In this document: positions 1 to 64,000 of the stretch, piece after piece
Layout of the letters: every line of letters starts with the position of its first letter
Position numbering within the stretch: the stretch's first letter is position 1
Source: Clostridia bacterium
Lineage (GTDB): Bacteria; Bacillota; Clostridia; Oscillospirales; UBA644
Assembly (NCBI GenBank): GCA_017427285.1
Contig: JAFRTE010000046.1
Span: 7,401-71,400, forward strand
Reading direction: 5' to 3'
DNA: 64,000 bases
The notes under the pieces: model-generated
Told to the model about the DNA's origin: nothing
Database searches by the model: none
The model's input: only the letters and a program-made list of their open reading frames with translations
Program-made: the position numbers and the translations under genes

Positions 1-2
1 AA

Positions 3-638
3 CAATTCCTCAACAATTTGAAGGAACATCCATTGGATTTGTCGGTTTTTCCAGATCGGATAAAGCAGGTCAGAACGGTTATACAAAGGAATTTGTTTTC
101 AATCTGCTTTTGTGAGAATGCACTGAACGAAACTTTGTGGCTCAAATATGCAGAGAGCTATAGCGGTTTTGCTATGGTCTATGATATAAAGAATGAAAAC
201 ACCTTTTTATGCGGTAAAGAGGACACCTGCAAAAACTGTCGTTCATCGATTGAACATCCGTCAATATATCCTGTTTATTACACTGATGCACCCTATGATG
301 CAACGCAATTTGCTTTTGCGTGTCTATTGTGGGGAACCCAAGTCCCGCCGCAGTTTTTAGAGTTCAGTTATAAAGTCGTCATGTGGGAAGCTGAAAGAGT
401 TTCACTTATCAAGAAAAAGTGCCATGAATACGACGGTGAATGGCGCATGATCCGTCCGACTATGGCGCCGGATCGGACATGCATAAGAATGAGACCGCAA
501 AAAGTTATATTGGGTCTCAGAATGCCTGAATATGAACGGTTGCTGGTTGTCTCGGCAGCAAAGATTGCTGGAATTAACAAAATTGAAGAACTGTACATTG
601 ATGATTCTGATCAATTGGCGACCAGACCGTTTGCGTGA
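3..638 (+). CDS. DUF2971-like protein, 5' end outside the window
   Basis: The frame is open from the window edge, so the TTG at 18 is probably not the real start. The segment FSICFCENALNETLWLKYAESYSGFAMVYD and a later EWRMI resemble the DUF2971 signature as I recall it. Confidence 0.45.
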   Translation, partial: QFLNNLKEHPLDLSVFPDRIKQVRTVIQRNLFSICFCENALNETLWLKYAESYSGFAMVYDIKNENTFLCGKEDTCKNCRSSIEHPSIYPVYYTDAPYDATQFAFACLLWGTQVPPQFLEFSYKVVMWEAERVSLIKKKCHEYDGEWRMIRPTMAPDRTCIRMRPQKVILGLRMPEYERLLVVSAAKIAGINKIEELYIDDSDQLATRPFA

Positions 639-819
639 TTTGCCCTCGAAGTTCATTCCAGTGAGATGTATTTGAAACTTCACAATGACCATACGATAAA
701 TATGCTTGGGATATGCAGCAAGCAGTACGAGGCATCACTGTATTGTTTGGATAATCTACTCTATGAAAAAGTCAAGTACGATTCGGCAAATCATACTTGA
801 CTTTTTTTGTGATGCGATT

Positions 820-1125
820 TTAGCTTTCGTCCATCGTTAGCTCTGCAAATGGCGCGTCTGTTCCAACGAAGATTTCGTGTGCGAAGCGAGCGTCGAGGCG
901 GAAGCCAGTGACGAAACTGTCGAGGCTGTTGGCGTCGAGAAGGTTGGCGGAGACTGAGAGGTATTGCTCAAAGATTGCCCGTTGTTCCTCGGTGAACGAA
1001 TTATTCAGATTGGACTCAAGGTCGCTCTGCTTCTGCGCGAGCTTTTGCACTAGGCTGCCCGGGCGAACGGCGCGCTGGCAGGGTGAGATGTTTCCATAGT
1101 ATAGGTCTTCCAATATGTTCGGCAT
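820..1125 (-). CDS. small helical hypothetical protein (N-terminal LEDLYYGNISP motif, a type I associate with Firmicutes mobile elements)
   Basis: 101-aa ORF. The ATG is preceded on the minus strand by ACAGGAGGAACACCC, a strong SD at good spacing. I recognise no catalytic motif. Confidence 0.4.
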   Translation of the reverse strand: MPNILEDLYYGNISPCQRAVRPGSLVQKLAQKQSDLESNLNNSFTEEQRAIFEQYLSVSANLLDANSLDSFVTGFRLDARFAHEIFVGTDAPFAELTMDES

Positions 1126-1246
1126 GGGTGTTCCTCCTGTTAAATTCGGTATGATCCGTGGAGGAAGAATGCGCGCAGGGTGCCGATAATACTTGATTTT
1201 GTTGTGGTTTAGTCAAATCCGTTATCTCCACTCGGACCAACAAAAA

Positions 1247-1271
1247 GCAGTGATTCTATCACTGCTTTTTT
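1247..1271. terminator. bidirectional rho-independent terminator
   Basis: Perfect 8-bp stem GCAGTGAT / ATCACTGC with a 3-nt loop, flanked by AAAAA upstream and TTTTTT downstream. Confidence 0.7.
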
Positions 1272-1490
1272 GCGATTTGTATCAAAGATGTCGCTTCGCT
1301 GATGATATGACGGTCTCAGTCCGGTATACATATATCCTTCCGAGTTGCTGCCGCTTACGTATATTTTCACGCTGCCGAGATTGTTTTCGATCTCTCTTGT
1401 ACCGCTGAAATCCGCGCAGATGTAAAGATTTAATTTAGCGGATAAAGCAGCCCGTCCCGTAAGATATTATCGGTCGGGATAATATTTTTC

Positions 1491-1519
1491 TTGACAATCA
1501 TCTTTGCATATGATATAAT
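1491..1519 (+). promoter_or_regulatory. sigma-A type promoter of lipoprotein paralog P1
   Basis: TTGACA (1491-1496), 17-nt spacer, TGaTATAAT (extended -10; TATAAT at 1514-1519). Confidence 0.75.
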
Positions 1520-1560
1520 CATAAAAACAAAGAAAAATGACAGACAAGGGAGGAAAAAAT

Positions 1561-2967
1561 GTGAAAAACATTCTGAAACTGTCCGTACTGCTGCTCGTTT
1601 TTGTGCTGATATGCTCATCGTGCAGTCAGGAGGCGCCGGAGATAATACCGGAATATGAGATAAGTCTGAACGGAATGAATCTTGACGGACTTACCGTAAA
1701 CTGGGGCTTTTCGATGGATCGTTACCACGATAACGTAGACAATGTTTTCGGGTTTATTCCCGGGACCGCTTTTGCTGACCAGGTGGCTGATCGGAAAAAA
1801 CAGGTGGAAAACGACCTTAACTGTAAGATCAACGTTGACAATAATTCCAACTCATACATTATCAACGACAGACTTAATGCATCGATCGTTTCCGGATCGC
1901 GGCTTTACGATATCACTACGTCGGACTCCAGCTTACTCAGAGGCATGGTGAGAGCGGGCGGATATCTTACTGGTCTTTCCTCTCTTCTCGACGTTCAAAA
2001 TACCGATAAATGGGGCCCTCCCAATATGCTTTATATGCTGCTTTGGAAGGACGATTTATACGGAGTCGTTCCCTTCGCATGGCCCGAACTGCTTTATTCG
2101 ACGACCGGTCATGTGATCGCCGTTAACGAAACGCTTGTTTCGCAGCTTGCGCAGACCGATCCGCGCGAATTTGTTGAAAACGGCAGCTGGACGTGGGATA
2201 AATTTGAAGAAGTCCTTCACGCATACACTTATCAGGATTCAGGCAGAACTATCTACGGCATGCTTACGCACCATGCGTATTTCGCAATGAATATGTTCCT
2301 TTCAAACGGCGTGGCGTTCTCGTCTTTTGAAGACGGAAACGTGGTCTGCGGTATTTATACCGAGCCGGGCAGAGTTGCGCTTGAACGCGCAAAGTCTATA
2401 CACAACGATACCTGTAAGGACTGTTTTTACCCCGAAGACACGACAAGCAACGAATATTTCCAGAACGGCGATTCGGTTATGGTCGTAGTTTCTCACGGCG
2501 GACTGATAAGCACCTCGGAATCGCTTATGTATAAAATGGATAATATCGGTATCCTGCCGTTCCCGATCGGCCCGAACGCAACGCCGGGCGTATACCGTTC
2601 ATATTACGAGCAGATCGCATTTTCAACGGTAATACCGGTAAATACCTCCGACGCGCAGGCGGCGGCTATCGTGCTTTCCGCAATGTTCGAACCTTTCCCT
2701 GGGCTCGAAACGAAAGCCGACATCGCCGAATACCTTGCAACACAGACATTCTTTGATATCCGCGACGCCGAGGTGTTTATAAACACGATCACAAATACGG
2801 AATACGGCTTTTTCTGGGAGGGCGGAAGAGGCGCGATAGAAACTTCCATCAATGCCAACACTCCCGTTTCACAGATTCTTGAAGCTCAGCAAAATACTTA
2901 CGACCAGCTCGTTGAAGACTATCTTGTCAATCACTATGCCGGCAGAGTAGCCGTCTACGGAGAATAA
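1561..2967 (+). CDS. SBP-like lipoprotein paralog P1 (distant family-1 extracellular solute-binding protein fold, no transporter partner)
   Basis: The long ORF is 1537-2967. The GTG at 1561 sits 8 nt after AAGGGAGG, while the ATG at 1537 has no SD. Signal peptide KNILKLSVLLLVFVLICSSCSQ. Family motifs: EIIPEY after the Cys, YGVVPFAWPEL, DPREFVENGSWTWDKFEE, GILPFPIGPNATPG, EYGFFWEGGR, C-terminal AVYGE. Confidence 0.85.
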   Translation: MKNILKLSVLLLVFVLICSSCSQEAPEIIPEYEISLNGMNLDGLTVNWGFSMDRYHDNVDNVFGFIPGTAFADQVADRKKQVENDLNCKINVDNNSNSYIINDRLNASIVSGSRLYDITTSDSSLLRGMVRAGGYLTGLSSLLDVQNTDKWGPPNMLYMLLWKDDLYGVVPFAWPELLYSTTGHVIAVNETLVSQLAQTDPREFVENGSWTWDKFEEVLHAYTYQDSGRTIYGMLTHHAYFAMNMFLSNGVAFSSFEDGNVVCGIYTEPGRVALERAKSIHNDTCKDCFYPEDTTSNEYFQNGDSVMVVVSHGGLISTSESLMYKMDNIGILPFPIGPNATPGVYRSYYEQIAFSTVIPVNTSDAQAAAIVLSAMFEPFPGLETKADIAEYLATQTFFDIRDAEVFINTITNTEYGFFWEGGRGAIETSINANTPVSQILEAQQNTYDQLVEDYLVNHYAGRVAVYGE

Positions 2968-2980
2968 TAAATAACTATAT

Positions 2981-3012
2981 CGCCCCGACGCATTGTGCTC
3001 GGGGCGGTTTTA
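2981..3012 (+). terminator. rho-independent terminator after P1
   Basis: Stem CGCCCCGA / TCGGGGCG with a 10-nt loop, followed by GTTTTA. Confidence 0.7.
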
Positions 3013-3064
3013 TGCCGTCGGCATGTTGACACTGAGCGGTTTTTCGCATATTTTCTTACCGATA

Positions 3065-3093
3065 TTGACAAATAACCGTTGTTTTGTTATAAT
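3065..3093 (+). promoter_or_regulatory. sigma-A type promoter of paralog P2
   Basis: TTGACA (3065-3070), 17-nt spacer, TGtTATAAT (TATAAT at 3088-3093). It lies inside the track ORF that starts at 3079, so that start is rejected. Confidence 0.75.
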
Positions 3094-3129
3094 TTAATCA
3101 AAATACAAATTGAAGCGGGGGATATTGCA

Positions 3130-4509
3130 ATGAAACTGTTTGTAAGAGTATCTGTTATTATTCTTGCGGCATTTTTGGTTTTGTGTTCGTGCGGTCGGGA
3201 GGGTGATGAAATTATCCCGGAATTCGACGCCGCAGCAGGGGATCCACTCAATTATAACGGAATGGAAATAACCTTTCTCAGCGATACGCCGCTTTATTTC
3301 CGTTATGAAGATTACACCCCGTCTTACGACGCGATCACGAAGAGGATAAAAGAGGTCGAAAAGAAATATAACTGCAAAATAACGTATAATTCAACCGGTT
3401 CGCTCGAACTTCTCGTCACGTCCGCCGCCGCAAGCGGAGATAAGCTATGCGACGCCATTTTTATGGACGGTAAGCCGTTTCGAAATCTTTCAGTCGCCGG
3501 ATATCTTCTCGATTTTGCCGCGTATTCCGATATTATAGATATAAACGACTCTTTCAGATGGGGTACGAAAAACGTGCTTGAGATCTGTTCGGCAAACGGC
3601 CGTCTTTACGGCGTAACTCCAGCCGCATGGGTTGATAAGCTCGCGCCTTACTATTTTCTTGTTGTTACAAATAACGATATCGTTATGAGAAACGGATTTT
3701 CCCATCCGCACGAATATTATGAAAACGGATCGTGGAACAGAGACGTTTTTGCCGAAATGGTAAGCACTTGCGCCGATCTTGAAAAAAATATCTACGGCAT
3801 AGATACGTCAAACGCGTTTATCGGCCGTATGGCGGTTTATTCGGACGGTATCGGGCTTGTTGACGATTCTTCCGAAACGCCGCGTTCAACATGGCACAGC
3901 TCAATTGTTCAGGACGATTTGCAGTGGGCTGCCGATTTCATAGCGGCAAACGGCGATTATATTACTCAAAACGGCGAAAGCTACGATAAATTCATTGAAG
4001 GCAGCGCCGCGATGGCTCTTCCCGCAATTCACCATTTTTGCAGAAAAATCATTTATACAACAGCCATGGAAAGCTATTCTTTAATGCCGTTTCCGTGCAG
4101 CGACGCCGTTGAAGCGGGCACCTGCGGCGGCTTTTTCTCAACGGGTCTCGATACGATCTCTCTACCCGCGTTTACAACAAACGAAAGAGAGACCGCAACC
4201 GTAATAAACGATATCTTCGCTCCGATGGACGGCATAGATACCGCAGACGCTCTTGATTCATACTATATTTCCAATGTTTTCTTCAGCTCCACCGACCTGG
4301 AAATATATCAGAAATGCATGTCGAACACAAGATACAATTATTGGGTCGAAGGAGCTTTCACGCCCCTTGAAAATATAATAAACAACGTAATAAGCGGCAA
4401 ATATACTCCGTCCCAGGCAATAGACGCATATATAGAGACCGCGGACGAATACATAATAAACGTTATCGTCCCGAACGAGGAGGGGCTTAAAGAGTACTTC
4501 GCAAACTGA
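3130..4509 (+). CDS. SBP-like lipoprotein paralog P2 (divergent subfamily)
   Basis: ATG at 3130 follows GCGGGGGA. Signal peptide MKLFVRVSVIILAAFLVLCSCGRE, then EIIPEF. Shares YGVTPAAW, HPHEYYENGSWNRDVF and LMPFPC with the family. Confidence 0.8.
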   Translation: MKLFVRVSVIILAAFLVLCSCGREGDEIIPEFDAAAGDPLNYNGMEITFLSDTPLYFRYEDYTPSYDAITKRIKEVEKKYNCKITYNSTGSLELLVTSAAASGDKLCDAIFMDGKPFRNLSVAGYLLDFAAYSDIIDINDSFRWGTKNVLEICSANGRLYGVTPAAWVDKLAPYYFLVVTNNDIVMRNGFSHPHEYYENGSWNRDVFAEMVSTCADLEKNIYGIDTSNAFIGRMAVYSDGIGLVDDSSETPRSTWHSSIVQDDLQWAADFIAANGDYITQNGESYDKFIEGSAAMALPAIHHFCRKIIYTTAMESYSLMPFPCSDAVEAGTCGGFFSTGLDTISLPAFTTNERETATVINDIFAPMDGIDTADALDSYYISNVFFSSTDLEIYQKCMSNTRYNYWVEGAFTPLENIINNVISGKYTPSQAIDAYIETADEYIINVIVPNEEGLKEYFAN

Positions 4510-4524
4510 AAACCGAAGACAAAA

Positions 4525-4547
4525 ACCCGTGATTTCCACGGGTTTTT
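4525..4547. terminator. bidirectional terminator
   Basis: Stem ACCCGTG / CACGGGT, loop ATTTC, with an A-run before and TTTTT after. Confidence 0.7.
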
Positions 4548-4564
4548 GATGCTTTTATTATCGT

Positions 4565-4765
4565 TTATTTGAATTCCTCCAGCACCTGGCTGAGCAGCAG
4601 GGGATCGTCCGTCATAATGCAGTCAACGCCCATTTTTATTAGTGTTCGCATATCGTCCGCGTCGTTTATCGTCCAGTACTGAACGGCGATGTTTCTTCGG
4701 TGAGCGCGGTCAACAATGCTTTTGCTTACAAGCGGGAGCTCAATGCCCACGTCATACGACATGGG
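4565..4765 (-). pseudogene. glycerophosphodiester phosphodiesterase (GDPD) 3' fragment
   Basis: Only the C-terminal roughly 65 aa look genuine: SIVDRAHRRNIAVQYWTINDADDMRTLIKMGVDCIMTDDPLLL, the classic GDPD C-terminus. The rest of the 153-aa ORF is antisense to the GNAT fragment and shows no GDPD features. Confidence 0.6.
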
Positions 4766-5131
4766 TATCTGCAGACACGCAAAATCGCCGACGGGCTGAT
4801 CCTGAAGATTAACGAGCAGACTCAACATAACGAGCTTGATATCCTGTTCGTGTCGCCGGACGTTCACAGCAAGGGCGTCGGCACCGCCGCATGGCGGGAG
4901 GTAGAGCGCCTTTACCCCGATACCGTAGTTTGGGAGACCTGCACGCCGTATTTCGAGAAGCGGAATATCCACTTCTACGTCAACAAACTCGGCTTTCACA
5001 TTGTCGAATTCTTCTGCGAATACCACCGCGATCCGCTCGAAAACGAGCGCTACGGCCCGCAGGATGACGAATATCCCGAAGACGACGAAGGTCCCGACGA
5101 GATGTTCAGATTTGTAAAATATATGAAATAA
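4700..5131 (+). pseudogene. GNAT acetyltransferase, N-terminally truncated fragment
   Basis: Motif A region ILFVSPDVHSKGVGTAAW and C-terminal TPYFEKRNIHFYVNKLGFHIVEFF are present. Only about 47 aa precede motif A, and the first 20-25 codons are antisense to the GDPD remnant. No SD at 4700. Confidence 0.55.
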
Positions 5132-5145
5132 GTCCCTATGTACCG

Positions 5146-5169
5146 GAGCAGGTTTTCCTGCTCATTTTT
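5146..5169 (+). terminator. rho-independent terminator
   Basis: Stem GAGCAGG / CCTGCTC, loop TTTT, followed by ATTTTTG. Confidence 0.7.
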
Positions 5170-5362
5170 GATTATTCTCATTCTTCAGTTTCTTCTCCGT
5201 CGTCACCATAGCGGACCTTGAGCGGCTCGCAGGAGATTTATTCCGCCTAAACGCCCTGACGGGTGTCCTCCGAAAAGCGTATCAGCGATTCTTGAGTTTC
5301 CTCTGAATAAAACTGTCACTGCAGAAATGCTTTTATATTTCGGTATTTTTTCGCGCTTACTA

Positions 5363-5391
5363 TTGACAAACCGTTATGGATTATGTATAAT
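5363..5391 (+). promoter_or_regulatory. sigma-A type promoter of paralog P3
   Basis: TTGACA (5363-5368), 17-nt spacer, TATAAT (5386-5391). It overlaps the track ORF start at 5383, which is therefore rejected. Confidence 0.75.
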
Positions 5392-5421
5392 ATGGAAAAT
5401 TTATTCAAAAAGGAGCGAAAC

Positions 5422-6810
5422 ATGAAATATTTCAAGCTGACGGCTGTAACCCTGTTATTTGCGGTTCTTTTAATATCGTGCGGAGTTTCCTCCGAGATCG
5501 TTCCGGAATACGATGTAACGTCCGACACTACGGATTTTTACGGGACAACATTCAACTGGGGTTTCTCTATGCACCGCTATGCAAGCAGCACCGATAATGT
5601 TTTCGGATATAAGCCGGATACCAATTTTGCAGATATGGCTCTTGAAAGGCTGAAAGATGTCGAGAAAAGATTCAACTGCACTATTAATATCGACAATAAT
5701 TCAAGTTCATATGTAATCGGCGACAGGCTCAATGTTTCGCTGAAAACAGGCGTTCACCTGTATGATATCGCAACCTGTGACACAGGTATTCTGTCATCAA
5801 TTGTCAGAGCAGGCGGCTATCTCGCAGGTCTTTCAAATTTGCTTGATGTTAAGAATACCGCAAAATTCGGAAGACCTAACATGCTTCAGATGATGCTCTG
5901 GAAAGACGATCTTTATGGCGTTGTTCCCTGCGCATGGCCGCTGCTTGTTTCTTCAAGAATAGGACATGTTCTTGCGATCAATGAAACCCTGGTTGCCAGA
6001 CTGGGAGAGACCGACCCCAGAGAATATGTTGAAAATTCTACATGGACCTGGGATAAATTTGAAGAGGTCCTCGAGGCTTTCACATATAAAGAAGGTGAAA
6101 GAACAGTCTATGGACTGAGCAGCCATGATGCTTATTTCGCCATGAACATGTTCCTTTCCAACGGCGTAACTTTTTCGGAATACGTAGACGGAAAAGTCGT
6201 TTTCGGCGCATATACGGACGCGGGAAGAGAAGCACTTGAGCGCGCTGCGTCTATATACAATGTCACCTGCAAGCCCTTTATCTATCCCGACGCCAGCACC
6301 ACAGACCATTTCAGGGACGGCTCGTCGGTAATGTGCGGCTACTTTTTAGACGGAGTCATAAACACGCTCATGTATGAAATGGAAAACGCAGGCATAATTC
6401 CTTTCCCCCAGGGACCGAAGGCGACCCCCGGCGTATATCCCACATATTATGAGGAATTCACTTATGCTACCGTAATACCCGCCAACGCAATCGACACAAG
6501 CGCTTCCGCAGCAATCATAGACGCAATGTTTGAGCCGTTTAAAGGATTGGAAACCAGGGACGATATGATTGATTATTTAACATCTCAGGTGTTCTTTGAT
6601 CCCAGAGACTCGGCGGTATTTCTCGGAGCAGTCGAATATACCGAGTACGGATTTTTCTGGGAAGGCGGACGCAGCGGCATAGAGCAATGCATAAGAACAT
6701 TAAAACCCGTTTCCGAAGCCCTTGAAGGACTTGAAAATGTTTACGATAAACTTGTTGAGGAATATCTGGTTCCTCATTACAACGGAAGGATTGCTGTTTA
6801 CGGTGAATAA
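5422..6810 (+). CDS. SBP-like lipoprotein paralog P3 (same subfamily as P1)
   Basis: ATG at 5422 follows AAAAAGGAGCG. Signal peptide MKYFKLTAVTLLFAVLLISCG, then EIVPEY. Collinear with P1 along its whole length, with identical blocks such as LWKDDLYGVVP, TWTWDKFEEVL, AYFAMNMFLSNGV and TEYGFFWEGGR. Confidence 0.85.
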   Translation: MKYFKLTAVTLLFAVLLISCGVSSEIVPEYDVTSDTTDFYGTTFNWGFSMHRYASSTDNVFGYKPDTNFADMALERLKDVEKRFNCTINIDNNSSSYVIGDRLNVSLKTGVHLYDIATCDTGILSSIVRAGGYLAGLSNLLDVKNTAKFGRPNMLQMMLWKDDLYGVVPCAWPLLVSSRIGHVLAINETLVARLGETDPREYVENSTWTWDKFEEVLEAFTYKEGERTVYGLSSHDAYFAMNMFLSNGVTFSEYVDGKVVFGAYTDAGREALERAASIYNVTCKPFIYPDASTTDHFRDGSSVMCGYFLDGVINTLMYEMENAGIIPFPQGPKATPGVYPTYYEEFTYATVIPANAIDTSASAAIIDAMFEPFKGLETRDDMIDYLTSQVFFDPRDSAVFLGAVEYTEYGFFWEGGRSGIEQCIRTLKPVSEALEGLENVYDKLVEEYLVPHYNGRIAVYGE

Positions 6811-6893
6811 CGGCATTTGCCTAAACAAAAACAGACTGAAGTATGCATTTGTATCGGAAAATGATTTAAGGAGTATTGCCGTTTATAACAATT

Positions 6894-7493
6894 ATGGAAA
6901 TTTTAGCGTGGGTATTCGGAATAGCCAGCATAATAGCTAATTTTATACTTTATCAGCAGAAAGAACGAAAAAGACTTCTTATCTCAAAGATGATAGTTGA
7001 CACACTGTCGATAGTGCATTACAGCTGCCTCGGCGCCTGGAGCGGGGCAGCGATATGCCTTGTTGCTGTTTTCAGAACTTTCGTATTTATGCATGAGGAC
7101 AAAAAATGGGCAGGCGGAAAGAAGTGGCTGCTTGTTTTTCTTGCAATGAATATCATACTCGCTTTCTTTACATGGAAAAACATTTTCAGTATTTTTCCGC
7201 TCATCGCTACTGCCGGCGCGATTTTCAGCTTCTGGCAAAATAACACGAAGCTTACAAAAATACTTGTCTATCCGATATCGGGATGCATGATAACATATGA
7301 CATCCCCAGCGGGTCTTATACCGGACTTGTTAACGAGACGTTCGCCATCGTCTCTGCAACCATCAGCCTTATTTCGATGCATAAGAGCAGAAAGAACAGC
7401 GAGATCTCCGCGGAAAGCGGAAACGAGCAAACGGATGAAACAGAAACGTTAAATGAAAAACAGGTAACAGAGGACTCCGCCGGGAGTTTATGA
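6894..7493 (+). CDS. YgjV-like inner membrane protein
   Basis: Five or six hydrophobic helices and a sequence pattern reminiscent of the Imp-YgjV family. The start is ambiguous: TTG at 6876 is 2 nt after AAGGAG, ATG at 6894 is 20 nt after it. Confidence 0.5.
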   Translation: MEILAWVFGIASIIANFILYQQKERKRLLISKMIVDTLSIVHYSCLGAWSGAAICLVAVFRTFVFMHEDKKWAGGKKWLLVFLAMNIILAFFTWKNIFSIFPLIATAGAIFSFWQNNTKLTKILVYPISGCMITYDIPSGSYTGLVNETFAIVSATISLISMHKSRKNSEISAESGNEQTDETETLNEKQVTEDSAGSL

Positions 7494-7611
7494 AAGAATC
7501 ATGGAAAAGAACAGCAGAGTATTGTGATGAAAAGTCCTCACAACCTGTTGCCTTCATATTTCGCAATCAGCGTAATGCGTGATTCATATTGATTTTAAGA
7601 GGAGTAATAGT

Positions 7612-8937
7612 ATGGAAAACAGCAGAGAGCTGCTCAGGTTCTTTGACGAGAATCAGTCGTTTATGGATGAGCAGATAAAAACAGGTATCGAAGCGAACCG
7701 CAAGAGCGGCGCGGTGTTTATTTTCCGTGACGAACAGGGAAACCCTCTGACCGACGTGCACGCCGAGATTCATCAGCAAAAACACGATTTCAGGTTCGGG
7801 GCGAATATATTCATGCTTGATGAGCTTGAGACTGATGAAAAGAACGGGCAGTATAAGAATGCTTTTGCAGAGCTGTTCAATCAGGCAACCCTTCCGTTCT
7901 TCTGGTCGGATCTTGAACCCGTTCAGGGACAGCCCAGGTATGCAAAAAACTCCCCGAGGATATACCGCAGGCCGTCTACTGATCTGTGCGTAGAGTTTTG
8001 CGAGAAAAACGGTATCGAACCGAAAATGCACTGTCTGAACTACGGAATGTGGACGCCTCTCTGGGTCCCTCAGGATGTTCAGGGCACGAAAAGATGCCTT
8101 GAAAAGCATATGGCCGAACTCGGCGAAAGGTATGCGGACAGAATACCCGCGATTGAAGTAACAAACGAGACTCTTCATGTTGAAAACTGGGATCAGACCA
8201 CCGGTCTGAACACACTCTTCTTCCGTGAACCCGATTATGTGGAGTGGAGCTTTGAACACGCGAGAAAATATTTTCCCTGCAACGAGCTTATTATCAACGA
8301 AGCGCCTCTTATGTGGGCTGACGGTTTCAAATACAACCGCAGCGCTTACTATATGCTTATAGAACGCGCTCTGTCCAAAGGCGCGCCGATCGACACTATA
8401 GGTATGCAGTTTCAGGCGGGCGGTAATCCTCCTGCAAAACTGTTTGATCCTGTCAAAATCTATCAGGTGCTTGATCAGTATGCTAAACTCGGTAAAGCGA
8501 TACAGATTTCCGAGGTAACTATTCCTATGATTACGCATGATGAGGAGGGCGCGGAACTTCAGGCGGAGCTGATCGGGAAGCTTTACAGACTCTGGTTCAG
8601 TCATCCGGCTATGAGCTCTATCATATACTGGAATGTCGCCGACGGCTATGCGCACGGTGCAAAACCCGGAGATATGGAGGTCGCGGAAAACAGATACCGC
8701 GGCGGACTTCTGAATTTTGACATGTCTCCCAAACCCGCGTATAAAGTACTTAAAAAACTTATACACGAGACATGGAAAACCGATCTTTCGCTGGACAGCG
8801 GAAGCGACAGCAGAATATTTATGAGAGGATTTCACGGAGAGTATTCCGTAACGGCATTTTCAGGCGGAAAGACCGCAAAAACCTCGATACATCTGACCAA
8901 AGGCGCGGCAAACCGGTTTGAAATAACACTGCGATAA
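7612..8937 (+). CDS. glycoside hydrolase family 10-like protein (xylanase-like), cytoplasmic
   Basis: ATG at 7612 follows AAGAGGAG. FRFGANIF, LPFFWSDLEP, AIEVTNE (acid/base-like) and IQISEVTI (nucleophile-like) fit the GH10 pattern. No signal peptide. Confidence 0.6.
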   Translation: MENSRELLRFFDENQSFMDEQIKTGIEANRKSGAVFIFRDEQGNPLTDVHAEIHQQKHDFRFGANIFMLDELETDEKNGQYKNAFAELFNQATLPFFWSDLEPVQGQPRYAKNSPRIYRRPSTDLCVEFCEKNGIEPKMHCLNYGMWTPLWVPQDVQGTKRCLEKHMAELGERYADRIPAIEVTNETLHVENWDQTTGLNTLFFREPDYVEWSFEHARKYFPCNELIINEAPLMWADGFKYNRSAYYMLIERALSKGAPIDTIGMQFQAGGNPPAKLFDPVKIYQVLDQYAKLGKAIQISEVTIPMITHDEEGAELQAELIGKLYRLWFSHPAMSSIIYWNVADGYAHGAKPGDMEVAENRYRGGLLNFDMSPKPAYKVLKKLIHETWKTDLSLDSGSDSRIFMRGFHGEYSVTAFSGGKTAKTSIHLTKGAANRFEITLR

Positions 8938-9076
8938 TGCTTCTGAATAGTCTGAATATGCAGAATTTCAGGTAAAGCTGCAGTATTGAAATAACAATGC
9001 GGATTTCATTCATTTAACGGAAAGCCGGGAATGATAAACATTTTTTCGCCGGGAGTATTACGGTAAAACATAAAGT

Positions 9077-9105
9077 ACGGGAATGAGCGAACTGCTCATT
9101 CCCGT
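9077..9105. terminator. strong hairpin, probable terminator between convergent genes
   Basis: 12-bp perfect stem ACGGGAATGAGC / GCTCATTCCCGT, loop GAACT, followed by GTTTA. Confidence 0.6.
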
Positions 9106-9213
9106 GTTTAATTATTGAAAGTCCTGCCTGATTGATATTTGCAAATACGCATGCTTTTCATCTGTTTCATATCCCGGTTATTCGTCAGTCATATTATCTC
9201 ATTTCGGGCAGCG

Positions 9214-10191
9214 TCAATCGCCGGCAGCGTTTTCAGCGTTGTCGGGTTTGTATTTTCTTATCGGGATATATTTGCAGACCTGCGAAGTATAGTCCGCATA
9301 TTTCGGGTATTTGCCCGAGGATATCTTTTCGCCGAGCACGGAGCTTCCCATAAACAGCAAAACAAGCAGCAGCGGTCCCGCAAAGGTTATGTGGAATATT
9401 CCGAATTTCGTTACGCCTGCCGCTATCGCAAATATATAAAGACTGAGCCATATTCCCTGCTCGCCCAGATAATTGGGATGTCTCATATACGCCCACGGAC
9501 CAAACGTATTAAAGCCGAGACTGTACGGATACGGCAGGTCGGAAAGCTTTCCCGCCTCTTTTAACAGCGCATTTTTCTCTTTATGAAATGCCCACTGATA
9601 TTCGTCCGAAACCGTTTCGAGCAAAAGGAAAGCAACGGCAAGCCCCGCGGCAATAATATCGGTCAAACCGAACGGAACATCCGATTCCGTGCAGGCAAGG
9701 CAGGGGAGACATATCGCGAGAACGAGCAGATTCTGATAAACGCTTATAAACAGCAGATCAAAAAGCGTCCATGCAAAACCGTGGCTGAAAATCGGGTTTT
9801 TTCTTACTATAGACCAGCGGTAATCTTCGTTGCCTTCCCAGAATTTAAGACGGTATGCGCCTTTTCTCGCAAAATTGACAGTAAGGCGAATGCCCCATGC
9901 GGTAACGATCAGAGCGTATACGACCGTTCTGACGCTCATGCCGCCGTGAAAAACGATCACCCACGCATATATTACGGGCAGCAGGCTCCAAAGCTTGTCC
10001 ATCTGCGAATAATTGTGAGTGATCTCTCCCGCGATAAAACAGTAGGCGATGCTGCACGAGCATATCATCAGCAAAATATTCAGCGTTGCTGTCTGATTTG
10101 CGGAAAAATCGCGTCCGCCCGCCGCAATGCTGAAAAATATCAGCGCGATAACAATACATATACATAAAACAGTAACAATCGTTTTTTTCAT
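9214..10191 (-). CDS. DUF1295 / steroid 5-alpha-reductase-ICMT superfamily membrane protein
   Basis: Polytopic membrane protein with the C-terminal YMRHPNYLGEQGIW motif typical of this superfamily. Confidence 0.65.
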   Translation of the reverse strand: MKKTIVTVLCICIVIALIFFSIAAGGRDFSANQTATLNILLMICSCSIAYCFIAGEITHNYSQMDKLWSLLPVIYAWVIVFHGGMSVRTVVYALIVTAWGIRLTVNFARKGAYRLKFWEGNEDYRWSIVRKNPIFSHGFAWTLFDLLFISVYQNLLVLAICLPCLACTESDVPFGLTDIIAAGLAVAFLLLETVSDEYQWAFHKEKNALLKEAGKLSDLPYPYSLGFNTFGPWAYMRHPNYLGEQGIWLSLYIFAIAAGVTKFGIFHITFAGPLLLVLLFMGSSVLGEKISSGKYPKYADYTSQVCKYIPIRKYKPDNAENAAGD

Positions 10192-10348
10192 TGTAAAACC
10201 ACCGTATCTTATTTTTTTTACATTATACTGTTTTTTTTACGCGTTGTCAAGATAATATTCGGAGTTGTCTTCTCTTTACTCTATTGAAAATATTCAGACA
10301 ATATGCTATAATGAGCCGTATATTTAAAATGCGCGAAGGAGAATAAAG

Positions 10349-11794
10349 ATGTATCTTACCAATTTATACCCGAAGCCGCTCGGTTTTGAAGAAAATGAAT
10401 GTGAAAGGTTCGTTTTCGGCGCAAAACTGACCGCAAAAGTCGAAGGACTGTCCCGCGCGGCAGCGGGGCGGGTAAAAAGTCTATGGCAACACTTTTCATG
10501 CGGCGCCTGTGAGCTCGAACTGACCGAAGGCGCGGACGGATATTCGTTTTCCGTCGGTGAAGTTGAATGCGATCTTAAAAAAGACGATTACTATGCGCTC
10601 TGCGTCGCCTCAAACGGAATTAAAGTAAAAGGACGCGACGAAAAAAGTCTTTTTGACGGGATTACAACGCTGTTGCAGCTTATATGTCCCGATGATCTTT
10701 CCGTCGGAAACGAGTCTCTTTATATTTCAGCAGCGGAAATACACGATTCTCCCGCAATTCCATTCAGAGCGGTACATTTATGCGTTTTCCCCGATACTAA
10801 GCTTTACAATATTGAAAAAGCGATACATCTTGCCGGTTTTTTGAAATTTACGCACATAATCCTCGAGTTTTGGGGGACTTTCAGGTATGAATGTCTTCCG
10901 GAACTGTCCTGGAAAGACAAATCGTTTTCAAAAAAGGACCTCAAATATCTTATAGACCTCATGAGAAGCTACGGCATGCAGCCGATACCAATGTCCAATC
11001 AGCTCGGCCACGCCACACAGTCGCGGGCGCGCTACGGCAGACATGTCGTCCTAAATACAAACCCGCGTCTTTCGCGTTTTTTCGAGCCGGACGGGTGGAC
11101 GTGGTGTCTGTCAAATCCCGATACGGTAAAGCTTCTTCGTGAAATGCGAGGCGAAATGATCGATTTTTGCGGAGAAGGGGAGTTTTTCCATCTCGGTTTT
11201 GACGAATCGTATTCGTTTGCAACGTGCGACAGATGCCGAAAAAAGATCCCGCATGAAATTCTGTCGGACTTTTTGAACGGAGTGACCGAAGAGCTGCTTG
11301 CGGCAGGCAGACGTCCGATAATCTGGCACGATCAGCTGATTAGACATTCCGATTTTTCAAATTTCAAGGAAGGAAGCTACGTTATCGCAAGCGGAGACAA
11401 CAAAAACACTGCAGAAGCGATAGATCATCTGAACAGAGATATTATTGTAGCGGACTGGCAGTACGGTTATACCAAAGGTTTTAACCCTACGACAAAATAT
11501 TTCATCGATAAGGGCTTCGATACGCTCGTCTGTCCATGGTCCAATGCGGAAAACATACTTTCTCTTGCAAACGACGCAAAAAAATACAATGCCTTCGGTA
11601 TTCTGATCACAACCTGGGATCATCTCCCCGCCTGGCTGAGCGACGCTGCGTTTGCGGCGGGCTGCATATGGGAAAAGAGCGAAGAAAGACCCGCTTACGC
11701 AGTCACCGAAGAGGCGGCGATACTGAGAAAACTGTTTGATTCGGCAGGCGATTACTTCTCTTCGGGCTGGAACATGAACGAAGTAATTCAGTAA
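10349..11794 (+). CDS. glycoside hydrolase family 20-like protein (hexosaminidase-like), cytoplasmic
   Basis: IPFRAVHLCVF, THIILEFWG and FHLGFDES (D-E pair as in the GH20 HxGGDE motif). No signal peptide. Promoter TTGAAA-N17-TATAAT upstream. Confidence 0.5.
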   Translation: MYLTNLYPKPLGFEENECERFVFGAKLTAKVEGLSRAAAGRVKSLWQHFSCGACELELTEGADGYSFSVGEVECDLKKDDYYALCVASNGIKVKGRDEKSLFDGITTLLQLICPDDLSVGNESLYISAAEIHDSPAIPFRAVHLCVFPDTKLYNIEKAIHLAGFLKFTHIILEFWGTFRYECLPELSWKDKSFSKKDLKYLIDLMRSYGMQPIPMSNQLGHATQSRARYGRHVVLNTNPRLSRFFEPDGWTWCLSNPDTVKLLREMRGEMIDFCGEGEFFHLGFDESYSFATCDRCRKKIPHEILSDFLNGVTEELLAAGRRPIIWHDQLIRHSDFSNFKEGSYVIASGDNKNTAEAIDHLNRDIIVADWQYGYTKGFNPTTKYFIDKGFDTLVCPWSNAENILSLANDAKKYNAFGILITTWDHLPAWLSDAAFAAGCIWEKSEERPAYAVTEEAAILRKLFDSAGDYFSSGWNMNEVIQ

Positions 11795-11839
11795 ACGGTT
11801 CTCTTTAACCTTTCCCGTAAAGCTGTTTTAAAACCGAAA

Positions 11840-11880
11840 AATCCGGTTTAACATACCGTTAAGCCGGATTTGTATTTTTT
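11840..11880. terminator. bidirectional terminator between convergent genes
   Basis: 13-bp stem AATCCGGTTTAAC / GTTAAGCCGGATT with one G-U pair, followed by TGTATTTTTT. Confidence 0.7.
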
Positions 11881-11888
11881 AATTAGTT

Positions 11889-12680
11889 TTACTCGCCGTC
11901 CTCAATCATTATCCATAATGCGGGGCGGACGCAGAAATCGTCTCTGTCTACGGATTCTCCCAATTCCCATATTCCTCCGTATGCATCAATAATCGAAGCG
12001 TTAAATTGAAAAAGACCGGGCGTGCGAAGCCACCAGACGCACGAAGGACCTTCTTTTTCATATTCCTTCTCCGTCCATTCTCCGTTTTCGTCAAATTCTC
12101 CGTAATACATTTTGTCGTCAACCGTCAGCGCGCCCTGTGAAACGGCGTATGCGGTAGGGTAGCACAGTTTTTTATCAAACGAATAAAAATATTTGTCCGC
12201 CTCTTTTTTGCTCAGAAGAAAAACCCTGTCCGTCGTGTCGTTTCCGCAGTAAGTATAATAGTTGCCTTCTTCATGGTATATGGAGTCTTCGTCCGCAGGA
12301 ACTGTTGAAGTGACTATTATCGTTTGCTCCGTCTCATCAAACGCTTCGTTTATAAAAGTGCCGTTCATCCATTCACGAAGCGAACATGTTTCCCATGTCA
12401 CATCACTCTCTTCAACGTTGTAAGGCATACAGTCAAGAGCGTATCTGCTTATTAAAAGCGCAGCGCCGTTATTTATTTCAATAACTTTCCATTCAATTTC
12501 TTCTTTTCCGTTTTCCAGGTCGTTGTCCTGTTCGTATTTACCGAATTTAATATAATCCCCGACGGCAATTCCCCCGAAAACAGGTTTACTGACATTTGAG
12601 GATGTCTGTCCGTCGCACGATGCCACAATAATCATACAAACTGCAAATATAACGGTAAAAATACATCTTTTAATCTTCAT
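11889..12680 (-). CDS. lipoprotein, DUF6273-like
   Basis: Signal peptide with lipobox IIVASCDG. The pattern FGKYEQ...IEWKVIE...ALLISRYALD...SLREWMNGTFINEAF...RVFLLSKKEA...WWLRTPG...VRPALWI matches what I recall of DUF6273. Confidence 0.5.
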   Translation of the reverse strand: MKIKRCIFTVIFAVCMIIVASCDGQTSSNVSKPVFGGIAVGDYIKFGKYEQDNDLENGKEEIEWKVIEINNGAALLISRYALDCMPYNVEESDVTWETCSLREWMNGTFINEAFDETEQTIIVTSTVPADEDSIYHEEGNYYTYCGNDTTDRVFLLSKKEADKYFYSFDKKLCYPTAYAVSQGALTVDDKMYYGEFDENGEWTEKEYEKEGPSCVWWLRTPGLFQFNASIIDAYGGIWELGESVDRDDFCVRPALWIMIEDGE

Positions 12681-12856
12681 AACATTCTCCTTTGTAATTC
12701 ATTGTGTGTTTCAGGTTTTATTATAATGCTTTCAAGGCAAATTGTCAAGTTTCGAGCGAAAAATCGGTAAAATGTATCTCAAAGTCTTGATTTTTCTTGT
12801 AAAAAAGGGTATAATGACATTAATTAAGGCGAATAAACGTTAAGGGGTGCTGATTA

Positions 12857-13600
12857 ATGGATAACGGAAAAATACAGCGGTTTGCCGAGCTTATAAAAAA
12901 CAGCAACAGCGCCGTTTTTTTCGGCGGGGCGGGCGTTTCCACGGAAAGCGGCATGAAGGATTACAGAAGCAGGGACGGACTTTACAATACCGTAAAAAAA
13001 TACAAAGTATCGCCCGAAACGATCCTCAGCCACAGCTTTTTTGAGAGCCACCCCGATGTTTTCTACGATTTTTACCATAATTATTTCCTCAATACCTCCG
13101 CTCAGCCGAACAGAGCGCATATCGCTTTGGCTCAGCTTGAAAAAAACGGTAAGCTTAAAGCCGTTATCACTCAGAATATCGACGGACTTCATCAGCGTGC
13201 GGGAAGTGTTAACGTTATAGAGCTTCACGGCACAACGCTGCGCCATTACTGCCCTTACTGCAAAACCGAAATGTCAAACGAAAAGATCAAAGAGCTGTAT
13301 GGCGGTGTACCGAAATGCGAAAAGTGCGGACATACCGTAAGACCCGATGTCGTCCTTTACGAAGAACAGTTGAACGAACAGGTTATCGAATCTGCAATCA
13401 ATGCCATTTCGTCGGCAGATCTTCTCATTATCGGCGGCACGTCTCTTGCAGTTTATCCCGCAGCGGGTTTTCTGCATTATTTCGGCGGCGAAAACATCGT
13501 TTTGATCAACCGCGACGAAACTCCGTTTGACAAACTCGCTTCTCTCGTTTTCAGGGACAGCATCGGCGACGTGCTGAGCGAAACAGTAAAGAGGCTGTAA
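12857..13600 (+). CDS. cobB: NAD-dependent protein deacylase (Sir2 family)
   Basis: GAGVSTESGMKDYRS, TQNIDGLHQRAG, ELHG, Zn ribbon CPYC...CEKCG, RPDVVLYEE. TTGATT-N17-TATAAT promoter upstream. Confidence 0.9.
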   Translation: MDNGKIQRFAELIKNSNSAVFFGGAGVSTESGMKDYRSRDGLYNTVKKYKVSPETILSHSFFESHPDVFYDFYHNYFLNTSAQPNRAHIALAQLEKNGKLKAVITQNIDGLHQRAGSVNVIELHGTTLRHYCPYCKTEMSNEKIKELYGGVPKCEKCGHTVRPDVVLYEEQLNEQVIESAINAISSADLLIIGGTSLAVYPAAGFLHYFGGENIVLINRDETPFDKLASLVFRDSIGDVLSETVKRL

Positions 13601-13624
13601 AACCGATAATCAGAGACAATAATG

Positions 13625-13661
13625 ATCAGGACGTTCAACATAAGCCGAATGTCCTGATTTT
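13625..13661 (+). terminator. terminator after cobB
   Basis: Stem ATCAGGAC / GTCCTGAT followed by TTTT. Confidence 0.6.
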
Positions 13662-13711
13662 AATATTTCGAGGGATAGACCTTTCCGTGGGGTGGGAGGA
13701 GATTTTTGCGG

Positions 13712-13739
13712 CAAAAGACGGCGCCTTTGCGGCGCCGTC
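13712..13739 (-). terminator. terminator after the AIM24-like gene
   Basis: 9-bp GC stem GACGGCGCC / GGCGCCGTC, loop TTTGC, with a T-run on the minus strand (complement of CAAAA). Confidence 0.7.
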
Positions 13740-13752
13740 GGATTGTCTGTTA

Positions 13753-14433
13753 TCAGTTTCCGGATTTCGGAAGCACGCGTGATATCGCTCCCGCAAAACC
13801 GCTGATCGGCATTGTCTGAAGTATTATTTTCCCGGGGCCGGTCACAACGGTATTGAAAAAGCTCTCGCCGCCGAAAAGTTTGTTTTTCAGCCCCTGTACG
13901 GATTGAATATCCATCGTGCAGGAGGCGTCCATCATGGCGAGATATCCTGTGTCAACGACCATCTGCTGACCGGGAGCAAGGACGTACTCTATTGCCGTAC
14001 CGTCGATTTCGAGAAACGCAGTTCCGTTTCCGGAAAGCTTCTGCATAACGAAACCTTCGCCGCCGAAAAGCCCCGTTCCGATCTTCCTTTGAAAGTATAC
14101 GGAAAGTTCAACGCCTGTTTCCGCGGCAAGAAAACCGGATTTCTGAACGATTATCGGATGATCGGGCGTGATCTTAACCGCGCGGATCGATCCGGGAAAG
14201 CTCGATGCGAAGGCGATCATACCGTCGCCGCCGCGAGCCGAATAGATATTCTGGAACATGGATTCGCCCGAAAACATACGTCCGAAAGCTTTCCCGATAC
14301 CTCCTGCGCTGGTCTGCATTTCCATGTTAGGCGTCATCCAGCTCATTGCTCCGCCTTCGGAGATAATGGATTCACCGTTTGCAATGCTGCAAATAACTAC
14401 CGGCATCGGTTCGCCTGTGATCTGATACTGCAT
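13753..14433 (-). CDS. AIM24 / TIGR00266 family protein
   Basis: MQYQITGEPMPVVICSI...GESIISEGGAMSWM...NMEMQT and a Gly-rich beta-rich body typical of this family. Confidence 0.8.
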   Translation of the reverse strand: MQYQITGEPMPVVICSIANGESIISEGGAMSWMTPNMEMQTSAGGIGKAFGRMFSGESMFQNIYSARGGDGMIAFASSFPGSIRAVKITPDHPIIVQKSGFLAAETGVELSVYFQRKIGTGLFGGEGFVMQKLSGNGTAFLEIDGTAIEYVLAPGQQMVVDTGYLAMMDASCTMDIQSVQGLKNKLFGGESFFNTVVTGPGKIILQTMPISGFAGAISRVLPKSGN

Positions 14434-14472
14434 TTGAGTTCCTCCGTTAGCTGTAAAAGTTACAGGATATTA

Positions 14473-15156
14473 TCATTTCTTATTAATGGTGATCAGTTTG
14501 TAGCAGATCGCCGCAAGAATACCGCCTGCGAGCGGAGCTACGATGAATACCCAGAGATTTGCAAGAGCGTCGCCGCCTGCAAGAAGAGCGGGACCGAAAG
14601 AACGCGCGGGGTTAACGGATGTTCTGGTAAGTCCTATGCCGAGGATATGAACGAGCACAAGCGTAAGGCCTATTACTATGCCTGCAACGCTGCCGTTTTC
14701 AACTTTGCTTATAACGCCGAGAATTGCGAGAACGAAAACGAATGTCAGAAGGACTTCGATTATCAGCGACGCTATAACGTTGCCGCCCGCAAGACCGTTC
14801 GAACCGAGAGCGCCTGTTTTGTCTTCAAGTCCGGCAAGAGCAAAGATACCTTTGAGGATCGCCGCGCCTGCTGTCGCGCCCGCAAACTGCGCTACGATAT
14901 AAATAAAGAATTCCGATACCGTCATTTTGCCCGATATCAGCATGGCGATCGATACAGCGGGGTTTATGTGGCAGCCCGAAACGTTTCCTATCGAATACGC
15001 CATCGCAACGATTACAAGACCGAACGCAAACGCAGTGAGAATATATCCGCTGCCGTTTACGGCGTCACATCCAACCGTCATTGCGGTTCCGCAGCCGATA
15101 AAAACCAAAACGCATGTGCCTATAAATTCCGCTATCGCTTTTTTCAGTTTTTCCAT
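14473..15156 (-). CDS. aqpZ: aquaporin (MIP family channel)
   Basis: Two NPA boxes (HINPAVS and SVNPARS), six hydrophobic helices, 227 aa. Confidence 0.9.
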   Translation of the reverse strand: MEKLKKAIAEFIGTCVLVFIGCGTAMTVGCDAVNGSGYILTAFAFGLVIVAMAYSIGNVSGCHINPAVSIAMLISGKMTVSEFFIYIVAQFAGATAGAAILKGIFALAGLEDKTGALGSNGLAGGNVIASLIIEVLLTFVFVLAILGVISKVENGSVAGIVIGLTLVLVHILGIGLTRTSVNPARSFGPALLAGGDALANLWVFIVAPLAGGILAAICYKLITINKK

Positions 15157-15381
15157 ATTAATTCTCCTTTTATTATTTTACTTCGCGGCGTTTTGCCGCT
15201 CAGATTGTCTTAATTATACATCATTTTAGCGACAATGTCAAGTTTTTTCGCAATACGATCTGCAATTTGGCTTAATAATTATTTTCACAGTCTTTTTTAG
15301 TTTTATATTGCATTTTTACGGGAAATATGATATAATCCTTAATAATGTTAATTATATAAAGACAAAACAGGAGGTTTCAAA

Positions 15382-16323
15382 ATGGAAATCAAAGCGGTTA
15401 AATTCAGAAAAGACGGGTTTTATTCTCAACCGTTCGCTTTCGGCGGCGAAGAAGGCGCCGATAAATTTGATAAAAATATCCGTTATCGCGGAAGTTTACA
15501 GAATTATCTCATAGATACTGGCAAAGAAGTATTCCTCGTCGATACGGGGCTTCCCGCAGGCACGCCGGAAGAAATTCCAGACGAAAACAGTCCCGCATTT
15601 ACCGGTAAAGACATTTCGTCGTATATGGACGCTCTTTCTGCGCTCGGATACGCTCCCGAACAGATCACTGCCATACTTCTTACTCACAAACATGCGGATC
15701 ATTCGGGCGAACTCAGGTCTTTTCCCAATGCGAAAATTTACGTAAATGCGGCTGAAACATCCGCTGAGGAGCTTCAAGGCATAAACAATATCGTTCCCGT
15801 TCATTTTACCGATGGTAAGTATTACAATTTTCCCGAAAGTCAGAAGATAGCAGACGGTATTTATCTTATCAAAGCAACAGGTCACACAAACGGCAACAGC
15901 ATCGTAATTGTTGAAAACGACGGCCTTTTTTATATGCTCCACGGCGATATTACTTACGTTGACGAAGCGCTTTACGAAAACAAGCTGTCTGTTGTATTCG
16001 ACGACCTACCAGCCGCGCGCAAAACGCTCGACCGCGTACGCGAGTTCATCGCCGCCCATCCTACCGTTTATTGCGGTACTCATACCCCGCAGGGCTACGA
16101 AAATCTCGAAGCGAAAAGGGTTATGGACCTGAACAACCCCGTAAAAACCGTTTTTGCGGAAGTTGATTTCGGCGCAAAAGAGGCGTCAGGTAAATATGTA
16201 TGCTCCGTATGCGGATACGTTTACGATCCCGCAGAGCACGGCGGCATTGCTTTTGAAGACCTTCCCGAAGACTGGAAATGTCCACGCTGCAAACAGCCGA
16301 AAACAAAATTCGGCAAAGCATAA
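15382..16323 (+). CDS. MBL-fold metallo-hydrolase fused to a C-terminal rubredoxin
   Basis: [11 protein letters not shown] (HxHxDH). The C-terminal [13 protein letters not shown]...[12 protein letters not shown] is a canonical rubredoxin CxxC...CxxC. Confidence 0.85.
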
Positions 16324-16499
16324 GCAGCTTTTTTTCGATGATCGCGCCTCAGGGCATGATTATAATATTATAAACAGGAGAGAACTGTTTGAAAAACTTC
16401 AATTTATCGGAGATAGCATTCTGACCGGGAGGTCTGACAGCTTTCTTGAGGACCTCCCGCGCAAGCAATTGACGTCAACAATTTTCAGGAGGCTAAAAA

Positions 16500-17126
16500 A
16501 TGAATAAAAATGACTTTACGATCCGTTTGGAAAAAGAGGAAGACTACAGACAGGTAGAAAACCTTATAAGAGAATCGTTCTGGAATATTTACCGCCCGGG
16601 ATGCAGCGAACATTACGTTATCCATGTGCTGCGCGGCGATCCTGCATTCGTAAAAGAGCTTGATTTCGTAATGGAATCAAACGGCGTAATCATAGGACAG
16701 AATATGTTTATGAAAACCGTTATCGACTCGGACGACGGAAAAACCGTGCCGGTATTGACGATGGGCCCGATCTGCATAAGACCGGAGCTGAAACGCTGCG
16801 GATACGGCAAGGCGCTGCTTGATTATTCGCTTCAAAAAGCCGAAGAGCTCGGCTACGGCGCAGTCCTTTTTGAAGGGAATATACGCTTTTACGGCAAGTG
16901 CGGCTTTACGTATGCGTCTGAGTTCGGTATATGTTATCACGGTCTTCCCGAGGGCGCCGACGCATCGTTTTTCCTTTGCAGGGAGCTTATCAGCGGCTAC
17001 CTTAACGGAATAACGGGCGTTTACCAAACGCCTCAGGGCTATTATGCGGACGATAACGACGTCGAAGCATTCGACAGAGGTTTTCCGCCCAAAGAAAAAC
17101 TTAAACTTCCGTGCCAGATTTTCTGA
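16500..17126 (+). CDS. GNAT family N-acetyltransferase
   Basis: RCGYGKALLDYSLQKAEELGYGAVLFEG (motif A). SD AGGAGG upstream. Confidence 0.8.
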   Translation: MNKNDFTIRLEKEEDYRQVENLIRESFWNIYRPGCSEHYVIHVLRGDPAFVKELDFVMESNGVIIGQNMFMKTVIDSDDGKTVPVLTMGPICIRPELKRCGYGKALLDYSLQKAEELGYGAVLFEGNIRFYGKCGFTYASEFGICYHGLPEGADASFFLCRELISGYLNGITGVYQTPQGYYADDNDVEAFDRGFPPKEKLKLPCQIF

Positions 17127-17234
17127 CGGAACCGCCGTATCTGCGGCAAAAAAACAGGGGAGACGGCGTCTTGCCGTTTCCCCGAAAGAGTTGTTGACAT
17201 GATTTGATACCGATATTTCGGATAAGGAGAGCAT

Positions 17235-18263
17235 ATGAACAACAGAGAATGGTTTAAAACCGCAGGATACGGCATGATGGTCCATTTCGGGCTTTATTCC
17301 ATGCTCGGCGGAGAATACAGGGGAGAGCGGACGCCAACGTACGGCGAATGGGCTCAGTCGTGGTTCGGCATAAAAACGGAAGAGTATTCCGCGCTTGCAA
17401 AATGCTTCGATCCCGTTTATTTCAATGCCGACGAGTGGATCTCCGCCGCAAAATCTTTTGGAATGAAGTATTTTGTAATTACCTCAAAACATCACGAGGG
17501 CTTTGCTCTTTTCCGTTCGAAAGCGGATAAATTCAACGTTGTTGACGCAACCCCTTTCGGACGGGACATTATCGCCGAGCTTGCCGAGGCGTGCTATAAA
17601 TACGGTTTGAAATTCGGTCTTTACTACTCGCAGGAGCTTGACTGGCATGATCCCGACGGCGGCGGCTACGACAAAAAAGGCGGCTGCTCGGGAAGAGACT
17701 GGTTTAATTCGTGGGACTGGCCCGATATTGCCGCAAAGGATTTTTCACGCTGCTTTGAAAACAAGATAAAACCGCAGGTAAAAGAGATCCTTACCGGTTA
17801 CGGCGATCTGTGCCTTATCTGGTTTGACACACCGGGCGTAATTACAAAAGAGCAGAGTCTTGAGCTTTACGATATGGTCAAGGAGTATCAGCCGGACTGC
17901 CTTATAAATTCGCGGCTCGGCAACGGCGCTTACGATTACGTATCTTTAGGCGACAACGAAATCCCCAAAGAGCCGCCGAAAGATATGACGGCTGAGGAAT
18001 CGGGCGATATGAACGGACTCGGCGGATATAAACGCTCGCCTTACGGTCTTTATGAAACTGCAGCCACGCTCAACGATACGTGGGGCTTCAAATATTTTGA
18101 CCATAACTGGAAATCTCCCGAAACGATCGCCGCAAACAAGCGGCATCTGAACGGAATGGGAATAAACTATCTTCTCAACGTCGGTCCCGACGGACTGGGA
18201 AGGATCCCGTCGTTTTCGCTTGACATACTGCGCCGAGCGCATGAAATTGACGAAAACGGCTGA
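17235..18263 (+). CDS. alpha-L-fucosidase (GH29), catalytic domain only, cytoplasmic
   Basis: GYGMMVHFGLYS, MKYFVITSKHHEGFALFRS, FGLYYS..DW. No signal peptide. Confidence 0.85.
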   Translation: MNNREWFKTAGYGMMVHFGLYSMLGGEYRGERTPTYGEWAQSWFGIKTEEYSALAKCFDPVYFNADEWISAAKSFGMKYFVITSKHHEGFALFRSKADKFNVVDATPFGRDIIAELAEACYKYGLKFGLYYSQELDWHDPDGGGYDKKGGCSGRDWFNSWDWPDIAAKDFSRCFENKIKPQVKEILTGYGDLCLIWFDTPGVITKEQSLELYDMVKEYQPDCLINSRLGNGAYDYVSLGDNEIPKEPPKDMTAEESGDMNGLGGYKRSPYGLYETAATLNDTWGFKYFDHNWKSPETIAANKRHLNGMGINYLLNVGPDGLGRIPSFSLDILRRAHEIDENG

Positions 18264-18352
18264 TTTAAGATATAAATACGTTTCGGGAGCGACTTTTTAT
18301 CCCGAACGGATAGAATTAAGTATTAAAGAAATATGTTTACGGAGTGTAAATT

Positions 18353-20701
18353 ATGACACTTAAAGATCTGTCTGTCGGACACAGAGCCGTCGTTACCGCA
18401 GTAGGGGGAGAGGGAGCGACGCGTCAGCATTTCCTCGATATGGGTATCATACCCGGAACAGAGGTTTCTGTCGTTAAATACGCGCCTATGGGCGACCCTG
18501 TGGAAATCTGCGTTCACGGTTACGAGCTTACGCTCAGGCTTGACGACGCCGCAAAAATAGAGGTTGACGAATCGGCGGTCTCCGATCAGCAAAAGGACGT
18601 TAAAGCCGCAAAGGGCATAAACGAGCATTACGGTCTCGGCGAAGGCGGACGTTTTCACCCGAAGGGAAGCGGCGACCCCGTCCCGAAAGGCGAAACTCTT
18701 ACTTTTGCGCTTGTCGGAAATCAGAATTCCGGAAAAACCACCCTTTTCAATCAGCTGACGGGCTCGAGACAGCATGTCGGAAATTTCCCCGGCGTTACGG
18801 TAGACAGAAAAGACGGCGCGATAATAGGACATCCCAACACGTCCATAACAGACCTTCCGGGCATTTATTCCATGTCGCCTTACTCAAGCGAAGAGCTCGT
18901 ATCGCGGAATTTTGTCCTTGACGAAAAACCGCTTGGTATAATCAATATCGTAGACGCTACCAACATTGAGCGGAATCTGTATCTTACAATGCAACTTCTT
19001 GAAATGGAGATCCCCGTCGTTGTTGCGCTGAATATGATGGATGAGGTCGCGGGAAACGGCGGATCGGTAGATGTAAACACGATGGAAGCTATGCTCGGGG
19101 TGCCAGTTATTCCGATATCGGCGGCTAAAAATCAGGGCGTTAACGAGCTTGTAGAGCATGCTCTTCACATAGCAAGCTACCGTGAAAAACCTCTGAGACA
19201 GGATTTTTGCGGCGAGGACGAGCATGGGGGAGCAGTTCACCGCTGTATCCACGCGGTAACGCACCTTATTCAGGACCATGCCGAGTCCGTAGGGCTTCCC
19301 GTCCGATTTGCTGCAAGCAAGGCGATCGAGGGCGACAGTCTTATTATAAATCAGCTCAATCTTGACGAAAACGAAAGAGAAACTCTTGACCATATTGCTC
19401 TTCAGATGGAAAAGGAGCGGGGACTTGACAGAAGCGCCGCCATTGCGGATATGCGCTTTGCTTTTATAATGAAAGTATGCGATACCTGTGTAACAAAACC
19501 GCAGGAAAGCAAAGAAAGCATAAGAAGCCGTAAGATCGACCGTTTTCTTACCGGCAAATATACCGCTCTGCCTATTTTCATCTGCGTGATGGGACTTATC
19601 TTCTTTCTTACTTTCAACGTAATAGGCACATTTTTGCAGGGACTGCTCGAAACGGGCATCGGCGCGCTTACTGAGATCGTAGACGGCGCAATGGCGGCGG
19701 GCGGAGTAAACGAAGTATTGCGAAGTCTTGTTATCAACGGCATTTTTGAAGGCGTAGGCAGCGTTTTAAGCTTTCTGCCCATAGTAGTTACGATGTTCTT
19801 TTTCCTTTCTTTGCTCGAAGACAGCGGATATATCGCCCGCGTCGCATTTGTTATGGATAAGCTTCTGCGAAAACTCGGTCTTTCGGGACGTAGCATAGTT
19901 CCGTTGCTTATCGGTTTCGGCTGCACCGTTCCCGCAGTTATGGCGACCAGAACTCTTCCGAGCGAACGCGACAGAAAAATGACGGTTTTGCTCACGCCGT
20001 TTATGAGCTGTACCGCAAAACTGCCGATTTACGCGTTTTTCGTAGACGCGTTCTTCCCGAAATACAAAGCCCTTGTAATGATCGGTCTTTACGTAACGGG
20101 CATACTTTTCGGAATACTCGTCGCTTTTCTTTACAAAAAAATCATGTTTAAGGGCGAAGCCGTTCCGTTCGTTATGGAATTACCCAATTACCGCATGCCA
20201 AGCGTAAGAAATGTTGCGCAGCTTCTTTGGGAAAAGGCGAAAGATTTTCTGCAGAAGGCGTTTTCGGTCATCCTTGTTGCAACGGTCGTCGTATGGTTCC
20301 TTCAGACGTTCGATTTCCATTTCAATATCGTTGAAAACTCGCAGAACAGTATTCTTGCCGTTATTTCGGGTTTCCTCGTTCCCCTGTTCAATCCTCTCGG
20401 GTTGGGCGACTGGCGAATCGTAACTTCTCTTATAAGCGGGTTTATGGCAAAAGAAAGCGTTGTATCAACTCTTGAAGTCCTTTTCGGCGCAGAAGGCGGG
20501 ATATCCGTGGCGATAAGCTCAGTTGCAGCGCTTTCGCTGCTCGTTTTCAGCCTTCTTTATACGCCGTGCGTTGCCGCAATTGCTTCGATACGCAGAGAAC
20601 TCGGCTTTAAGTGGGCATTTTACGTTGTAATATGGCAGTGCGTCGTGGCGTGGATAGCCGCTTTCCTCGTACGTCTGATCGGAATGTTTGCCGGTGCGTA
20701 A
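18353..20701 (+). CDS. feoB: ferrous iron transporter, FeoA-FeoB fusion
   Basis: N-terminal FeoA SH3-like domain (VGHRAVVTAV...GIIPGTEVSVV), G-domain LVGNQNSGKTTLFNQLTG, and a large polytopic C-terminal part. Confidence 0.95.
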   Translation: MTLKDLSVGHRAVVTAVGGEGATRQHFLDMGIIPGTEVSVVKYAPMGDPVEICVHGYELTLRLDDAAKIEVDESAVSDQQKDVKAAKGINEHYGLGEGGRFHPKGSGDPVPKGETLTFALVGNQNSGKTTLFNQLTGSRQHVGNFPGVTVDRKDGAIIGHPNTSITDLPGIYSMSPYSSEELVSRNFVLDEKPLGIINIVDATNIERNLYLTMQLLEMEIPVVVALNMMDEVAGNGGSVDVNTMEAMLGVPVIPISAAKNQGVNELVEHALHIASYREKPLRQDFCGEDEHGGAVHRCIHAVTHLIQDHAESVGLPVRFAASKAIEGDSLIINQLNLDENERETLDHIALQMEKERGLDRSAAIADMRFAFIMKVCDTCVTKPQESKESIRSRKIDRFLTGKYTALPIFICVMGLIFFLTFNVIGTFLQGLLETGIGALTEIVDGAMAAGGVNEVLRSLVINGIFEGVGSVLSFLPIVVTMFFFLSLLEDSGYIARVAFVMDKLLRKLGLSGRSIVPLLIGFGCTVPAVMATRTLPSERDRKMTVLLTPFMSCTAKLPIYAFFVDAFFPKYKALVMIGLYVTGILFGILVAFLYKKIMFKGEAVPFVMELPNYRMPSVRNVAQLLWEKAKDFLQKAFSVILVATVVVWFLQTFDFHFNIVENSQNSILAVISGFLVPLFNPLGLGDWRIVTSLISGFMAKESVVSTLEVLFGAEGGISVAISSVAALSLLVFSLLYTPCVAAIASIRRELGFKWAFYVVIWQCVVAWIAAFLVRLIGMFAGA

Positions 20702-20711
20702 GGAGGGTTAA

Positions 20712-20867
20712 ATGAATCCGATAGACTGGATAATAATTGCCGTTGTCGTTCTTTTTCTCGCTTTTGCCGTATGGCAGGTCGTCAGGCGAAAAAAAGGAAA
20801 ATGTTCGGGCTGCTGCGGAGGATGTAACGGTCAGTGTGGCAAACCCGTAAAAAAGAAAACCGACTAA
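20712..20867 (+). CDS. FeoB-associated Cys-rich small membrane protein
   Basis: Not in the ORF track (51 aa): MNPIDWIIIAVVVLFLAFAVWQVVRRKKGKCSGCCGGCNGQCGKPVKKKTD. ATG is 5 nt after AGGAGGG and 10 nt after the feoB stop. One TM helix plus a CxxCCxxCxxxC tail. Confidence 0.8.
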   Translation: MNPIDWIIIAVVVLFLAFAVWQVVRRKKGKCSGCCGGCNGQCGKPVKKKTD

Positions 20868-21018
20868 AACCTGCGGACTGCCCGCAACGGACAGTCTGTA
20901 TCCGTTTTTCTTCTTGACAAACATCGTTAAATTATGTATAATAACTATATGAAATTGTCTTGACAATTATGTCTCTCCATAATATAATAATAAAAAAGGA
21001 TTCTCGGGAGAAATGTAA

Positions 21019-21312
21019 ATGAACGAATATATTTTACCTGCAGCCGCGGTTTTGTTGATAATACTGAATATTATTTCTTTTTGCCTTATGGCGTACGATA
21101 AACACTGCGCAAAAGCGGGCAGACGCCGCGTACCGGAAAAAGTGCTTTTCATTTCCGCAGCGCTTTTCGGAGGACTCGGCGGAGTGCTCGGTATGACGCT
21201 GATGAGACATAAAACGAAGCATTGGTATTTCAAGCTGTTCTTCCCCGTATTTCTCGTCGTTCAGACCGCGCTTCTCGTTTTTGCGTATCTGCTTTACGGC
21301 GGAACAGTTTGA
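21019..21312 (+). CDS. DUF1294 membrane protein
   Basis: AYDKHCAKAGRRRVPEKVLF...LFGGLGGVLGM...RHKTKHWYF. Two consensus TTGACA-N17-TATAAT promoters in tandem upstream. Confidence 0.85.
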   Translation: MNEYILPAAAVLLIILNIISFCLMAYDKHCAKAGRRRVPEKVLFISAALFGGLGGVLGMTLMRHKTKHWYFKLFFPVFLVVQTALLVFAYLLYGGTV

Positions 21313-21345
21313 TCTGAGTTTTCCGGGTAAAAGGAGTGTTGCTTA

Positions 21346-22045
21346 TTGAAACCGACAGTCGGAGTTTTGCCGCTCTGGGACGAAGCCAAAGACAGCATCT
21401 GGATGCTTCCCGGTTATATGAACGGGATTTTGGCGGCAGGTGCGGTTCCTGTCATATTGCCGTTTTCAACGGATGAACAAGACATTGAAAAAATACTTTC
21501 ATTCTGCAGCGGTTTTCTGTTTACGGGAGGGCAGGATATATCTCCCGAAATATACGGAGAAGAGCCGATTGAGGGCTTAAACGACGTATGTCAAAAGCGC
21601 GACGAGCTTGAAATTGCGGTCTTTAAAGCGGCTTTGGGGTATGATAAGCCCGTTTTGGGCATCTGCCGCGGGATCCAGCTTATTAATGCGGCTCTCGGAG
21701 GAACTTTATATCAGGATCTTCCCACACAGCGCCCTTCGGATATCGTCCATCGTCAGCAGCCCCCTTACGACGTCCCGTCCCATACGGTATCCGTATTAAA
21801 AGACACGCCGCTTTTTGAATATCTGAAAAACGAAACGCTTCAGGTCAACAGCAGTCACCATCAGGCGATAAAAACGCTGTCCGACGAGCTGAAAGCTATG
21901 GCGTTTTCGCCGGACGGGATAACCGAAGCGGTTTACAGACCGAAAAGCAGGTTTCTCTGGGCAGTTCAATGGCACCCCCGAAAGACTTTTCAATAAAAGC
22001 AGCGACCACGCAAAGATTTTCAGAGCATTTGTCAGCGCGATGTAA
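21346..22045 (+). pseudogene. class-I glutamine amidotransferase / peptidase C26 (PuuD-like gamma-glutamyl hydrolase), frameshifted near the 3' end
   Basis: GICRGIQLINAALGG (Cys nucleophile) and HHQA are present. The ORF reads ...VQWHPRKTFQ* through a C5 run at 21975-21979. Removing one C gives WHPERLFNKSSDHAKIFRAFVSAM*, which restores the canonical WHPE and the family C-terminus (stop at 22043-22045). Confidence 0.7.
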
Positions 22046-22110
22046 AATCCAATACCTTTACAGAGTAATAATTATTGTATTTTCAGAATAAACAAAGGAG
22101 ATATAAAACG

Positions 22111-24018
22111 ATGAGTGAAGAAAACATCAGAATTCAGGACGACCTTTACGAAGCGGTCAACGGCGAGTGGCTCAAAACGGCCGTAATTCCCGACGACAGA
22201 CCCACAACCGGCGGCTTTTCGGATCTTGACCAGGACGTTGAAAAAATAATGATGGCGGATTTCGCCGCTTTTGCAAAAGGTGAAAAAACGACCGATATCC
22301 CCGAGATGAAATATGCGATTTCGCTGTATAAAAAGGTTCTTGATACCGAAAGAAGAAACAGAGAGGGCATAACTCCCGCGCTCGGTTTTCTCGAAAAAAT
22401 AAAATCGGTAAAAACCCCCGAAGATCTTAACGATATCGCCGCATATTTTACCGTAAACGATATCAATCTTCCGATACAGCTCAGCGTTCAGCCGGATATG
22501 GAAAACGCCGAAAAGCATTCCGTTATCGTTCTCGGCCCCGATATCATCCTTCCCGATACAACTTATTATGCAGACGACAATCCCGCGGGCAAACAGCTTC
22601 TTGCCGTTTATTCGGATATGGCTGCAAAGGTGTTAAGCTTTACACAGCTGTCCGGGGGCGAACAGAAAAAGTATCTCGAAGATACTCTTGCATTTGATGC
22701 GCTCGTTGCAGCGAAGGTAAAGAGTCAGGTTGAATGGTCCGAATATTATAAATGTCACAATCCGATGAGCGTTGATGAAGTTGCTTCATACGTTGCTCCG
22801 TTTGACATCAAAAAGCTCCTTGCCGATCTTTACGGAGATAAGGCGCCCGATACGATCATTGTTTACGACCCGAAGGCGATAAAGGAAATGAGCGGATACT
22901 ATTCTGCCGAAAACTTTGAAATGTATATCCACTGGGCGTACGTCAAAGCCCTCATCGGCAGCACCGCATGCCTTTCCGAAGAACTTGCGTCTCTCGGCAG
23001 AACTTACAGAAAAGTACTTACGGGCGTTGCGGCAGACCCCGCGATCGAAAAACAGGCGTACAGAGTAGCGTCTATGACGTATTCTGAGCCGGTAGGCGTT
23101 TATTACGGCAGAACGTACTTCGGCGAAGAGGCAAAGAAGGACGTTGTAGATATGGTAAAGAAGATCATTGAAACTTACAAGCTCAGAGTCCGTAAAAACA
23201 CGTTCCTCGCTCAGTCTACAAAAGAAGAAGCAGTTAAAAAGCTCTCTGCGATCGAAATTAAAATGGGTTATCCCGATTCCGTAAAGGAATTCTGGTCAAC
23301 GCTCGTTTTCGACGAGGGCGATTCGTATTTCGAAGCTATGCAGAAACTCTCCGCGATCCGCAACAAAGAGGGCATAAGCAGACTTCTAAAGCCCGTAGAC
23401 CGCACAGAGTGGGTCATGCCCGGACATATGGTAAACGCATGCTACAATCCCAGCAGCAACGATATCACCTTCCCCGCCGCGATCCTTCAGAAGCCGTTTT
23501 ACTCGCTTAAACAGAGCGTAAGCGAAAATCTCGGCGGTATCGGCGCGGTTATCGGACACGAAATATCTCACGCATTCGATAACAACGGCGCAAACTTCGA
23601 CGAACACGGTAATCTTAAAAACTGGTGGACCGAAGAGGACTTCGCCGCTTTTAAAGAACTCACAAAGGGCATGATAGAGCAGTTTGACGGCATAGAATTC
23701 CACGGCGGAAAAGTTAACGGCGAACTCGTAGTAAGCGAAAATATCGCCGATAACGGCGGTATGGGCGTAACGCTCGAGATCATGCATACTCTTGAAAAAC
23801 CCGATTTTCAGGCATATTTCAAAAACTGGGCGCGCGTATGGTGCATGAAGGCAAAAGAAGAATATATTCAGCTTCTTCTTGCAAGCGACGTCCATTCTCC
23901 CGCAGTTTTAAGGGCGAATATGTCCCCGAGAAACTTCTCCGAGTGGTACGATGCTTTTGACGTGACTAAAAACGATAAAATGTATATCGCTCCCGAAAAG
24001 AGGATCAGCATCTGGTAA
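22111..24018 (+). CDS. pepO: M13 family metalloendopeptidase (PepO-like)
   Basis: ATG at 22111 follows AAAGGAG. HEISHAFD (HExxH), ENIADNGG, NAYY-like NACYNP. No signal peptide. Confidence 0.9.
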   Translation: MSEENIRIQDDLYEAVNGEWLKTAVIPDDRPTTGGFSDLDQDVEKIMMADFAAFAKGEKTTDIPEMKYAISLYKKVLDTERRNREGITPALGFLEKIKSVKTPEDLNDIAAYFTVNDINLPIQLSVQPDMENAEKHSVIVLGPDIILPDTTYYADDNPAGKQLLAVYSDMAAKVLSFTQLSGGEQKKYLEDTLAFDALVAAKVKSQVEWSEYYKCHNPMSVDEVASYVAPFDIKKLLADLYGDKAPDTIIVYDPKAIKEMSGYYSAENFEMYIHWAYVKALIGSTACLSEELASLGRTYRKVLTGVAADPAIEKQAYRVASMTYSEPVGVYYGRTYFGEEAKKDVVDMVKKIIETYKLRVRKNTFLAQSTKEEAVKKLSAIEIKMGYPDSVKEFWSTLVFDEGDSYFEAMQKLSAIRNKEGISRLLKPVDRTEWVMPGHMVNACYNPSSNDITFPAAILQKPFYSLKQSVSENLGGIGAVIGHEISHAFDNNGANFDEHGNLKNWWTEEDFAAFKELTKGMIEQFDGIEFHGGKVNGELVVSENIADNGGMGVTLEIMHTLEKPDFQAYFKNWARVWCMKAKEEYIQLLLASDVHSPAVLRANMSPRNFSEWYDAFDVTKNDKMYIAPEKRISIW

Positions 24019-24047
24019 GATCTGCCGGACGGGCGTAAGGAGAAAAA

Positions 24048-24740
24048 ATGCACGCGATACTCAAAGATAAAAAGGTCGTCTTTTTCGATATCGGCTATAC
24101 CGTTTTTTATCCCGCTTCGGGGGACTGGATGTTTACAAACAGATTCCTCGAGGTCGCGGGCGAGCGGTTTAAAAAATATACCGCTTCGCAGATAAGAGAA
24201 GCCCGTATGAAAGGGGAGGAGTATCTCCTTCATAATCATCTGTGTCATGACGAAGACGTCGAACTTGAAAGGATAAAGCATTTTTACGAAATGTTTTCAT
24301 CCTCTCTTGGTCTCGGACTGACCGACGAGGAGATAGTTTCCGTTGCAAAAGACCATACTTTCAATGCCGAAAACTACGTAAAATACCACGACGCCGTAAA
24401 GGTCCTTTCAAAATTGAGCGATCATTTTTCTCTCGGCATTATTTCAGATACCTGGCCAAGTCTTGAAACGAAGCTGAAAAAACACGGCCTCGATAAATAT
24501 TTTTCGTTTGCAACTTACAGCTTCGATCTAGGCGTCTATAAGCCGGACCCGAAAATGTTTGCCGACGCGCTTTCAAAATGCGGATGTGACGCAGACAAGA
24601 CGGTATTTATAGACGACAGACCGGAAAATCTCGCAGGCGCCGAAAAATTCGGCATTACCCCCGTCCTTATCGCCGCAACGCCCGGTTCGGACCCCGAAAC
24701 TTCGTTTTTTAAAATTCATTCGCTTTCCGAGCTTCTGTAA
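24048..24740 (+). CDS. HAD-IA family hydrolase
   Basis: Motif I VVFFDIGYTV, ISDTW, K...FIDDRPENLAGAEKFGI. Confidence 0.7.
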   Translation: MHAILKDKKVVFFDIGYTVFYPASGDWMFTNRFLEVAGERFKKYTASQIREARMKGEEYLLHNHLCHDEDVELERIKHFYEMFSSSLGLGLTDEEIVSVAKDHTFNAENYVKYHDAVKVLSKLSDHFSLGIISDTWPSLETKLKKHGLDKYFSFATYSFDLGVYKPDPKMFADALSKCGCDADKTVFIDDRPENLAGAEKFGITPVLIAATPGSDPETSFFKIHSLSELL

Positions 24741-24761
24741 ATCCCCGAAAGGATCATCCGC

Positions 24762-25793
24762 ATGAAAGTCACTTTTTTCGACTCAAAACCTTACGATATC
24801 GCCTCTTTTGAGAAATACGACCGTCAAAACGGGCTTGAATTCAGGTTTTACGAAACAAAACTCAATGAAGATACCGTAAATCTTGCCGCCGGCAGCGACG
24901 CCGTATGCGTTTTTGTAAACGATACGGTAAACGCGGCTGTTATAGACGCGCTTTACAAAAACGGAGTCAGACTTATCGCGCTTCGGTCTGCGGGTTACAA
25001 CAACGTTGACGTAAAACACGCTTTCGGCAAAATACACGTCGTCCACGTTCCCGCATATTCGCCTTACTCCGTTGCCGAACATGCAATGGCGCTGCTTTTA
25101 ACTTCTGTAAGACGCATACATAAAGCGTATAACCGTACAAGAGACAACAATTTTTCGCTGAACGGACTTATCGGCTTCGATCTTCACGGCAAAACAGTAG
25201 GCGTTATCGGTACGGGCAAAATAGGCCGTATTTTTGCGGATATCTGCCACGGCTTCGGCATGAACGTGCTCGCCTACGACAAATATCCCTCCGAGAGCAG
25301 CTTTATAAAGTATCTTCCGCTTGACGAGCTTCTCGAAAAAAGCGATATCGTCTCTCTTCACTGTCCGCTTACGGAAGAAACGCGTCATCTCATCGATTCC
25401 GCGGCAATAGCAAGGATGAAAAAAGGCGTTGTTGTGATAAATACTTCCAGGGGCGCGCTTATCGACGCGGAAGCTCTGCTTGAAGGTATAAAGCAGCGGC
25501 AGATCGGCGCCGCATGCCTTGACGTATACGAAGAAGAGGCGGATATCTTTTTTGAGGACCGTTCGGGACATATCCTTGCAGACGACGTTCTCGCCCGTCT
25601 TATAACGATGCCTAACGTTATAGTTACTTCACATCAGGCATATCTTACAACGGAAGCGCTTGACAGTATCGCAAAAACCACCGTTGAAAACATCGTATCT
25701 TTTATAAACGGCGATATTTGCGAAAACGAGCTTTGCTACCGCTGCGGCAATATCGAGCACTGCAAAAAGGAACGAAAAAACAAATGCTTTTAG
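24762..25793 (+). CDS. ldhA: D-lactate dehydrogenase / D-2-hydroxyacid dehydrogenase
   Basis: VGVIGTGKIGR (NAD fold), NTSRG, the catalytic region of D-isomer specific dehydrogenases, plus an unusual Cys-rich tail CENELCYRCGNIEHCKKERKNKCF. Confidence 0.85.
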   Translation: MKVTFFDSKPYDIASFEKYDRQNGLEFRFYETKLNEDTVNLAAGSDAVCVFVNDTVNAAVIDALYKNGVRLIALRSAGYNNVDVKHAFGKIHVVHVPAYSPYSVAEHAMALLLTSVRRIHKAYNRTRDNNFSLNGLIGFDLHGKTVGVIGTGKIGRIFADICHGFGMNVLAYDKYPSESSFIKYLPLDELLEKSDIVSLHCPLTEETRHLIDSAAIARMKKGVVVINTSRGALIDAEALLEGIKQRQIGAACLDVYEEEADIFFEDRSGHILADDVLARLITMPNVIVTSHQAYLTTEALDSIAKTTVENIVSFINGDICENELCYRCGNIEHCKKERKNKCF

Positions 25794-25827
25794 CATAAAA
25801 TATAATAAATAACAGGGAGGAAGCTCT

Positions 25828-26781
25828 ATGAAATTTACAAAACTTTTCATCCTGATCTTGGTTTTGGCTATGGCCATTTCCTTTGTTACCTCATGCACCG
25901 ACGCCCCTTCGGGAGGAAACGAACCGGAAGACAAGCCCGAAACTTCGCAGTCTCAGCAGGAACCGAGTGAAAACAACACCGAAGAAACCGAAAAGCCCGA
26001 TGAAACCGAAACCCCCGAGACATCGTCGCCTTCAGGCGCGGCTACAGTTGAATCCCACGTTATATTCGAAGACAGTGGCATAAAAATTACCGTAAAAGAG
26101 CTTGATATGGACGCTTTTTTCGGACCCGAGCTCAAATTCCTTATCGAAAACGACACGGAAGAAGATGTTGAAGTCACTGTTAACAGTGTTTCCGTAAACG
26201 GATACGCTATCTCTTCATATCTCTTTACCGACGTTTCCGCCGGCAAGAAGGCAAACGATTACATTTCTTTATCCGAGTCCGACCTTGAAGAGCGAGGCAT
26301 TTCCGTTATCGCAGATATAGAGCTCGATTTTATCGTTTATAAAAACGACTCGTGGGATCTTATCTGCCAAAGCGATATGATCCGCATCGAAACTTCCGCC
26401 GCTGACGGTTTTGTTTATACTTACGACGAATCCGGCGTTGAAGCATACAACGATAACGGAGTTTTGATCGTCACAAAAGGCATTGACGAAGACGAATTTC
26501 TCGGCGAATCCGTCGTTGTGTATATTTACAATAAAAACGACGCCGCAGTCACCGTAAGCGCGCGCAACGTTTCCGTTAACGGTTTTATGCTTGACCCGAT
26601 CTTTTCCGTTTCTGTCCCCGCCGGCAAACATGCGCTTCAGAAGCTCTATTTCTTCGACAGCGACCTTGAAGAAAACGAGATCGAACATCTCGATGACGTT
26701 GAGATCACCTTTTATATTTACTATACCGACACATGGGACGATATCGCATATTCCGATCCGGTCCATGTTACGAGAAACTGA
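25828..26781 (+). CDS. lipoprotein with an acidic P/E/T-rich linker and an internally duplicated domain
   Basis: Lipobox ISFVTSCTD, about 50 aa of PE/T-rich linker, then two similar modules (VTVNSVSVNGYAIS...SESDLEERGI...IELDFIVY..DSWD and VTVSARNVSVNGFMLD...FDSDLEENEI...VEITFYIYYTDTWD). Confidence 0.6.
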   Translation: MKFTKLFILILVLAMAISFVTSCTDAPSGGNEPEDKPETSQSQQEPSENNTEETEKPDETETPETSSPSGAATVESHVIFEDSGIKITVKELDMDAFFGPELKFLIENDTEEDVEVTVNSVSVNGYAISSYLFTDVSAGKKANDYISLSESDLEERGISVIADIELDFIVYKNDSWDLICQSDMIRIETSAADGFVYTYDESGVEAYNDNGVLIVTKGIDEDEFLGESVVVYIYNKNDAAVTVSARNVSVNGFMLDPIFSVSVPAGKHALQKLYFFDSDLEENEIEHLDDVEITFYIYYTDTWDDIAYSDPVHVTRN

Positions 26782-26806
26782 TTATTCCTTCCACCCATTT
26801 CATTTT

Positions 26807-26840
26807 CCGCCTCCCGTTCTTGCAGGGGGGGCGGTTTTTT
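26807..26840 (+). terminator. rho-independent terminator
   Basis: Stem CCGCCTCCC / GGGGGGCGG (one G-U pair) followed by TTTTTT. Confidence 0.75.
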
Positions 26841-26870
26841 ACCCAAAAATACAAAAACACTTTTTTACTC

Positions 26871-26900
26871 TTGACATTTCACCGTTATTTAGGTTATAAT
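26871..26900 (+). promoter_or_regulatory. sigma-A type promoter of paralog P4
   Basis: TTGACA (26871-26876), 18-nt spacer, TATAAT (26895-26900). Confidence 0.7.
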
Positions 26901-26930
26901 ATAAATAAAAATAGGGATGGGGTTTATTAA

Positions 26931-28319
26931 ATGCCTAAGCTTATCAGAATTTTTGCTTTACTGTTCGTTCTTGTTTTCGTGTTTTCATCGTGTCAGTCCG
27001 AAACGTCCGAAGTTGTGCCCGAATACGGGTTTGACACGCAGGAGGGCGACCTCGGCGGATATACCGCTGTTTTCGGCTGGTCCGGCACCGCGGGCGAGTC
27101 TGTCCTCGGCTTCGTTGCCGATACCGCAAACGCCGATATTGCGATGTGGCGCGTTAAAGACGTTGAAAATTCGCTTAACTGCAAAATAGATATTCATTAT
27201 GACCCCGACAACATAATCGGCATGCTGCGCGCAGGCGTAATGTCGGGCGTTCAGCCGTTTGACATTATGGAGGGTGACGGCTATCATCTCGTTTCCGACG
27301 TCCGCGCGGGCTATCTTGTTGGGCTTAAAGACCTTCTTGATATACAGAATACCGATAAATGGGGCACGCCCAACATGCTGCAGTCTATGCTTTGGAATGA
27401 TGACGTATACGGCGTTGTTCCGTTTGCATGGCCCGAACTCGTTTTCAGAACACCCGGTCATCTTCTCGCCGTCAATGAAAACATTATAGCATCCCTTGCG
27501 CAGCCCGACCCGCGCGAATTTGTTGAAAACAATACCTGGACGTGGGATCTTTTTGAAGAAAAGCTTGAAGAGTATACATACGATGCCGGCGGATACACCG
27601 TTTACGCGCTCAGATGTCATCTGCCGTATTATTCGATCAATTTCTTCCTGTCAAGCGGCGTCGCGCTCTCAACGATCGAGCTCGGGCAAGTCGTCTGCGG
27701 CCTTTATACCGATATCGGAAGAGAAGCGATGCAGCGCGCGCAGGAAACATACCAGGTCACTCACAGACACTGCTTCCACCCGCAGACCGACTCTACCGGT
27801 CACGACGAGTTTATAGGCGGAGAAGCGGTCATGTATCTCACATGGACGTACGAGCTTACGAGCGATACTACGTATATCATGTATAATATGGATAACGTAG
27901 GCGTTCTCCCGTTCCCGCAGGGTCCTCACGCAACTCCGGGCAAATATCTTTCTTATCATGAAGGACTTGCCTTTGCAACCGGCATTCCCGCCAACGCCGC
28001 AGACCCTGAAGCTTCCGCGGCGATCCTTTCCGCGCTTTACGAACCGTTTGACGAGTATAAAACGAAAGACGACATTATAGAATATATGACAAAGCAGGTC
28101 TTCCACGACAGACGCGATACCGAAGTTATTCTCGCATCCGTCCGCGATACCGAATACGGCTTCTTTAAGGAAGGCGCGCGCAAAGCGCTCGAAAACGTTT
28201 TCAATACTCACGATTCCATACAGCAGATCCTCGATTCTCTCGACGACGCTTACGACAAAATCGTTGAAGAATATATGATGCCTCACTATCAGGCGCGTCT
28301 TGCCGTTTACGGCGAATAA
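26931..28319 (+). CDS. SBP-like lipoprotein paralog P4 (P1/P3/P7 subfamily)
   Basis: Signal peptide MPKLIRIFALLFVLVFVFSSCQS, then EVVPEY. YGVVPFAWPELVF, DPREFVENNTWTWDLFEE, GVLPFPQGPHATPGKY, TEYGFFKEGAR, C-terminal AVYGE. Confidence 0.85.
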   Translation: MPKLIRIFALLFVLVFVFSSCQSETSEVVPEYGFDTQEGDLGGYTAVFGWSGTAGESVLGFVADTANADIAMWRVKDVENSLNCKIDIHYDPDNIIGMLRAGVMSGVQPFDIMEGDGYHLVSDVRAGYLVGLKDLLDIQNTDKWGTPNMLQSMLWNDDVYGVVPFAWPELVFRTPGHLLAVNENIIASLAQPDPREFVENNTWTWDLFEEKLEEYTYDAGGYTVYALRCHLPYYSINFFLSSGVALSTIELGQVVCGLYTDIGREAMQRAQETYQVTHRHCFHPQTDSTGHDEFIGGEAVMYLTWTYELTSDTTYIMYNMDNVGVLPFPQGPHATPGKYLSYHEGLAFATGIPANAADPEASAAILSALYEPFDEYKTKDDIIEYMTKQVFHDRRDTEVILASVRDTEYGFFKEGARKALENVFNTHDSIQQILDSLDDAYDKIVEEYMMPHYQARLAVYGE

Positions 28320-28342
28320 AAAATATAAATACAATGAAAAAA

Positions 28343-28366
28343 AGCTCCGATTCGCTCGGAGCTTTT
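28343..28366 (+). terminator. terminator after P4
   Basis: Stem AGCTCCGA / TCGGAGCT, loop TTCGC, followed by TTTT. Confidence 0.75.
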
Positions 28367-28537
28367 CAGCATTTAATAGAAAGGAGTAAAAAACATGAAA
28401 AAATCTATAAATGAAAGAAGTAATCTTGATTTGTGACTGAATTATAACCTAAAAACTCCGATTCGTCAACCCCTCTTGAAGTAAGTTGCATTTTTAAGGG
28501 GGTAAGTTGCAAAAAAATGAGGTAAAATACAAAAATC

Positions 28538-28562
28538 GCCTGTCCGAATTTGTCGGACAGGC
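28538..28562 (-). terminator. terminator after the repeat-protein gene
   Basis: 10-bp stem GCCTGTCCGA / TCGGACAGGC, loop ATTTG, with T-runs on both strands. Confidence 0.75.
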
Positions 28563-28580
28563 AAAAATTTTTGCTTAATC

Positions 28581-29378
28581 TTAATGTCCTCGCTTGTCAA
28601 GAAGGGCAATCGCTTTGTCAAGAAAAGCTTTCCACAGCGTTTTGACCGGCTTGTTATTACCGAAAAGCGCAACGAGCTTCGGGCTTACCGCATAATAGAT
28701 CTTAATAAACGCTTTTCCCAAAATATGCTTTTTCAGAAAACCGTCGCGAAACCGTCTCAGCGTCATGACCGGCGCGCAGTCATACGAACCGTAAACGCAT
28801 GTGGCTATATAGCACCCTTCGGAGCTGTTGTTTGTATTGTTCTCGGAATTATCCGCAGAAACGGTTTTGCTCGTCGCGGCGTTATGGTTTAGCTCGTATG
28901 CCCGCTCGATAAGCTGCGATTTTTTTTCCGTTTCCTTTTCACCTGCACCGCAGCGGGTATTTCCTCCGTATAGATCGGGCGTTGACGAATCTGTTTTGCT
29001 GCTTTCTCTTCCGTAAGAGGTATATCCGTCAAAGAAAACCGGAGAGCTGCTATCGTTTTTGCCTTGCTCACCGTAGTGAGTATAGCCTCCGAATATACCG
29101 GGGGTCGTCGAACCGGTTTTTCTTCCGTCTTTGTCGTAATTGATATACTCGCCGAAAAAGCCCGGGGAACTGCTTCCCGTTTTCTTTCCGCTTGCGTCGT
29201 AGTGCGTATACCCTCCGAAAAAACCGGGGCTTGACGAACCTGTTTTTTTGCCGTTTTTGTCGTAAGTGGTATATCCTCCGAAAATGCCGGGTGAGCTGTA
29301 TCCCGTTTTCTTTCCGTTTTCGTCGTAATGCGTATTTCCGCCGAAAATATTCGGTTCGCTGCGTCCTTTTTTCGCCAT
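28581..29378 (-). CDS. YD-like tandem-repeat protein with a Cys-rich C-terminal CYIATCVYGSYDC...LRRFRD domain
   Basis: 265 aa with no signal peptide. About 6.5 copies of a 21-aa unit (xFGGYTHYDxxGKKTGSSSPG). C-terminal GCYIATCVYGSYDCAPVMTLRRFRDGFL...YYAVSPKL resembles the widespread CFIATAAYGS...LRxFRD type domain. SD TAGGAGCA. The start is 33 nt after the P5 stop. Confidence 0.75.
   Translation of the reverse strand: MAKKGRSEPNIFGGNTHYDENGKKTGYSSPGIFGGYTTYDKNGKKTGSSSPGFFGGYTHYDASGKKTGSSSPGFFGEYINYDKDGRKTGSTTPGIFGGYTHYGEQGKNDSSSPVFFDGYTSYGRESSKTDSSTPDLYGGNTRCGAGEKETEKKSQLIERAYELNHNAATSKTVSADNSENNTNNSSEGCYIATCVYGSYDCAPVMTLRRFRDGFLKKHILGKAFIKIYYAVSPKLVALFGNNKPVKTLWKAFLDKAIALLDKRGH
28941..29348 (-). 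repeat. 63-bp (21-codon) coding tandem repeat, about 6.5 copies
   Basis: The repeat units are read directly from the translation (aa 11-146). They degenerate toward the C-terminal side. Confidence 0.85.
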
Positions 29379-29411
29379 TTTATGCTCCTACAGAGTTAAA
29401 ATAGGAAGAAA

Positions 29412-30818
29412 TCAGTTGTTGCCGTCGTTTTTCAGACTTTCAAGTATCTCAACGTTCGGAATAATTTCTTTTATAATCGAATCGTTAACTCTTTCCGCCT
29501 GACTTGAAAGTATTTCAGCGGAGGATTTTCCGTTTGACGTTGCGGTTGTGGCGTTGTTGAAAAAGTCGTATATGCTCGTTACGCTCTGATATGCCCAGCG
29601 CGTATTTTTGTAGTAATTCATTATCATGTCTATATCGCGCTCGTCAAAGAATATGTCGGACATATACTCTTTCAGGTCGTCTTCCGTTTCATATCCCCTG
29701 AAAGGATCGCAAAGACGGTCTATAACGGTAGCCGCGCAAACCTCTTCCATCGTATTGTAAAGTATCATAAACGCGATGTTTTCATGGTATGCGTTCGCCC
29801 ATTCACCGTAAGTGCCTTTCGGACCGCACGGCATGGGAACAACGCCGAAATTGTCAAGCTTATAGCTCATAAACCTTATGATATGGTCTACCGCGGTCTT
29901 GGACATTACGAGTTCGTCGTTGAGCATCTTCGCAAGCATCGTATCGTGCCCGTCAAACGTGATATAATCCTTGTTTTCGGTGAAAAGCTTTGCGCACCAG
30001 TCAAGCGTTTCGGCAACTTCGGGCGAATCTATTGCGGGAAGGATTGTTCCGTCGTCCTGGATCGTGTAATACTGCAATCCGTTCATAAACGCGAATTCCA
30101 TTATGCCCCAGGTAATATTGAGAGCGGTCGCCTTAACGGAGCCGTCATCTATCTGATAATCGGGAATAATTCTTTCAAAAGTGTCCCACGTCCATTCGCC
30201 GTTTTCAACGTAGTCTCGCGGGTCTGTCTTTCCGTAGCGCGCCACGAGATTTTCATTTACAACAAATACGCCGTAAGACGTAACTATCTGTTTGCCCGGC
30301 CATCTTGTGGGCGAAACGCTGTAAACTTCGCCTTTGTATATACCCGGTTCAAGCAGACCGTATCCGCCGTATTTCTCCTCGTCGGTATAGTCAATGTAAT
30401 CCTGCACGGCGTCGAGCGGGAAACAGAAACCGGCTCGGACAAACGACTGCTGACCGGACGTAAACAGAATATCCGCAACAAACGAGCCGCTCGCCAGCAC
30501 GGGAACAATACTGTCAAGGCGTATCGTGCCGTCCGTTTTAACGGTTATTTTACAGTTGACATCCTTTTCTATTTCTTTTATCCTTTCAAGAAGCATATCC
30601 TCCATAAGCGTGCCCGAAGGATATGAAAAAAGGCTTGTCGGGGATGTTTCAGCCATGTGATTCTGCATTATCGTGCATTCAAATCCGCCGAAATCCGTTT
30701 TGCTTCCGCCCATACCCGCGTTGAAATCTTCAAGAAATTCTTCTTTCGCTGTCTGCGAGCACGAACACATTGCAAAAATCATCAGTACGACCAGCAATAA
30801 AGATAATGTCCTTTTCAT
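29412..30818 (-). CDS. SBP-like lipoprotein paralog P5 (P5/P6 subfamily)
   Basis: ATG at 30818 is 7 nt after GGAGG; the track start at 30833 is a TTG. MKRTLSLLLVVLMIFAMCSCSQ. WPGKQ, DPRDYVENGEWTWDTFE, FGVVPMPCGPKGTYGEW, RWAYQ. Confidence 0.85.
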   Translation of the reverse strand: MKRTLSLLLVVLMIFAMCSCSQTAKEEFLEDFNAGMGGSKTDFGGFECTIMQNHMAETSPTSLFSYPSGTLMEDMLLERIKEIEKDVNCKITVKTDGTIRLDSIVPVLASGSFVADILFTSGQQSFVRAGFCFPLDAVQDYIDYTDEEKYGGYGLLEPGIYKGEVYSVSPTRWPGKQIVTSYGVFVVNENLVARYGKTDPRDYVENGEWTWDTFERIIPDYQIDDGSVKATALNITWGIMEFAFMNGLQYYTIQDDGTILPAIDSPEVAETLDWCAKLFTENKDYITFDGHDTMLAKMLNDELVMSKTAVDHIIRFMSYKLDNFGVVPMPCGPKGTYGEWANAYHENIAFMILYNTMEEVCAATVIDRLCDPFRGYETEDDLKEYMSDIFFDERDIDMIMNYYKNTRWAYQSVTSIYDFFNNATTATSNGKSSAEILSSQAERVNDSIIKEIIPNVEILESLKNDGNN

Positions 30819-30857
30819 TTTCAACCTCCGCAATTATCAATAATGTAAGTTTATGTT

Positions 30858-32240
30858 TCAGTCTTTTTTCTCTTCTTCATAAAGCTGCAGAATTGTTTCC
30901 GCATTAGGTTTTACATACTGCTTTACGCGTTCGTTTACGGCGTCCGCAAATCTGTCAACGATCTCCGCGCCCGTTTTTCCTCTTTTTGCCCAGTCGGTGG
31001 CGCTCGAAAAATAATCCCATATCCCAAGCGTATAGTAATTCCACCTTGAATATTTCATAAACGTGGTAAACAGCTCAACGTCACGGCGATCGTAAAATAT
31101 TGTTGACGCATAGTTTTGCAATTCGTCAGGAGTTTCATAGCCCTCAAACGGCTCGAATATTCTGTCGATGATCACGGCGGCGGCTTCGGGTTTCTTTGCG
31201 TTTACCCATATTGCCATACTGTCGGCTCCCGAATAAGCGTTGACCCATTCTCCGTATGTGCCGTTTGGACCGCACGGAAACGGAATTGCGCCGTAATTGT
31301 CAACGTCGTATATCATTTCGTTTATCATATGCGAAAAAGAGGTCTGCGCAAGAGTTATATTTCCGTTGATAAATCCCGCGACCATATCGTAGTGCCCGAG
31401 ATAACTGATTATATCCGCATGGTTTGCAAGCAGCTTTGAACACCAGTCAAAAGCGTCGATCACATTTTGCGAGTCAAGAGACGGAGCAACATTTCCGTCG
31501 TCTGAAACGGAGATATAGTCAACTCCGTTCATCATAACAAAATCAAGGATCGTCCACGTTAAATTCATCGCGGTCGACGTATATTCGCCGTCAACGACCT
31601 GATAATCGGGCAAAGCTTTTTCAAAAGTCTCCCACGTCCATTCGCCGCGCTCAACGTATTCTCGGGGATCGGTAAGCCCGTATTTTGAAACGGTGTCTTC
31701 GTTTACCGCAAAAATATTGTATGCGTAAAGCTTTTGTTTTCCGGGCCACGAAACGGGCGATACCGTATACGGTATTCCGTCGAACATTCCCTGCTCAAGT
31801 ATGCCGGGGCTTCCGAATTTTTCCGCATTAGTATAGTCGAGATAATCTTTCAGCACGTCAAGAGGGTAGTAAAGGCCGTCTTTTGCGGGATTGTGAGGCG
31901 AGTGGGAGCATGCGATTTCACCTACGTAAAGGTTTGAGGCGATTCTTGCGGTCTCGTTTCCCTGTATCGTCTGTACGGTTATATCGCAGTTATATTCGTT
32001 CGATATATCTTTAAGTCTCTGAAGATACATATCACCCATAAGCGTTCCGACGGGATACTGAAACGGATGGTCTATGTCGTAATCCTGAACGATCGGACAT
32101 TCGTATCCGTTAAGATCGGTTACTTCGGAACTCTGCAACGTATCAAATTCCAAAAGAAACTCTTCCTGCTCTTTCTGCGCGCATGAACATACGGCTAAAA
32201 GGGCAATAATCAATATAATTACCGACGTCAGCTTTTTCAT
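30858..32240 (-). CDS. SBP-like lipoprotein paralog P6 (P5/P6 subfamily)
   Basis: MKKLTSVIILIIALLAVCSCAQ. WPGKQ, DPREYVERGEWTWETFE, YGAIPFPCGPNGTYGEW. TTGACA-N17-TATATT promoter upstream on the minus strand. 39 nt upstream of P5. Confidence 0.85.
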   Translation of the reverse strand: MKKLTSVIILIIALLAVCSCAQKEQEEFLLEFDTLQSSEVTDLNGYECPIVQDYDIDHPFQYPVGTLMGDMYLQRLKDISNEYNCDITVQTIQGNETARIASNLYVGEIACSHSPHNPAKDGLYYPLDVLKDYLDYTNAEKFGSPGILEQGMFDGIPYTVSPVSWPGKQKLYAYNIFAVNEDTVSKYGLTDPREYVERGEWTWETFEKALPDYQVVDGEYTSTAMNLTWTILDFVMMNGVDYISVSDDGNVAPSLDSQNVIDAFDWCSKLLANHADIISYLGHYDMVAGFINGNITLAQTSFSHMINEMIYDVDNYGAIPFPCGPNGTYGEWVNAYSGADSMAIWVNAKKPEAAAVIIDRIFEPFEGYETPDELQNYASTIFYDRRDVELFTTFMKYSRWNYYTLGIWDYFSSATDWAKRGKTGAEIVDRFADAVNERVKQYVKPNAETILQLYEEEKKD

Positions 32241-32390
32241 TTCTTACTGCCTCCCGTTTATTTCGCTTTATATATTAAAATATATCATATTTTTCATATT
32301 ATGTCAACCACAAAATGATATTTAAGGTTGACTTTTTGCTGCGAAAAGAGTATAATACAACGGGAAATAATTAAAAAGGAGATCGATTTT

Positions 32391-32810
32391 ATGAAAACAG
32401 TCAGATCAGCCGGAGTAATCAAAACCGCGCTTGTTTTTCTTTTGCTTATTTCAGTAATTCTTTCTCTCTCTTCTTGCGGTAAATACGTATCGCATTATAA
32501 AGCAGTCGGATTCGTTCACTCAAACGAACCGTCGTCTGCATTTATGAATTTTTATTCCTTTGATGGCAGCATGGTCTTTGTGATGAACAAAAAAGAGTCC
32601 GAACGGCTTGATTATTCGGCAAAGCTCGAAACGGGCAGTCTGAAAGTGTATTACGACAAAGACGGTGAAAAGACCGAGCTGTTTTCATTGAGCGACGGCG
32701 GATCGGCGGAATCGTCTTTTGAAGGTATAAACGACGGCACGGTGTATATCATAGTTGAAACGGACGGAACGTGTTTTAACGGAGAGCTGAATTTCAATAT
32801 CGGCGGTTAA
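32391..32810 (+). CDS. small hypothetical lipoprotein
   Basis: ATG at 32391 follows AAAAAGGAG. MKTVRSAGVIKTALVFLLLISVILSLSSCGK. TTGACT-N17-TATAAT promoter at 32328-32356, which lies inside the track ORF. Confidence 0.65.
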   Translation: MKTVRSAGVIKTALVFLLLISVILSLSSCGKYVSHYKAVGFVHSNEPSSAFMNFYSFDGSMVFVMNKKESERLDYSAKLETGSLKVYYDKDGEKTELFSLSDGGSAESSFEGINDGTVYIIVETDGTCFNGELNFNIGG

Positions 32811-32813
32811 ATC

Positions 32814-33371
32814 ATGAGCAGTGAAAAATCGTATGAAGTATTGAGGGGAGAAGGCATAGTCCTCAGAAAAGCAAGGGAGGAAGATTATGCCTCCATGCTC
32901 AAACACGTCTGGGGCGACGAAGAAGTCTATAAGTGGATGCTTTTTCAGCCGACTCTTACCTTGGAAGACGCGATCGCAAGATGCAAAAGAAGCATCGCTT
33001 TTCAGAAGGAGCATTTCGCGTGGTTCGTTGCCCTGAAAGACACCGACGAGGCGGCAGGGCTTTGCGCGATAAGAGATAATGGGCAGGGACACTGGGAAGA
33101 ATGCGGCATATGCATCGGAAAAGCATTTCAGGGCAGGGGATACGGCAAAGAGATCCTTTCTTTGCTCCTCGATCTATCCTTCAATAAACTCGGAGCGGCA
33201 GATTTTCGCTACGGGTATTTTGACGACAATGAAAAATCGAAAAACCTTGCTGAAAAATTCGGGTTTGTTTTCGACCGTTACGAAGATACGGTCCGTCAGT
33301 GGGACGGCGCGCCGAAAAAAATCGTTTCCTGTATACTATCAAAAGAAAGGTATCTGTCGCTCGGCACATAA
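32814..33371 (+). CDS. GNAT family N-acetyltransferase (RimJ/RimL-like)
   Basis: GICIGKAFQGRGYGKEILSLLLDLSFNKLGA. The start is 4 nt after the preceding stop. Confidence 0.8.
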   Translation: MSSEKSYEVLRGEGIVLRKAREEDYASMLKHVWGDEEVYKWMLFQPTLTLEDAIARCKRSIAFQKEHFAWFVALKDTDEAAGLCAIRDNGQGHWEECGICIGKAFQGRGYGKEILSLLLDLSFNKLGAADFRYGYFDDNEKSKNLAEKFGFVFDRYEDTVRQWDGAPKKIVSCILSKERYLSLGT

Positions 33372-33465
33372 TGGTAAAATCGCGATTTCGATTGCGGAAG
33401 TAAATATCACAAAATCCCCGGAACAATCAGTCCCGAGGATTTTTTTCCGTATTGTGTAATTTGCG

Positions 33466-33786
33466 TTACAGTTTATCGTATTTATCGGTTTTTCCCTTCG
33501 CTTTTTCGACCGGATATTTCGCTTCGTTTTTGCTCATCTTTTCCATGACTATCTCATCTTCGTCAAGACCCAATTTGTCAAGCAGATTGCGGCAATAAAC
33601 GATAACATCGGCAAGCTCTTCCTTTACGTGTGCAATATCGTAATTGTCGTCGCTCCACTGAAAGCATTCGAGAAGCTCGTTAGCTTCTATGGAAATCGAT
33701 TTTGCGAGGTTGGCGGGAGTATGGTATTTATCCCAGTCGCGCTCCTCGGTAAATCTGCGTATTCTGTCAACGGTCGACTGCTTCAT
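33466..33786 (-). CDS. MazG-like nucleoside triphosphate pyrophosphohydrolase (small all-alpha type)
   Basis: RRFTEERDWDKYHTPANLAKSISIEANELLECFQW...VKEELADVIVY (EExxE/D metal motifs). ATG is 2 nt after the P7 stop, with GGAG inside the P7 3' end. Confidence 0.85.
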   Translation of the reverse strand: MKQSTVDRIRRFTEERDWDKYHTPANLAKSISIEANELLECFQWSDDNYDIAHVKEELADVIVYCRNLLDKLGLDEDEIVMEKMSKNEAKYPVEKAKGKTDKYDKL

Positions 33787-33788
33787 GA

Positions 33789-35177
33789 TCAGTCTCCGTA
33801 AACCGCGTCCATTGCGCGGTAACAGGGCATCATGTATTCCTCAACGATCGTTTCGTATTTGCTGAGGTTGGATTCAAGCACCGTTGATACCGGCGTTTGC
33901 GTATTTCCTATACCTTCGAGCACGCCGCGCGCGCCTTCGTCAAAGAAGCCGTATTCGGTATTTGTAACTTCGTTTACAACTATCTCGGCGTCTCTTCTGT
34001 CAAAGAATATCTGAGTTGCCATGTAGTCTATTATATCGTCCTTCGTTTTGTATGCTTCAAAAGGTTCGCACATTTCCGAAAGAATAAGCGCGGAGGCGAT
34101 CGGGTCTCTTGCGTTTACGGGAATACCGAAACAAAGCAGCAATCCTTCGTTATATGAGAGATATTTGCCCGGAGTTGCTTTCGGACCCTGCGGGAAGGGA
34201 AGAACGCCTACGTTATCCATATTATACATGATCCATCTGGTGCTTCCCGTAAGCTCGTTCATCCATGTAAGATACATAACGCATTCGCCGTTTACAAATT
34301 CGTCGTCGCCTACGGAGTCTGTATACGGATGGAAATAGTCATGGCTTGTTTCATAATACATCTTCTGGCAGCGTTCCATCGCTTCTCTTCCGGCTTCGGT
34401 GTATACGCCGGCAACAACTTCGCCGTTCTGATACGTCGAAACGGCAACGCCGTTTGAAAGCAGACAGTCTATTGCGTAATATGGCAGATGTACTCTTACG
34501 CCGTATACCGTTCTTTCGCCTTCGGTAAACGTATACGCCTGAATAACTTCTTCAAATTTATCCCACGTCCACTGACCGTTTTCAACAAATTCACGCGGAT
34601 CGGTCTGCGCGAGTCTTACAACGAGGTTTTCGTTAACGGCAAGGATATGGCCTGAAAGTCTGTAAACAAGGTCGGGCCATGCAAAGGGAACTACGCCGAA
34701 AAGGTCGTCATTCCAAAGCATCGGAAGAAGCATGTTCGGTGTGCCCCATTTGTCAGTGTTTTTTACATCGAGGAGCGACGAAAGTCCCATCAGGTTTCTT
34801 GCACGGGCATCGTTGCGAAGCGCACCGCCTCCCGAAACTATGTCATAATCCTGAAAACCCGCAAGTATGCCTGAACGGAAATTGTCCATCATATTCGAAG
34901 ACTGTGCATGTTCGATTTTGCAGTTGAGCTTCTGCTCTACTTCTCTTCTTCGTTCAAGTACCATGTCAGCAAGCTGAGTGTCGGGAATAAATCCGAATAC
35001 GGAGCTTCCCTCAGTGCCGCCCCAGCCCCATACCAGCTTGAATCCGTCAAGGTCGGTATCCGAGACGCCTTCTTCGAAATTGTATTCGGGAATTGTTTCG
35101 GCAAGTTCTCCGCCGCATGCGGTAAGGACTAAAACCGAAATCAGCAGCATGCATAAAATCTTGATACAGGTTTTCAT
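33789..35177 (-). CDS. SBP-like lipoprotein paralog P7 (P1/P3/P4 subfamily)
   Basis: ATG at 35177 follows GCGAGGAG. MKTCIKILCMLLISVLVLTACGG, then TIPEY. FGVVPFAWPDLVY, DPREFVENGQWTWDKFEE, GVLPFPQGPKATPGKY, TEYGFFDEGAR, C-terminal AVYGD. Promoter TTGACA (35278-35273), N17, TAAAAT (35255-35250). Confidence 0.85.
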   Translation of the reverse strand: MKTCIKILCMLLISVLVLTACGGELAETIPEYNFEEGVSDTDLDGFKLVWGWGGTEGSSVFGFIPDTQLADMVLERRREVEQKLNCKIEHAQSSNMMDNFRSGILAGFQDYDIVSGGGALRNDARARNLMGLSSLLDVKNTDKWGTPNMLLPMLWNDDLFGVVPFAWPDLVYRLSGHILAVNENLVVRLAQTDPREFVENGQWTWDKFEEVIQAYTFTEGERTVYGVRVHLPYYAIDCLLSNGVAVSTYQNGEVVAGVYTEAGREAMERCQKMYYETSHDYFHPYTDSVGDDEFVNGECVMYLTWMNELTGSTRWIMYNMDNVGVLPFPQGPKATPGKYLSYNEGLLLCFGIPVNARDPIASALILSEMCEPFEAYKTKDDIIDYMATQIFFDRRDAEIVVNEVTNTEYGFFDEGARGVLEGIGNTQTPVSTVLESNLSKYETIVEEYMMPCYRAMDAVYGD

Positions 35178-35374
35178 GAAAATCTCCTCGCTTTTTTTAT
35201 ATCGGATGTAATAACTGTTCTGCTGTATATGTATACAGATACTTTCCATATTTTACTATATATTTCGCGATATGTCAATAGGAAAATTCATTTTTTGTGA
35301 ATATTATTGACATTTTATCAAATCAGGTGTAAAATAGTACATAATAATCAAATGAATCGGAGAGAAAAAACAAT

Positions 35375-35788
35375 ATGAGATTCAAACATACAAACCGTCC
35401 GGGATTCTTGCTCGGATTCATCGATTTTTTTACGGCGGGGCTGTTTTTTCTTCTGTATATGCCGTTCGGCGGACTTCAGAAAGAGCTCGAATATATTCTC
35501 GGGCATAAAGTCCGACCCTACTGGAAGGCATATCTGCTCGGAATACCTACGCTGTTTATCTATACGCTCGTATGGATGGCGAATATTGCCGAAGAGCTGA
35601 AAACAAAGGCGGAGGAAATGCATCTTGAAGGTCCGCATACTTCGTGGAAACATATGTTCTGGTGGAATATGCTCGGATGTCTCTGCTTCGGGCCCATGAT
35701 AGCCACTCGCCGCTTTTTTTGCACATTAAACAAAACGGAATCCGAGCTTAACTTACAAGGCGAACGGAAAAACCGTTTTGCCGAATAA
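35375..35788 (+). CDS. DUF4234-like small membrane protein
   Basis: Two or three TM segments. The FIDFFTAGLFFLLYM region resembles the DUF4234 TxGIYxLxW core. TTGACA-N17-TAAAAT promoter upstream. Confidence 0.45.
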   Translation: MRFKHTNRPGFLLGFIDFFTAGLFFLLYMPFGGLQKELEYILGHKVRPYWKAYLLGIPTLFIYTLVWMANIAEELKTKAEEMHLEGPHTSWKHMFWWNMLGCLCFGPMIATRRFFCTLNKTESELNLQGERKNRFAE

Positions 35789-35885
35789 AAATCGAAATTA
35801 ATACTTTACAAGAGCCGAGAAAAATGGTATACTGTATAAAATAACGTTCTTCACTCGATCTGAAAAACGTCAAAAGGAGAAAAAT

Positions 35886-38057
35886 ATGTCGGTAAATTAC
35901 AATAACGAAACAAAGACATTCACGCTTACAGGCAAAAATCTCTGCTACGCTTTCTGGATAAACGATCTCGGATATCCCGAACATCTTTATTTCGGCGCTC
36001 CGATAGGTTCGGACGATCTGCGCTTCACCCGTGCTTTCGGCGCAACTTCTATGGCAGCGACCCCTCCTGGGATAGACAACGTTCCCTCGTATAACGCTTA
36101 TCCATCCGAGCTTTCGTTTTTCGGTACGGGAGATTACCGCGAACCCGCAGTCCAGGTCGTAAATCCTTCAGGAGACCGCCTTTGCGAACTTCTTTTCGAC
36201 TCTTATGAGGTCGTTTCGCTCAAACCGAAAATATCCGGAATGCCTTCTCTTGACGGCGGCGAAACGCTTATAATCCATCTTAAAGACCGACTAAACCGTT
36301 TTGCGGCGGATTTATACTATACCGTCTACGACGACTGCTCTGTTATAGCTAGAAGAGCAGTTTATAAAAATCTCGGCGCGTCGGAAATAAGACTTGAAAG
36401 AGCATATTCTTTTTCTCTCGCTCTGCCTGACCGCAGCTACGAAATGCTCTCGCTTTACGGCGTATGGGCAAAGGAACGTCATATCGACCGTATTCCTCTT
36501 CATCACGGCGTAGTTTCGATAGACTCGAAACGCACGACCTCTTCCGCAACGCTTAACCCGTTTATGGCATTGCTCCGCCCAGATACTTCGGAAAGCCACG
36601 GAGAAGCAATTGGCGTAAATCTCGTTTACAGTTCGTCTTACGTCCTTAAGGCCGAAGTCAATCCCGACGGCACAACGCAGCTGACGGGAGGAATTAACGA
36701 TTTTGATTTCAACTGGAAACTTGCTCCGGGCGAAGAATTCGAAACGCCCGAAGCGGTTATCGCATATTCCGACGAGGGCATCGGAGGCATGAGCCGCGCT
36801 TTTCACGACGCTTACCGCGAACACCTTATCAATAAACGCTTCGTAAAATCGCCTCGTCCGCTGCTTATAAACAACTGGGAGGCAACGTATTTCAACTTTG
36901 ACGTTCCCAAGCTCTGCGCCATTGCCGACGCAGTAAACGGACTCGGTATAGACACCCTTGTCCTTGACGATGGCTGGTTCGGCAAACGAGACAACGATAC
37001 TTCGGGGCTCGGCGACTGGGTCGTAAATACCGAAAAACTTCACGGAGGGCTTAAAGCCATTATCGACCACGTCCACTCTCTCGGTATGAAGTTCGGTCTA
37101 TGGTTCGAGCCGGAGATGGTCAGCGAAGATTCCGACCTTTTCCGCGCGCATCCCGACTGGACAATCGGCGTTCCTGACAGAAAACGCTGCTACAGCCGTC
37201 ATCAGTTCGTGCTTGATCTAACGAGAAAAGACGTCCGCGACCATATCGTTAAGGCGGTAAGCGACATTATAGAAAACAATGAGATAGACTATGTTAAATG
37301 GGATTACAACCGCAACGTTACCGAGTCGTGGTCATACTGCCTCGAAGCGGAAAGACAGATGGAATTTGCCCATCGCTACGCTCTCGGTTTTTATGATATC
37401 TGCGAACGTATAGTAAACGGACATCCCGACGTCTTTTTTGAGGGCTGCTCGGGCGGCGGCGCAAGATTTGACCCTGCAGTACTGTATTATTTCCCGCAGA
37501 TATGGACAAGCGACGACTCAGACGCCGAGGAAAGGACAAAAATTCAGTACGGCACATCAGTTGTCTATCCGCTTTCGTCCATGTCGTGCCACGTTTCCGT
37601 ATGTCCCAATCATCAGACGAACCATACAACACCGTTTGAAACGCGCGCGATCATAGCGCATCTCGGCGCAACCGGCTATGAGCTTGACTCAACGAGATTT
37701 ACAGAAGAAGAAAAAGCCGCGGTAAAACGTCAGACAGAGGCATACAAAAAATCGGAGGATCTCGTTTTGACGGGCGATCTTTACCGTATAGACAGTCCGT
37801 TTGAAACGGAATTCTTTACCGAAGCGATAGTTGCAAAGGATAAATCAAAAGCGGAGCTTATCTGCTACCGCAGATTTTCATCAATCAATAACGAAATCAA
37901 GCGCGTAAAAATGGCGGGACTTGACCCGCAGGCGACATATCGCCTCGAAGAAAAAGGCATTGTTGCAAAGGGTTCAACGTTTATGAACGTCGGTTTTGCG
38001 CCCGATTTTCCGCGCCATGATTTCTATGCTTTAAAATACCATTTTACAGAGATCTGA
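35886..38057 (+). CDS. alpha-galactosidase (GH36)
   Basis: LINNWEATYFNFD, VLDDGWFGKRDNDTSGLGDW, KWDYNR, CSGGGARFD. 723 aa. Confidence 0.95.
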   Translation: MSVNYNNETKTFTLTGKNLCYAFWINDLGYPEHLYFGAPIGSDDLRFTRAFGATSMAATPPGIDNVPSYNAYPSELSFFGTGDYREPAVQVVNPSGDRLCELLFDSYEVVSLKPKISGMPSLDGGETLIIHLKDRLNRFAADLYYTVYDDCSVIARRAVYKNLGASEIRLERAYSFSLALPDRSYEMLSLYGVWAKERHIDRIPLHHGVVSIDSKRTTSSATLNPFMALLRPDTSESHGEAIGVNLVYSSSYVLKAEVNPDGTTQLTGGINDFDFNWKLAPGEEFETPEAVIAYSDEGIGGMSRAFHDAYREHLINKRFVKSPRPLLINNWEATYFNFDVPKLCAIADAVNGLGIDTLVLDDGWFGKRDNDTSGLGDWVVNTEKLHGGLKAIIDHVHSLGMKFGLWFEPEMVSEDSDLFRAHPDWTIGVPDRKRCYSRHQFVLDLTRKDVRDHIVKAVSDIIENNEIDYVKWDYNRNVTESWSYCLEAERQMEFAHRYALGFYDICERIVNGHPDVFFEGCSGGGARFDPAVLYYFPQIWTSDDSDAEERTKIQYGTSVVYPLSSMSCHVSVCPNHQTNHTTPFETRAIIAHLGATGYELDSTRFTEEEKAAVKRQTEAYKKSEDLVLTGDLYRIDSPFETEFFTEAIVAKDKSKAELICYRRFSSINNEIKRVKMAGLDPQATYRLEEKGIVAKGSTFMNVGFAPDFPRHDFYALKYHFTEI

Positions 38058-38059
38058 CT

Positions 38060-39178
38060 ATGATAGCAAACAAAGAAATACTTATCGATCTTTTCTGCCG
38101 CCTTGTATCGTGCGACAGTCCGTCTTACAACGAAAATGCGGTCAGAGACGCAGTTGTTTCGGAGCTTAACAGCCTCGGAATTGCCGTTGAAGAGGACTGC
38201 GCGGCGGAGATGATAGGCGGAAAATGCGGAAATCTTTACGCAAAAATCGACGGTGACCCGTCGCTTGAGCCGATACTTCTTTCCGCGCATCTTGATACGG
38301 TCGAACCGTCGCACGGCAAAAAGGCGGTCGTTCATCCGGACGGACTGATAACCTCCGCAAAAGACACTGTCCTCGGCGCAGACGACGCTGCGGGGCTCGC
38401 CTCGATAATTCACGCGGTAAAAAACGTTATCGAAAACGGCGTTTCACACCGTCCCGTCGAACTTGTTTTTGACGTCTGCGAGGAAAAATACTGCGTCGGC
38501 ATACAGAGATTTGACTATTCAAAGATCGATTCAAAACAGGTATATGTGCTTGACGTAGACGGCAGGGTAGGGCGCGCGGCTTTTCAGGCGCCGTCCATAG
38601 TGCAGTACAGGGCTGTTTTCAGGGGCAGAGCCGCTCATGCGGGATTTTCACCCGAGGAAGGGCTTCACGCCATAAAAACCGCAGCCGAAGCGATAAACGG
38701 CATCACCTGCGGAAGAACGGGTGATATGACTGTGAATATCGGCAGCATAAGCGGCGGTATAGCGGATAATATCGTCCCTCCCGAATGCACGGTAACGGGA
38801 GAGATACGCGGCTTTAACAATTGTGAAGTAACCGCAAAAACCGACGAGATAGGCGCGAAAATGAGATCCGTTGCCGAAAAAAACGGTCTTGGCTGCGATT
38901 TTTCGAAAACCGTAATTTGCAAAGCGTTCAAGACCGAAGAGGACAGCGAAATATGTCTGAATTACGCAAAGGCGTGTGAAAAAGCCGGAGTAAAGCCGGA
39001 GTTTATAAAAACTTACGGCGCTTCAACAAACAATCACTGGTCTGAATGGGGCTTTTGCGGCCTTGTTATAAGCTGCGGCATGAATAACTGCCATTCCGTT
39101 GAAGAATGGACAACCGCCGACGAGCTTTGCCGTTCCGCGGAGATCGTATACAATATAATTACGGACTGCAAAGGTTAA
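38060..39178 (+). CDS. M20 family metallopeptidase (PepT/tripeptidase-like)
   Basis: SAHLDTV, GADDAAG, CEE, AAHAG. The start is 2 nt after the GH36 stop. Confidence 0.8.
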   Translation: MIANKEILIDLFCRLVSCDSPSYNENAVRDAVVSELNSLGIAVEEDCAAEMIGGKCGNLYAKIDGDPSLEPILLSAHLDTVEPSHGKKAVVHPDGLITSAKDTVLGADDAAGLASIIHAVKNVIENGVSHRPVELVFDVCEEKYCVGIQRFDYSKIDSKQVYVLDVDGRVGRAAFQAPSIVQYRAVFRGRAAHAGFSPEEGLHAIKTAAEAINGITCGRTGDMTVNIGSISGGIADNIVPPECTVTGEIRGFNNCEVTAKTDEIGAKMRSVAEKNGLGCDFSKTVICKAFKTEEDSEICLNYAKACEKAGVKPEFIKTYGASTNNHWSEWGFCGLVISCGMNNCHSVEEWTTADELCRSAEIVYNIITDCKG

Positions 39179-39254
39179 AATCCTCAAGAAAAACAAAAAC
39201 CGACCCGAACAAAAACTGCCGGGTCGGTTTCTTTCTGTATTCAGTTTATATATT

Positions 39255-40658
39255 TCAGTTTTCAAACGTGCCCCAGACGGCTTCAGAGCCGCGAATGGCA
39301 GGCATTACATATTTATCGAATATCTCCGCAGCAGATTCTCTGTTGCTTTCGATGTAACTGCTTATCGATCCGTTGTAGGTGATAAATTCCTTGTATTTAG
39401 AGCCGATATTGCAGTTGTTGAAAAGATTGTCCCACGAAAGATACAATTTGTAGAAATTGTCGCAGTCACGCTCGTCAAAGAAATAATAGCGCGACATATG
39501 CTCTTTTATCTTTTCAAACGTTTCAAATCCCGTAAGTGGCTCGTAAAGCTTATCAAGTACGGTTGCCGTTGCTTCCGCATCGTGGGTAAGTACGGGGATA
39601 GTAATGCAGTTTCCGTAACCGGAAAATACCGAACAGGCAGAGCCCGGTTCGGCGTTCGGGCCGGTGGGATATATAAGCAGGGCGTAATTATTCAAACATT
39701 TCGATATATAAAAGTCTTCTTTTCCGAAAATGTATGGAGTACAGCACATTCCCGCCTCGCCTGCGTCGAATTTTTCAACGGTAGGAACAGGCAATGCGGT
39801 ATAAACCGCATAGGAAAGACTGCCTTTTAATATATCTCTTGCCTCTTCCATCGCGGCCGCCGCGGAATCGGAAGAAAAGCCGAAAACAAATTCTCCGTTT
39901 GCGTCTCTTCCAACCATACGGTCGCCGTTTGATCTTACAAACATTTCAACGTATGCGCTGTCGGTTGTTGAAAATCCGTAGATTTTCACTTCGCCGCTTT
40001 CGATTACGGTATAGTCTTCTATACATTTGCGAAACTGCGCCCAGGTCCATGCGTCAGTTTCAACGTATTCGCGCGGATCGGGCAGCGCAAGCTGAGAAAC
40101 TATATCCTCGTTTACAACGAGAGGATATCCGAACTGCGACTGCGTAAGCAGGGGCCATGATATGGGAAAAACGCCGTAAACGTCGTCCTCGTAGCATAAT
40201 GCGAAAAGATGCTTTCTGTTTCCCCATTTCTCGCTGTCGTTGTAATCGATTATCCCTCCCAGCGATTTTATTCCGGTAAGGACTCCCGCACGGATCGCTT
40301 CCGTCGCCGAATTTGTGTTTCCGCACAGGATATCGCATAAAAACGTACCGGCATAGGAAGAGGCGATAATTTCCCCGAAGCCGTATCCGCCGTAAACGAT
40401 ATCCAGCTTGCAGTTGAGCTCTTTTTCCGTTCGGTTTACGGCTTCTTTTGCAAGATCGGCAAATTCCGTGCCGATCTCGTAACCGAGAACGGTTTCGTCC
40501 GAATATGCCGTTGCATATACTACCGTTTTTCCGCCGAGATCGGTGCCTACAGAAGAAAATGCGTTGAAATCCATGTCAAAAACCTCAACGGGCGCCGAAC
40601 ATGAGCATACGGAGAGCATAATCGCGGCAATAGTCAGTAATTCTACGATCTTTTTCAT
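39255..40658 (-). CDS. SBP-like lipoprotein paralog P8 (divergent)
   Basis: MKKIVELLTIAAIMLSVCSCSA. YGVFPISWPLL, DPREYVETDAWTWAQF, LLIYPTGPNAEPG. 47 nt downstream of P9. Confidence 0.8.
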   Translation of the reverse strand: MKKIVELLTIAAIMLSVCSCSAPVEVFDMDFNAFSSVGTDLGGKTVVYATAYSDETVLGYEIGTEFADLAKEAVNRTEKELNCKLDIVYGGYGFGEIIASSYAGTFLCDILCGNTNSATEAIRAGVLTGIKSLGGIIDYNDSEKWGNRKHLFALCYEDDVYGVFPISWPLLTQSQFGYPLVVNEDIVSQLALPDPREYVETDAWTWAQFRKCIEDYTVIESGEVKIYGFSTTDSAYVEMFVRSNGDRMVGRDANGEFVFGFSSDSAAAAMEEARDILKGSLSYAVYTALPVPTVEKFDAGEAGMCCTPYIFGKEDFYISKCLNNYALLIYPTGPNAEPGSACSVFSGYGNCITIPVLTHDAEATATVLDKLYEPLTGFETFEKIKEHMSRYYFFDERDCDNFYKLYLSWDNLFNNCNIGSKYKEFITYNGSISSYIESNRESAAEIFDKYVMPAIRGSEAVWGTFEN

Positions 40659-40705
40659 AACAATCTCCCGAAATATTATAGGTTATTTGACCGTATTGCG
40701 GATTG

Positions 40706-42124
40706 TCAGCCGAAAATCTCCTCCGCAGTAGTTTCCATATTAACAACGTATTTTACTCTGTTCTGTTCGTCTGCATCCGCATATGCGTCAAGAGCTTCCC
40801 TCATCGTTCTGCTGCTGTTCATATTGATGTAAACGTCCGTACATGCTTCGTGTCTGTAATTGTAAAGTACGGTTTTATACATATCCACAAAGTTGTAAAC
40901 GTCTCTGTCGTCAAAGAAATACTGCTTTCTCAGATAATCGATAATATCTTCTTCATTTTCATATCCGGGGAGCGGTTCGTATATCGCGTTGAGCAATACT
41001 GCGGACATAGCGGGGTCTTTTGCGCAAAGAGACGGGATTGCTGTTGAAAATCTCGTTGTTGTTATCGTCGAGCCGGTGTTTGCAACGCTTCCGTTAGGAC
41101 CGTGCGGGAACGGAACTACGCCGAAATTATCCATGTTGAATACTATCGAGTTGTCTGTTCCGCAAAGGTCTGTGCCGTTCATCAGGGTGAGGACCGATTT
41201 TCCGTCAAGAAATGCCTGCAGCATATTCGTCCAGTTATTGTTCAGGTCGATATTGACGTATGTGGAATACTCGCCGAAAGTCCAGTTCCATGCAGTCTGC
41301 ATAGCTTCAAACGTGATGGGGGAGTGGAGACTGAGCTGGAACTCGCCCTTGTCGTCTTTAATAATAACGGGTTCGCCGTTTGTTGTATGCATCGTTCTGA
41401 AAAGCCAGTGGATAGTTGTCTGAAGCGCCTTTACCTCGTCGCCTGCATCGTTTATATGATTGTATATGGGCATAAGCTCTTCAAGTTTGCTCCACGTCCA
41501 CTCGTCGCGCTCAACAAACTCTCTCGGGTCTGTCTGGCTCAGACGGCTGATGATCGTTTCGTTAACAACCATTGCTCCGTCGATCGAACGGTATTTCAGC
41601 AATGGCCATGCGGCCGGAATAACGCCGAAAAGACCTCCGTCCCAGCACAGCGGTTTAAGGTCTTCCTTCGTTCCCCATTTATCCGCTTTTGTATAATCGA
41701 TAATATCACCGAGATAAGTAAAGTCGTATAAATATCCCGCTCTTGCAAGATTTGCTATCGTGCTTGATTCAGACTGAGCGGCATCGTAAAGAATAAGTCC
41801 GGCGATAGAAGAGGACGTTATCAGGTCGGAAAGTCCCTGTCCCGAAGTGTTGAGTTTTATAACAACATTGTAAGTATCCTCAACGTCCTTCAGACGTCTT
41901 GAGGCAAGATCGGCAAATTCGGTGTTTACTACGTAACCGAAGTATTCTTCGCCCGTTGAATGCTCCTCGTTTCTCTGAACAAAAACGAACTCCGCGCCGC
42001 GGTAGTCGATACCCGTGATCTCCGTTGAATAATCGGGTATTATTTCCTGCTCCGCCTGCTGTCCGCACGAACAGAGAGCAAAAACGATAAAGAATACAAT
42101 AGCCATGGAAATAATCTTTTTCAT
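40706..42124 (-). CDS. SBP-like lipoprotein paralog P9 (divergent)
   Basis: MKKIISMAIVFFIVFALCSCGQ, then EIIPDY. FGVIPAAWPLL, DPREFVERDEWTWSKLEE, FGVVPFPHGPNGS. TTGACA-N17-TATAAT promoter upstream on the minus strand. Confidence 0.8.
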   Translation of the reverse strand: MKKIISMAIVFFIVFALCSCGQQAEQEIIPDYSTEITGIDYRGAEFVFVQRNEEHSTGEEYFGYVVNTEFADLASRRLKDVEDTYNVVIKLNTSGQGLSDLITSSSIAGLILYDAAQSESSTIANLARAGYLYDFTYLGDIIDYTKADKWGTKEDLKPLCWDGGLFGVIPAAWPLLKYRSIDGAMVVNETIISRLSQTDPREFVERDEWTWSKLEELMPIYNHINDAGDEVKALQTTIHWLFRTMHTTNGEPVIIKDDKGEFQLSLHSPITFEAMQTAWNWTFGEYSTYVNIDLNNNWTNMLQAFLDGKSVLTLMNGTDLCGTDNSIVFNMDNFGVVPFPHGPNGSVANTGSTITTTRFSTAIPSLCAKDPAMSAVLLNAIYEPLPGYENEEDIIDYLRKQYFFDDRDVYNFVDMYKTVLYNYRHEACTDVYINMNSSRTMREALDAYADADEQNRVKYVVNMETTAEEIFG

Positions 42125-42259
42125 ATCGATGTTCCTTTCCAGAATAGTTTTCAGTTATGATTCGCTGTTTGTATTATAATCTATTTTTTTGAATTTGTCA
42201 ATAAAAATATTGATAAAAACAGTCTGTATTTATTAATTATAACAACACGAGCAGCATTT

Positions 42260-42679
42260 TCATATCTTCGCTTCCGTTTCAGACCGTAAAAGATCGCTCA
42301 GCTTTTTGCCGTAAAAGAAATCGTGGATCATTTTATCGTATTCTGCCCACATAGGAAGCGTCTGACATTTTTCTTTTCTCGGACATTCGTTTTTGCTGTC
42401 CGCAAGGCATGCGACCGGGTAGAGCGGACCTTCGGTAATCTCGAGTATTTCGCCTACGTTATACTCTTCGGGTTTTCTGCAAAGCTTGTATCCTCCTCTC
42501 TTGCCGCTTGCGGCTTCGACAAGACCGCCTTCGACCATATCCTTTACAATGATCTCAAGATATTTTTTCGATATTTCCTGTCTTGCGGCAATATCTTTTA
42601 AAGGAATAAAACTGCCGTTTCCGTTTTCGGCAAGGTCGATCATCACGCGTATTGCGTATCTTCCTCTTGTGGAAATCAT
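42260..42679 (-). CDS. Rrf2 family transcriptional regulator (IscR/CymR-like, probable Fe-S ligands)
   Basis: MISTRGRYAIRVMIDLAE (wHTH). Cys cluster VACLADSKNECPRKEKCQ. Divergent from nifS-nifU. Confidence 0.9.
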   Translation of the reverse strand: MISTRGRYAIRVMIDLAENGNGSFIPLKDIAARQEISKKYLEIIVKDMVEGGLVEAASGKRGGYKLCRKPEEYNVGEILEITEGPLYPVACLADSKNECPRKEKCQTLPMWAEYDKMIHDFFYGKKLSDLLRSETEAKI

Positions 42680-42728
42680 TTAAAACGCCTCTTTTCTTTT
42701 TTTATTATATCATAAAGAAACGTGATAA

Positions 42729-42762
42729 GTCAATAGGTAAAAAAAATTTTTTACCTATTGAC
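42729..42762. promoter_or_regulatory. 34-bp perfect palindrome, candidate Rrf2 operator carrying both divergent -35 boxes
   Basis: GTCAATAGGTAAAAAA-AA-TTTTTTACCTATTGAC. The right arm provides TTGACA for nifS. The left arm provides TTGACT on the minus strand for the Rrf2 gene (18-nt spacer, TATAAT). Confidence 0.7.
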
Positions 42763-42786
42763 AATATAGGCGAATAGGTGTATAAT
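42758..42786 (+). promoter_or_regulatory. nifS-nifU promoter
   Basis: TTGACA (42758-42763), 17-nt spacer containing ATAGG..ATAGGT, TATAAT (42781-42786). Confidence 0.8.
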
Positions 42787-42819
42787 ATGGGCAGTAATCC
42801 TTTGAAAGGGGTTTGATAC

Positions 42820-44004
42820 ATGATTTATGCAGACAATGCAGCAACCACCAAAATGAGTGCAGCTGCGGTTAAAACTATGATATCGCTTGCCGAAGAGGCG
42901 TGGGGCAATCCTTCAAGCCTTTATTCTCACGGACAGCAGGCAAAAGAGGTCCTCGAAAAGGCGAGAGCCGATATAGCCGCCGTTATCGGCGCGGAGCCGA
43001 GAGAGATCTATTTCACTTCGGGCGGTAGCGAAGCGGATAATCAGGCGATAATATCTGCCGCGGCAGAGGGACGAAAGAAAGGAAAAATGCATATCGTTTC
43101 CTCCGCTTTTGAGCACCATGCCGTTTTGCACACGCTCGAAAAGCTGAGAAAGGAAGGGTTTGAGATAACTCTTCTGGACGTTCATACAAACGGACTTATC
43201 ATTCCTGCGGAAGCCGAAAAAGCTATACGCGAAGACACCTGCCTTGTTACCGTTATGTATGCAAACAATGAGATAGGCACAATTCAGCCCATAAAGGAAT
43301 TGGGCGAGATATGCAGAAAAAGAAACGTAACGTTTCATGTAGATGCGGTTCAGGCGGTGGGTAATATCCCCGTAAATGTCGTGAGCGACAATATAGATAT
43401 GCTTTCCGCATCGGCACATAAGTTTCACGGACCGAAAGGAACAGGTTTTCTGTATGCAAAGAAAGGGATACGCCTGACAAATCTCATAGAAGGCGGCGCT
43501 CAGGAGCGCGGAAAACGCGCAGGAACCGAAAATGTTCCGTCAATCGCCGCGATGGCGGAGGCTCTGAGAGAAGAAAACGCTAAAATGGGAAAAAAAGCCG
43601 CGTATCTCACGAAAATACGTGATAAAATCATAAACGGTCTTTCAGAAATACCGCATTCCGCGTTGAACGGAGATTTGCAGAAACGTCTTCCGGGCAACGT
43701 AAACTTCTGTTTTGAGGGTATCGAAGGCGAGTCTTTGCTGCTTCTTCTCGATGACAGAGGGATCTGCGCGTCGTCCGGCTCTGCATGCACGTCGGGTTCG
43801 CTCGATCCGAGCCATGTTCTTCTCGCTATAGGCAGAGTACACGATGTGGCTCACGGTTCTCTGCGGCTGAGCATCGGAGAAGACATTACGGACGGTGACG
43901 CGGATTATATTATAAAATCGGTAAAAGAAGTAGTTGAATATTTAAGAGGATTTTCTCCGATCTGGAGAGACCTTATTAACGGAAAGAAAGAGTTTATTTT
44001 ATAA
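42820..44004 (+). CDS. nifS: cysteine desulfurase
   Basis: PLP lysine in SASAHKFHGPKG, active-site SSGSACTSG, 394 aa. Confidence 0.95.
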   Translation: MIYADNAATTKMSAAAVKTMISLAEEAWGNPSSLYSHGQQAKEVLEKARADIAAVIGAEPREIYFTSGGSEADNQAIISAAAEGRKKGKMHIVSSAFEHHAVLHTLEKLRKEGFEITLLDVHTNGLIIPAEAEKAIREDTCLVTVMYANNEIGTIQPIKELGEICRKRNVTFHVDAVQAVGNIPVNVVSDNIDMLSASAHKFHGPKGTGFLYAKKGIRLTNLIEGGAQERGKRAGTENVPSIAAMAEALREENAKMGKKAAYLTKIRDKIINGLSEIPHSALNGDLQKRLPGNVNFCFEGIEGESLLLLLDDRGICASSGSACTSGSLDPSHVLLAIGRVHDVAHGSLRLSIGEDITDGDADYIIKSVKEVVEYLRGFSPIWRDLINGKKEFIL

Positions 44005-44016
44005 GGAGGCATAAAA

Positions 44017-44400
44017 ATGGCTTTATACAGCGAAAAAGTAATGGATCATTTCCGCAATCCCCGCAACGTCGGCATTATAGAGGACGCAAACGGAATAGGC
44101 GAGGTAGGCAACGCAAAATGCGGCGATATCATGAAAATGTATCTTAAAATAGAAGACGGTATAGTCAAAGACGTAAAGTTTGAAACTTTCGGATGCGGCA
44201 GCGCGATAGCTTCAAGCTCGATGGCAACCGAAATGATAAAAGGCAAACCTGTAAGCGAAGTAAAACAGCTTACAAACAAAGCGGTCGCGGAAGCGCTCGA
44301 CGGACTTCCCGACTACAAAATGCACTGCAGCGTTCTTGCGGAAGAAGCGATCAAGCTGGCCCTTGAGGACTATCAGAAAAGAACAGGCGAAGAAATTTGA
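44017..44400 (+). CDS. nifU: Fe-S cluster assembly scaffold protein
   Basis: GNAKCGD, FGCGSAIASSS, HCSVLAEEA (the three conserved Cys of IscU/NifU-N). Confidence 0.95.
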   Translation: MALYSEKVMDHFRNPRNVGIIEDANGIGEVGNAKCGDIMKMYLKIEDGIVKDVKFETFGCGSAIASSSMATEMIKGKPVSEVKQLTNKAVAEALDGLPDYKMHCSVLAEEAIKLALEDYQKRTGEEI

Positions 44401-44411
44401 AATTTTTGTGA

Positions 44412-44445
44412 ACCTATTGACATAGTAGGTAAATGATGCTATAAT
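44412..44445 (+). promoter_or_regulatory. promoter of the sulfur amino-acid operon with a copy of the ACCTATTGAC half-site
   Basis: ACCTATTGAC (44412-44421) is identical to the right arm core of the 42729-42762 palindrome. TTGACA (44417-44422), 17-nt spacer containing TAGGT, TATAAT (44440-44445). Confidence 0.75.
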
Positions 44446-44476
44446 GTCCGCAATCAGAAAAAAGGAGGCGCAAAAG

Positions 44477-44602
44477 ATGATCGGCTATACGACTTTAAAC
44501 GGAAATATCTTCATGTGTTGTCGAATGCTATGCTCCCGGGATCCTTCTTCGGAAGGGGCGTTCGATTGCCTGCAACTGCGCCTCGATAATATACGATGTT
44601 GA
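44477..44602 (+). CDS. candidate regulatory leader peptide, Cys/Met-rich (41 codons)
   Basis: AGGAGG (44463-44468), 8 nt, then ATG. Peptide MIGYTTLNGNIFMCCRMLCSRDPSSEGAFDCLQLRLDNIRC has 5 Cys and 3 Met, with MCCRMLC clustered. It lies in the roughly 250-nt leader of metY-cysK-cysE. Whether it is coding or regulatory is unproven. Confidence 0.4.
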   Translation: MIGYTTLNGNIFMCCRMLCSRDPSSEGAFDCLQLRLDNIRC

Positions 44603-44704
44603 CTTGAAAATTCCTCATTGTATTCCGACTGCCCGGGAGCTTAAAATAAGTTGCCGGGCATTTACTGTATCAAAAATAAGAAAGAAAGCAAAAGGAGATT
44701 AAAA

Positions 44705-45985
44705 ATGAGTAATTATAGATTTGAAACTTTACAGCTTCATGTAGGTCAGGAAAATGCGGATCCCGCAACCGATGCGCGGGCTGTCCCCATATATCAGACG
44801 ACTTCGTATGTTTTTCATAACAGCAAACACGCCGCGGACCGTTTCGGACTTGCGGATTCGGGCAACATTTACGGCAGACTTACAAACTCCACTCAGGAAG
44901 TTCTCGAAAAGAGAGTTGCGGCGCTCGAAGGCGGAAGCGCGGCGCTTGCGCTTGCATCCGGCGCGGCAGCCATAACCTATACGATTGAAGCGCTTGCGGC
45001 AAACGGCGGACATATCGTAGCGCAGAAGACCATTTACGGCGGAAGCTACAACCTTCTTGCACATACTCTTCCGCTGTACGGCATAAAAACAACGTTTGTA
45101 AACATACACGATCTCAAAGAGGTCGAAGACGCGATAACAAAAGACACACGCGCGATTTTCCTTGAAACGCTCGGCAATCCCAACAGCGATATCCCCGATA
45201 TAGACAGCGTTTCTCAGATCGCGCATACACACGGACTTCCCGTAGTTATCGACAATACCTTCGGCACGCCGTATCTTATCAGACCGATCGAGCACGGCGC
45301 GGATATCGTCGTACATTCCGCAACAAAATTCATAGGAGGACACGGCACAACTCTCGGCGGGATAATCGTGGAATCGGGAAAATTCAACTGGAAAGCAAGC
45401 GGAAAATACTCCAATATCGCTGCTCCTAATCCGAGTTATCACGGAGTATCTTTTTACGACGCGGTAGGGCCCGCCGCATTTGTTACGTATATCCGCGCGA
45501 TACTTTTGCGCGATACGGGAGCGACGATCTCTCCGTTTAATGCTTTTCTGCTTCTTCAGGGCGTTGAAACTCTTTCTCTCCGTCTTGAACGTCATGCCGA
45601 AAACACGAAAAAAGTCGTTGAATTTCTGAAAAACCATCCTAAGGTTGAGAAAGTAAACCATCCTTCTCTTCCCGCTCATCCCGACCATGCGCTTTATGAA
45701 AGGTATTTCCCCAACGGAGGCGGTTCGATTTTCACTTTCGATATAAAGGGCGGCCGCGAAGAGGCGTGGAAGTTTATAGACAACCTTAAGATCTTCTCTC
45801 TTCTTGCGAATGTCGCAGACGTAAAAAGTCTTGTTATACATCCTGCGTCAACAACGCATTCACAGCTTTCAAAAGAAGAGCTTGACGAACAGAACATACA
45901 TGAAAATACGATCAGACTGTCAATAGGCACGGAACATATCGACGATATCATCGCCGATCTCGAAAACGGCTTCAACGCCATATGA
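44705..45985 (+). CDS. metY: O-acetylhomoserine sulfhydrylase (PLP-dependent Cys/Met metabolism family)
   Basis: ATG at 44705 follows [31 protein letters not shown] and [10 protein letters not shown] (PLP lysine) are typical MetY/CysD. Confidence 0.9.
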
Positions 45986-46007
45986 CCGTCAAACGGAGGT
46001 ATGAAAA

Positions 46008-46940
46008 ATGTCTAATATATATAAAGGAATAACCGAACTTATCGGCAAAACACCGCTTGTAGAAATAGCAAATATAGAAAATAAACTCGAACTCGGCGCA
46101 AAAATACTTGTAAAACTTGAATATTTCAACCCCGCAGGAAGCGTAAAGGATCGAATTGCAAAGGCGATGATAGAAGACGCCGAAAACAGAGGGCTTCTTA
46201 AGAGCGGCTCGGTTATTATCGAGCCAACTTCGGGAAACACCGGAATAGGTCTTGCCGCTATCGGAGCGTCGAAAGGATACAGGGTAATTCTTACTATGCC
46301 AGAAACAATGAGCGTTGAAAGAAGAAATATCCTTAAAGCTTACGGAGCAGAGGTAGTTTTAACCGAGGGCGCGAAAGGCATGAAAGGGGCAATACAGAAA
46401 GCGGAAGAGCTTGCAAAGGAAATTGAAAACAGCTTTATTCCCGGTCAGTTTGTAAATCCCGCAAATCCCGCAATTCACAAAGCGACGACCGGCCCCGAAA
46501 TCTGGAACGATACCGACGGAGCCGCAGACTTTTTCATCGCGGGAGTAGGCACGGGCGGCACATTGACCGGAGCGGGGGAGTATCTGAAAGAAAAGAATCC
46601 CGATATCCGTATAATCGCCGTTGAACCCGAAGATTCTCCCGTTCTTTCCGAAGGAAGATCCGGCGCGCATAAAATCCAGGGTATAGGCGCGGGTTTCGTC
46701 CCCGATGTCCTTAATACGAAAATCTACGATGAGATAATAAGAGTTGCCAATCAGGACGCCTTCGACACTTCTAAACTTCTCGCCAAAAACGAAGGGATAT
46801 CAGTCGGTATTTCGTCCGGCGCCGCACTTTTTGCGGCAATTTCAGTAGCAAAACGTCCCGAAAACAGAGGTAAAACCGTAGTTGTGCTTTTGCCGGACAG
46901 CGGAGACAGATATTATTCCACCGCGCTTTTTTCGGACTGA
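46008..46940 (+). CDS. cysK: cysteine synthase A (O-acetylserine sulfhydrylase)
   Basis: [16 protein letters not shown] (PLP lysine), [22 protein letters not shown]. Confidence 0.95.
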
Positions 46941-46979
46941 TTTCAAATTGACCTACTGCTTGTTTCGGGGGTGAAGACC

Positions 46980-47858
46980 ATGTATTCTGTCGGTAAAATT
47001 TTGCGTGAGCTTGACGGCATTACGGTAAAATCGGATCTGTCCGATGGTAATTCCGCCCGCGCTCTGCCCGATACAGAGAAGATATGCGGGATAATTAACG
47101 ATACTCTTTCCTTGTTATTCCCCGGGTATTTCGGAGCTGCCGACGGAGGTACGCGCGAAGCCGTCGCTGAAAGAGCAGTTTCCTGTCTGTCTGAACAGAT
47201 AGATGCGGTCTTTGATTCCGAAAAAAGATTATCCGGCAGGTGCGGCGTGGAAACAGCGTGGAAATTTCTTGAAAAGCTTCCGAAACTGAAAGAAATACTT
47301 CTTACGGATATTGAAGCGCTTTATAACGGAGACCCTGCGGCTAAAAACCGCGAGGAAGTGCTGATCTGCTATCCCGGTTTTTTCGCCGTTGCCGTATACA
47401 GGATCGCTCATGAACTGTTTTTAATGGGCGTTCCCGTGATCCCGAGGATAATGACCGAATACGCTCACGGCAAAACGGGGATAGATATCCATCCCGGAGC
47501 GGAAATAGGCGACCATTTTTTCATCGACCACGGCACGGGAATAGTTATTGGCGAAACGACCGTTATCGGCAGCAACGTCAAGCTATATCAGGGAGTAACT
47601 CTCGGAGCAAGAAGCTTTGAGCATGACAAAGACGGAAATCCCGTAAAAAACCTGAAAAGGCATCCCAATATTGGAAACAACGTTATTATTTACGCAAACG
47701 CAACCATACTCGGAGGCAACACTTTTATCGGGGATAACTGCATAATAGGCGCAAGCACCTGGATCGTTCAGTCCGTCCCAGAAAACAGCACCGTTCTGTA
47801 TTCGTCCAACACCGAAAAAATACTTCAGCTGTGGGGCGATAACGGTTCGGGTATTTAA
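46980..47858 (+). CDS. cysE: serine O-acetyltransferase (long form)
   Basis: Hexapeptide-repeat region DIHPGAEIGDHFFIDHGTGIVIGETTVIGSNVKLYQGVTLG. ATG at 46980 follows GGGGGTG. The alternative GTG is at 46971. Confidence 0.85.
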   Translation: MYSVGKILRELDGITVKSDLSDGNSARALPDTEKICGIINDTLSLLFPGYFGAADGGTREAVAERAVSCLSEQIDAVFDSEKRLSGRCGVETAWKFLEKLPKLKEILLTDIEALYNGDPAAKNREEVLICYPGFFAVAVYRIAHELFLMGVPVIPRIMTEYAHGKTGIDIHPGAEIGDHFFIDHGTGIVIGETTVIGSNVKLYQGVTLGARSFEHDKDGNPVKNLKRHPNIGNNVIIYANATILGGNTFIGDNCIIGASTWIVQSVPENSTVLYSSNTEKILQLWGDNGSGI

Positions 47859-47899
47859 ACGTAAATCAAATCAGTTTCCAAAACGGAAGGAGAAACAAA

Positions 47900-48931
47900 A
47901 TGACATCAAAAGAACGTATAGACGCCGTTTTGAACGGACGTCCCACTGACAGAACGCCTTTCTGTCTCGTTGACGGAGGCGCCTGGATAGCAAAAACAGA
48001 AAACATCTCTTACCGCACGCTTTACGGAATGCCGGACGGAGGAGCAGAACTTATCGCAAAATGGACCGACGATATCGAAACCGACATCGTCAGCGCTGTT
48101 TCCGGCGTTTTTACCGCCTGTCTCAACGCTTTCGGTTCACCCATACATATCGACGATATCGGAAGTCCCGTAAATGCGGGCCCCGCTCTTAAAGACCCTG
48201 AAAACGAAATCCCGCTTCTCGACAAAAGCACTATAAGAGAAAAGCTTCTCGCAAACGAATTTGTCCGCAATATGATAACACAGACAAAAAACGTTAAAAA
48301 GCTCGTCGGAGACAGAAAATATCTTCTCGGCGATATAGCCGCTCCGTTTACTATGGCCTCCGTGTTAGTCGGAACTCAGGATTTTATCATGCTTATGGCG
48401 GACGAACCCGAGCTTGTCGAACAGCTTATGGATTTTACAACGGAAGTAAGCGCGGAAATGTTCCGTCTTCTTTGCGAAAACGGATGCGATATCGCCATGC
48501 CCGCCGATCCCGTTGCCAGCGGAAATCTCATCAGTCAGACGATGTATGAAGAGTGGGCTCTTCCCGCGCTTGTAAACCTTAAAAACAAAGTTTCCGAATA
48601 TAAATATTTCATGGCCCATGTCTGCGGCGCGTCGGGCGCACGCGTTCAGTCTCTCAGAGATGCCGGAGTCCGCGCATTCTCCTGCGATTATCTTGTAGAT
48701 CTCGATAAGGCGCTTACCGATGCGGACGGAAAAATGGCTATAATGGGAAATCTTAACCCCGCAGGCGTCCTGCTTGCCGGTACACCCGAAGAAGTATATG
48801 CGGAAGCGTGCGAAAGAATAAAAACCGCAAACGGAAGGCCGTATATTCTTGCCCCCGGTTGCGATATGGGCTCTGCAACACCTTATGAAAACGTTAAAAT
48901 GTTCATAAAGGCGGTCAAAGATCTCGCATAA
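47900..48931 (+). CDS. uroporphyrinogen-decarboxylase-fold protein of the MtaA/CmuA thiol methyltransferase type
   Basis: URO-D family layout. It retains AHVCG (HxC) and APGCD, the positions I recall as Zn ligands in MtaA-type methylcobamide:thiol methyltransferases. Last gene of the metY-cysK-cysE operon. Confidence 0.65.
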   Translation: MTSKERIDAVLNGRPTDRTPFCLVDGGAWIAKTENISYRTLYGMPDGGAELIAKWTDDIETDIVSAVSGVFTACLNAFGSPIHIDDIGSPVNAGPALKDPENEIPLLDKSTIREKLLANEFVRNMITQTKNVKKLVGDRKYLLGDIAAPFTMASVLVGTQDFIMLMADEPELVEQLMDFTTEVSAEMFRLLCENGCDIAMPADPVASGNLISQTMYEEWALPALVNLKNKVSEYKYFMAHVCGASGARVQSLRDAGVRAFSCDYLVDLDKALTDADGKMAIMGNLNPAGVLLAGTPEEVYAEACERIKTANGRPYILAPGCDMGSATPYENVKMFIKAVKDLA

Positions 48932-48951
48932 ACGTAATACATAAGAAAAAA

Positions 48952-48980
48952 AGCTCTCCTGCGTTTTTCGCAGGAGAGCT
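48952..48980. terminator. terminator between convergent genes (T-run on the minus strand)
   Basis: 12-bp stem AGCTCTCCTGCG / CGCAGGAGAGCT, loop TTTTT, preceded by AAAAAA. Confidence 0.75.
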
Positions 48981-48990
48981 GTCAGTTATT

Positions 48991-50292
48991 TTATAATTCT
49001 ATATCGAGCACCGTAAGCGTCGCCAAAATCGTCGGTACTGAAACCGCGGCTCCGTATTTGACAAAATCACCGAAACCGAATTTAACTTTCTGAAATCTCA
49101 GTATCGAAGACCACATTATTCCCGCAAGCGCGCCAACAGGCGTTAAAAACGCTCCGATATTCGATCCCACAACCGAAGCGTATATCGCTCTTGTTTTTGC
49201 GGCTCCCGTAAGCGGCTCGGCTATCGAACTGAAAAGAACGCTCATCGGAATATTGTTGATTATGTTTGCTGAGGCAAAAGACGTGACTCCGAAAGAGAAG
49301 ACCTCGTCGCCCTGCGAGATGATATCGTCTATCTTTTGCGTAACTCCGTTTTGCGAAAGAGAGAGTATCATCACAAACATCGATAAAACAAACGGGATAA
49401 GCGCCCATGGAGAACGTTTAAGACATTCGATAAGCTCGACAGGCTTTCTTTTTCTTGCTGCCGAAATAATAAGTACCCATACCGCAAGACTTACGGCGAA
49501 GCCGAGCGAGACGTAATACATCTCGATATGTATATACGAGCTTACCGCAAGCAGCGCCGTGCAAAGTCCGAGGTGCGCTATCCCAACGTAAAGAAGCAGT
49601 CTGTCTTTGATTTCGGCTTTCGCTTTTGCGGGGAGTATCGGCTGTGAAAGCTGCTTTTTGAAAATAAGGAAAAGGACCGTAAACGAAACGATGCCCGCCG
49701 TAAGCGTAGGCAGGATCATTTTGACGAAATAATCAAGAAATCCTATATCGTTTGCCGTTGCCAGATATATGTTTGTGGGGTTTCCTATGATCAGCGCCAT
49801 ACTCCACGTATTTGCCGCAATAAATTCGGCAAAAAGATACGGCATAGGACTTATCGACGCATTTTTGGCAAAATAGCAGATAAAAGGCGTGAAAGTAAGA
49901 ATAATGATATCGTTCGATGTGAATACCGTCAGTATCGAAACGATCCCGTAAAGATACAAAAACAGCGTAAACTGACTTCTTCCCGCTTTTTCGAGCGTAA
50001 CAGCCGCCAGATACGAAAAAAATCCGACTTCGTCGAGAAAAATCGACAAAACGGTCATTGAAATAAAAAGAACGAGTATTTTTAGCGGATTGATCGCCGT
50101 ATCTGCGGTAAGAGCTTCGCTTACTGCAGAAATATCCGCCGTATGCGATAAAAGAATTGCTGCGGCGCCGATAAGCGTTATTATCCAGTATGTGTTTATT
50201 TCATGTCCTTTTATCGCGATTTTCGGGAAAAACAGTATCGACGCTATCATCAGCGCGCATGTGATCCCGCATATCACCACTGAAGCAACCAT
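48991..50292 (-). CDS. ArsB/NhaD superfamily anion permease (YbiR/CitMHS-like)
   Basis: 433 aa, about 11-12 TM helices, with a two-fold repeat layout typical of this superfamily. The substrate cannot be assigned. Confidence 0.6.
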   Translation of the reverse strand: MVASVVICGITCALMIASILFFPKIAIKGHEINTYWIITLIGAAAILLSHTADISAVSEALTADTAINPLKILVLFISMTVLSIFLDEVGFFSYLAAVTLEKAGRSQFTLFLYLYGIVSILTVFTSNDIIILTFTPFICYFAKNASISPMPYLFAEFIAANTWSMALIIGNPTNIYLATANDIGFLDYFVKMILPTLTAGIVSFTVLFLIFKKQLSQPILPAKAKAEIKDRLLLYVGIAHLGLCTALLAVSSYIHIEMYYVSLGFAVSLAVWVLIISAARKRKPVELIECLKRSPWALIPFVLSMFVMILSLSQNGVTQKIDDIISQGDEVFSFGVTSFASANIINNIPMSVLFSSIAEPLTGAAKTRAIYASVVGSNIGAFLTPVGALAGIMWSSILRFQKVKFGFGDFVKYGAAVSVPTILATLTVLDIEL

Positions 50293-50560
50293 AAAAACAA
50301 ATCCTCTTGACAGACCCGTAAAGGCTTATCGCGTTCTGACTGTTTTCTTATCCGAAATCCGAAAAAAACAGTCAAACGCACAAGTCAGTATTATATAACA
50401 AAAATTACGGATTGTCAATAGTAAAAAAGGAGCGTTTGCAATAATTTTTTGGAACAAAAACGGTTATCGCCGTCGTTCGTGGCGGTTTTGCTTCCACTGC
50501 TGCATATTGTTCTTGACAAAACGCGGCGGATAAAGCATAATAAAAGTAAGCGTGCGCTGT

Positions 50561-50820
50561 TTATTCTTCCAAAGCTCCTGCGGCTCTCAGATTTTCAAGC
50601 GCCTTTTTAACGTCGCTTGCAATCAGCTCTTCGTTAGCGTCAAAGCGGGATTTCAAAGCGGCGACAATTTCCTTTTCCGAGATTTCCTTTTCAAGCAGCT
50701 GAACTATCGCTCCGAAAGTGGCGTTCCCTGGATTATTCCGTGAAATTCCGTATCTCCTACGGGAACAAGCAGAGTTTTTCCGTTTGCTTCATGAACGATA
50801 AAATCCGATTTTAATTTCAT
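50561..50820 (-). pseudogene. PqqD-family (RiPP recognition element-like) protein, frameshifted
   Basis: MKLKSDFIVHEANGKTLLVPVGDTEFHGIIQG then a stop. The next frame continues as NATFGAIVQLLEKEISEKEIVAALKSRFDANEELIASDVKKALENLRAAGALEE. Total length is 260 nt (not divisible by 3), with one base apparently missing near 50720-50735. Confidence 0.6.
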
Positions 50821-50833
50821 TTTTTTCTCCTGA

Positions 50834-51296
50834 AATAATACTTTTTTTATCAACAATTATGCAGGGACTTTTAAAGCGGAAATCAACTCGCTGTATCCGG
50901 ATGTCCACAAATACTGCGCAGAAGATCAGACTTCGGAGTTTGCGGACTATACCGTAACTGTAACACAGTCAGATATAGACGCAGAGCGCGAGTATTCGTT
51001 ACGCGAAAGTCAGATCGAAGGCATTTCCGCGCCCGAATATCCGGACAGTTATCTTGAAAAGCTTGCCGTTCTCAGAAAAATGTCGGACGAGCTGATCAGC
51101 AGAAACACGCTTCTTTTTCACGGCTCCGCAGTTTCTCTTGACGGCGACGGATATCTCTTGACGGCAAAATCGGGTACAGGCAAATCAACGCATACGCGAC
51201 TTTGGCGCGAATATTTCGGAGACCGCGCAGTTATTGTAAATGACGATGAACCGTTTCTGCAAATATCCGACGAAGGAGTGATCGTATTCGGCTCTC
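50834..51296 (+). pseudogene. HPr-kinase-like (HprK-related) P-loop protein fragment, truncated at both ends
   Basis: LLFHGSAVSLDGDGYLLTAKSGTGKSTHTRLWREYFGDRAVIVNDDEPFL matches the HprK-like family that accompanies PqqD proteins. There is no in-frame start codon between the TGA at 50831 and the Met at 51080. Family similarity ends around 51296. Confidence 0.55.
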
Positions 51297-51800
51297 CTTG
51301 CGGCGGAAACTCAGCAATCCGTTCCCGAAAGTCCCGAACAGCAGATATCCGACAGTCCGTCTTCCGATTCTTCTCAGGCCGAAGAGACCGAGCCGGACAA
51401 TACGCAGCAGCAAAACGGCGATACTCCTTTGCAAACCGCAGATACAACGTATCAGGGCTCTGAGATCGAGCTGCCCGAGGTAGATATTTTCGATTGGCTT
51501 TCATGGTTTTCAGATTATGCTTCCTCCGATGACAGCGGCGTAAACGGAAACGAACAGTCTTCTTCTGCCCAAAACGGGACCGACACTCAAAACACTCCGC
51601 CCGACGGCTCATCCGAAAATCACTTTGATGAATCATCCGGTAATCAGAACGGTTCTGATACCGAAACGCCCGAGGAAAACGCGGCGCCGCAGACCCCCGA
51701 ACAGAGTATAGATTCCGATCCGACGTCATCACCCGCTCCCGATCAGGACGGTATTTGTTTCGACGAAAACGGCGATATTATTCTGCCCGAAGTGCCGTAA
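51282..51800 (+). pseudogene. 3' fragment of an acidic, S/T/P/Q-rich low-complexity protein fused out of frame to the kinase fragment
   Basis: The frame is open from 51282 (…AETQQSVPESPEQQISDSPSSDSSQAEETEPDN…ICFDENGDIILPEVP*). The first Met, at 51429, lacks an SD. Confidence 0.35.
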
Positions 51801-51818
51801 AAATGTTTAATGTATTTA

Positions 51819-51849
51819 AGACAGACAGATTTCGACTGTCTGTCTTTTT
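51819..51849 (+). terminator. rho-independent terminator
   Basis: 10-bp stem AGACAGACAG / CTGTCTGTCT, 7-nt loop, followed by TTTTT. Confidence 0.8.
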
Positions 51850-51875
51850 ATTGTTAAAAAACGGGGAAGCGGGGC

Positions 51876-51904
51876 TTGATTTTTGCGTGTTTATATAGTA
51901 TAAT
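51876..51904 (+). promoter_or_regulatory. promoter of the three-gene TerB/ATPase/helicase operon
   Basis: TTGATT (51876-51881), 17-nt spacer, TATAAT (51899-51904). Confidence 0.7.
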
Positions 51905-51942
51905 ATATAATAGTGGTTTATCTGTAAAGGGGATGGCGGACA

Positions 51943-53757
51943 ATGAGGATATCGGATCTTACCGCATACGCTGCGGAAAAATACCGTATTGAAGAAATTC
52001 ACAAATGGTCCGACTTCCCGGGCTTTTCCGTGCTCTGCCATCCCGAAACCGGTAAATGGGTTGCGCTTCTGATGCGCCAGTGGAACTCAGATCTCGGCGA
52101 AGAGATCGAACGCTGCGATATAAAATGCGGTCACGGCGTTCCTATGCGCCCGTATATCACGTCTCCTTTTCGCATGCAGGGCGACAGATGGCAGGGTATC
52201 GCTTTTAACGACGAGACCGAAGAAACCGTAGTTTTTTCTCTTCTGGACAGAGCAATTTCAGAGGGTTCTCCGAGCGGTTACAAAATTGTGCTTGCATCTC
52301 AGCTTCCCGTAAAGGATAACGCATACAGGGAAACACCGCTACCGTTTTCTTCGGGGACAAATCGGTCCGCTCAGACGAGAGCTCCCGAGCGCATTCGCGA
52401 AATGCGCCGACTTTATGAATACGGCAGAGAGTCCGTTGAGTCAAGAGCTGAGAATTTTTACAATCAGGCGGTCTTCATGCGCGATTATGAAGACGATTAT
52501 CCGTGGTCAGGAGATTTTGTCTGCTATTTCCCAACTTATCACGACCTTACCACAAATCAGCTCCGCGGTTATTTTTCATGGCGCAAAAATATAAGAAAAG
52601 GCGATTTTAAGCCGATCTCCGCCTCTGCTGCTTATATTTATATATACGAGCTTTTAAACGGTGTCGGTGCAGATTCTCCGACAGACGCGATAGATAAGCT
52701 GAAAGCGTTTGACGAGGGATTTATAGGCGCTGGTTTCGGCAACGACAGAATGCGGCAAAATATCCGCCGCTGGATGTTTGAGCTTGCAATAATAAAAGCT
52801 TTGCCTATCGATTTTACCGCAAAAACAGCCGATCCGGAAGTTCAGAAAAGAGATATTTCTCTTTCCGTACTTAAAACACCCGAAGAGTTTTCCGATAACG
52901 AAATATTTGACGCTCTCTGCATCCTTTCCGGTAAAAAAACGTGGGATTCTCCCGTCATAAAAGCCGATTCCGCCCGCGGAATGCGCCTGTTTGCCGAGGC
53001 GTGGAAGGCGATCCGTTCATACAGGCGCGAAGATAAGCCATTTTTTCAGCTCTGTTTCGGCAAAAAAGTCTCACGTCGCTGGCATCCTCTCGCAAATGCC
53101 GTTTATTATACCGGCAAAATGTCGTCAGACGCCGATTATCTTCTTAATCCCTGCCGAAATTACCGTTGCCGTAACGGTATATGGACCGTGACCGCATACG
53201 ACAAACAGTTTTTTAACCTTGAGCTTCTGCGCGCCTTTATCAGACTGACGGACGCTCTTTTGCGCCGATATCTGAAAACGGGAAAGTATCTGAAAGAAAA
53301 TCCCGAAGACGAGTGGGCAGCTCCGTTTATTCTTGCCGTTATCGAAGCCGATAAAAATGCGGCTGCCGAAGCGTCAAAACCGAAGATCACGATAGATCTT
53401 TCAGAACTTGACAAAATACGGGCCGATTCCGATATTACAAGAGACAGTCTTTTGACGGAGGATGAAACGGACGATTTCGAAGAACTCCCCGAACCTCTTA
53501 GGGAGGTTGAAAAGACGGATATCCCTCTTGACGAAACACAGATAAAACTTATTCGTTTGCTGCTTTCGGGCGGCGACGTCTCGGGATTGCTTAAATCAGC
53601 GCACCTTATGCCGTCCGTTGCGGCAGATTCGATCAACGAGGCCCTTTTTGACGATATAGGAGATACGGTTTTGCTGTGTGAAAACGGTATTCTCGCATTG
53701 GTTGACGATTATATAGACGATTTAGAGCGTTTGCTCGGAGGAAACAGTAATGGATGA
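51943..53757 (+). CDS. sngA: TerB-N / TerB-C domain protein with an N-terminal YjbR/MmcQ-like module (Shango SngA-like)
   Basis: Middle region FVCYFPTYHDLTTNQLRGYFSWRKNIRKGDFKPISASAAYIYIYELLNGVG gives the TerB-N signature. C-terminal LDETQIKLIRLLLSG...SINEALFDDIGDTVL is TerB-C-like. The first roughly 110 aa resemble YjbR-type proteins. SD AAAGGGGA. Confidence 0.75.
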   Translation: MRISDLTAYAAEKYRIEEIHKWSDFPGFSVLCHPETGKWVALLMRQWNSDLGEEIERCDIKCGHGVPMRPYITSPFRMQGDRWQGIAFNDETEETVVFSLLDRAISEGSPSGYKIVLASQLPVKDNAYRETPLPFSSGTNRSAQTRAPERIREMRRLYEYGRESVESRAENFYNQAVFMRDYEDDYPWSGDFVCYFPTYHDLTTNQLRGYFSWRKNIRKGDFKPISASAAYIYIYELLNGVGADSPTDAIDKLKAFDEGFIGAGFGNDRMRQNIRRWMFELAIIKALPIDFTAKTADPEVQKRDISLSVLKTPEEFSDNEIFDALCILSGKKTWDSPVIKADSARGMRLFAEAWKAIRSYRREDKPFFQLCFGKKVSRRWHPLANAVYYTGKMSSDADYLLNPCRNYRCRNGIWTVTAYDKQFFNLELLRAFIRLTDALLRRYLKTGKYLKENPEDEWAAPFILAVIEADKNAAAEASKPKITIDLSELDKIRADSDITRDSLLTEDETDDFEELPEPLREVEKTDIPLDETQIKLIRLLLSGGDVSGLLKSAHLMPSVAADSINEALFDDIGDTVLLCENGILALVDDYIDDLERLLGGNSNG

Positions 53758-55078
53758 GCCAAAAAAAGCGCCTAAACGCATTGCGCAAACGGTGATCAAT
53801 TCCTTAAAAGGCGGCGTTGTTCCCAGAATAGGGCTGCCGTATATTACGGTCGGACGCAAAAGCGAAATCGAGGCGCTGCTTCACGACGTCGAAATAATTT
53901 CTGAAGGCGGCGCGTCTTTCCGATTCATTGTCGGACGTTACGGAAGCGGAAAAAGTTTCCTTTTGCAGACTATCCGCAACTACGTTATGGACCGCGGCTT
54001 TATCGTTGCGGACGCCGATCTTTCTCCCGAAAGACGTTTGCAGGGCACAAAAGGACAGGGGCTTGCAACGTACCGTGAGCTTATTTCCAATCTTTCAACG
54101 AAGACAAAGCCCGAGGGAGGCGCGCTGACTCTTGTTTTAGACCGCTGGATAAGCGCTGTTCAGACCGAAGCGGTCGTTGAAACGGGGCTTTCGCCAGACA
54201 GTCCGGCTCTTGCTGAAGCGACAGACAAAAAAATTTTTGCCGTTACAGCGTCTGTCAGCGAGCTTGTTCACGGTTTTGAGTTTGCAAAGCTGCTTTCCGC
54301 ATATTACAGGGCATATATCAACGGCGACGACGAAACAAAGGCGAACGTCGTTAAGTGGTTCCGCGGCGAATATGCTCTTAGAAGCGAAGCGAAAGAGGCG
54401 CTCGGCGTAAATATCATTATTACTGACGACGATTGGTACGACTATCTCAAACTGTTTGCTGCGTTTTTCCGTCTTGCGGGATATACAGGTATGTTTATTA
54501 TGATAGACGAACTTGTAAATATCTATAAAATCCCCAATTCCGTCACAAGACAGTATAATTACGAAAAACTGCTTACCATGTATAACGACACTTTGCAGGG
54601 GAAGGCAAAATATCTCGGCATTCTTATGGGCTCAACCCCTCAGTCGCTCGAAGACAAACGCCGCGGTATTTACAGCTACGAAGCGCTCCGCTCTCGACTT
54701 GCGGAAGGACGTTTTTCCAAACCCGGGTCCCGCGATCTGCTCGCGCCGGTAATACGTCTCGAACCTCTTACGGCGGAGGAAATGCTCGTTCTTTGCGAAA
54801 AACTATCCGAAATGCATGCGGATTTATATGCTTATAAACGTTCGGTCACGACCGATGACCTCGTCGGCTTTATCAAGATCGAGTATTCCCGCATAGGCGC
54901 AGATAGCAACATTACCCCGCGCGAGGTTATAAGAGATTTTATAGAACTTCTTGATTTGCTTTATCAGCATACCGAAATGAGCATTTCGTCGCTCCTTGAA
55001 TCGGACGAATTCAGTTATGCTAAATCCGAAGCCGTTTCGGACGATGCCGATGCGGGGTATGTGGAGTTTACCGTATGA
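53750..55078 (+). CDS. sngB: P-loop ATPase of the DUF2791 / BrxD-like type (Shango SngB-like)
   Basis: Walker A VGRYGSGKSF, Walker B MFIMIDELV. N-terminal VVPRIGLPYITVGRKSEIEAL is typical of DUF2791. The start overlaps the upstream stop by 8 nt (ATGGATGA). Confidence 0.75.
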   Translation: MDEPKKAPKRIAQTVINSLKGGVVPRIGLPYITVGRKSEIEALLHDVEIISEGGASFRFIVGRYGSGKSFLLQTIRNYVMDRGFIVADADLSPERRLQGTKGQGLATYRELISNLSTKTKPEGGALTLVLDRWISAVQTEAVVETGLSPDSPALAEATDKKIFAVTASVSELVHGFEFAKLLSAYYRAYINGDDETKANVVKWFRGEYALRSEAKEALGVNIIITDDDWYDYLKLFAAFFRLAGYTGMFIMIDELVNIYKIPNSVTRQYNYEKLLTMYNDTLQGKAKYLGILMGSTPQSLEDKRRGIYSYEALRSRLAEGRFSKPGSRDLLAPVIRLEPLTAEEMLVLCEKLSEMHADLYAYKRSVTTDDLVGFIKIEYSRIGADSNITPREVIRDFIELLDLLYQHTEMSISSLLESDEFSYAKSEAVSDDADAGYVEFTV

Positions 55079-57312
55079 ACGTATTTGAACGCTACTCACC
55101 GTTTATTCAGGACTATATCTACCGTTCCGGCTGGCAAAGCCTGCGCGCCGTACAGAATGCCGCGGGTGACGCGATTTTCGGGACCGATGAAAACGTGCTT
55201 CTTACCGCCTCCACGGCTTCCGGAAAAACAGAAGCGGCGTTTTTCCCAATACTTACTCTTCTTGACGAAAGCCCGTCCGCAACTGTCGGCGTATTGTATA
55301 TTGCGCCTCTGAAAGCGCTTATCAACGACCAGTTCGGACGGCTTACCGAATTATGCGAGGAAGAGGGTATATCCGTAACACGCTGGCACGGAGATTCCAA
55401 TCAGACGGCGAAAAGAAAGCTCATAAAAAAGCCGTCCGGTATCCTGCAGATAACCCCAGAATCCCTCGAATCACTTCTTATAAACAAGCATATGGAGATC
55501 CCGTCCCTTTTCGGCGATCTGCGCTTTATAGTTATAGACGAAATTCATTCTCTTCTGCGCGCGGACAGGGGTCTGCAGACCTTCTGCCTTATTGAAAGAC
55601 TGTGTTCCCTTGCGGGCTGCGATCCGCGCAGGATCGGGCTTTCCGCAACTATCGGCAATCCCTCCCTCGCAGGCAAATTTCTTTCGGCCGGCAGCAACAG
55701 AAAAACGGTTATTCCGCAGTTTGACGGCGGAAAAGAGGTCTGGCGGCTTTCAATGGAGCATTTTTACAATACCCCTCCGCAGGCGGATGAAGGTAAAGCC
55801 GGAAATGCGCTTACACCGCCTCTTGAACAGCCGACCGATAAGGCTCCGCTTGCCGCCGACCCCGGTATCGGATATATTTTTGAGCATACAAAGGGTAAAA
55901 AGTGCCTTGTTTTTACAAATTCCCGCGAGGAATGCGAAGCTGTATGCCAGCAGCTAAGACAGTATTGCGAGGCAAATCACGAGCCGGACAGATTTTTGAT
56001 CCACCACGGCAATCTTTCCGCCTCCTACCGCGAAAGCGCGGAAGAGGAGATGAAAGACGACGACTCGTATATGTCGGTCTGCGCTACCGCAACGCTTGAG
56101 CTCGGTATCGACGTAGGACGTCTCGAACGCGCGTTTCAGATCGACGCGCCGTTTACCGTTTCGGGATTTTTACAGCGGATGGGCAGAACGGGCCGCAGGG
56201 GAGACCCGTCGGAAATGTGGTTTGTTATGCGCGAGGACCATCAGGAGGCACGCGCAATGCTGCCCGACAGTATCCCTTGGTATCTTATTCAGGGCATCGC
56301 CCTCGTTCAGCTTTATATAGAAGAACGTTTCGTCGAGCCGCCCCGCACGGAAAGAATGCCTTTCAGTCTTCTTTATCATCAAACTATGAGCACGCTTGCC
56401 TCTCACGGCGAAATGACTCCCGCAGAGCTTGCGTCCCGCGTTTTAACGCTTTCCGCTTTTTGTTATATAGGCAAAGAAGATTATCAGACGCTTCTGAGAC
56501 ATCTTATTGAAACAGACCATATAAACCGCACCGAAAACGGAGGACTTATTCTCGGCATCACCGGAGAAAGAATTGTAAACAACTATAAATTTTACGCTGT
56601 TTTCCGCGAAAACGTGGAATATACCGTGCGTTCCGGCTCCGAACAGCTCGGCACTATCGTAAAACCGCCGCCGATTGGCGACAAGATCGCAATTGCGGGC
56701 CGCGTCTGGGTGGTCGAAGATGTCGATCACAAACGGCGCGAGGTTTTCTGTACGCTTGTTAAAGGCAATATCCCCGCATATTTCGGCGACGTTGCCGGAG
56801 ATATAAACACACGCATCCTCGAGCGGATGTATGCCGTTTTAAGAGAAGATAAGCAGTATCCTTATCTGATGTCTCATGCCGTCAGCAGACTTGCCGACGC
56901 GAGAGAAACTTTCCGCAAATCGCTCATGTCCGAGCGTCCGCTCGTTCACCTCGGCGGCAATATGTGGGCGCTCTTTCCGTGGGTAGGCACATACGCGTTT
57001 CTTGCGACCGAGCGTTTCCTCAAAATCCGCTGCGGAAAAAAACTCGGGCTTAAAGGACTTCAGTCTTCGCGCCCGTATTATATGCAGTTTACGATGCAGG
57101 CAAGCGAGGAAGAGTTTTACGAAACCGTATGCAAAGAAGCTCAGACGGAATTTGACCCGCTCGAAATTGTTTATCCGAACGAGATCCCCGTATTTGAAAA
57201 ATATGACGAATATGTCCCTCCCTCTCTTGTCCGTAAAGGTTTTGCTCACGGCATTCTCGATATTGAGGATATGAAAAAGCATATCCTCGTCTGGCAAAAA
57301 TTCATCACATAA
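55075..57312 (+). CDS. sngC: superfamily-2 DExH helicase, Lhr-like (Shango SngC-like)
   Basis: Motif I ASTASGKTEAA, motif II VIDEIHSL, motif III SATIGN, motif V TATLELGIDVG, motif VI QRMGRTGRR, plus about 350 aa of C-terminal extension. ATGA start/stop overlap. Confidence 0.85.
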   Translation: MNVFERYSPFIQDYIYRSGWQSLRAVQNAAGDAIFGTDENVLLTASTASGKTEAAFFPILTLLDESPSATVGVLYIAPLKALINDQFGRLTELCEEEGISVTRWHGDSNQTAKRKLIKKPSGILQITPESLESLLINKHMEIPSLFGDLRFIVIDEIHSLLRADRGLQTFCLIERLCSLAGCDPRRIGLSATIGNPSLAGKFLSAGSNRKTVIPQFDGGKEVWRLSMEHFYNTPPQADEGKAGNALTPPLEQPTDKAPLAADPGIGYIFEHTKGKKCLVFTNSREECEAVCQQLRQYCEANHEPDRFLIHHGNLSASYRESAEEEMKDDDSYMSVCATATLELGIDVGRLERAFQIDAPFTVSGFLQRMGRTGRRGDPSEMWFVMREDHQEARAMLPDSIPWYLIQGIALVQLYIEERFVEPPRTERMPFSLLYHQTMSTLASHGEMTPAELASRVLTLSAFCYIGKEDYQTLLRHLIETDHINRTENGGLILGITGERIVNNYKFYAVFRENVEYTVRSGSEQLGTIVKPPPIGDKIAIAGRVWVVEDVDHKRREVFCTLVKGNIPAYFGDVAGDINTRILERMYAVLREDKQYPYLMSHAVSRLADARETFRKSLMSERPLVHLGGNMWALFPWVGTYAFLATERFLKIRCGKKLGLKGLQSSRPYYMQFTMQASEEEFYETVCKEAQTEFDPLEIVYPNEIPVFEKYDEYVPPSLVRKGFAHGILDIEDMKKHILVWQKFIT

Positions 57313-57317
57313 AAACA

Positions 57318-57348
57318 GACCATCGGGTCCCCGATGGTCATTTTTTTT
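57318..57348. terminator. bidirectional terminator
   Basis: Stem GACCATCGG / CCGATGGTC, with AAAAA before and TTTTTTTT after. Confidence 0.8.
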
Positions 57349-57360
57349 ATTTCAGTCGTT

Positions 57361-58665
57361 TTATTCTTCCGTCTTTTCAGGTACGATCGCTCCCTGAGTT
57401 TTCAGATATTCTCTTACTTCGTTTACGTCGACCGAGCGTGTGTCGAAGTCCCCTCTGCGGAAAGCTGCCGCGGCTGCGGCTCCGGCTGCCTGGCCCATCG
57501 CCATACACGACGCTTTAACCCTTATCGCAGACTGACACTGTCTGTCCGCAGATACGCACCGCCCAGCAACGTAAACGTTTTTCAGCCCTTTCGGGCGCAT
57601 GGCGCCGAGCGATATCGTCGGCGTTTTTTCGTCTTTCAGATATACTATTTGAGACGGTCCGTTGTCGCGGTGTATATCGATAAACCAGTATGTGTAGCAT
57701 ACGGCGTCGTCGTAAATGCGTTTTTTGAGATAATCATCGCCGGTCATTACCGTATCTCCGGTTATCCGTCTGCTTTCTCTCGGCGCGGATTCGGGAGCGC
57801 TTCCAATAACGTCCATGGGCGCTGCGTTTTCCTTCATGACGGTAAGCAGTTTTACGATATCGCGCCTTGATCTTATTTCCGTTTCGCTCCTTTTTTCGCT
57901 GTCAGCCGTATTCAGACCGCATATATGGTTTGTATTGTCGCCGCGCGAAGAAAGAAGATTCTCAAATCTGCCCGAACACATCATTTCCCTCAGTTCGGGT
58001 CTGGCTTTTACCATTTCGGACCATGCCTTATCGGCATTTTCAAAAGCGGAAGAGCCGTTTTTTATTTCCGTCGGATAAAGACGCATCGTACCCGGCTGCA
58101 GAGAGTCCGATATCATGTATTCAGCTCCCGCCCATACGCAGATATCGCCGTCTCCCGTGCAGTCTATAAACATTTTCGCCCTGTGACGGACAAGTCCGTT
58201 TTTTGTGGTAACTATGACCGAATCGATGCGTATTCCTTCCGGCGTTTTTGAGGTTTCAACGGCCACAACGCCTTGTCTGTAGTAAAGACTTACGTTTGCC
58301 TGCAAAAGAAAATCGTCCATGCACTGCGCCGCCGCGACCGGATTTACTTTAACACCGTACTGCCAGTGAACGCGGTAGGGCGCGTCCATATCGGGAATAT
58401 CGGCAAATCCGCGCTTTGAAAGCTCTTTTACAAATTCCCAGCCGATGCCTTCGATCACCATTTTTTTCCCTGTCGGCCGGTGCGGATTGTTAAACTGATC
58501 TATCGAATTGCTGCCGAGGACCGTCAGAGACCCTCCAGGCATAGCAAAATGCTCGAAAAGACCGACTTTCAGTCCGCTTCTGCCTGCCTGAACAGCCGCA
58601 CAGAATCCTGCGCAGCCCGCGCCGGCGACTATAACGTCAAATTCCCTGCCTTCAAGAATATCCAT
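57361..58665 (-). CDS. FAD-dependent oxidoreductase
   Basis: N-terminal DVIVAGAGCAGFCAAVQAGRSGLKVGLFE (GxGxxG, beta-alpha-beta with acidic end). 434 aa. Confidence 0.75.
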   Translation of the reverse strand: MDILEGREFDVIVAGAGCAGFCAAVQAGRSGLKVGLFEHFAMPGGSLTVLGSNSIDQFNNPHRPTGKKMVIEGIGWEFVKELSKRGFADIPDMDAPYRVHWQYGVKVNPVAAAQCMDDFLLQANVSLYYRQGVVAVETSKTPEGIRIDSVIVTTKNGLVRHRAKMFIDCTGDGDICVWAGAEYMISDSLQPGTMRLYPTEIKNGSSAFENADKAWSEMVKARPELREMMCSGRFENLLSSRGDNTNHICGLNTADSEKRSETEIRSRRDIVKLLTVMKENAAPMDVIGSAPESAPRESRRITGDTVMTGDDYLKKRIYDDAVCYTYWFIDIHRDNGPSQIVYLKDEKTPTISLGAMRPKGLKNVYVAGRCVSADRQCQSAIRVKASCMAMGQAAGAAAAAAFRRGDFDTRSVDVNEVREYLKTQGAIVPEKTEE

Positions 58666-58744
58666 CGTATTGATCCTTTTTTGCTTTTATTTACGCTTAT
58701 AATATCATACAATTATTAACAATATGTGACGATGAAGATTGATA

Positions 58745-60856
58745 TTATCCGATCGTATAATTAGTTGAGCTTATGCCTTCCGCCCAGATCCAGCCGCCCG
58801 AAACGGCGTTTTTCAGCGTAAATGAATATGTGCTTCCGTTATATGTGAAGCTGTGAGCTCCGGGAGATATATTGCCCGAGTATACAACGTATCCGTCGGG
58901 AAGACTTGCGCTTCCGAATCCGCCGCCACCAAAGCCACCGCCGTGACCTCCGCCGAAGCCGCCTCCGCCGAAGCCGCCGAATCCTCCGCCGAAGCCGCCC
59001 CCCTGAGAACCGGGAACTGCCCCGAGAGCAACGATTATTCCGCCTGTTACAGAAATGCTGCCGTCAACGTCCATTGCGGACATCATACCGGCTGAATCCG
59101 CATTCGGATTGCTTACCAAAACAAATCCGCCGGTCTGAACATAGCTGCCGTTGCTGTCTATTCCGTCTACGTCTCTGCCGGATACTTCCGCAACGATATA
59201 TCCTCCCGATACCGTTATAAGACCGTCGGAGCCCCGGTTTGAAGAGCTTGTTGCGTTGATCGCGTCATCAGTTGCATAGACGTATATATTACCGTTTTCA
59301 ACCGTTATATAATGTCCTTCAAGTCCTTCGCGTGAATAATCGATATTGACCGTACCGCCCGTAAACAGAAGCGTTCCGTCTGCGTGAATGCCGTCGTCGC
59401 CGGTATATGCTATTGTAACCGTTCCGCCCGAAACCGTTACGTCGCCTTTCGGCGTTTCTCCGTTTTCAAGCGCGTTGTCGTTATTGGCGTGTATCGCGTC
59501 GTCTGCGGACTTTATCACGTTTACCGTTCCTCCGCCGATGTTTACGGTATTGTTTGCCGCAAGACCTTTGCCGCCGGTATTTACAACGGTTATCTCTCCG
59601 TCCGTTACTACTATATCATACGCTGCGTCGATCCCGTCATCGTAAGCCGTGAGCTTAAGTGTACCTCCCGATACCGTAACCGTACCGCGCTGATTGCCCT
59701 TGCTTGAAATATCCGAGTTTTCCGTCTTTATTGCGTCTCCGCCCGTCGATACTGCGGTTATGTCTCCGGATTCAACCGTTACCGAGTCGTTGCCCTTGAT
59801 CGCGTTGTTGGGCGCAGTGACCGAGAGGGAGAGATTTTTTATCTTGAGATCGTCTTTTGTGTGAATACCGTTGTTGTATCTGTTTACCGTAACGTTAAGC
59901 GTTCCTTTGCCTACAAGATTAAGATCGCAAAGCGCATAAATTGCCGCGGACCCTTCCGTATCGTTTTCGCCCTGAACATAATCTCTTGCGTCCGTAACCG
60001 TATTTACGGTCCCTTCCGCCGCCTTTATCTTAACTTTGTCTGCGTTGACGGCATAAATAGGGGAGTCTGTCGAACAGGATATATTCGCGCCGTTAAGCTC
60101 GATCTCAACTTCGTCTTCATCACCTGCATTTATAATGATCTGTCCGTTAGAGAGACTACCTGTTAAAACGTACGTTCCCGCTGCGGAAACGGTATAAACG
60201 TTGCCGTTTTTCGTTACGCTGCCGCCGGAAGTGGTTATCGTGAAATTGCCGTCTCCGACCGTGATCTGAGTATCTGTCTCTTCCGTTTCGGAAATATCTT
60301 CCGACGTATCTTCATGTGCGTCGGATCCTTCCGTTTTTTCGCTATCCGAAACGGGCTTTTCTTCCGCAATCTGCTGTTGATCGGAAGAAGTTTGCTCTGT
60401 TTGGCTTATTTCTTCGTTTTCCGAAGTTTCTTCGGAATTCTGCGCCTCTGCGCCCGACTGTTTTTCCGATCCGTCTGTTTTTTCGCTATCCGAAACGGGT
60501 GTTTCTTCCGCAATCTGCTGTTGATCGGAAGAAGTTTGCTCTGTTTGGTTTAATTCTTCGTTTTCCGAAGTTTCTTCGGTGTTGCTTTCAGTTGAATTTT
60601 CTTCGGGATCCGGCATCTCCTCGCCCGACTGATTATCTTCTTCGTTTATTTCAGGTTCGGTCTCTTCCGCTTCCGGAGTATTTACCGTTTTCGTATTTTC
60701 ATCGGAGTTGACGTTTTCTTCTTCAAAAGCGGATACCGAACTGCTTTGGTCGGTTATCCCGCCCGATATGCCGTTTCCGACAGTTCCGCAGGCGCATATG
60801 CCCGTAATTATCAATACAGCCAGCAAAGAGGCCGCAATCTTTTTTAAATGTTTCAT
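58745..60856 (-). CDS. lipoprotein with an acidic repeat linker, a Cthe_2159-like parallel beta-helix carbohydrate-binding region and a Gly/Phe-rich segment
   Basis: Lipobox IITGICACG. Recurrent GDDGIHA / DDAINA / DGIDSNG turns. GGGFGGGFGGFGGGGFGGGHGGGFGGGGFG lies near the C-terminus. Confidence 0.7.
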   Translation of the reverse strand: MKHLKKIAASLLAVLIITGICACGTVGNGISGGITDQSSSVSAFEEENVNSDENTKTVNTPEAEETEPEINEEDNQSGEEMPDPEENSTESNTEETSENEELNQTEQTSSDQQQIAEETPVSDSEKTDGSEKQSGAEAQNSEETSENEEISQTEQTSSDQQQIAEEKPVSDSEKTEGSDAHEDTSEDISETEETDTQITVGDGNFTITTSGGSVTKNGNVYTVSAAGTYVLTGSLSNGQIIINAGDEDEVEIELNGANISCSTDSPIYAVNADKVKIKAAEGTVNTVTDARDYVQGENDTEGSAAIYALCDLNLVGKGTLNVTVNRYNNGIHTKDDLKIKNLSLSVTAPNNAIKGNDSVTVESGDITAVSTGGDAIKTENSDISSKGNQRGTVTVSGGTLKLTAYDDGIDAAYDIVVTDGEITVVNTGGKGLAANNTVNIGGGTVNVIKSADDAIHANNDNALENGETPKGDVTVSGGTVTIAYTGDDGIHADGTLLFTGGTVNIDYSREGLEGHYITVENGNIYVYATDDAINATSSSNRGSDGLITVSGGYIVAEVSGRDVDGIDSNGSYVQTGGFVLVSNPNADSAGMMSAMDVDGSISVTGGIIVALGAVPGSQGGGFGGGFGGFGGGGFGGGHGGGFGGGGFGSASLPDGYVVYSGNISPGAHSFTYNGSTYSFTLKNAVSGGWIWAEGISSTNYTIG
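60326..60577 (-). repeat. 144-bp (48-codon) tandem duplication inside the acidic linker
   Basis: EETSENEE(L/I)(N/S)QTEQTSSDQQQIAEE(T/K)PVSDSEKT(D/E)GS occurs twice (aa 94-129 and 142-177). The DNA copies are near-identical. Confidence 0.85.
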
Positions 60857-61074
60857 AAAATCAACCCACCTTTGTTTCTTTTGGGCGTATTATATCACGG
60901 AATCCTTGAATCAAGATTGAAGTTTTTAATTTTTCTTTCATAATCTTTTCCTTGACAATTTCCGAATTATTGTGTATAATGTATAAAGTGGATTTTCGGT
61001 TATGCGATTTGTTTTGAAAAAACGGCGCAACCGCTTCAAAATTCAGTAATTATATATTATTAAGGAGAATTGTC

Positions 61075-62220
61075 ATGGCAGTAAATCGTTTTGTATTAAA
61101 CGGTATTTCCTATCACGGTCACGGGGCCATCAGGGAAATTCCCGGTCTTTTGAAAGCTCGCGGGTTCAAAAAAGCGTTTGTCGCTTCCGACCCCGACCTT
61201 GTTAAATTCGGCGTAACACAGAAAGTTACCGATCTTCTGAAGGAAAACGGAATTGATTACGTTGTATATTCCGATATAAAACCCAACCCGACCATAGAAA
61301 ACGTTCAGCACGGTGTTGAAGCATATAAGACGTCCTGCGCGGACTGTATGATCACAATCGGCGGCGGCTCGTCGATGGATACCGGCAAAGGCATCGGAAT
61401 TATAGTAAACAATCCCGAATTTGCAGACGTTCGCTCTCTTGAAGGCGTTGCGCCCACTAAACACCGCACGGTATTTACTATAGCGGTCCCCACTACGGGC
61501 GGTACCGGCGCCGAATCAACGATCAACTACGTTATTACGGATGTTGAACGTAAACGTAAATTTGTATGCGTAGACCCCAACGATATCCCCGATATCGCAG
61601 TCGTAGACCCCGACATGATGTCTACCATGCCCAAAGGACTTACCGCCTCAACGGGTATGGACGCCCTTACTCACGCAATCGAAGGATATACCACCGCTGC
61701 CGCATGGGAGCTTGCGGATGTTCTTAATCTCGAAGCAATTCAGCTTATTGCAAAAAATCTGAGAAAAGCAGTTCTTAACGATCCCGACGGACGTGAAGGG
61801 ATGGCGCTTGCCCAGTATGTTACGGCAATGGCGTATTCCAATGTCGGACTCGGAATAGCCCATTCGATGGCTCATACTCTCGGCGCGGTCTATGATACGC
61901 CTCACGGTGTCGCCTGCGCTATGATGCTGCCTATCGTTATGGAATTCAACCAGGAATACACCGGTGAGAAATTCAAGGCAATCGCCGAAGCATTCGGCGT
62001 AGATACCTCGTCAATGTCCAAAGAAGAATACCGTAAAGCGGCTATCGCGGCAGTCCGTCAGCTTTCAGTTGATGTTGGTATTCCCACAAAGCTTGAAAAG
62101 CTCAAAGAAGAGGATCTGCCCTTCCTTTGTCAGTCCGCAGCGGCAGACGCATGCGCGCCCGGCAATCCCCGCCATGCGGAAATATCCGATTTTGAAGAAA
62201 TGTTCAGAAAACTGATGTGA
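61075..62220 (+). CDS. iron-containing alcohol dehydrogenase (lactaldehyde/1,2-propanediol oxidoreductase-like)
   Basis: GGGSSMDTGKGIG, metal-binding HSMAHTLG...HG. Its 381 aa and N-terminal layout are similar to FucO. Confidence 0.85.
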   Translation: MAVNRFVLNGISYHGHGAIREIPGLLKARGFKKAFVASDPDLVKFGVTQKVTDLLKENGIDYVVYSDIKPNPTIENVQHGVEAYKTSCADCMITIGGGSSMDTGKGIGIIVNNPEFADVRSLEGVAPTKHRTVFTIAVPTTGGTGAESTINYVITDVERKRKFVCVDPNDIPDIAVVDPDMMSTMPKGLTASTGMDALTHAIEGYTTAAAWELADVLNLEAIQLIAKNLRKAVLNDPDGREGMALAQYVTAMAYSNVGLGIAHSMAHTLGAVYDTPHGVACAMMLPIVMEFNQEYTGEKFKAIAEAFGVDTSSMSKEEYRKAAIAAVRQLSVDVGIPTKLEKLKEEDLPFLCQSAAADACAPGNPRHAEISDFEEMFRKLM

Positions 62221-62241
62221 TCTCTTTAAATATAATATATG

Positions 62242-62271
62242 AGGATTCCCCGAAAAGGGGAATCCTTTTTC
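62242..62271 (+). terminator. rho-independent terminator
   Basis: 10-bp stem AGGATTCCCC / GGGGAATCCT, loop GAAAA, followed by TTTTT. Confidence 0.85.
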
Positions 62272-62287
62272 AATTAAAAAACTGTGA

Positions 62288-64000
62288 TCAGAAAATAATT
62301 TTAACCGAAACGCCTTTCGGAGACGACGGATATTCTATATACGTCGTTTCAGTTTTTTTGTCGTAACTTGTTTTGGTTTCCGCTTTTTCCGAACCGATCT
62401 TTGCCGTGACGAATTTCGGCGGGCGCTTTGTCCATATACGCATACATCCGTTCATTTCACTCGGCGATTTTATTTTGCAGCATAAAGACCTCTGTCCTTG
62501 TTTTACGTTTGAGATCCTTCCGGAAACGGCAAGAATATCCGAATCGGACGATTTATCCGTTTTTGACAGGTCGATAAACAGTTTTACCTCTCCCGCGCGT
62601 ATCTTCGGCGAGTTTAAAATCGACAGTTTGTCGTTAAACATATCGATATAATCGCCCTGCAGCGTAAGAATATCGTTTCCCGCTTCTTCAAAAGCCGCCG
62701 CTGCAACGTATCTTCCTCTGCGCAGCGCAAAGTGTGAAGACGGGGTGAAACTTTCGCCTCCGGAGGCAAACACGTTCTTTATTACAGATAAATATCTGTC
62801 GCAAAGCGCGGCGTTTTTTGCAATTTCGCGCGGAGCGAGAGGAATAAAAGTCAGCGTTCCTTTGCCCGCTTTATAAACTCCTTCGGCTAAGTCTCGCGAA
62901 AGTCCGAGCGATTCGAAAAGATGCTCCGCAGGGTCGTTGTAGTGGGCTTTTCCGCTGTTCCACCAATGCCTGATCTTATGGAACGAGTCTTTCCCGTCTC
63001 CCACATAAATCAGCTCGCCGCCGTTTTTGACCCACTCGGCTATCGCATTGTTTATATCCGGAGCTTCGGGCTTCATAAATTCGTAGGACAGGACAAGTTT
63101 TTTGTAACCGTCAAAATATCCGGGATATCTGGCTATGTTTTCGAGCTGAACGGGACGGACGCAGAGCCCGTTTTTCAGAAGCGGCAGCGCAAGGCCGAAA
63201 AACGGATCCCACATTACCGTAAGACTGTCTTCGTGCTGCGCGTCTCCCCGAGGATAAAACCTCTGGAACATACACGTATCCGAAAGGATCACGCCTACCG
63301 TTTTTGTGTCCGTGATCCATTCAACGTCATCCGTTTTCATATCCCGCAAAGCGTGCATTACCGTGAGAAGATTTGTTCTGTATTCTTCCGGCATTCCTTC
63401 TTTGTCGGTTCCGTCTTCATTCGGATATTTGCCCGTGAAAACACGGTTCGGCCACGGAGAGACTTCATAGTTTGATATTTCGGGATGAAACAGCGATGCA
63501 ACGACTGTCCTGTAATAGTTTTCGCGGTAGTCTTTCCAAGTATGATGCAGATTGTCTTCAATAGGATCGTGCAAAAACCACATATTTCTGTTTGTACCGC
63601 TTACGAGCTCCTGCATAATACCGTATTCGAGAAAGGCAGTCTCAAACGTTCTTTCACGGCAGATACCGCGGTAATTGTTTCTTACTCTCGAAGTTCCCGT
63701 CCATACCTGCGCGATATATCCGTCAACGGACGGAACGTCGAGAAGAGAGGATTCGGGAGAGACTATCTTCCACTGGCAGTAGTTTATCAGAGAATGGGTA
63801 GGAATATAAAAACGTATCATTCTGCCGTATTTTATAAGCGAATATTCTTTCAGCTCCGCGCAAAGTCTGTCAATGGTCCGTTTGTAAAGATACTGTTTCA
63901 GCTTTGACGCTTTATACTGACCTTCGCAGGTTTTCTGAGGGTCTGTCCACGGTTCGTTGTAGAAAATATTCCATTCACGCTTAAACGCTTCGGAATATCC
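62288..64000 (-). CDS. conserved hypothetical protein, 5' end outside the window (possibly a glycan-active enzyme)
   Basis: The frame stays open to the window edge (…GYSEAFKREWNIFYNEPWTDPQKTCEGQYKASKLKQYLYKRTIDRL… precedes the track Met at 63820). Blocks such as DGYIAQVWTGTSR, ERTFETAFLEYG and YEVSPWPNRVF look conserved, but I cannot place the family. Confidence 0.6.
   Translation of the reverse strand, partial: GYSEAFKREWNIFYNEPWTDPQKTCEGQYKASKLKQYLYKRTIDRLCAELKEYSLIKYGRMIRFYIPTHSLINYCQWKIVSPESSLLDVPSVDGYIAQVWTGTSRVRNNYRGICRERTFETAFLEYGIMQELVSGTNRNMWFLHDPIEDNLHHTWKDYRENYYRTVVASLFHPEISNYEVSPWPNRVFTGKYPNEDGTDKEGMPEEYRTNLLTVMHALRDMKTDDVEWITDTKTVGVILSDTCMFQRFYPRGDAQHEDSLTVMWDPFFGLALPLLKNGLCVRPVQLENIARYPGYFDGYKKLVLSYEFMKPEAPDINNAIAEWVKNGGELIYVGDGKDSFHKIRHWWNSGKAHYNDPAEHLFESLGLSRDLAEGVYKAGKGTLTFIPLAPREIAKNAALCDRYLSVIKNVFASGGESFTPSSHFALRRGRYVAAAAFEEAGNDILTLQGDYIDMFNDKLSILNSPKIRAGEVKLFIDLSKTDKSSDSDILAVSGRISNVKQGQRSLCCKIKSPSEMNGCMRIWTKRPPKFVTAKIGSEKAETKTSYDKKTETTYIEYPSSPKGVSVKIIF

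What the first reader, a model, noticed from the sequence alone, without database searches (positions are those of the whole stretch)
51876..57348. TerB-N/TerB-C protein + DUF2791-type ATPase + DExH helicase operon: a Shango-type anti-phage module with an extra YjbR-like head
Seen in sequence:
- Three genes sit behind one TTGATT-N17-TATAAT promoter, bounded by strong terminators on both sides.
- Their start and stop codons overlap (ATGGATGA and ATGA), which implies stoichiometric co-translation.
- Gene 1 carries the TerB-N signature (YFPTYHDLTTNQLRGYFSWRK...YIYIYELLNG) and a TerB-C-like tail.
- Gene 2 has Walker A GRYGSGKS and Walker B IMIDE.
- Gene 3 has helicase motifs I, II (DEIH), III, V and VI.

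Established knowledge, as I recall it: this triad was flagged by Anantharaman, Iyer and Aravind (2012) as a TerB-linked DNA-processing system. It was later named Shango (SngABC) in the 2022 defence-system screens. The mechanism and trigger remain unknown.

Unusual here: the first roughly 110 aa of the TerB protein look like a YjbR/MmcQ-type module. The operon also sits next to decayed RiPP-like genes, which gives an island-like context.
Basis: partly seen in the sequence, partly recalled or inferred. Interest (0 to 1): 0.8.

Follow-up and report, generated by a model that had tools for sequence, protein, structure and literature searches.

The report
Shango defence operon with YjbR-headed SngA
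This is an intact three-gene Shango (SngABC) anti-phage operon from a gut or rumen Clostridia bacterium whose first protein starts with a small DNA-binding-type (YjbR) domain instead of the membrane anchor seen in other lineages; the variant is real but common and already catalogued, so the locus is largely ordinary.

Summary
Three overlapping + strand genes (51943-53757, 53750-55078, 55075-57312) lie behind TTGATT-N17-TATAAT (51876-51904) and between two strong terminators. They match the PADLOC models SngA (6e-72), SngB (2e-189) and SngC (2e-278), and all the quoted motifs are present.

The "YjbR-like head" is also real:
- A profile of aa 1-140 hits PDB PSPTO_3016 (a PF04237/YjbR member) at 1.5e-11.
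- An AlphaFold model (pLDDT about 93 for aa 1-110) has the four PF04237 structures as its top Foldseek hits.

The head lies outside the SngA family model. In Phaeobacter and Pantoea SngA a strongly hydrophobic N-terminus takes its place (weaker in Bacillus cereus).

The head is not rare or new. It occurs in 175 species-representative genomes, 76/76 times fused to the TerB core and 61/62 times followed by SngB and SngC. The YjbR-TerB fusion is attributed to the 2012 Aravind-lab paper.

Further points:
- The operon is under purifying selection, and SngA evolves 2-3 times faster than SngB/SngC.
- Its context varies across relatives (mobile elements, Card1), but it is syntenic among close relatives.
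- The adjacent "decayed RiPP" stretch is a window-specific insertion of about 1.3 kb.

Verdict: a new member of a known kind, of low to moderate interest.

The parts
50513..50541 (+). Upstream, apparently ancestral copy of the operon promoter (TTGACA-N17-CATAAT, 11 of 12 matches). An insertion now separates it from sngA.
   Evidence: Scan. Window 50293-50545 aligns with the single ArsB-SngA intergenic region of relatives L017 and L018, up to and including their promoter.
50545..51870 (.). Window-specific insertion of about 1.3 kb. It carries a frameshifted PqqD-family gene (minus strand, about 50560-50822), a ScmC/HprK-related kinase fragment (+ strand, about 50880-51463), an acidic low-complexity ORF (51429-51800) and its terminator (51818-51846). 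It is context only and not part of Shango.
   Evidence: The ArsB-SngA gap is 287-311 bp in L017-L020 against 1650 bp here. PqqD PF05402 scores 5e-9 after frameshift repair. ScmC TIGR04249 scores 2.7e-5, which is weak.
51876..51904 (+). Proximal sigma-70-type promoter TTGATT-N17-TATAAT, the one that drives sngABC.
   Evidence: CTTGA and TATAAT are invariant in the window and four relatives at the same distance from the start codon.
51927..51934 (+). Ribosome-binding site AAAGGGGA, 8 nt upstream of the sngA ATG.
   Evidence: Sequence. The A/G-rich block is conserved in relatives.
51943..53757 (+). sngA (604 aa): YjbR-like head, disordered linker, then the TerB-N and TerB-C core.
   Evidence: PADLOC SngA 6e-72. 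Pfam TerB_N and TerB_C. Full-length AF2 model with mean pLDDT 82. An identical protein is in NCBI as a 'TerB N-terminal domain-containing protein' from a Clostridia MAG.
51943..52272 (+). SngA aa 1-110: divergent YjbR/MmcQ (PF04237, DUF419) 'double-wing' domain.
   Evidence: Profile A2 hits PDB 2KFP/3H9X at 1.5e-11, and that protein hits PF04237 at 3e-19. 29 of 42 homologous heads hit YjbR, best 1.4e-5. AF2 pLDDT is about 93. The top four Foldseek hits are 3H9X, 2KFP, 2FKI and 2A1V. The head alone gets no PADLOC SngA hit.
52273..52374 (+). SngA aa 111-144: predicted disordered linker that tethers the head.
   Evidence: pLDDT is below 50 over aa 110-144. This segment has the highest dN/dS in the operon, 0.32.
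52357..53007 (+). SngA TerB_N domain (aa 139-355), with the conserved motifs YFPTYHDL..RGYFSWR and YIYELLN.
   Evidence: PF13208 1.1e-24. Invariant columns are listed.
53344..53727 (+). SngA TerB_C domain (aa 468-595). Its last ~70 aa have a winged-helix-like H-H-H-beta-beta topology.
   Evidence: PF15615 4.6e-19. Secondary structure. Weak Foldseek matches to LysR-type wHTH DNA-binding domains (E 0.3-2, probability above 0.9).
53750..55078 (+). sngB (442 aa): DUF2791/BrxD-like ORC/Cdc6-type AAA+ ATPase. Walker A GRYGSGKS is at 53933-53956 and Walker B IMIDE at 54497-54511.
   Evidence: PADLOC SngB 2e-189 against BrxD 2e-49. PF10923 1e-168. Motifs. The AAA+ ORC/Cdc6 classification of BrxD comes from PMC12839542.
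55075..57312 (+). sngC (745 aa): Lhr/MrfA-like (Ski2-type) DExH SF2 helicase. Motif I is at 55207-55230, DEIH at 55537-55548 and motif VI QRMGRTGRR at 56173-56199.
   Evidence: PADLOC SngC 2e-278 and BrxHI 2e-124. Pfam DEAD and Helicase_C. The closest solved relatives are Lhr 5V9X and 7LHL and MrfA/YprA 6ZNP. Motifs.
57318..57339 (.). Bidirectional intrinsic terminator shared with the convergent FAD-oxidoreductase gene.
   Evidence: 9-bp stem with 6 GC pairs and T-runs on both strands.

Best explanation
**What it is:** a functional Shango (SngABC) anti-phage operon of the soluble, YjbR-headed subtype that is common in gut and rumen Clostridia.

**Shown here**
- The three genes lie in tandem behind a conserved sigma-70-like promoter, and their start and stop codons overlap. 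Co-transcription and translational coupling are inferred from this layout.
- All ATPase and helicase motifs are intact.
- The genes are under purifying selection.

**Inferred mechanism**
1. SngA is the sensor or adaptor. Its TerB-N/TerB-C core docks the other two subunits.
2. Its N-terminal module decides where the complex looks for phage. In Phaeobacter and Pantoea, and less clearly in Bacillus cereus, that module is a hydrophobic, transmembrane-like segment. Here it is a YjbR 'double-wing' domain on a flexible linker of about 35 residues, which probably contacts nucleic acid directly.
3. SngB, an ORC/Cdc6-type AAA+ ATPase paralogous to BrxD, uses ATP to load or activate SngC.
4. SngC, an Lhr/MrfA-like 3'-to-5' DExH helicase paralogous to BrxHI, translocates on phage DNA or its replication intermediates and unwinds them, which blocks phage replication.

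No nuclease domain is detectable in any subunit. Interference is therefore predicted to be helicase-driven or to recruit host factors, not to be direct cleavage.
For: **Family membership**
- The SngA, SngB and SngC models match end to end at 6e-72, 2e-189 and 2e-278.
- Pfam finds TerB_N, TerB_C, BrxC_BrxD, DEAD and Helicase_C.
- The catalytic motifs are intact.

**Function is maintained**
- dN/dS against the syntenic relative L017 is 0.12 for SngA, 0.042 for SngB and 0.055 for SngC. dS (0.47-0.82) is comparable to the flanks at 0.64-0.68.

**The triad behaves as one unit**
- 61 of 62 species-representative loci with enough sequence keep head, core, SngB and SngC collinear.
- Neighbourhoods differ: relaxase plus large serine recombinase in L011/L012, a Card1 nuclease in L014, and unrelated genes elsewhere.

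**SngA looks like the specificity subunit**
- Median identity to the window is 51% for the core and 59% for the head, against 84-85% for SngB and SngC.
- The same pattern holds inside syntenic loci, where the flanks are 77-95% identical.

**The N-terminal module is swapped**
- The head is a YjbR fold.
- It is absent from the PADLOC SngA model.
- Hydrophobic N-termini take its place in Phaeobacter and Pantoea (best 19-residue Kyte-Doolittle mean 2.5 and 1.9). Bacillus cereus is borderline at 1.57. The window SngA reaches only 1.09.

**Roles of the partners**
- SngC's nearest solved relatives are Lhr and MrfA.
- BrxD and BrxHI are described as a tightly linked dyad of an ORC/Cdc6 AAA+ ATPase and a Ski2/Lhr-like helicase, with a proposed loader role (PMC12839542).

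**Anti-phage activity of homologous systems**
- Shown in P. aeruginosa (PMC10250203), which also cites a roughly 10-fold inhibition of two phages by an E. coli system. The E. coli screen itself was read as the 2022 bioRxiv preprint.
Against: - No experiment exists for this subtype or this host. The validated systems are proteobacterial, and their effects were modest (10- to 100-fold).
- In this lineage the operon sits among sulfur-metabolism and transport genes, at the same site in at least five species. No other defence gene was found in the surveyed part of the window (29-64 kb).
- DNA binding by YjbR domains is itself only inferred from structure.
- The head has a net acidic charge, 12 K+R against 18 D+E. 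It also carries invariant residues absent from PSPTO_3016 (C58 and C62).
- The Pfam YjbR model does not hit the window's own head.
- The loader-and-helicase division of labour and the absence of a nuclease are inferences from homology.
- SngB has no solved relative.
Confidence: 0.8

Rival explanations
1. The triad is a housekeeping stress or DNA-repair module and not an immune system. An Lhr/MrfA-type repair helicase would work with its AAA+ partner and a TerB-N/C scaffold, as in the original 'Ter-linked DNA-processing' idea.
For: - SngC's closest solved relatives are the repair helicases Lhr and MrfA. The best NCBIfam hit is the ligase-associated DNA-damage-response DEXH helicase, though far below its cut-off.
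- The locus is syntenic among metabolic genes in five species, with dS equal to the flanks.
- No neighbouring defence genes were found.
Against: - Homologous SngABC systems reduce phage plating.
- The triad is patchy: 175 of 185,579 species representatives carry this subtype.
- In other lineages it sits next to relaxase and recombinase genes and a Card1 nuclease, and it occurs on plasmids.
- SngA evolves 2-3 times faster than its partners, which is atypical for a repair scaffold.
Confidence: 0.1
2. The locus is Shango, but the YjbR head is not a phage-DNA sensor. It could bind the operon's own promoter as an autoregulator, or it could be a protein- or ligand-binding CyaY-like module.
For: - The head is net acidic.
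- C58 and C62 are invariant and H33 nearly so, and the two cysteines are missing from PSPTO_3016, which hints at a different ligand or metal.
- 12 related loci carry a dedicated HxlR regulator directly downstream, which shows that regulation is a recurring need.
- DNA binding by YjbR is only a structural prediction.
Against: - Nine basic positions are conserved in the head: K13, K21, K38, R45, R57, K61, R69, R77 and K/R82.
- YjbR domains are repeatedly fused to nucleases, helicases and EVE modified-base readers.
- The head occupies the position held by a localisation module (a hydrophobic N-terminus) in other SngA proteins. That position fits a targeting role better than a regulatory one.
Confidence: 0.2
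3. The genes are a leftover BrxD-BrxHI pair from a degraded type 2 BREX (Pgl) system.
For: - SngB hits BrxD (2e-49) and SngC hits BrxHI (2e-124).
- Pfam names the ATPase family BrxC_BrxD.
Against: - The Sng models score far higher than the Brx models (628 against 167 bits, and 924 against 414 bits).
- NCBIfam BREX_BrxD scores 168 bits against a cut-off of 350.
- No PglX, PglZ, BrxC or PglW domains appear in the neighbours scanned.
- The pair is always preceded by the TerB-N/C gene in 61 of 62 loci.
Confidence: 0.02

Closest known systems
Shango (SngABC) from P. aeruginosa PA14 cDHS1 and E. coli (Johnson et al. 2023, PMC10250203; Millman et al. 2022)
   Same: - The three-gene order is the same: a TerB-N/TerB-C protein, a DUF2791 ATPase and a DExH helicase.
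- The genes are collinear and overlapping.
- All three PADLOC family models match end to end.
   Different: - SngA here begins with a soluble YjbR-fold domain plus a disordered linker, and it has no TM-grade hydrophobic segment.
- The SngA proteins I could inspect begin with hydrophobic segments: clearly in Phaeobacter and Pantoea, borderline in Bacillus cereus.
- I could not fetch the PA14 or E. coli SngA sequences themselves.
- The host is an uncultured Clostridia bacterium, and there is no phenotype.
YjbR/MmcQ family, PF04237 (DUF419): PSPTO_3016 (3H9X/2KFP), E. coli YjbR (2FKI), DR2400 (2A1V)
   Same: - The fold is the same alpha-beta-alpha 'double-wing' / CyaY-like fold (TM 0.78 to 3H9X).
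- The profile-to-sequence match is E 1.5e-11 over aa 1-105.
   Different: - This head is a fused N-terminal module and not a stand-alone protein of about 120 aa.
- It is too divergent for the Pfam model to detect in this protein.
- It carries an invariant C-D-x-K-C motif (C58, C62) that PSPTO_3016 lacks.
YjbR + TerB-N + TerB-C architecture (Anantharaman, Iyer & Aravind 2012, as cited by Bell et al. 2020; L. acidophilus TDB29877.1 preprint 2021)
   Same: The domain order and sizes are identical: TerB-N at 141-360 and TerB-C at 467-599 in TDB29877.1, against 139-355 and 468-595 here.
   Different: - Of the three sources, neither of the two I could read places the architecture under the Shango name.
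- Neither compares it with the hydrophobic N-terminal variants.
- The 2012 paper itself could not be read.
BrxD-BrxHI dyad of type 2 BREX / Pgl (PMC12839542)
   Same: It is a paralogous pair of an ORC/Cdc6-type AAA+ ATPase and a Ski2/Lhr-like helicase, tightly linked and probably working as loader and helicase.
   Different: - There is no methyltransferase, PglZ, BrxC or PglW.
- The pair is combined with a TerB-N/C protein instead.

Membership tests
Shango (SngABC) | [quoted passage not shown] | tested here: met
   PADLOC SngA scores 6.1e-72. The core alone scores 7e-70 over profile positions 66-527 of 528. PF13208 and PF15615 are both above their gathering scores.
Shango (SngABC) | SngB: a DUF2791-type ATPase that fits the SngB model better than BrxD, with Walker A and B intact | tested here: met
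   SngB scores 628 bits against 167 for BrxD. GRYGSGKS is at aa 62 and IMIDE at aa 250.
Shango (SngABC) | SngC: a DExH SF2 helicase that fits the SngC model better than BrxHI, with the helicase motifs intact | tested here: met
   SngC scores 924 bits against 414 for BrxHI. Motifs I, II (DEIH), III, V and VI are present.
Shango (SngABC) | Three genes adjacent, on the same strand, in the order A-B-C | tested here: met
   The overlaps are 8 nt and 4 nt. The same order holds in 61 of 62 related loci.
Shango (SngABC) | Confers resistance to phage infection | not testable with these tools
   Only homologous proteobacterial systems have been tested.
YjbR/MmcQ (PF04237, DUF419) | Sequence match to the Pfam YjbR model at the gathering score | tested here: not met
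   The window head gets no YjbR hit even at E<=10. 29 of 42 homologous heads hit it at E<=10 (best 1.4e-5); their bit scores were not listed against the 30.1-bit gathering score.
YjbR/MmcQ (PF04237, DUF419) | Homology to a bona fide member, detectable by profile search | tested here: met
   Head profile A2 hits PSPTO_3016 at E 1.5e-11 over aa 1-105. PSPTO_3016 hits PF04237 at 3e-19.
YjbR/MmcQ (PF04237, DUF419) | The 'double-wing' / CyaY-like alpha-beta-alpha fold | tested here: met
   The AF2 head model has pLDDT of about 93 for aa 1-110. Foldseek ranks 1-4 are 3H9X, 2KFP, 2FKI and 2A1V, with target TM up to 0.78.
YjbR/MmcQ (PF04237, DUF419) | Binds DNA | not testable with these tools
   This is only a structural inference in the literature. 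Basic residues are conserved but the net charge is acidic.
TerB domain proper (PF05099) | Match to the TerB tellurite-resistance domain | tested here: not met
   At E<=0.01 only TerB_N and TerB_C are found in SngA. 'TerB protein' is therefore a loose label here.
BREX type 2 (Pgl) | PglX methyltransferase, PglZ, BrxC and PglW alongside BrxD and BrxHI | tested here: not met
   Most large ORFs in window 29-64 kb were scanned and none shows such domains. NCBIfam BrxD scores 168 bits against a cut-off of 350.

The most novel reading that the evidence does not exclude
The N-terminus of SngA may be Shango's interchangeable 'where to look' module. In roughly 175 species a YjbR double-wing domain on a flexible tether replaces the hydrophobic N-terminus seen in other lineages. 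That would let the same SngB-SngC motor be triggered by direct recognition of phage DNA (possibly modified or structured DNA) instead of by events at the membrane. If so, membrane surveillance is not intrinsic to Shango, and the unknown trigger becomes testable by head swaps and head-DNA binding assays.
Probability: 0.3. Interest if true: 0.55.

Novelty: new member of a known kind. Interest (0 to 1): 0.3.

Why it matters
Shango is widespread, and a 2026 survey lists it among the systems DefenseFinder identifies in rumen microbiomes. Its trigger and mechanism are still unknown.

This locus adds no new system. It does bring three observations together:
- SngA's N-terminus is modular, either a YjbR domain or a hydrophobic, transmembrane-like segment.
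- SngA evolves 2-3 times faster than the strongly conserved SngB-SngC pair.
- The soluble subtype has no membrane anchor at all.

Together these mark SngA, and its head in particular, as the likely sensing part. They also argue against an obligatory membrane-surveillance model, and they suggest simple domain-swap experiments.

The practical value is modest. Standard tools already annotate the locus, and the fusion has already been catalogued.

Tried and rejected
- **Pfam on the head alone.** Only a spurious Bromelain-inhibitor hit came back (E 0.05). The YjbR link needed a family profile and a structure model.
- **The first PADLOC alignment.** It began at aa 47, which suggested the SngA model might include the head. 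Scanning head and core separately showed it does not.
- **E. coli Shango by DNA similarity.** No match in 5,426 E. coli genomes at blastn sensitivity. I used plasmid-borne proteobacterial and Bacillus systems instead.
- **SngA in phage genomes.** No match.
- **The head against viral structures (BFVD).** Nothing at E<=0.001 and TM no higher than 0.38. No phage mimic or MotA-like link could be shown.
- **SngB against PDB sequences.** No solved relative.
- **Stand-alone head proteins.** The short hits in the exhaustive search look like truncated or frameshifted fragments, not genuine stand-alone proteins.
- **Zn site at C32, H33, C58 and C62.** I had no access to model coordinates, and C32 is only 36/42 conserved. 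This stays unexplained.
- **The Anantharaman 2012 paper.** It could not be opened, so its description of the fusion is taken second-hand from Bell et al. 2020.
- **tRNA or integration-site signal.** No tRNA genes were found in the window.

Full report

Yes. The ORF listing gives three + strand ORFs at 51943-53757 (604 aa), 53750-55078 (442 aa) and 55075-57312 (745 aa). The junctions read ATGGATGA and ATGA, exactly as described.

The consensus scan finds TTGATT-N17-TATAAT at 51876-51904. It also finds an 11-bp-stem terminator at 51818-51846 and a 9-bp-stem (6 GC) bidirectional terminator at 57318-57339.

Promoter-like sites are not enriched in the region as a whole (13 against 8.7 +/- 3.0). The real support for this promoter is conservation: CTTGA and TATAAT are invariant, at the same distance from the ATG, in four species-level relatives.

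Every quoted motif is present at the stated protein.

**2. What is it?**

All three proteins match the PADLOC Shango models almost end to end: SngA 6e-72, SngB 2e-189 and SngC 2e-278. The paralogous BREX models score far lower: BrxD 167 bits against 628 for SngB, and BrxHI 414 bits against 924 for SngC.

Pfam gives TerB_N (aa 139-355), TerB_C (aa 468-595), BrxC_BrxD (1e-168), and DEAD plus Helicase_C. There is no hit to the TerB domain proper.

SngC's nearest solved relatives are the Lhr helicases 5V9X and 7LHL and MrfA/YprA 6ZNP. SngB has no solved relative.

The exact SngA sequence is already in NCBI as a 'TerB N-terminal domain-containing protein' from a Clostridia MAG.

The link between TerB and phage defence was hypothesised by Anantharaman et al. 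2012. The system was named Shango by Millman et al. 2022 and validated in P. aeruginosa by Johnson et al. 2023, with modest 10- to 100-fold protection. A 2025 preprint still states that it is unclear how TerB-domain defence proteins confer protection.

**3. The YjbR-like head**

Pfam does not detect it in the window protein. The evidence comes from other tests:
- An alignment of 42 homologous heads (A2) hits PDB 2KFP/3H9X (PSPTO_3016) at E 1.5e-11 over aa 1-105. I confirmed that this protein is a PF04237 YjbR member (3e-19).
- 29 of the 42 heads hit the YjbR model individually, best 1.4e-5.
- An AlphaFold model of aa 1-140 is confident for aa 1-110 (pLDDT about 93), with helix, four strands, helix.
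- Its four best Foldseek PDB matches are exactly the four PF04237/DUF419 structures: 3H9X, 2KFP, YjbR 2FKI and DR2400 2A1V.

The full-length model shows the head joined to the TerB-N core by a disordered linker, aa 110-144.

The head is outside the SngA family model. Alone it gets no PADLOC hit, whereas aa 145-604 carry 235 of the 242 bits.

Bona fide SngA proteins from Phaeobacter (3.5e-102), Pantoea (1.6e-92) and Bacillus cereus (8e-54) show no similarity to the head. They begin with hydrophobic, TM-like segments. The best 19-residue Kyte-Doolittle mean is 2.5 and 1.9 for the first two and a borderline 1.57 for B. cereus, against 1.09 for the window SngA.

**4. Is the head unusual?**

Not within its clade.
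- An exhaustive phmmer search of 1.84 billion cluster representatives finds the head in 224 clusters. It is nearly always at residue 1 of a 600-850 aa protein, and the short hits look like fragments.
- More than 120 clusters at 90% identity cover 100% of SngA.
- A scan of 185,579 species-representative genomes finds 175 carriers. Most are rumen or gut Oscillospiraceae, Lachnospiraceae, Ruminococcaceae and Christensenellales. A few MAGs are labelled Erysipelotrichaceae, Spirochaetales, Fusobacterium, Flexilinea, Thermoguttaceae and Desulfovibrio.
- Among the 80 loci fetched, 76/76 have the TerB core directly after the head. Of the 62 with enough downstream sequence, 61 have the complete collinear SngABC.

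The fusion is also documented. Bell et al. [quoted passage not shown] 2012. A 2021 preprint describes an L. acidophilus protein with a YjbR-like superfamily match, TerB-N at 141-360 and TerB-C at 467-599.

**5. Context and evolution**

The flanks are metabolic genes.
- Upstream: NifU/IscS-like genes, a Cys/Met PLP enzyme, PALP, a hexapeptide transferase, URO-D and an ArsB/CitMHS permease.
- Downstream: an FAD oxidoreductase, a Cthe_2159 protein and an Fe-ADH.

The same arrangement holds in four other species (L017-L020).

In those syntenic loci the flanks are 77-95% identical and SngB and SngC 87-95%. The SngA core is only 58-83% and the head 66-89%.

Against L017, dN/dS is 0.046-0.057 for the flanks, 0.042 for SngB, 0.055 for SngC, 0.12 for both the SngA head and core, and 0.32 for the linker. 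dS is comparable to the flanks. The operon is therefore functional and vertically inherited in this lineage, and SngA is its least constrained part.

In more distant carriers the neighbourhood is unrelated:
- directly after a MobA/MobL relaxase, an HTH protein and a large serine recombinase (L011/L012);
- after a Card1 nuclease (L014);
- among glycoside hydrolases and GNATs (L013).

A clustering of 470 flank ORFs finds only one recurrent neighbour, an HxlR regulator directly downstream in 12 loci. That test is met only within one narrow lineage and not across the family.

**6. The 'decayed RiPP-like genes'**

These are confirmed and refined.
- Relatives have a 287-311 bp ArsB-SngA spacer. The window has 1650 bp.
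- Window 50293-50545 aligns with the relatives' spacer up to and including their promoter. That leaves a strong promoter-like site at 50513-50541 (TTGACA-N17-CATAAT, 11/12). Window 51870-51945 aligns with the promoter-to-ATG part.
- The roughly 1.3 kb between them carries a PqqD-family gene with one frameshift (PF05402 5e-9 after repair), a ScmC/HprK-related kinase fragment (weak, 2.7e-5), an acidic low-complexity ORF and a terminator.

This is a lineage-specific insertion bracketed by two promoter-like copies. It is not evidence of a defence island.

**7. Mechanism**

Inferred from the tandem gene layout, overlapping start and stop codons and a conserved promoter: co-transcription and translational coupling. 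Shown directly: intact catalytic motifs and purifying selection.

Inferred:
- SngA is the sensor or adaptor, and its N-terminal module sets where surveillance happens. Here that module is a tethered YjbR double-wing domain with nine conserved basic positions, which probably contacts nucleic acid. TerB-C ends in a winged-helix-like unit (weak).
- SngB, like its paralogue BrxD, is an ORC/Cdc6-type AAA+ ATPase that may load or activate the helicase.
- SngC is an Lhr/MrfA-like DExH helicase that acts on phage DNA or its replication intermediates.
- No nuclease domain is detected in any subunit.

I put family membership at about 0.95, anti-phage function in the native host at about 0.75-0.8, and this specific mechanism at about 0.3.

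**8. Verdict**

This is a well-formed, already-annotatable Shango operon of a common Clostridia subtype.

What remains of interest is the modular SngA N-terminus and the faster evolution of SngA. These give an experimental handle on Shango's unknown trigger.

Noticed in passing
window 1537-2967, 3079-4509, 5383-6810, 26931-28319 (+); 29412-30833, 30858-32240, 33789-35249, 39255-40658, 40706-42124 (-): Nine paralogous ORFs of 460-486 aa, 24-59% identical to each other. Each has a signal peptide and a lipobox cysteine. The six that were scanned have no Pfam hit at E<=1e-5. They may be divergent solute-binding lipoproteins.
   Followed up: partly
window 50513-50541 and 51876-51904: Two promoter-like copies bracket a window-specific insertion of about 1.3 kb. 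Relatives L017-L020 have a single promoter. The upstream copy (11/12 match to consensus) now points into the insertion.
   Followed up: yes
window ~50560-50822 (-) and ~50880-51463 (+): A PqqD-family peptide-chaperone gene with one frameshift, next to a truncated ScmC/HprK-related kinase fragment. Both look like remnants of a RiPP-type cassette.
   Followed up: yes
SngA aa 32-33 and 58-62 (window 52036-52041 and 52114-52128): C58 and C62 (motif C-D-x-K-C) are invariant in 42/42 heads, H33 in 41/42 and C32 in 36/42. The two invariant cysteines are replaced by valines in PSPTO_3016. A possible metal or redox site remains unexplained.
   Followed up: partly
SngA aa 531-597 (window 53533-53733): The C-terminal part of TerB_C is predicted as H-H-H-beta-beta. 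It weakly matches LysR-type winged-helix DNA-binding domains (E 0.3-2, probability above 0.9), which hints at a second nucleic-acid-binding element in SngA.
   Followed up: partly
L011 4424-15779 and L012 (the same region): In a Ruminococcaceae lineage the YjbR-type Shango operon starts inside the stop region of a large serine recombinase gene. A MobA/MobL relaxase and an HTH protein lie upstream and an HxlR regulator follows. This looks like an integrative mobilisable element carrying Shango.
   Followed up: no
12 of the loci L017-L096, e.g. L057 7548-7958; also L011 15384-15779 and L016 6343-6738: A small HxlR-family wHTH regulator sits directly downstream of sngC (median gap 14 bp) or overlaps its end. 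It is absent from the window.
   Followed up: partly
L004 (Clostridium estertheticum plasmid pCF002-344), SngA annotated at 4388-5989: The annotated SngA (533 aa) starts at the equivalent of M78, inside the YjbR head. tblastn aligns the window protein from residue 1 further upstream, so the start is probably mis-annotated or a frameshift has cut the head.
   Followed up: no
L014 8714-9886: A Card1-type (CARF-nuclease) gene lies immediately upstream of Shango in an Oscillospiraceae lineage. It is the only clear defence-gene neighbour seen.
   Followed up: no
window 42820-47858: A sulfur and Fe-S cluster of genes lies upstream of the locus: IscS-like aminotransferase, NifU, Cys/Met PLP enzyme, PALP (cysteine-synthase-like) and a hexapeptide transferase. 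In relative L008 an Rrf2 regulator precedes it.
   Followed up: no
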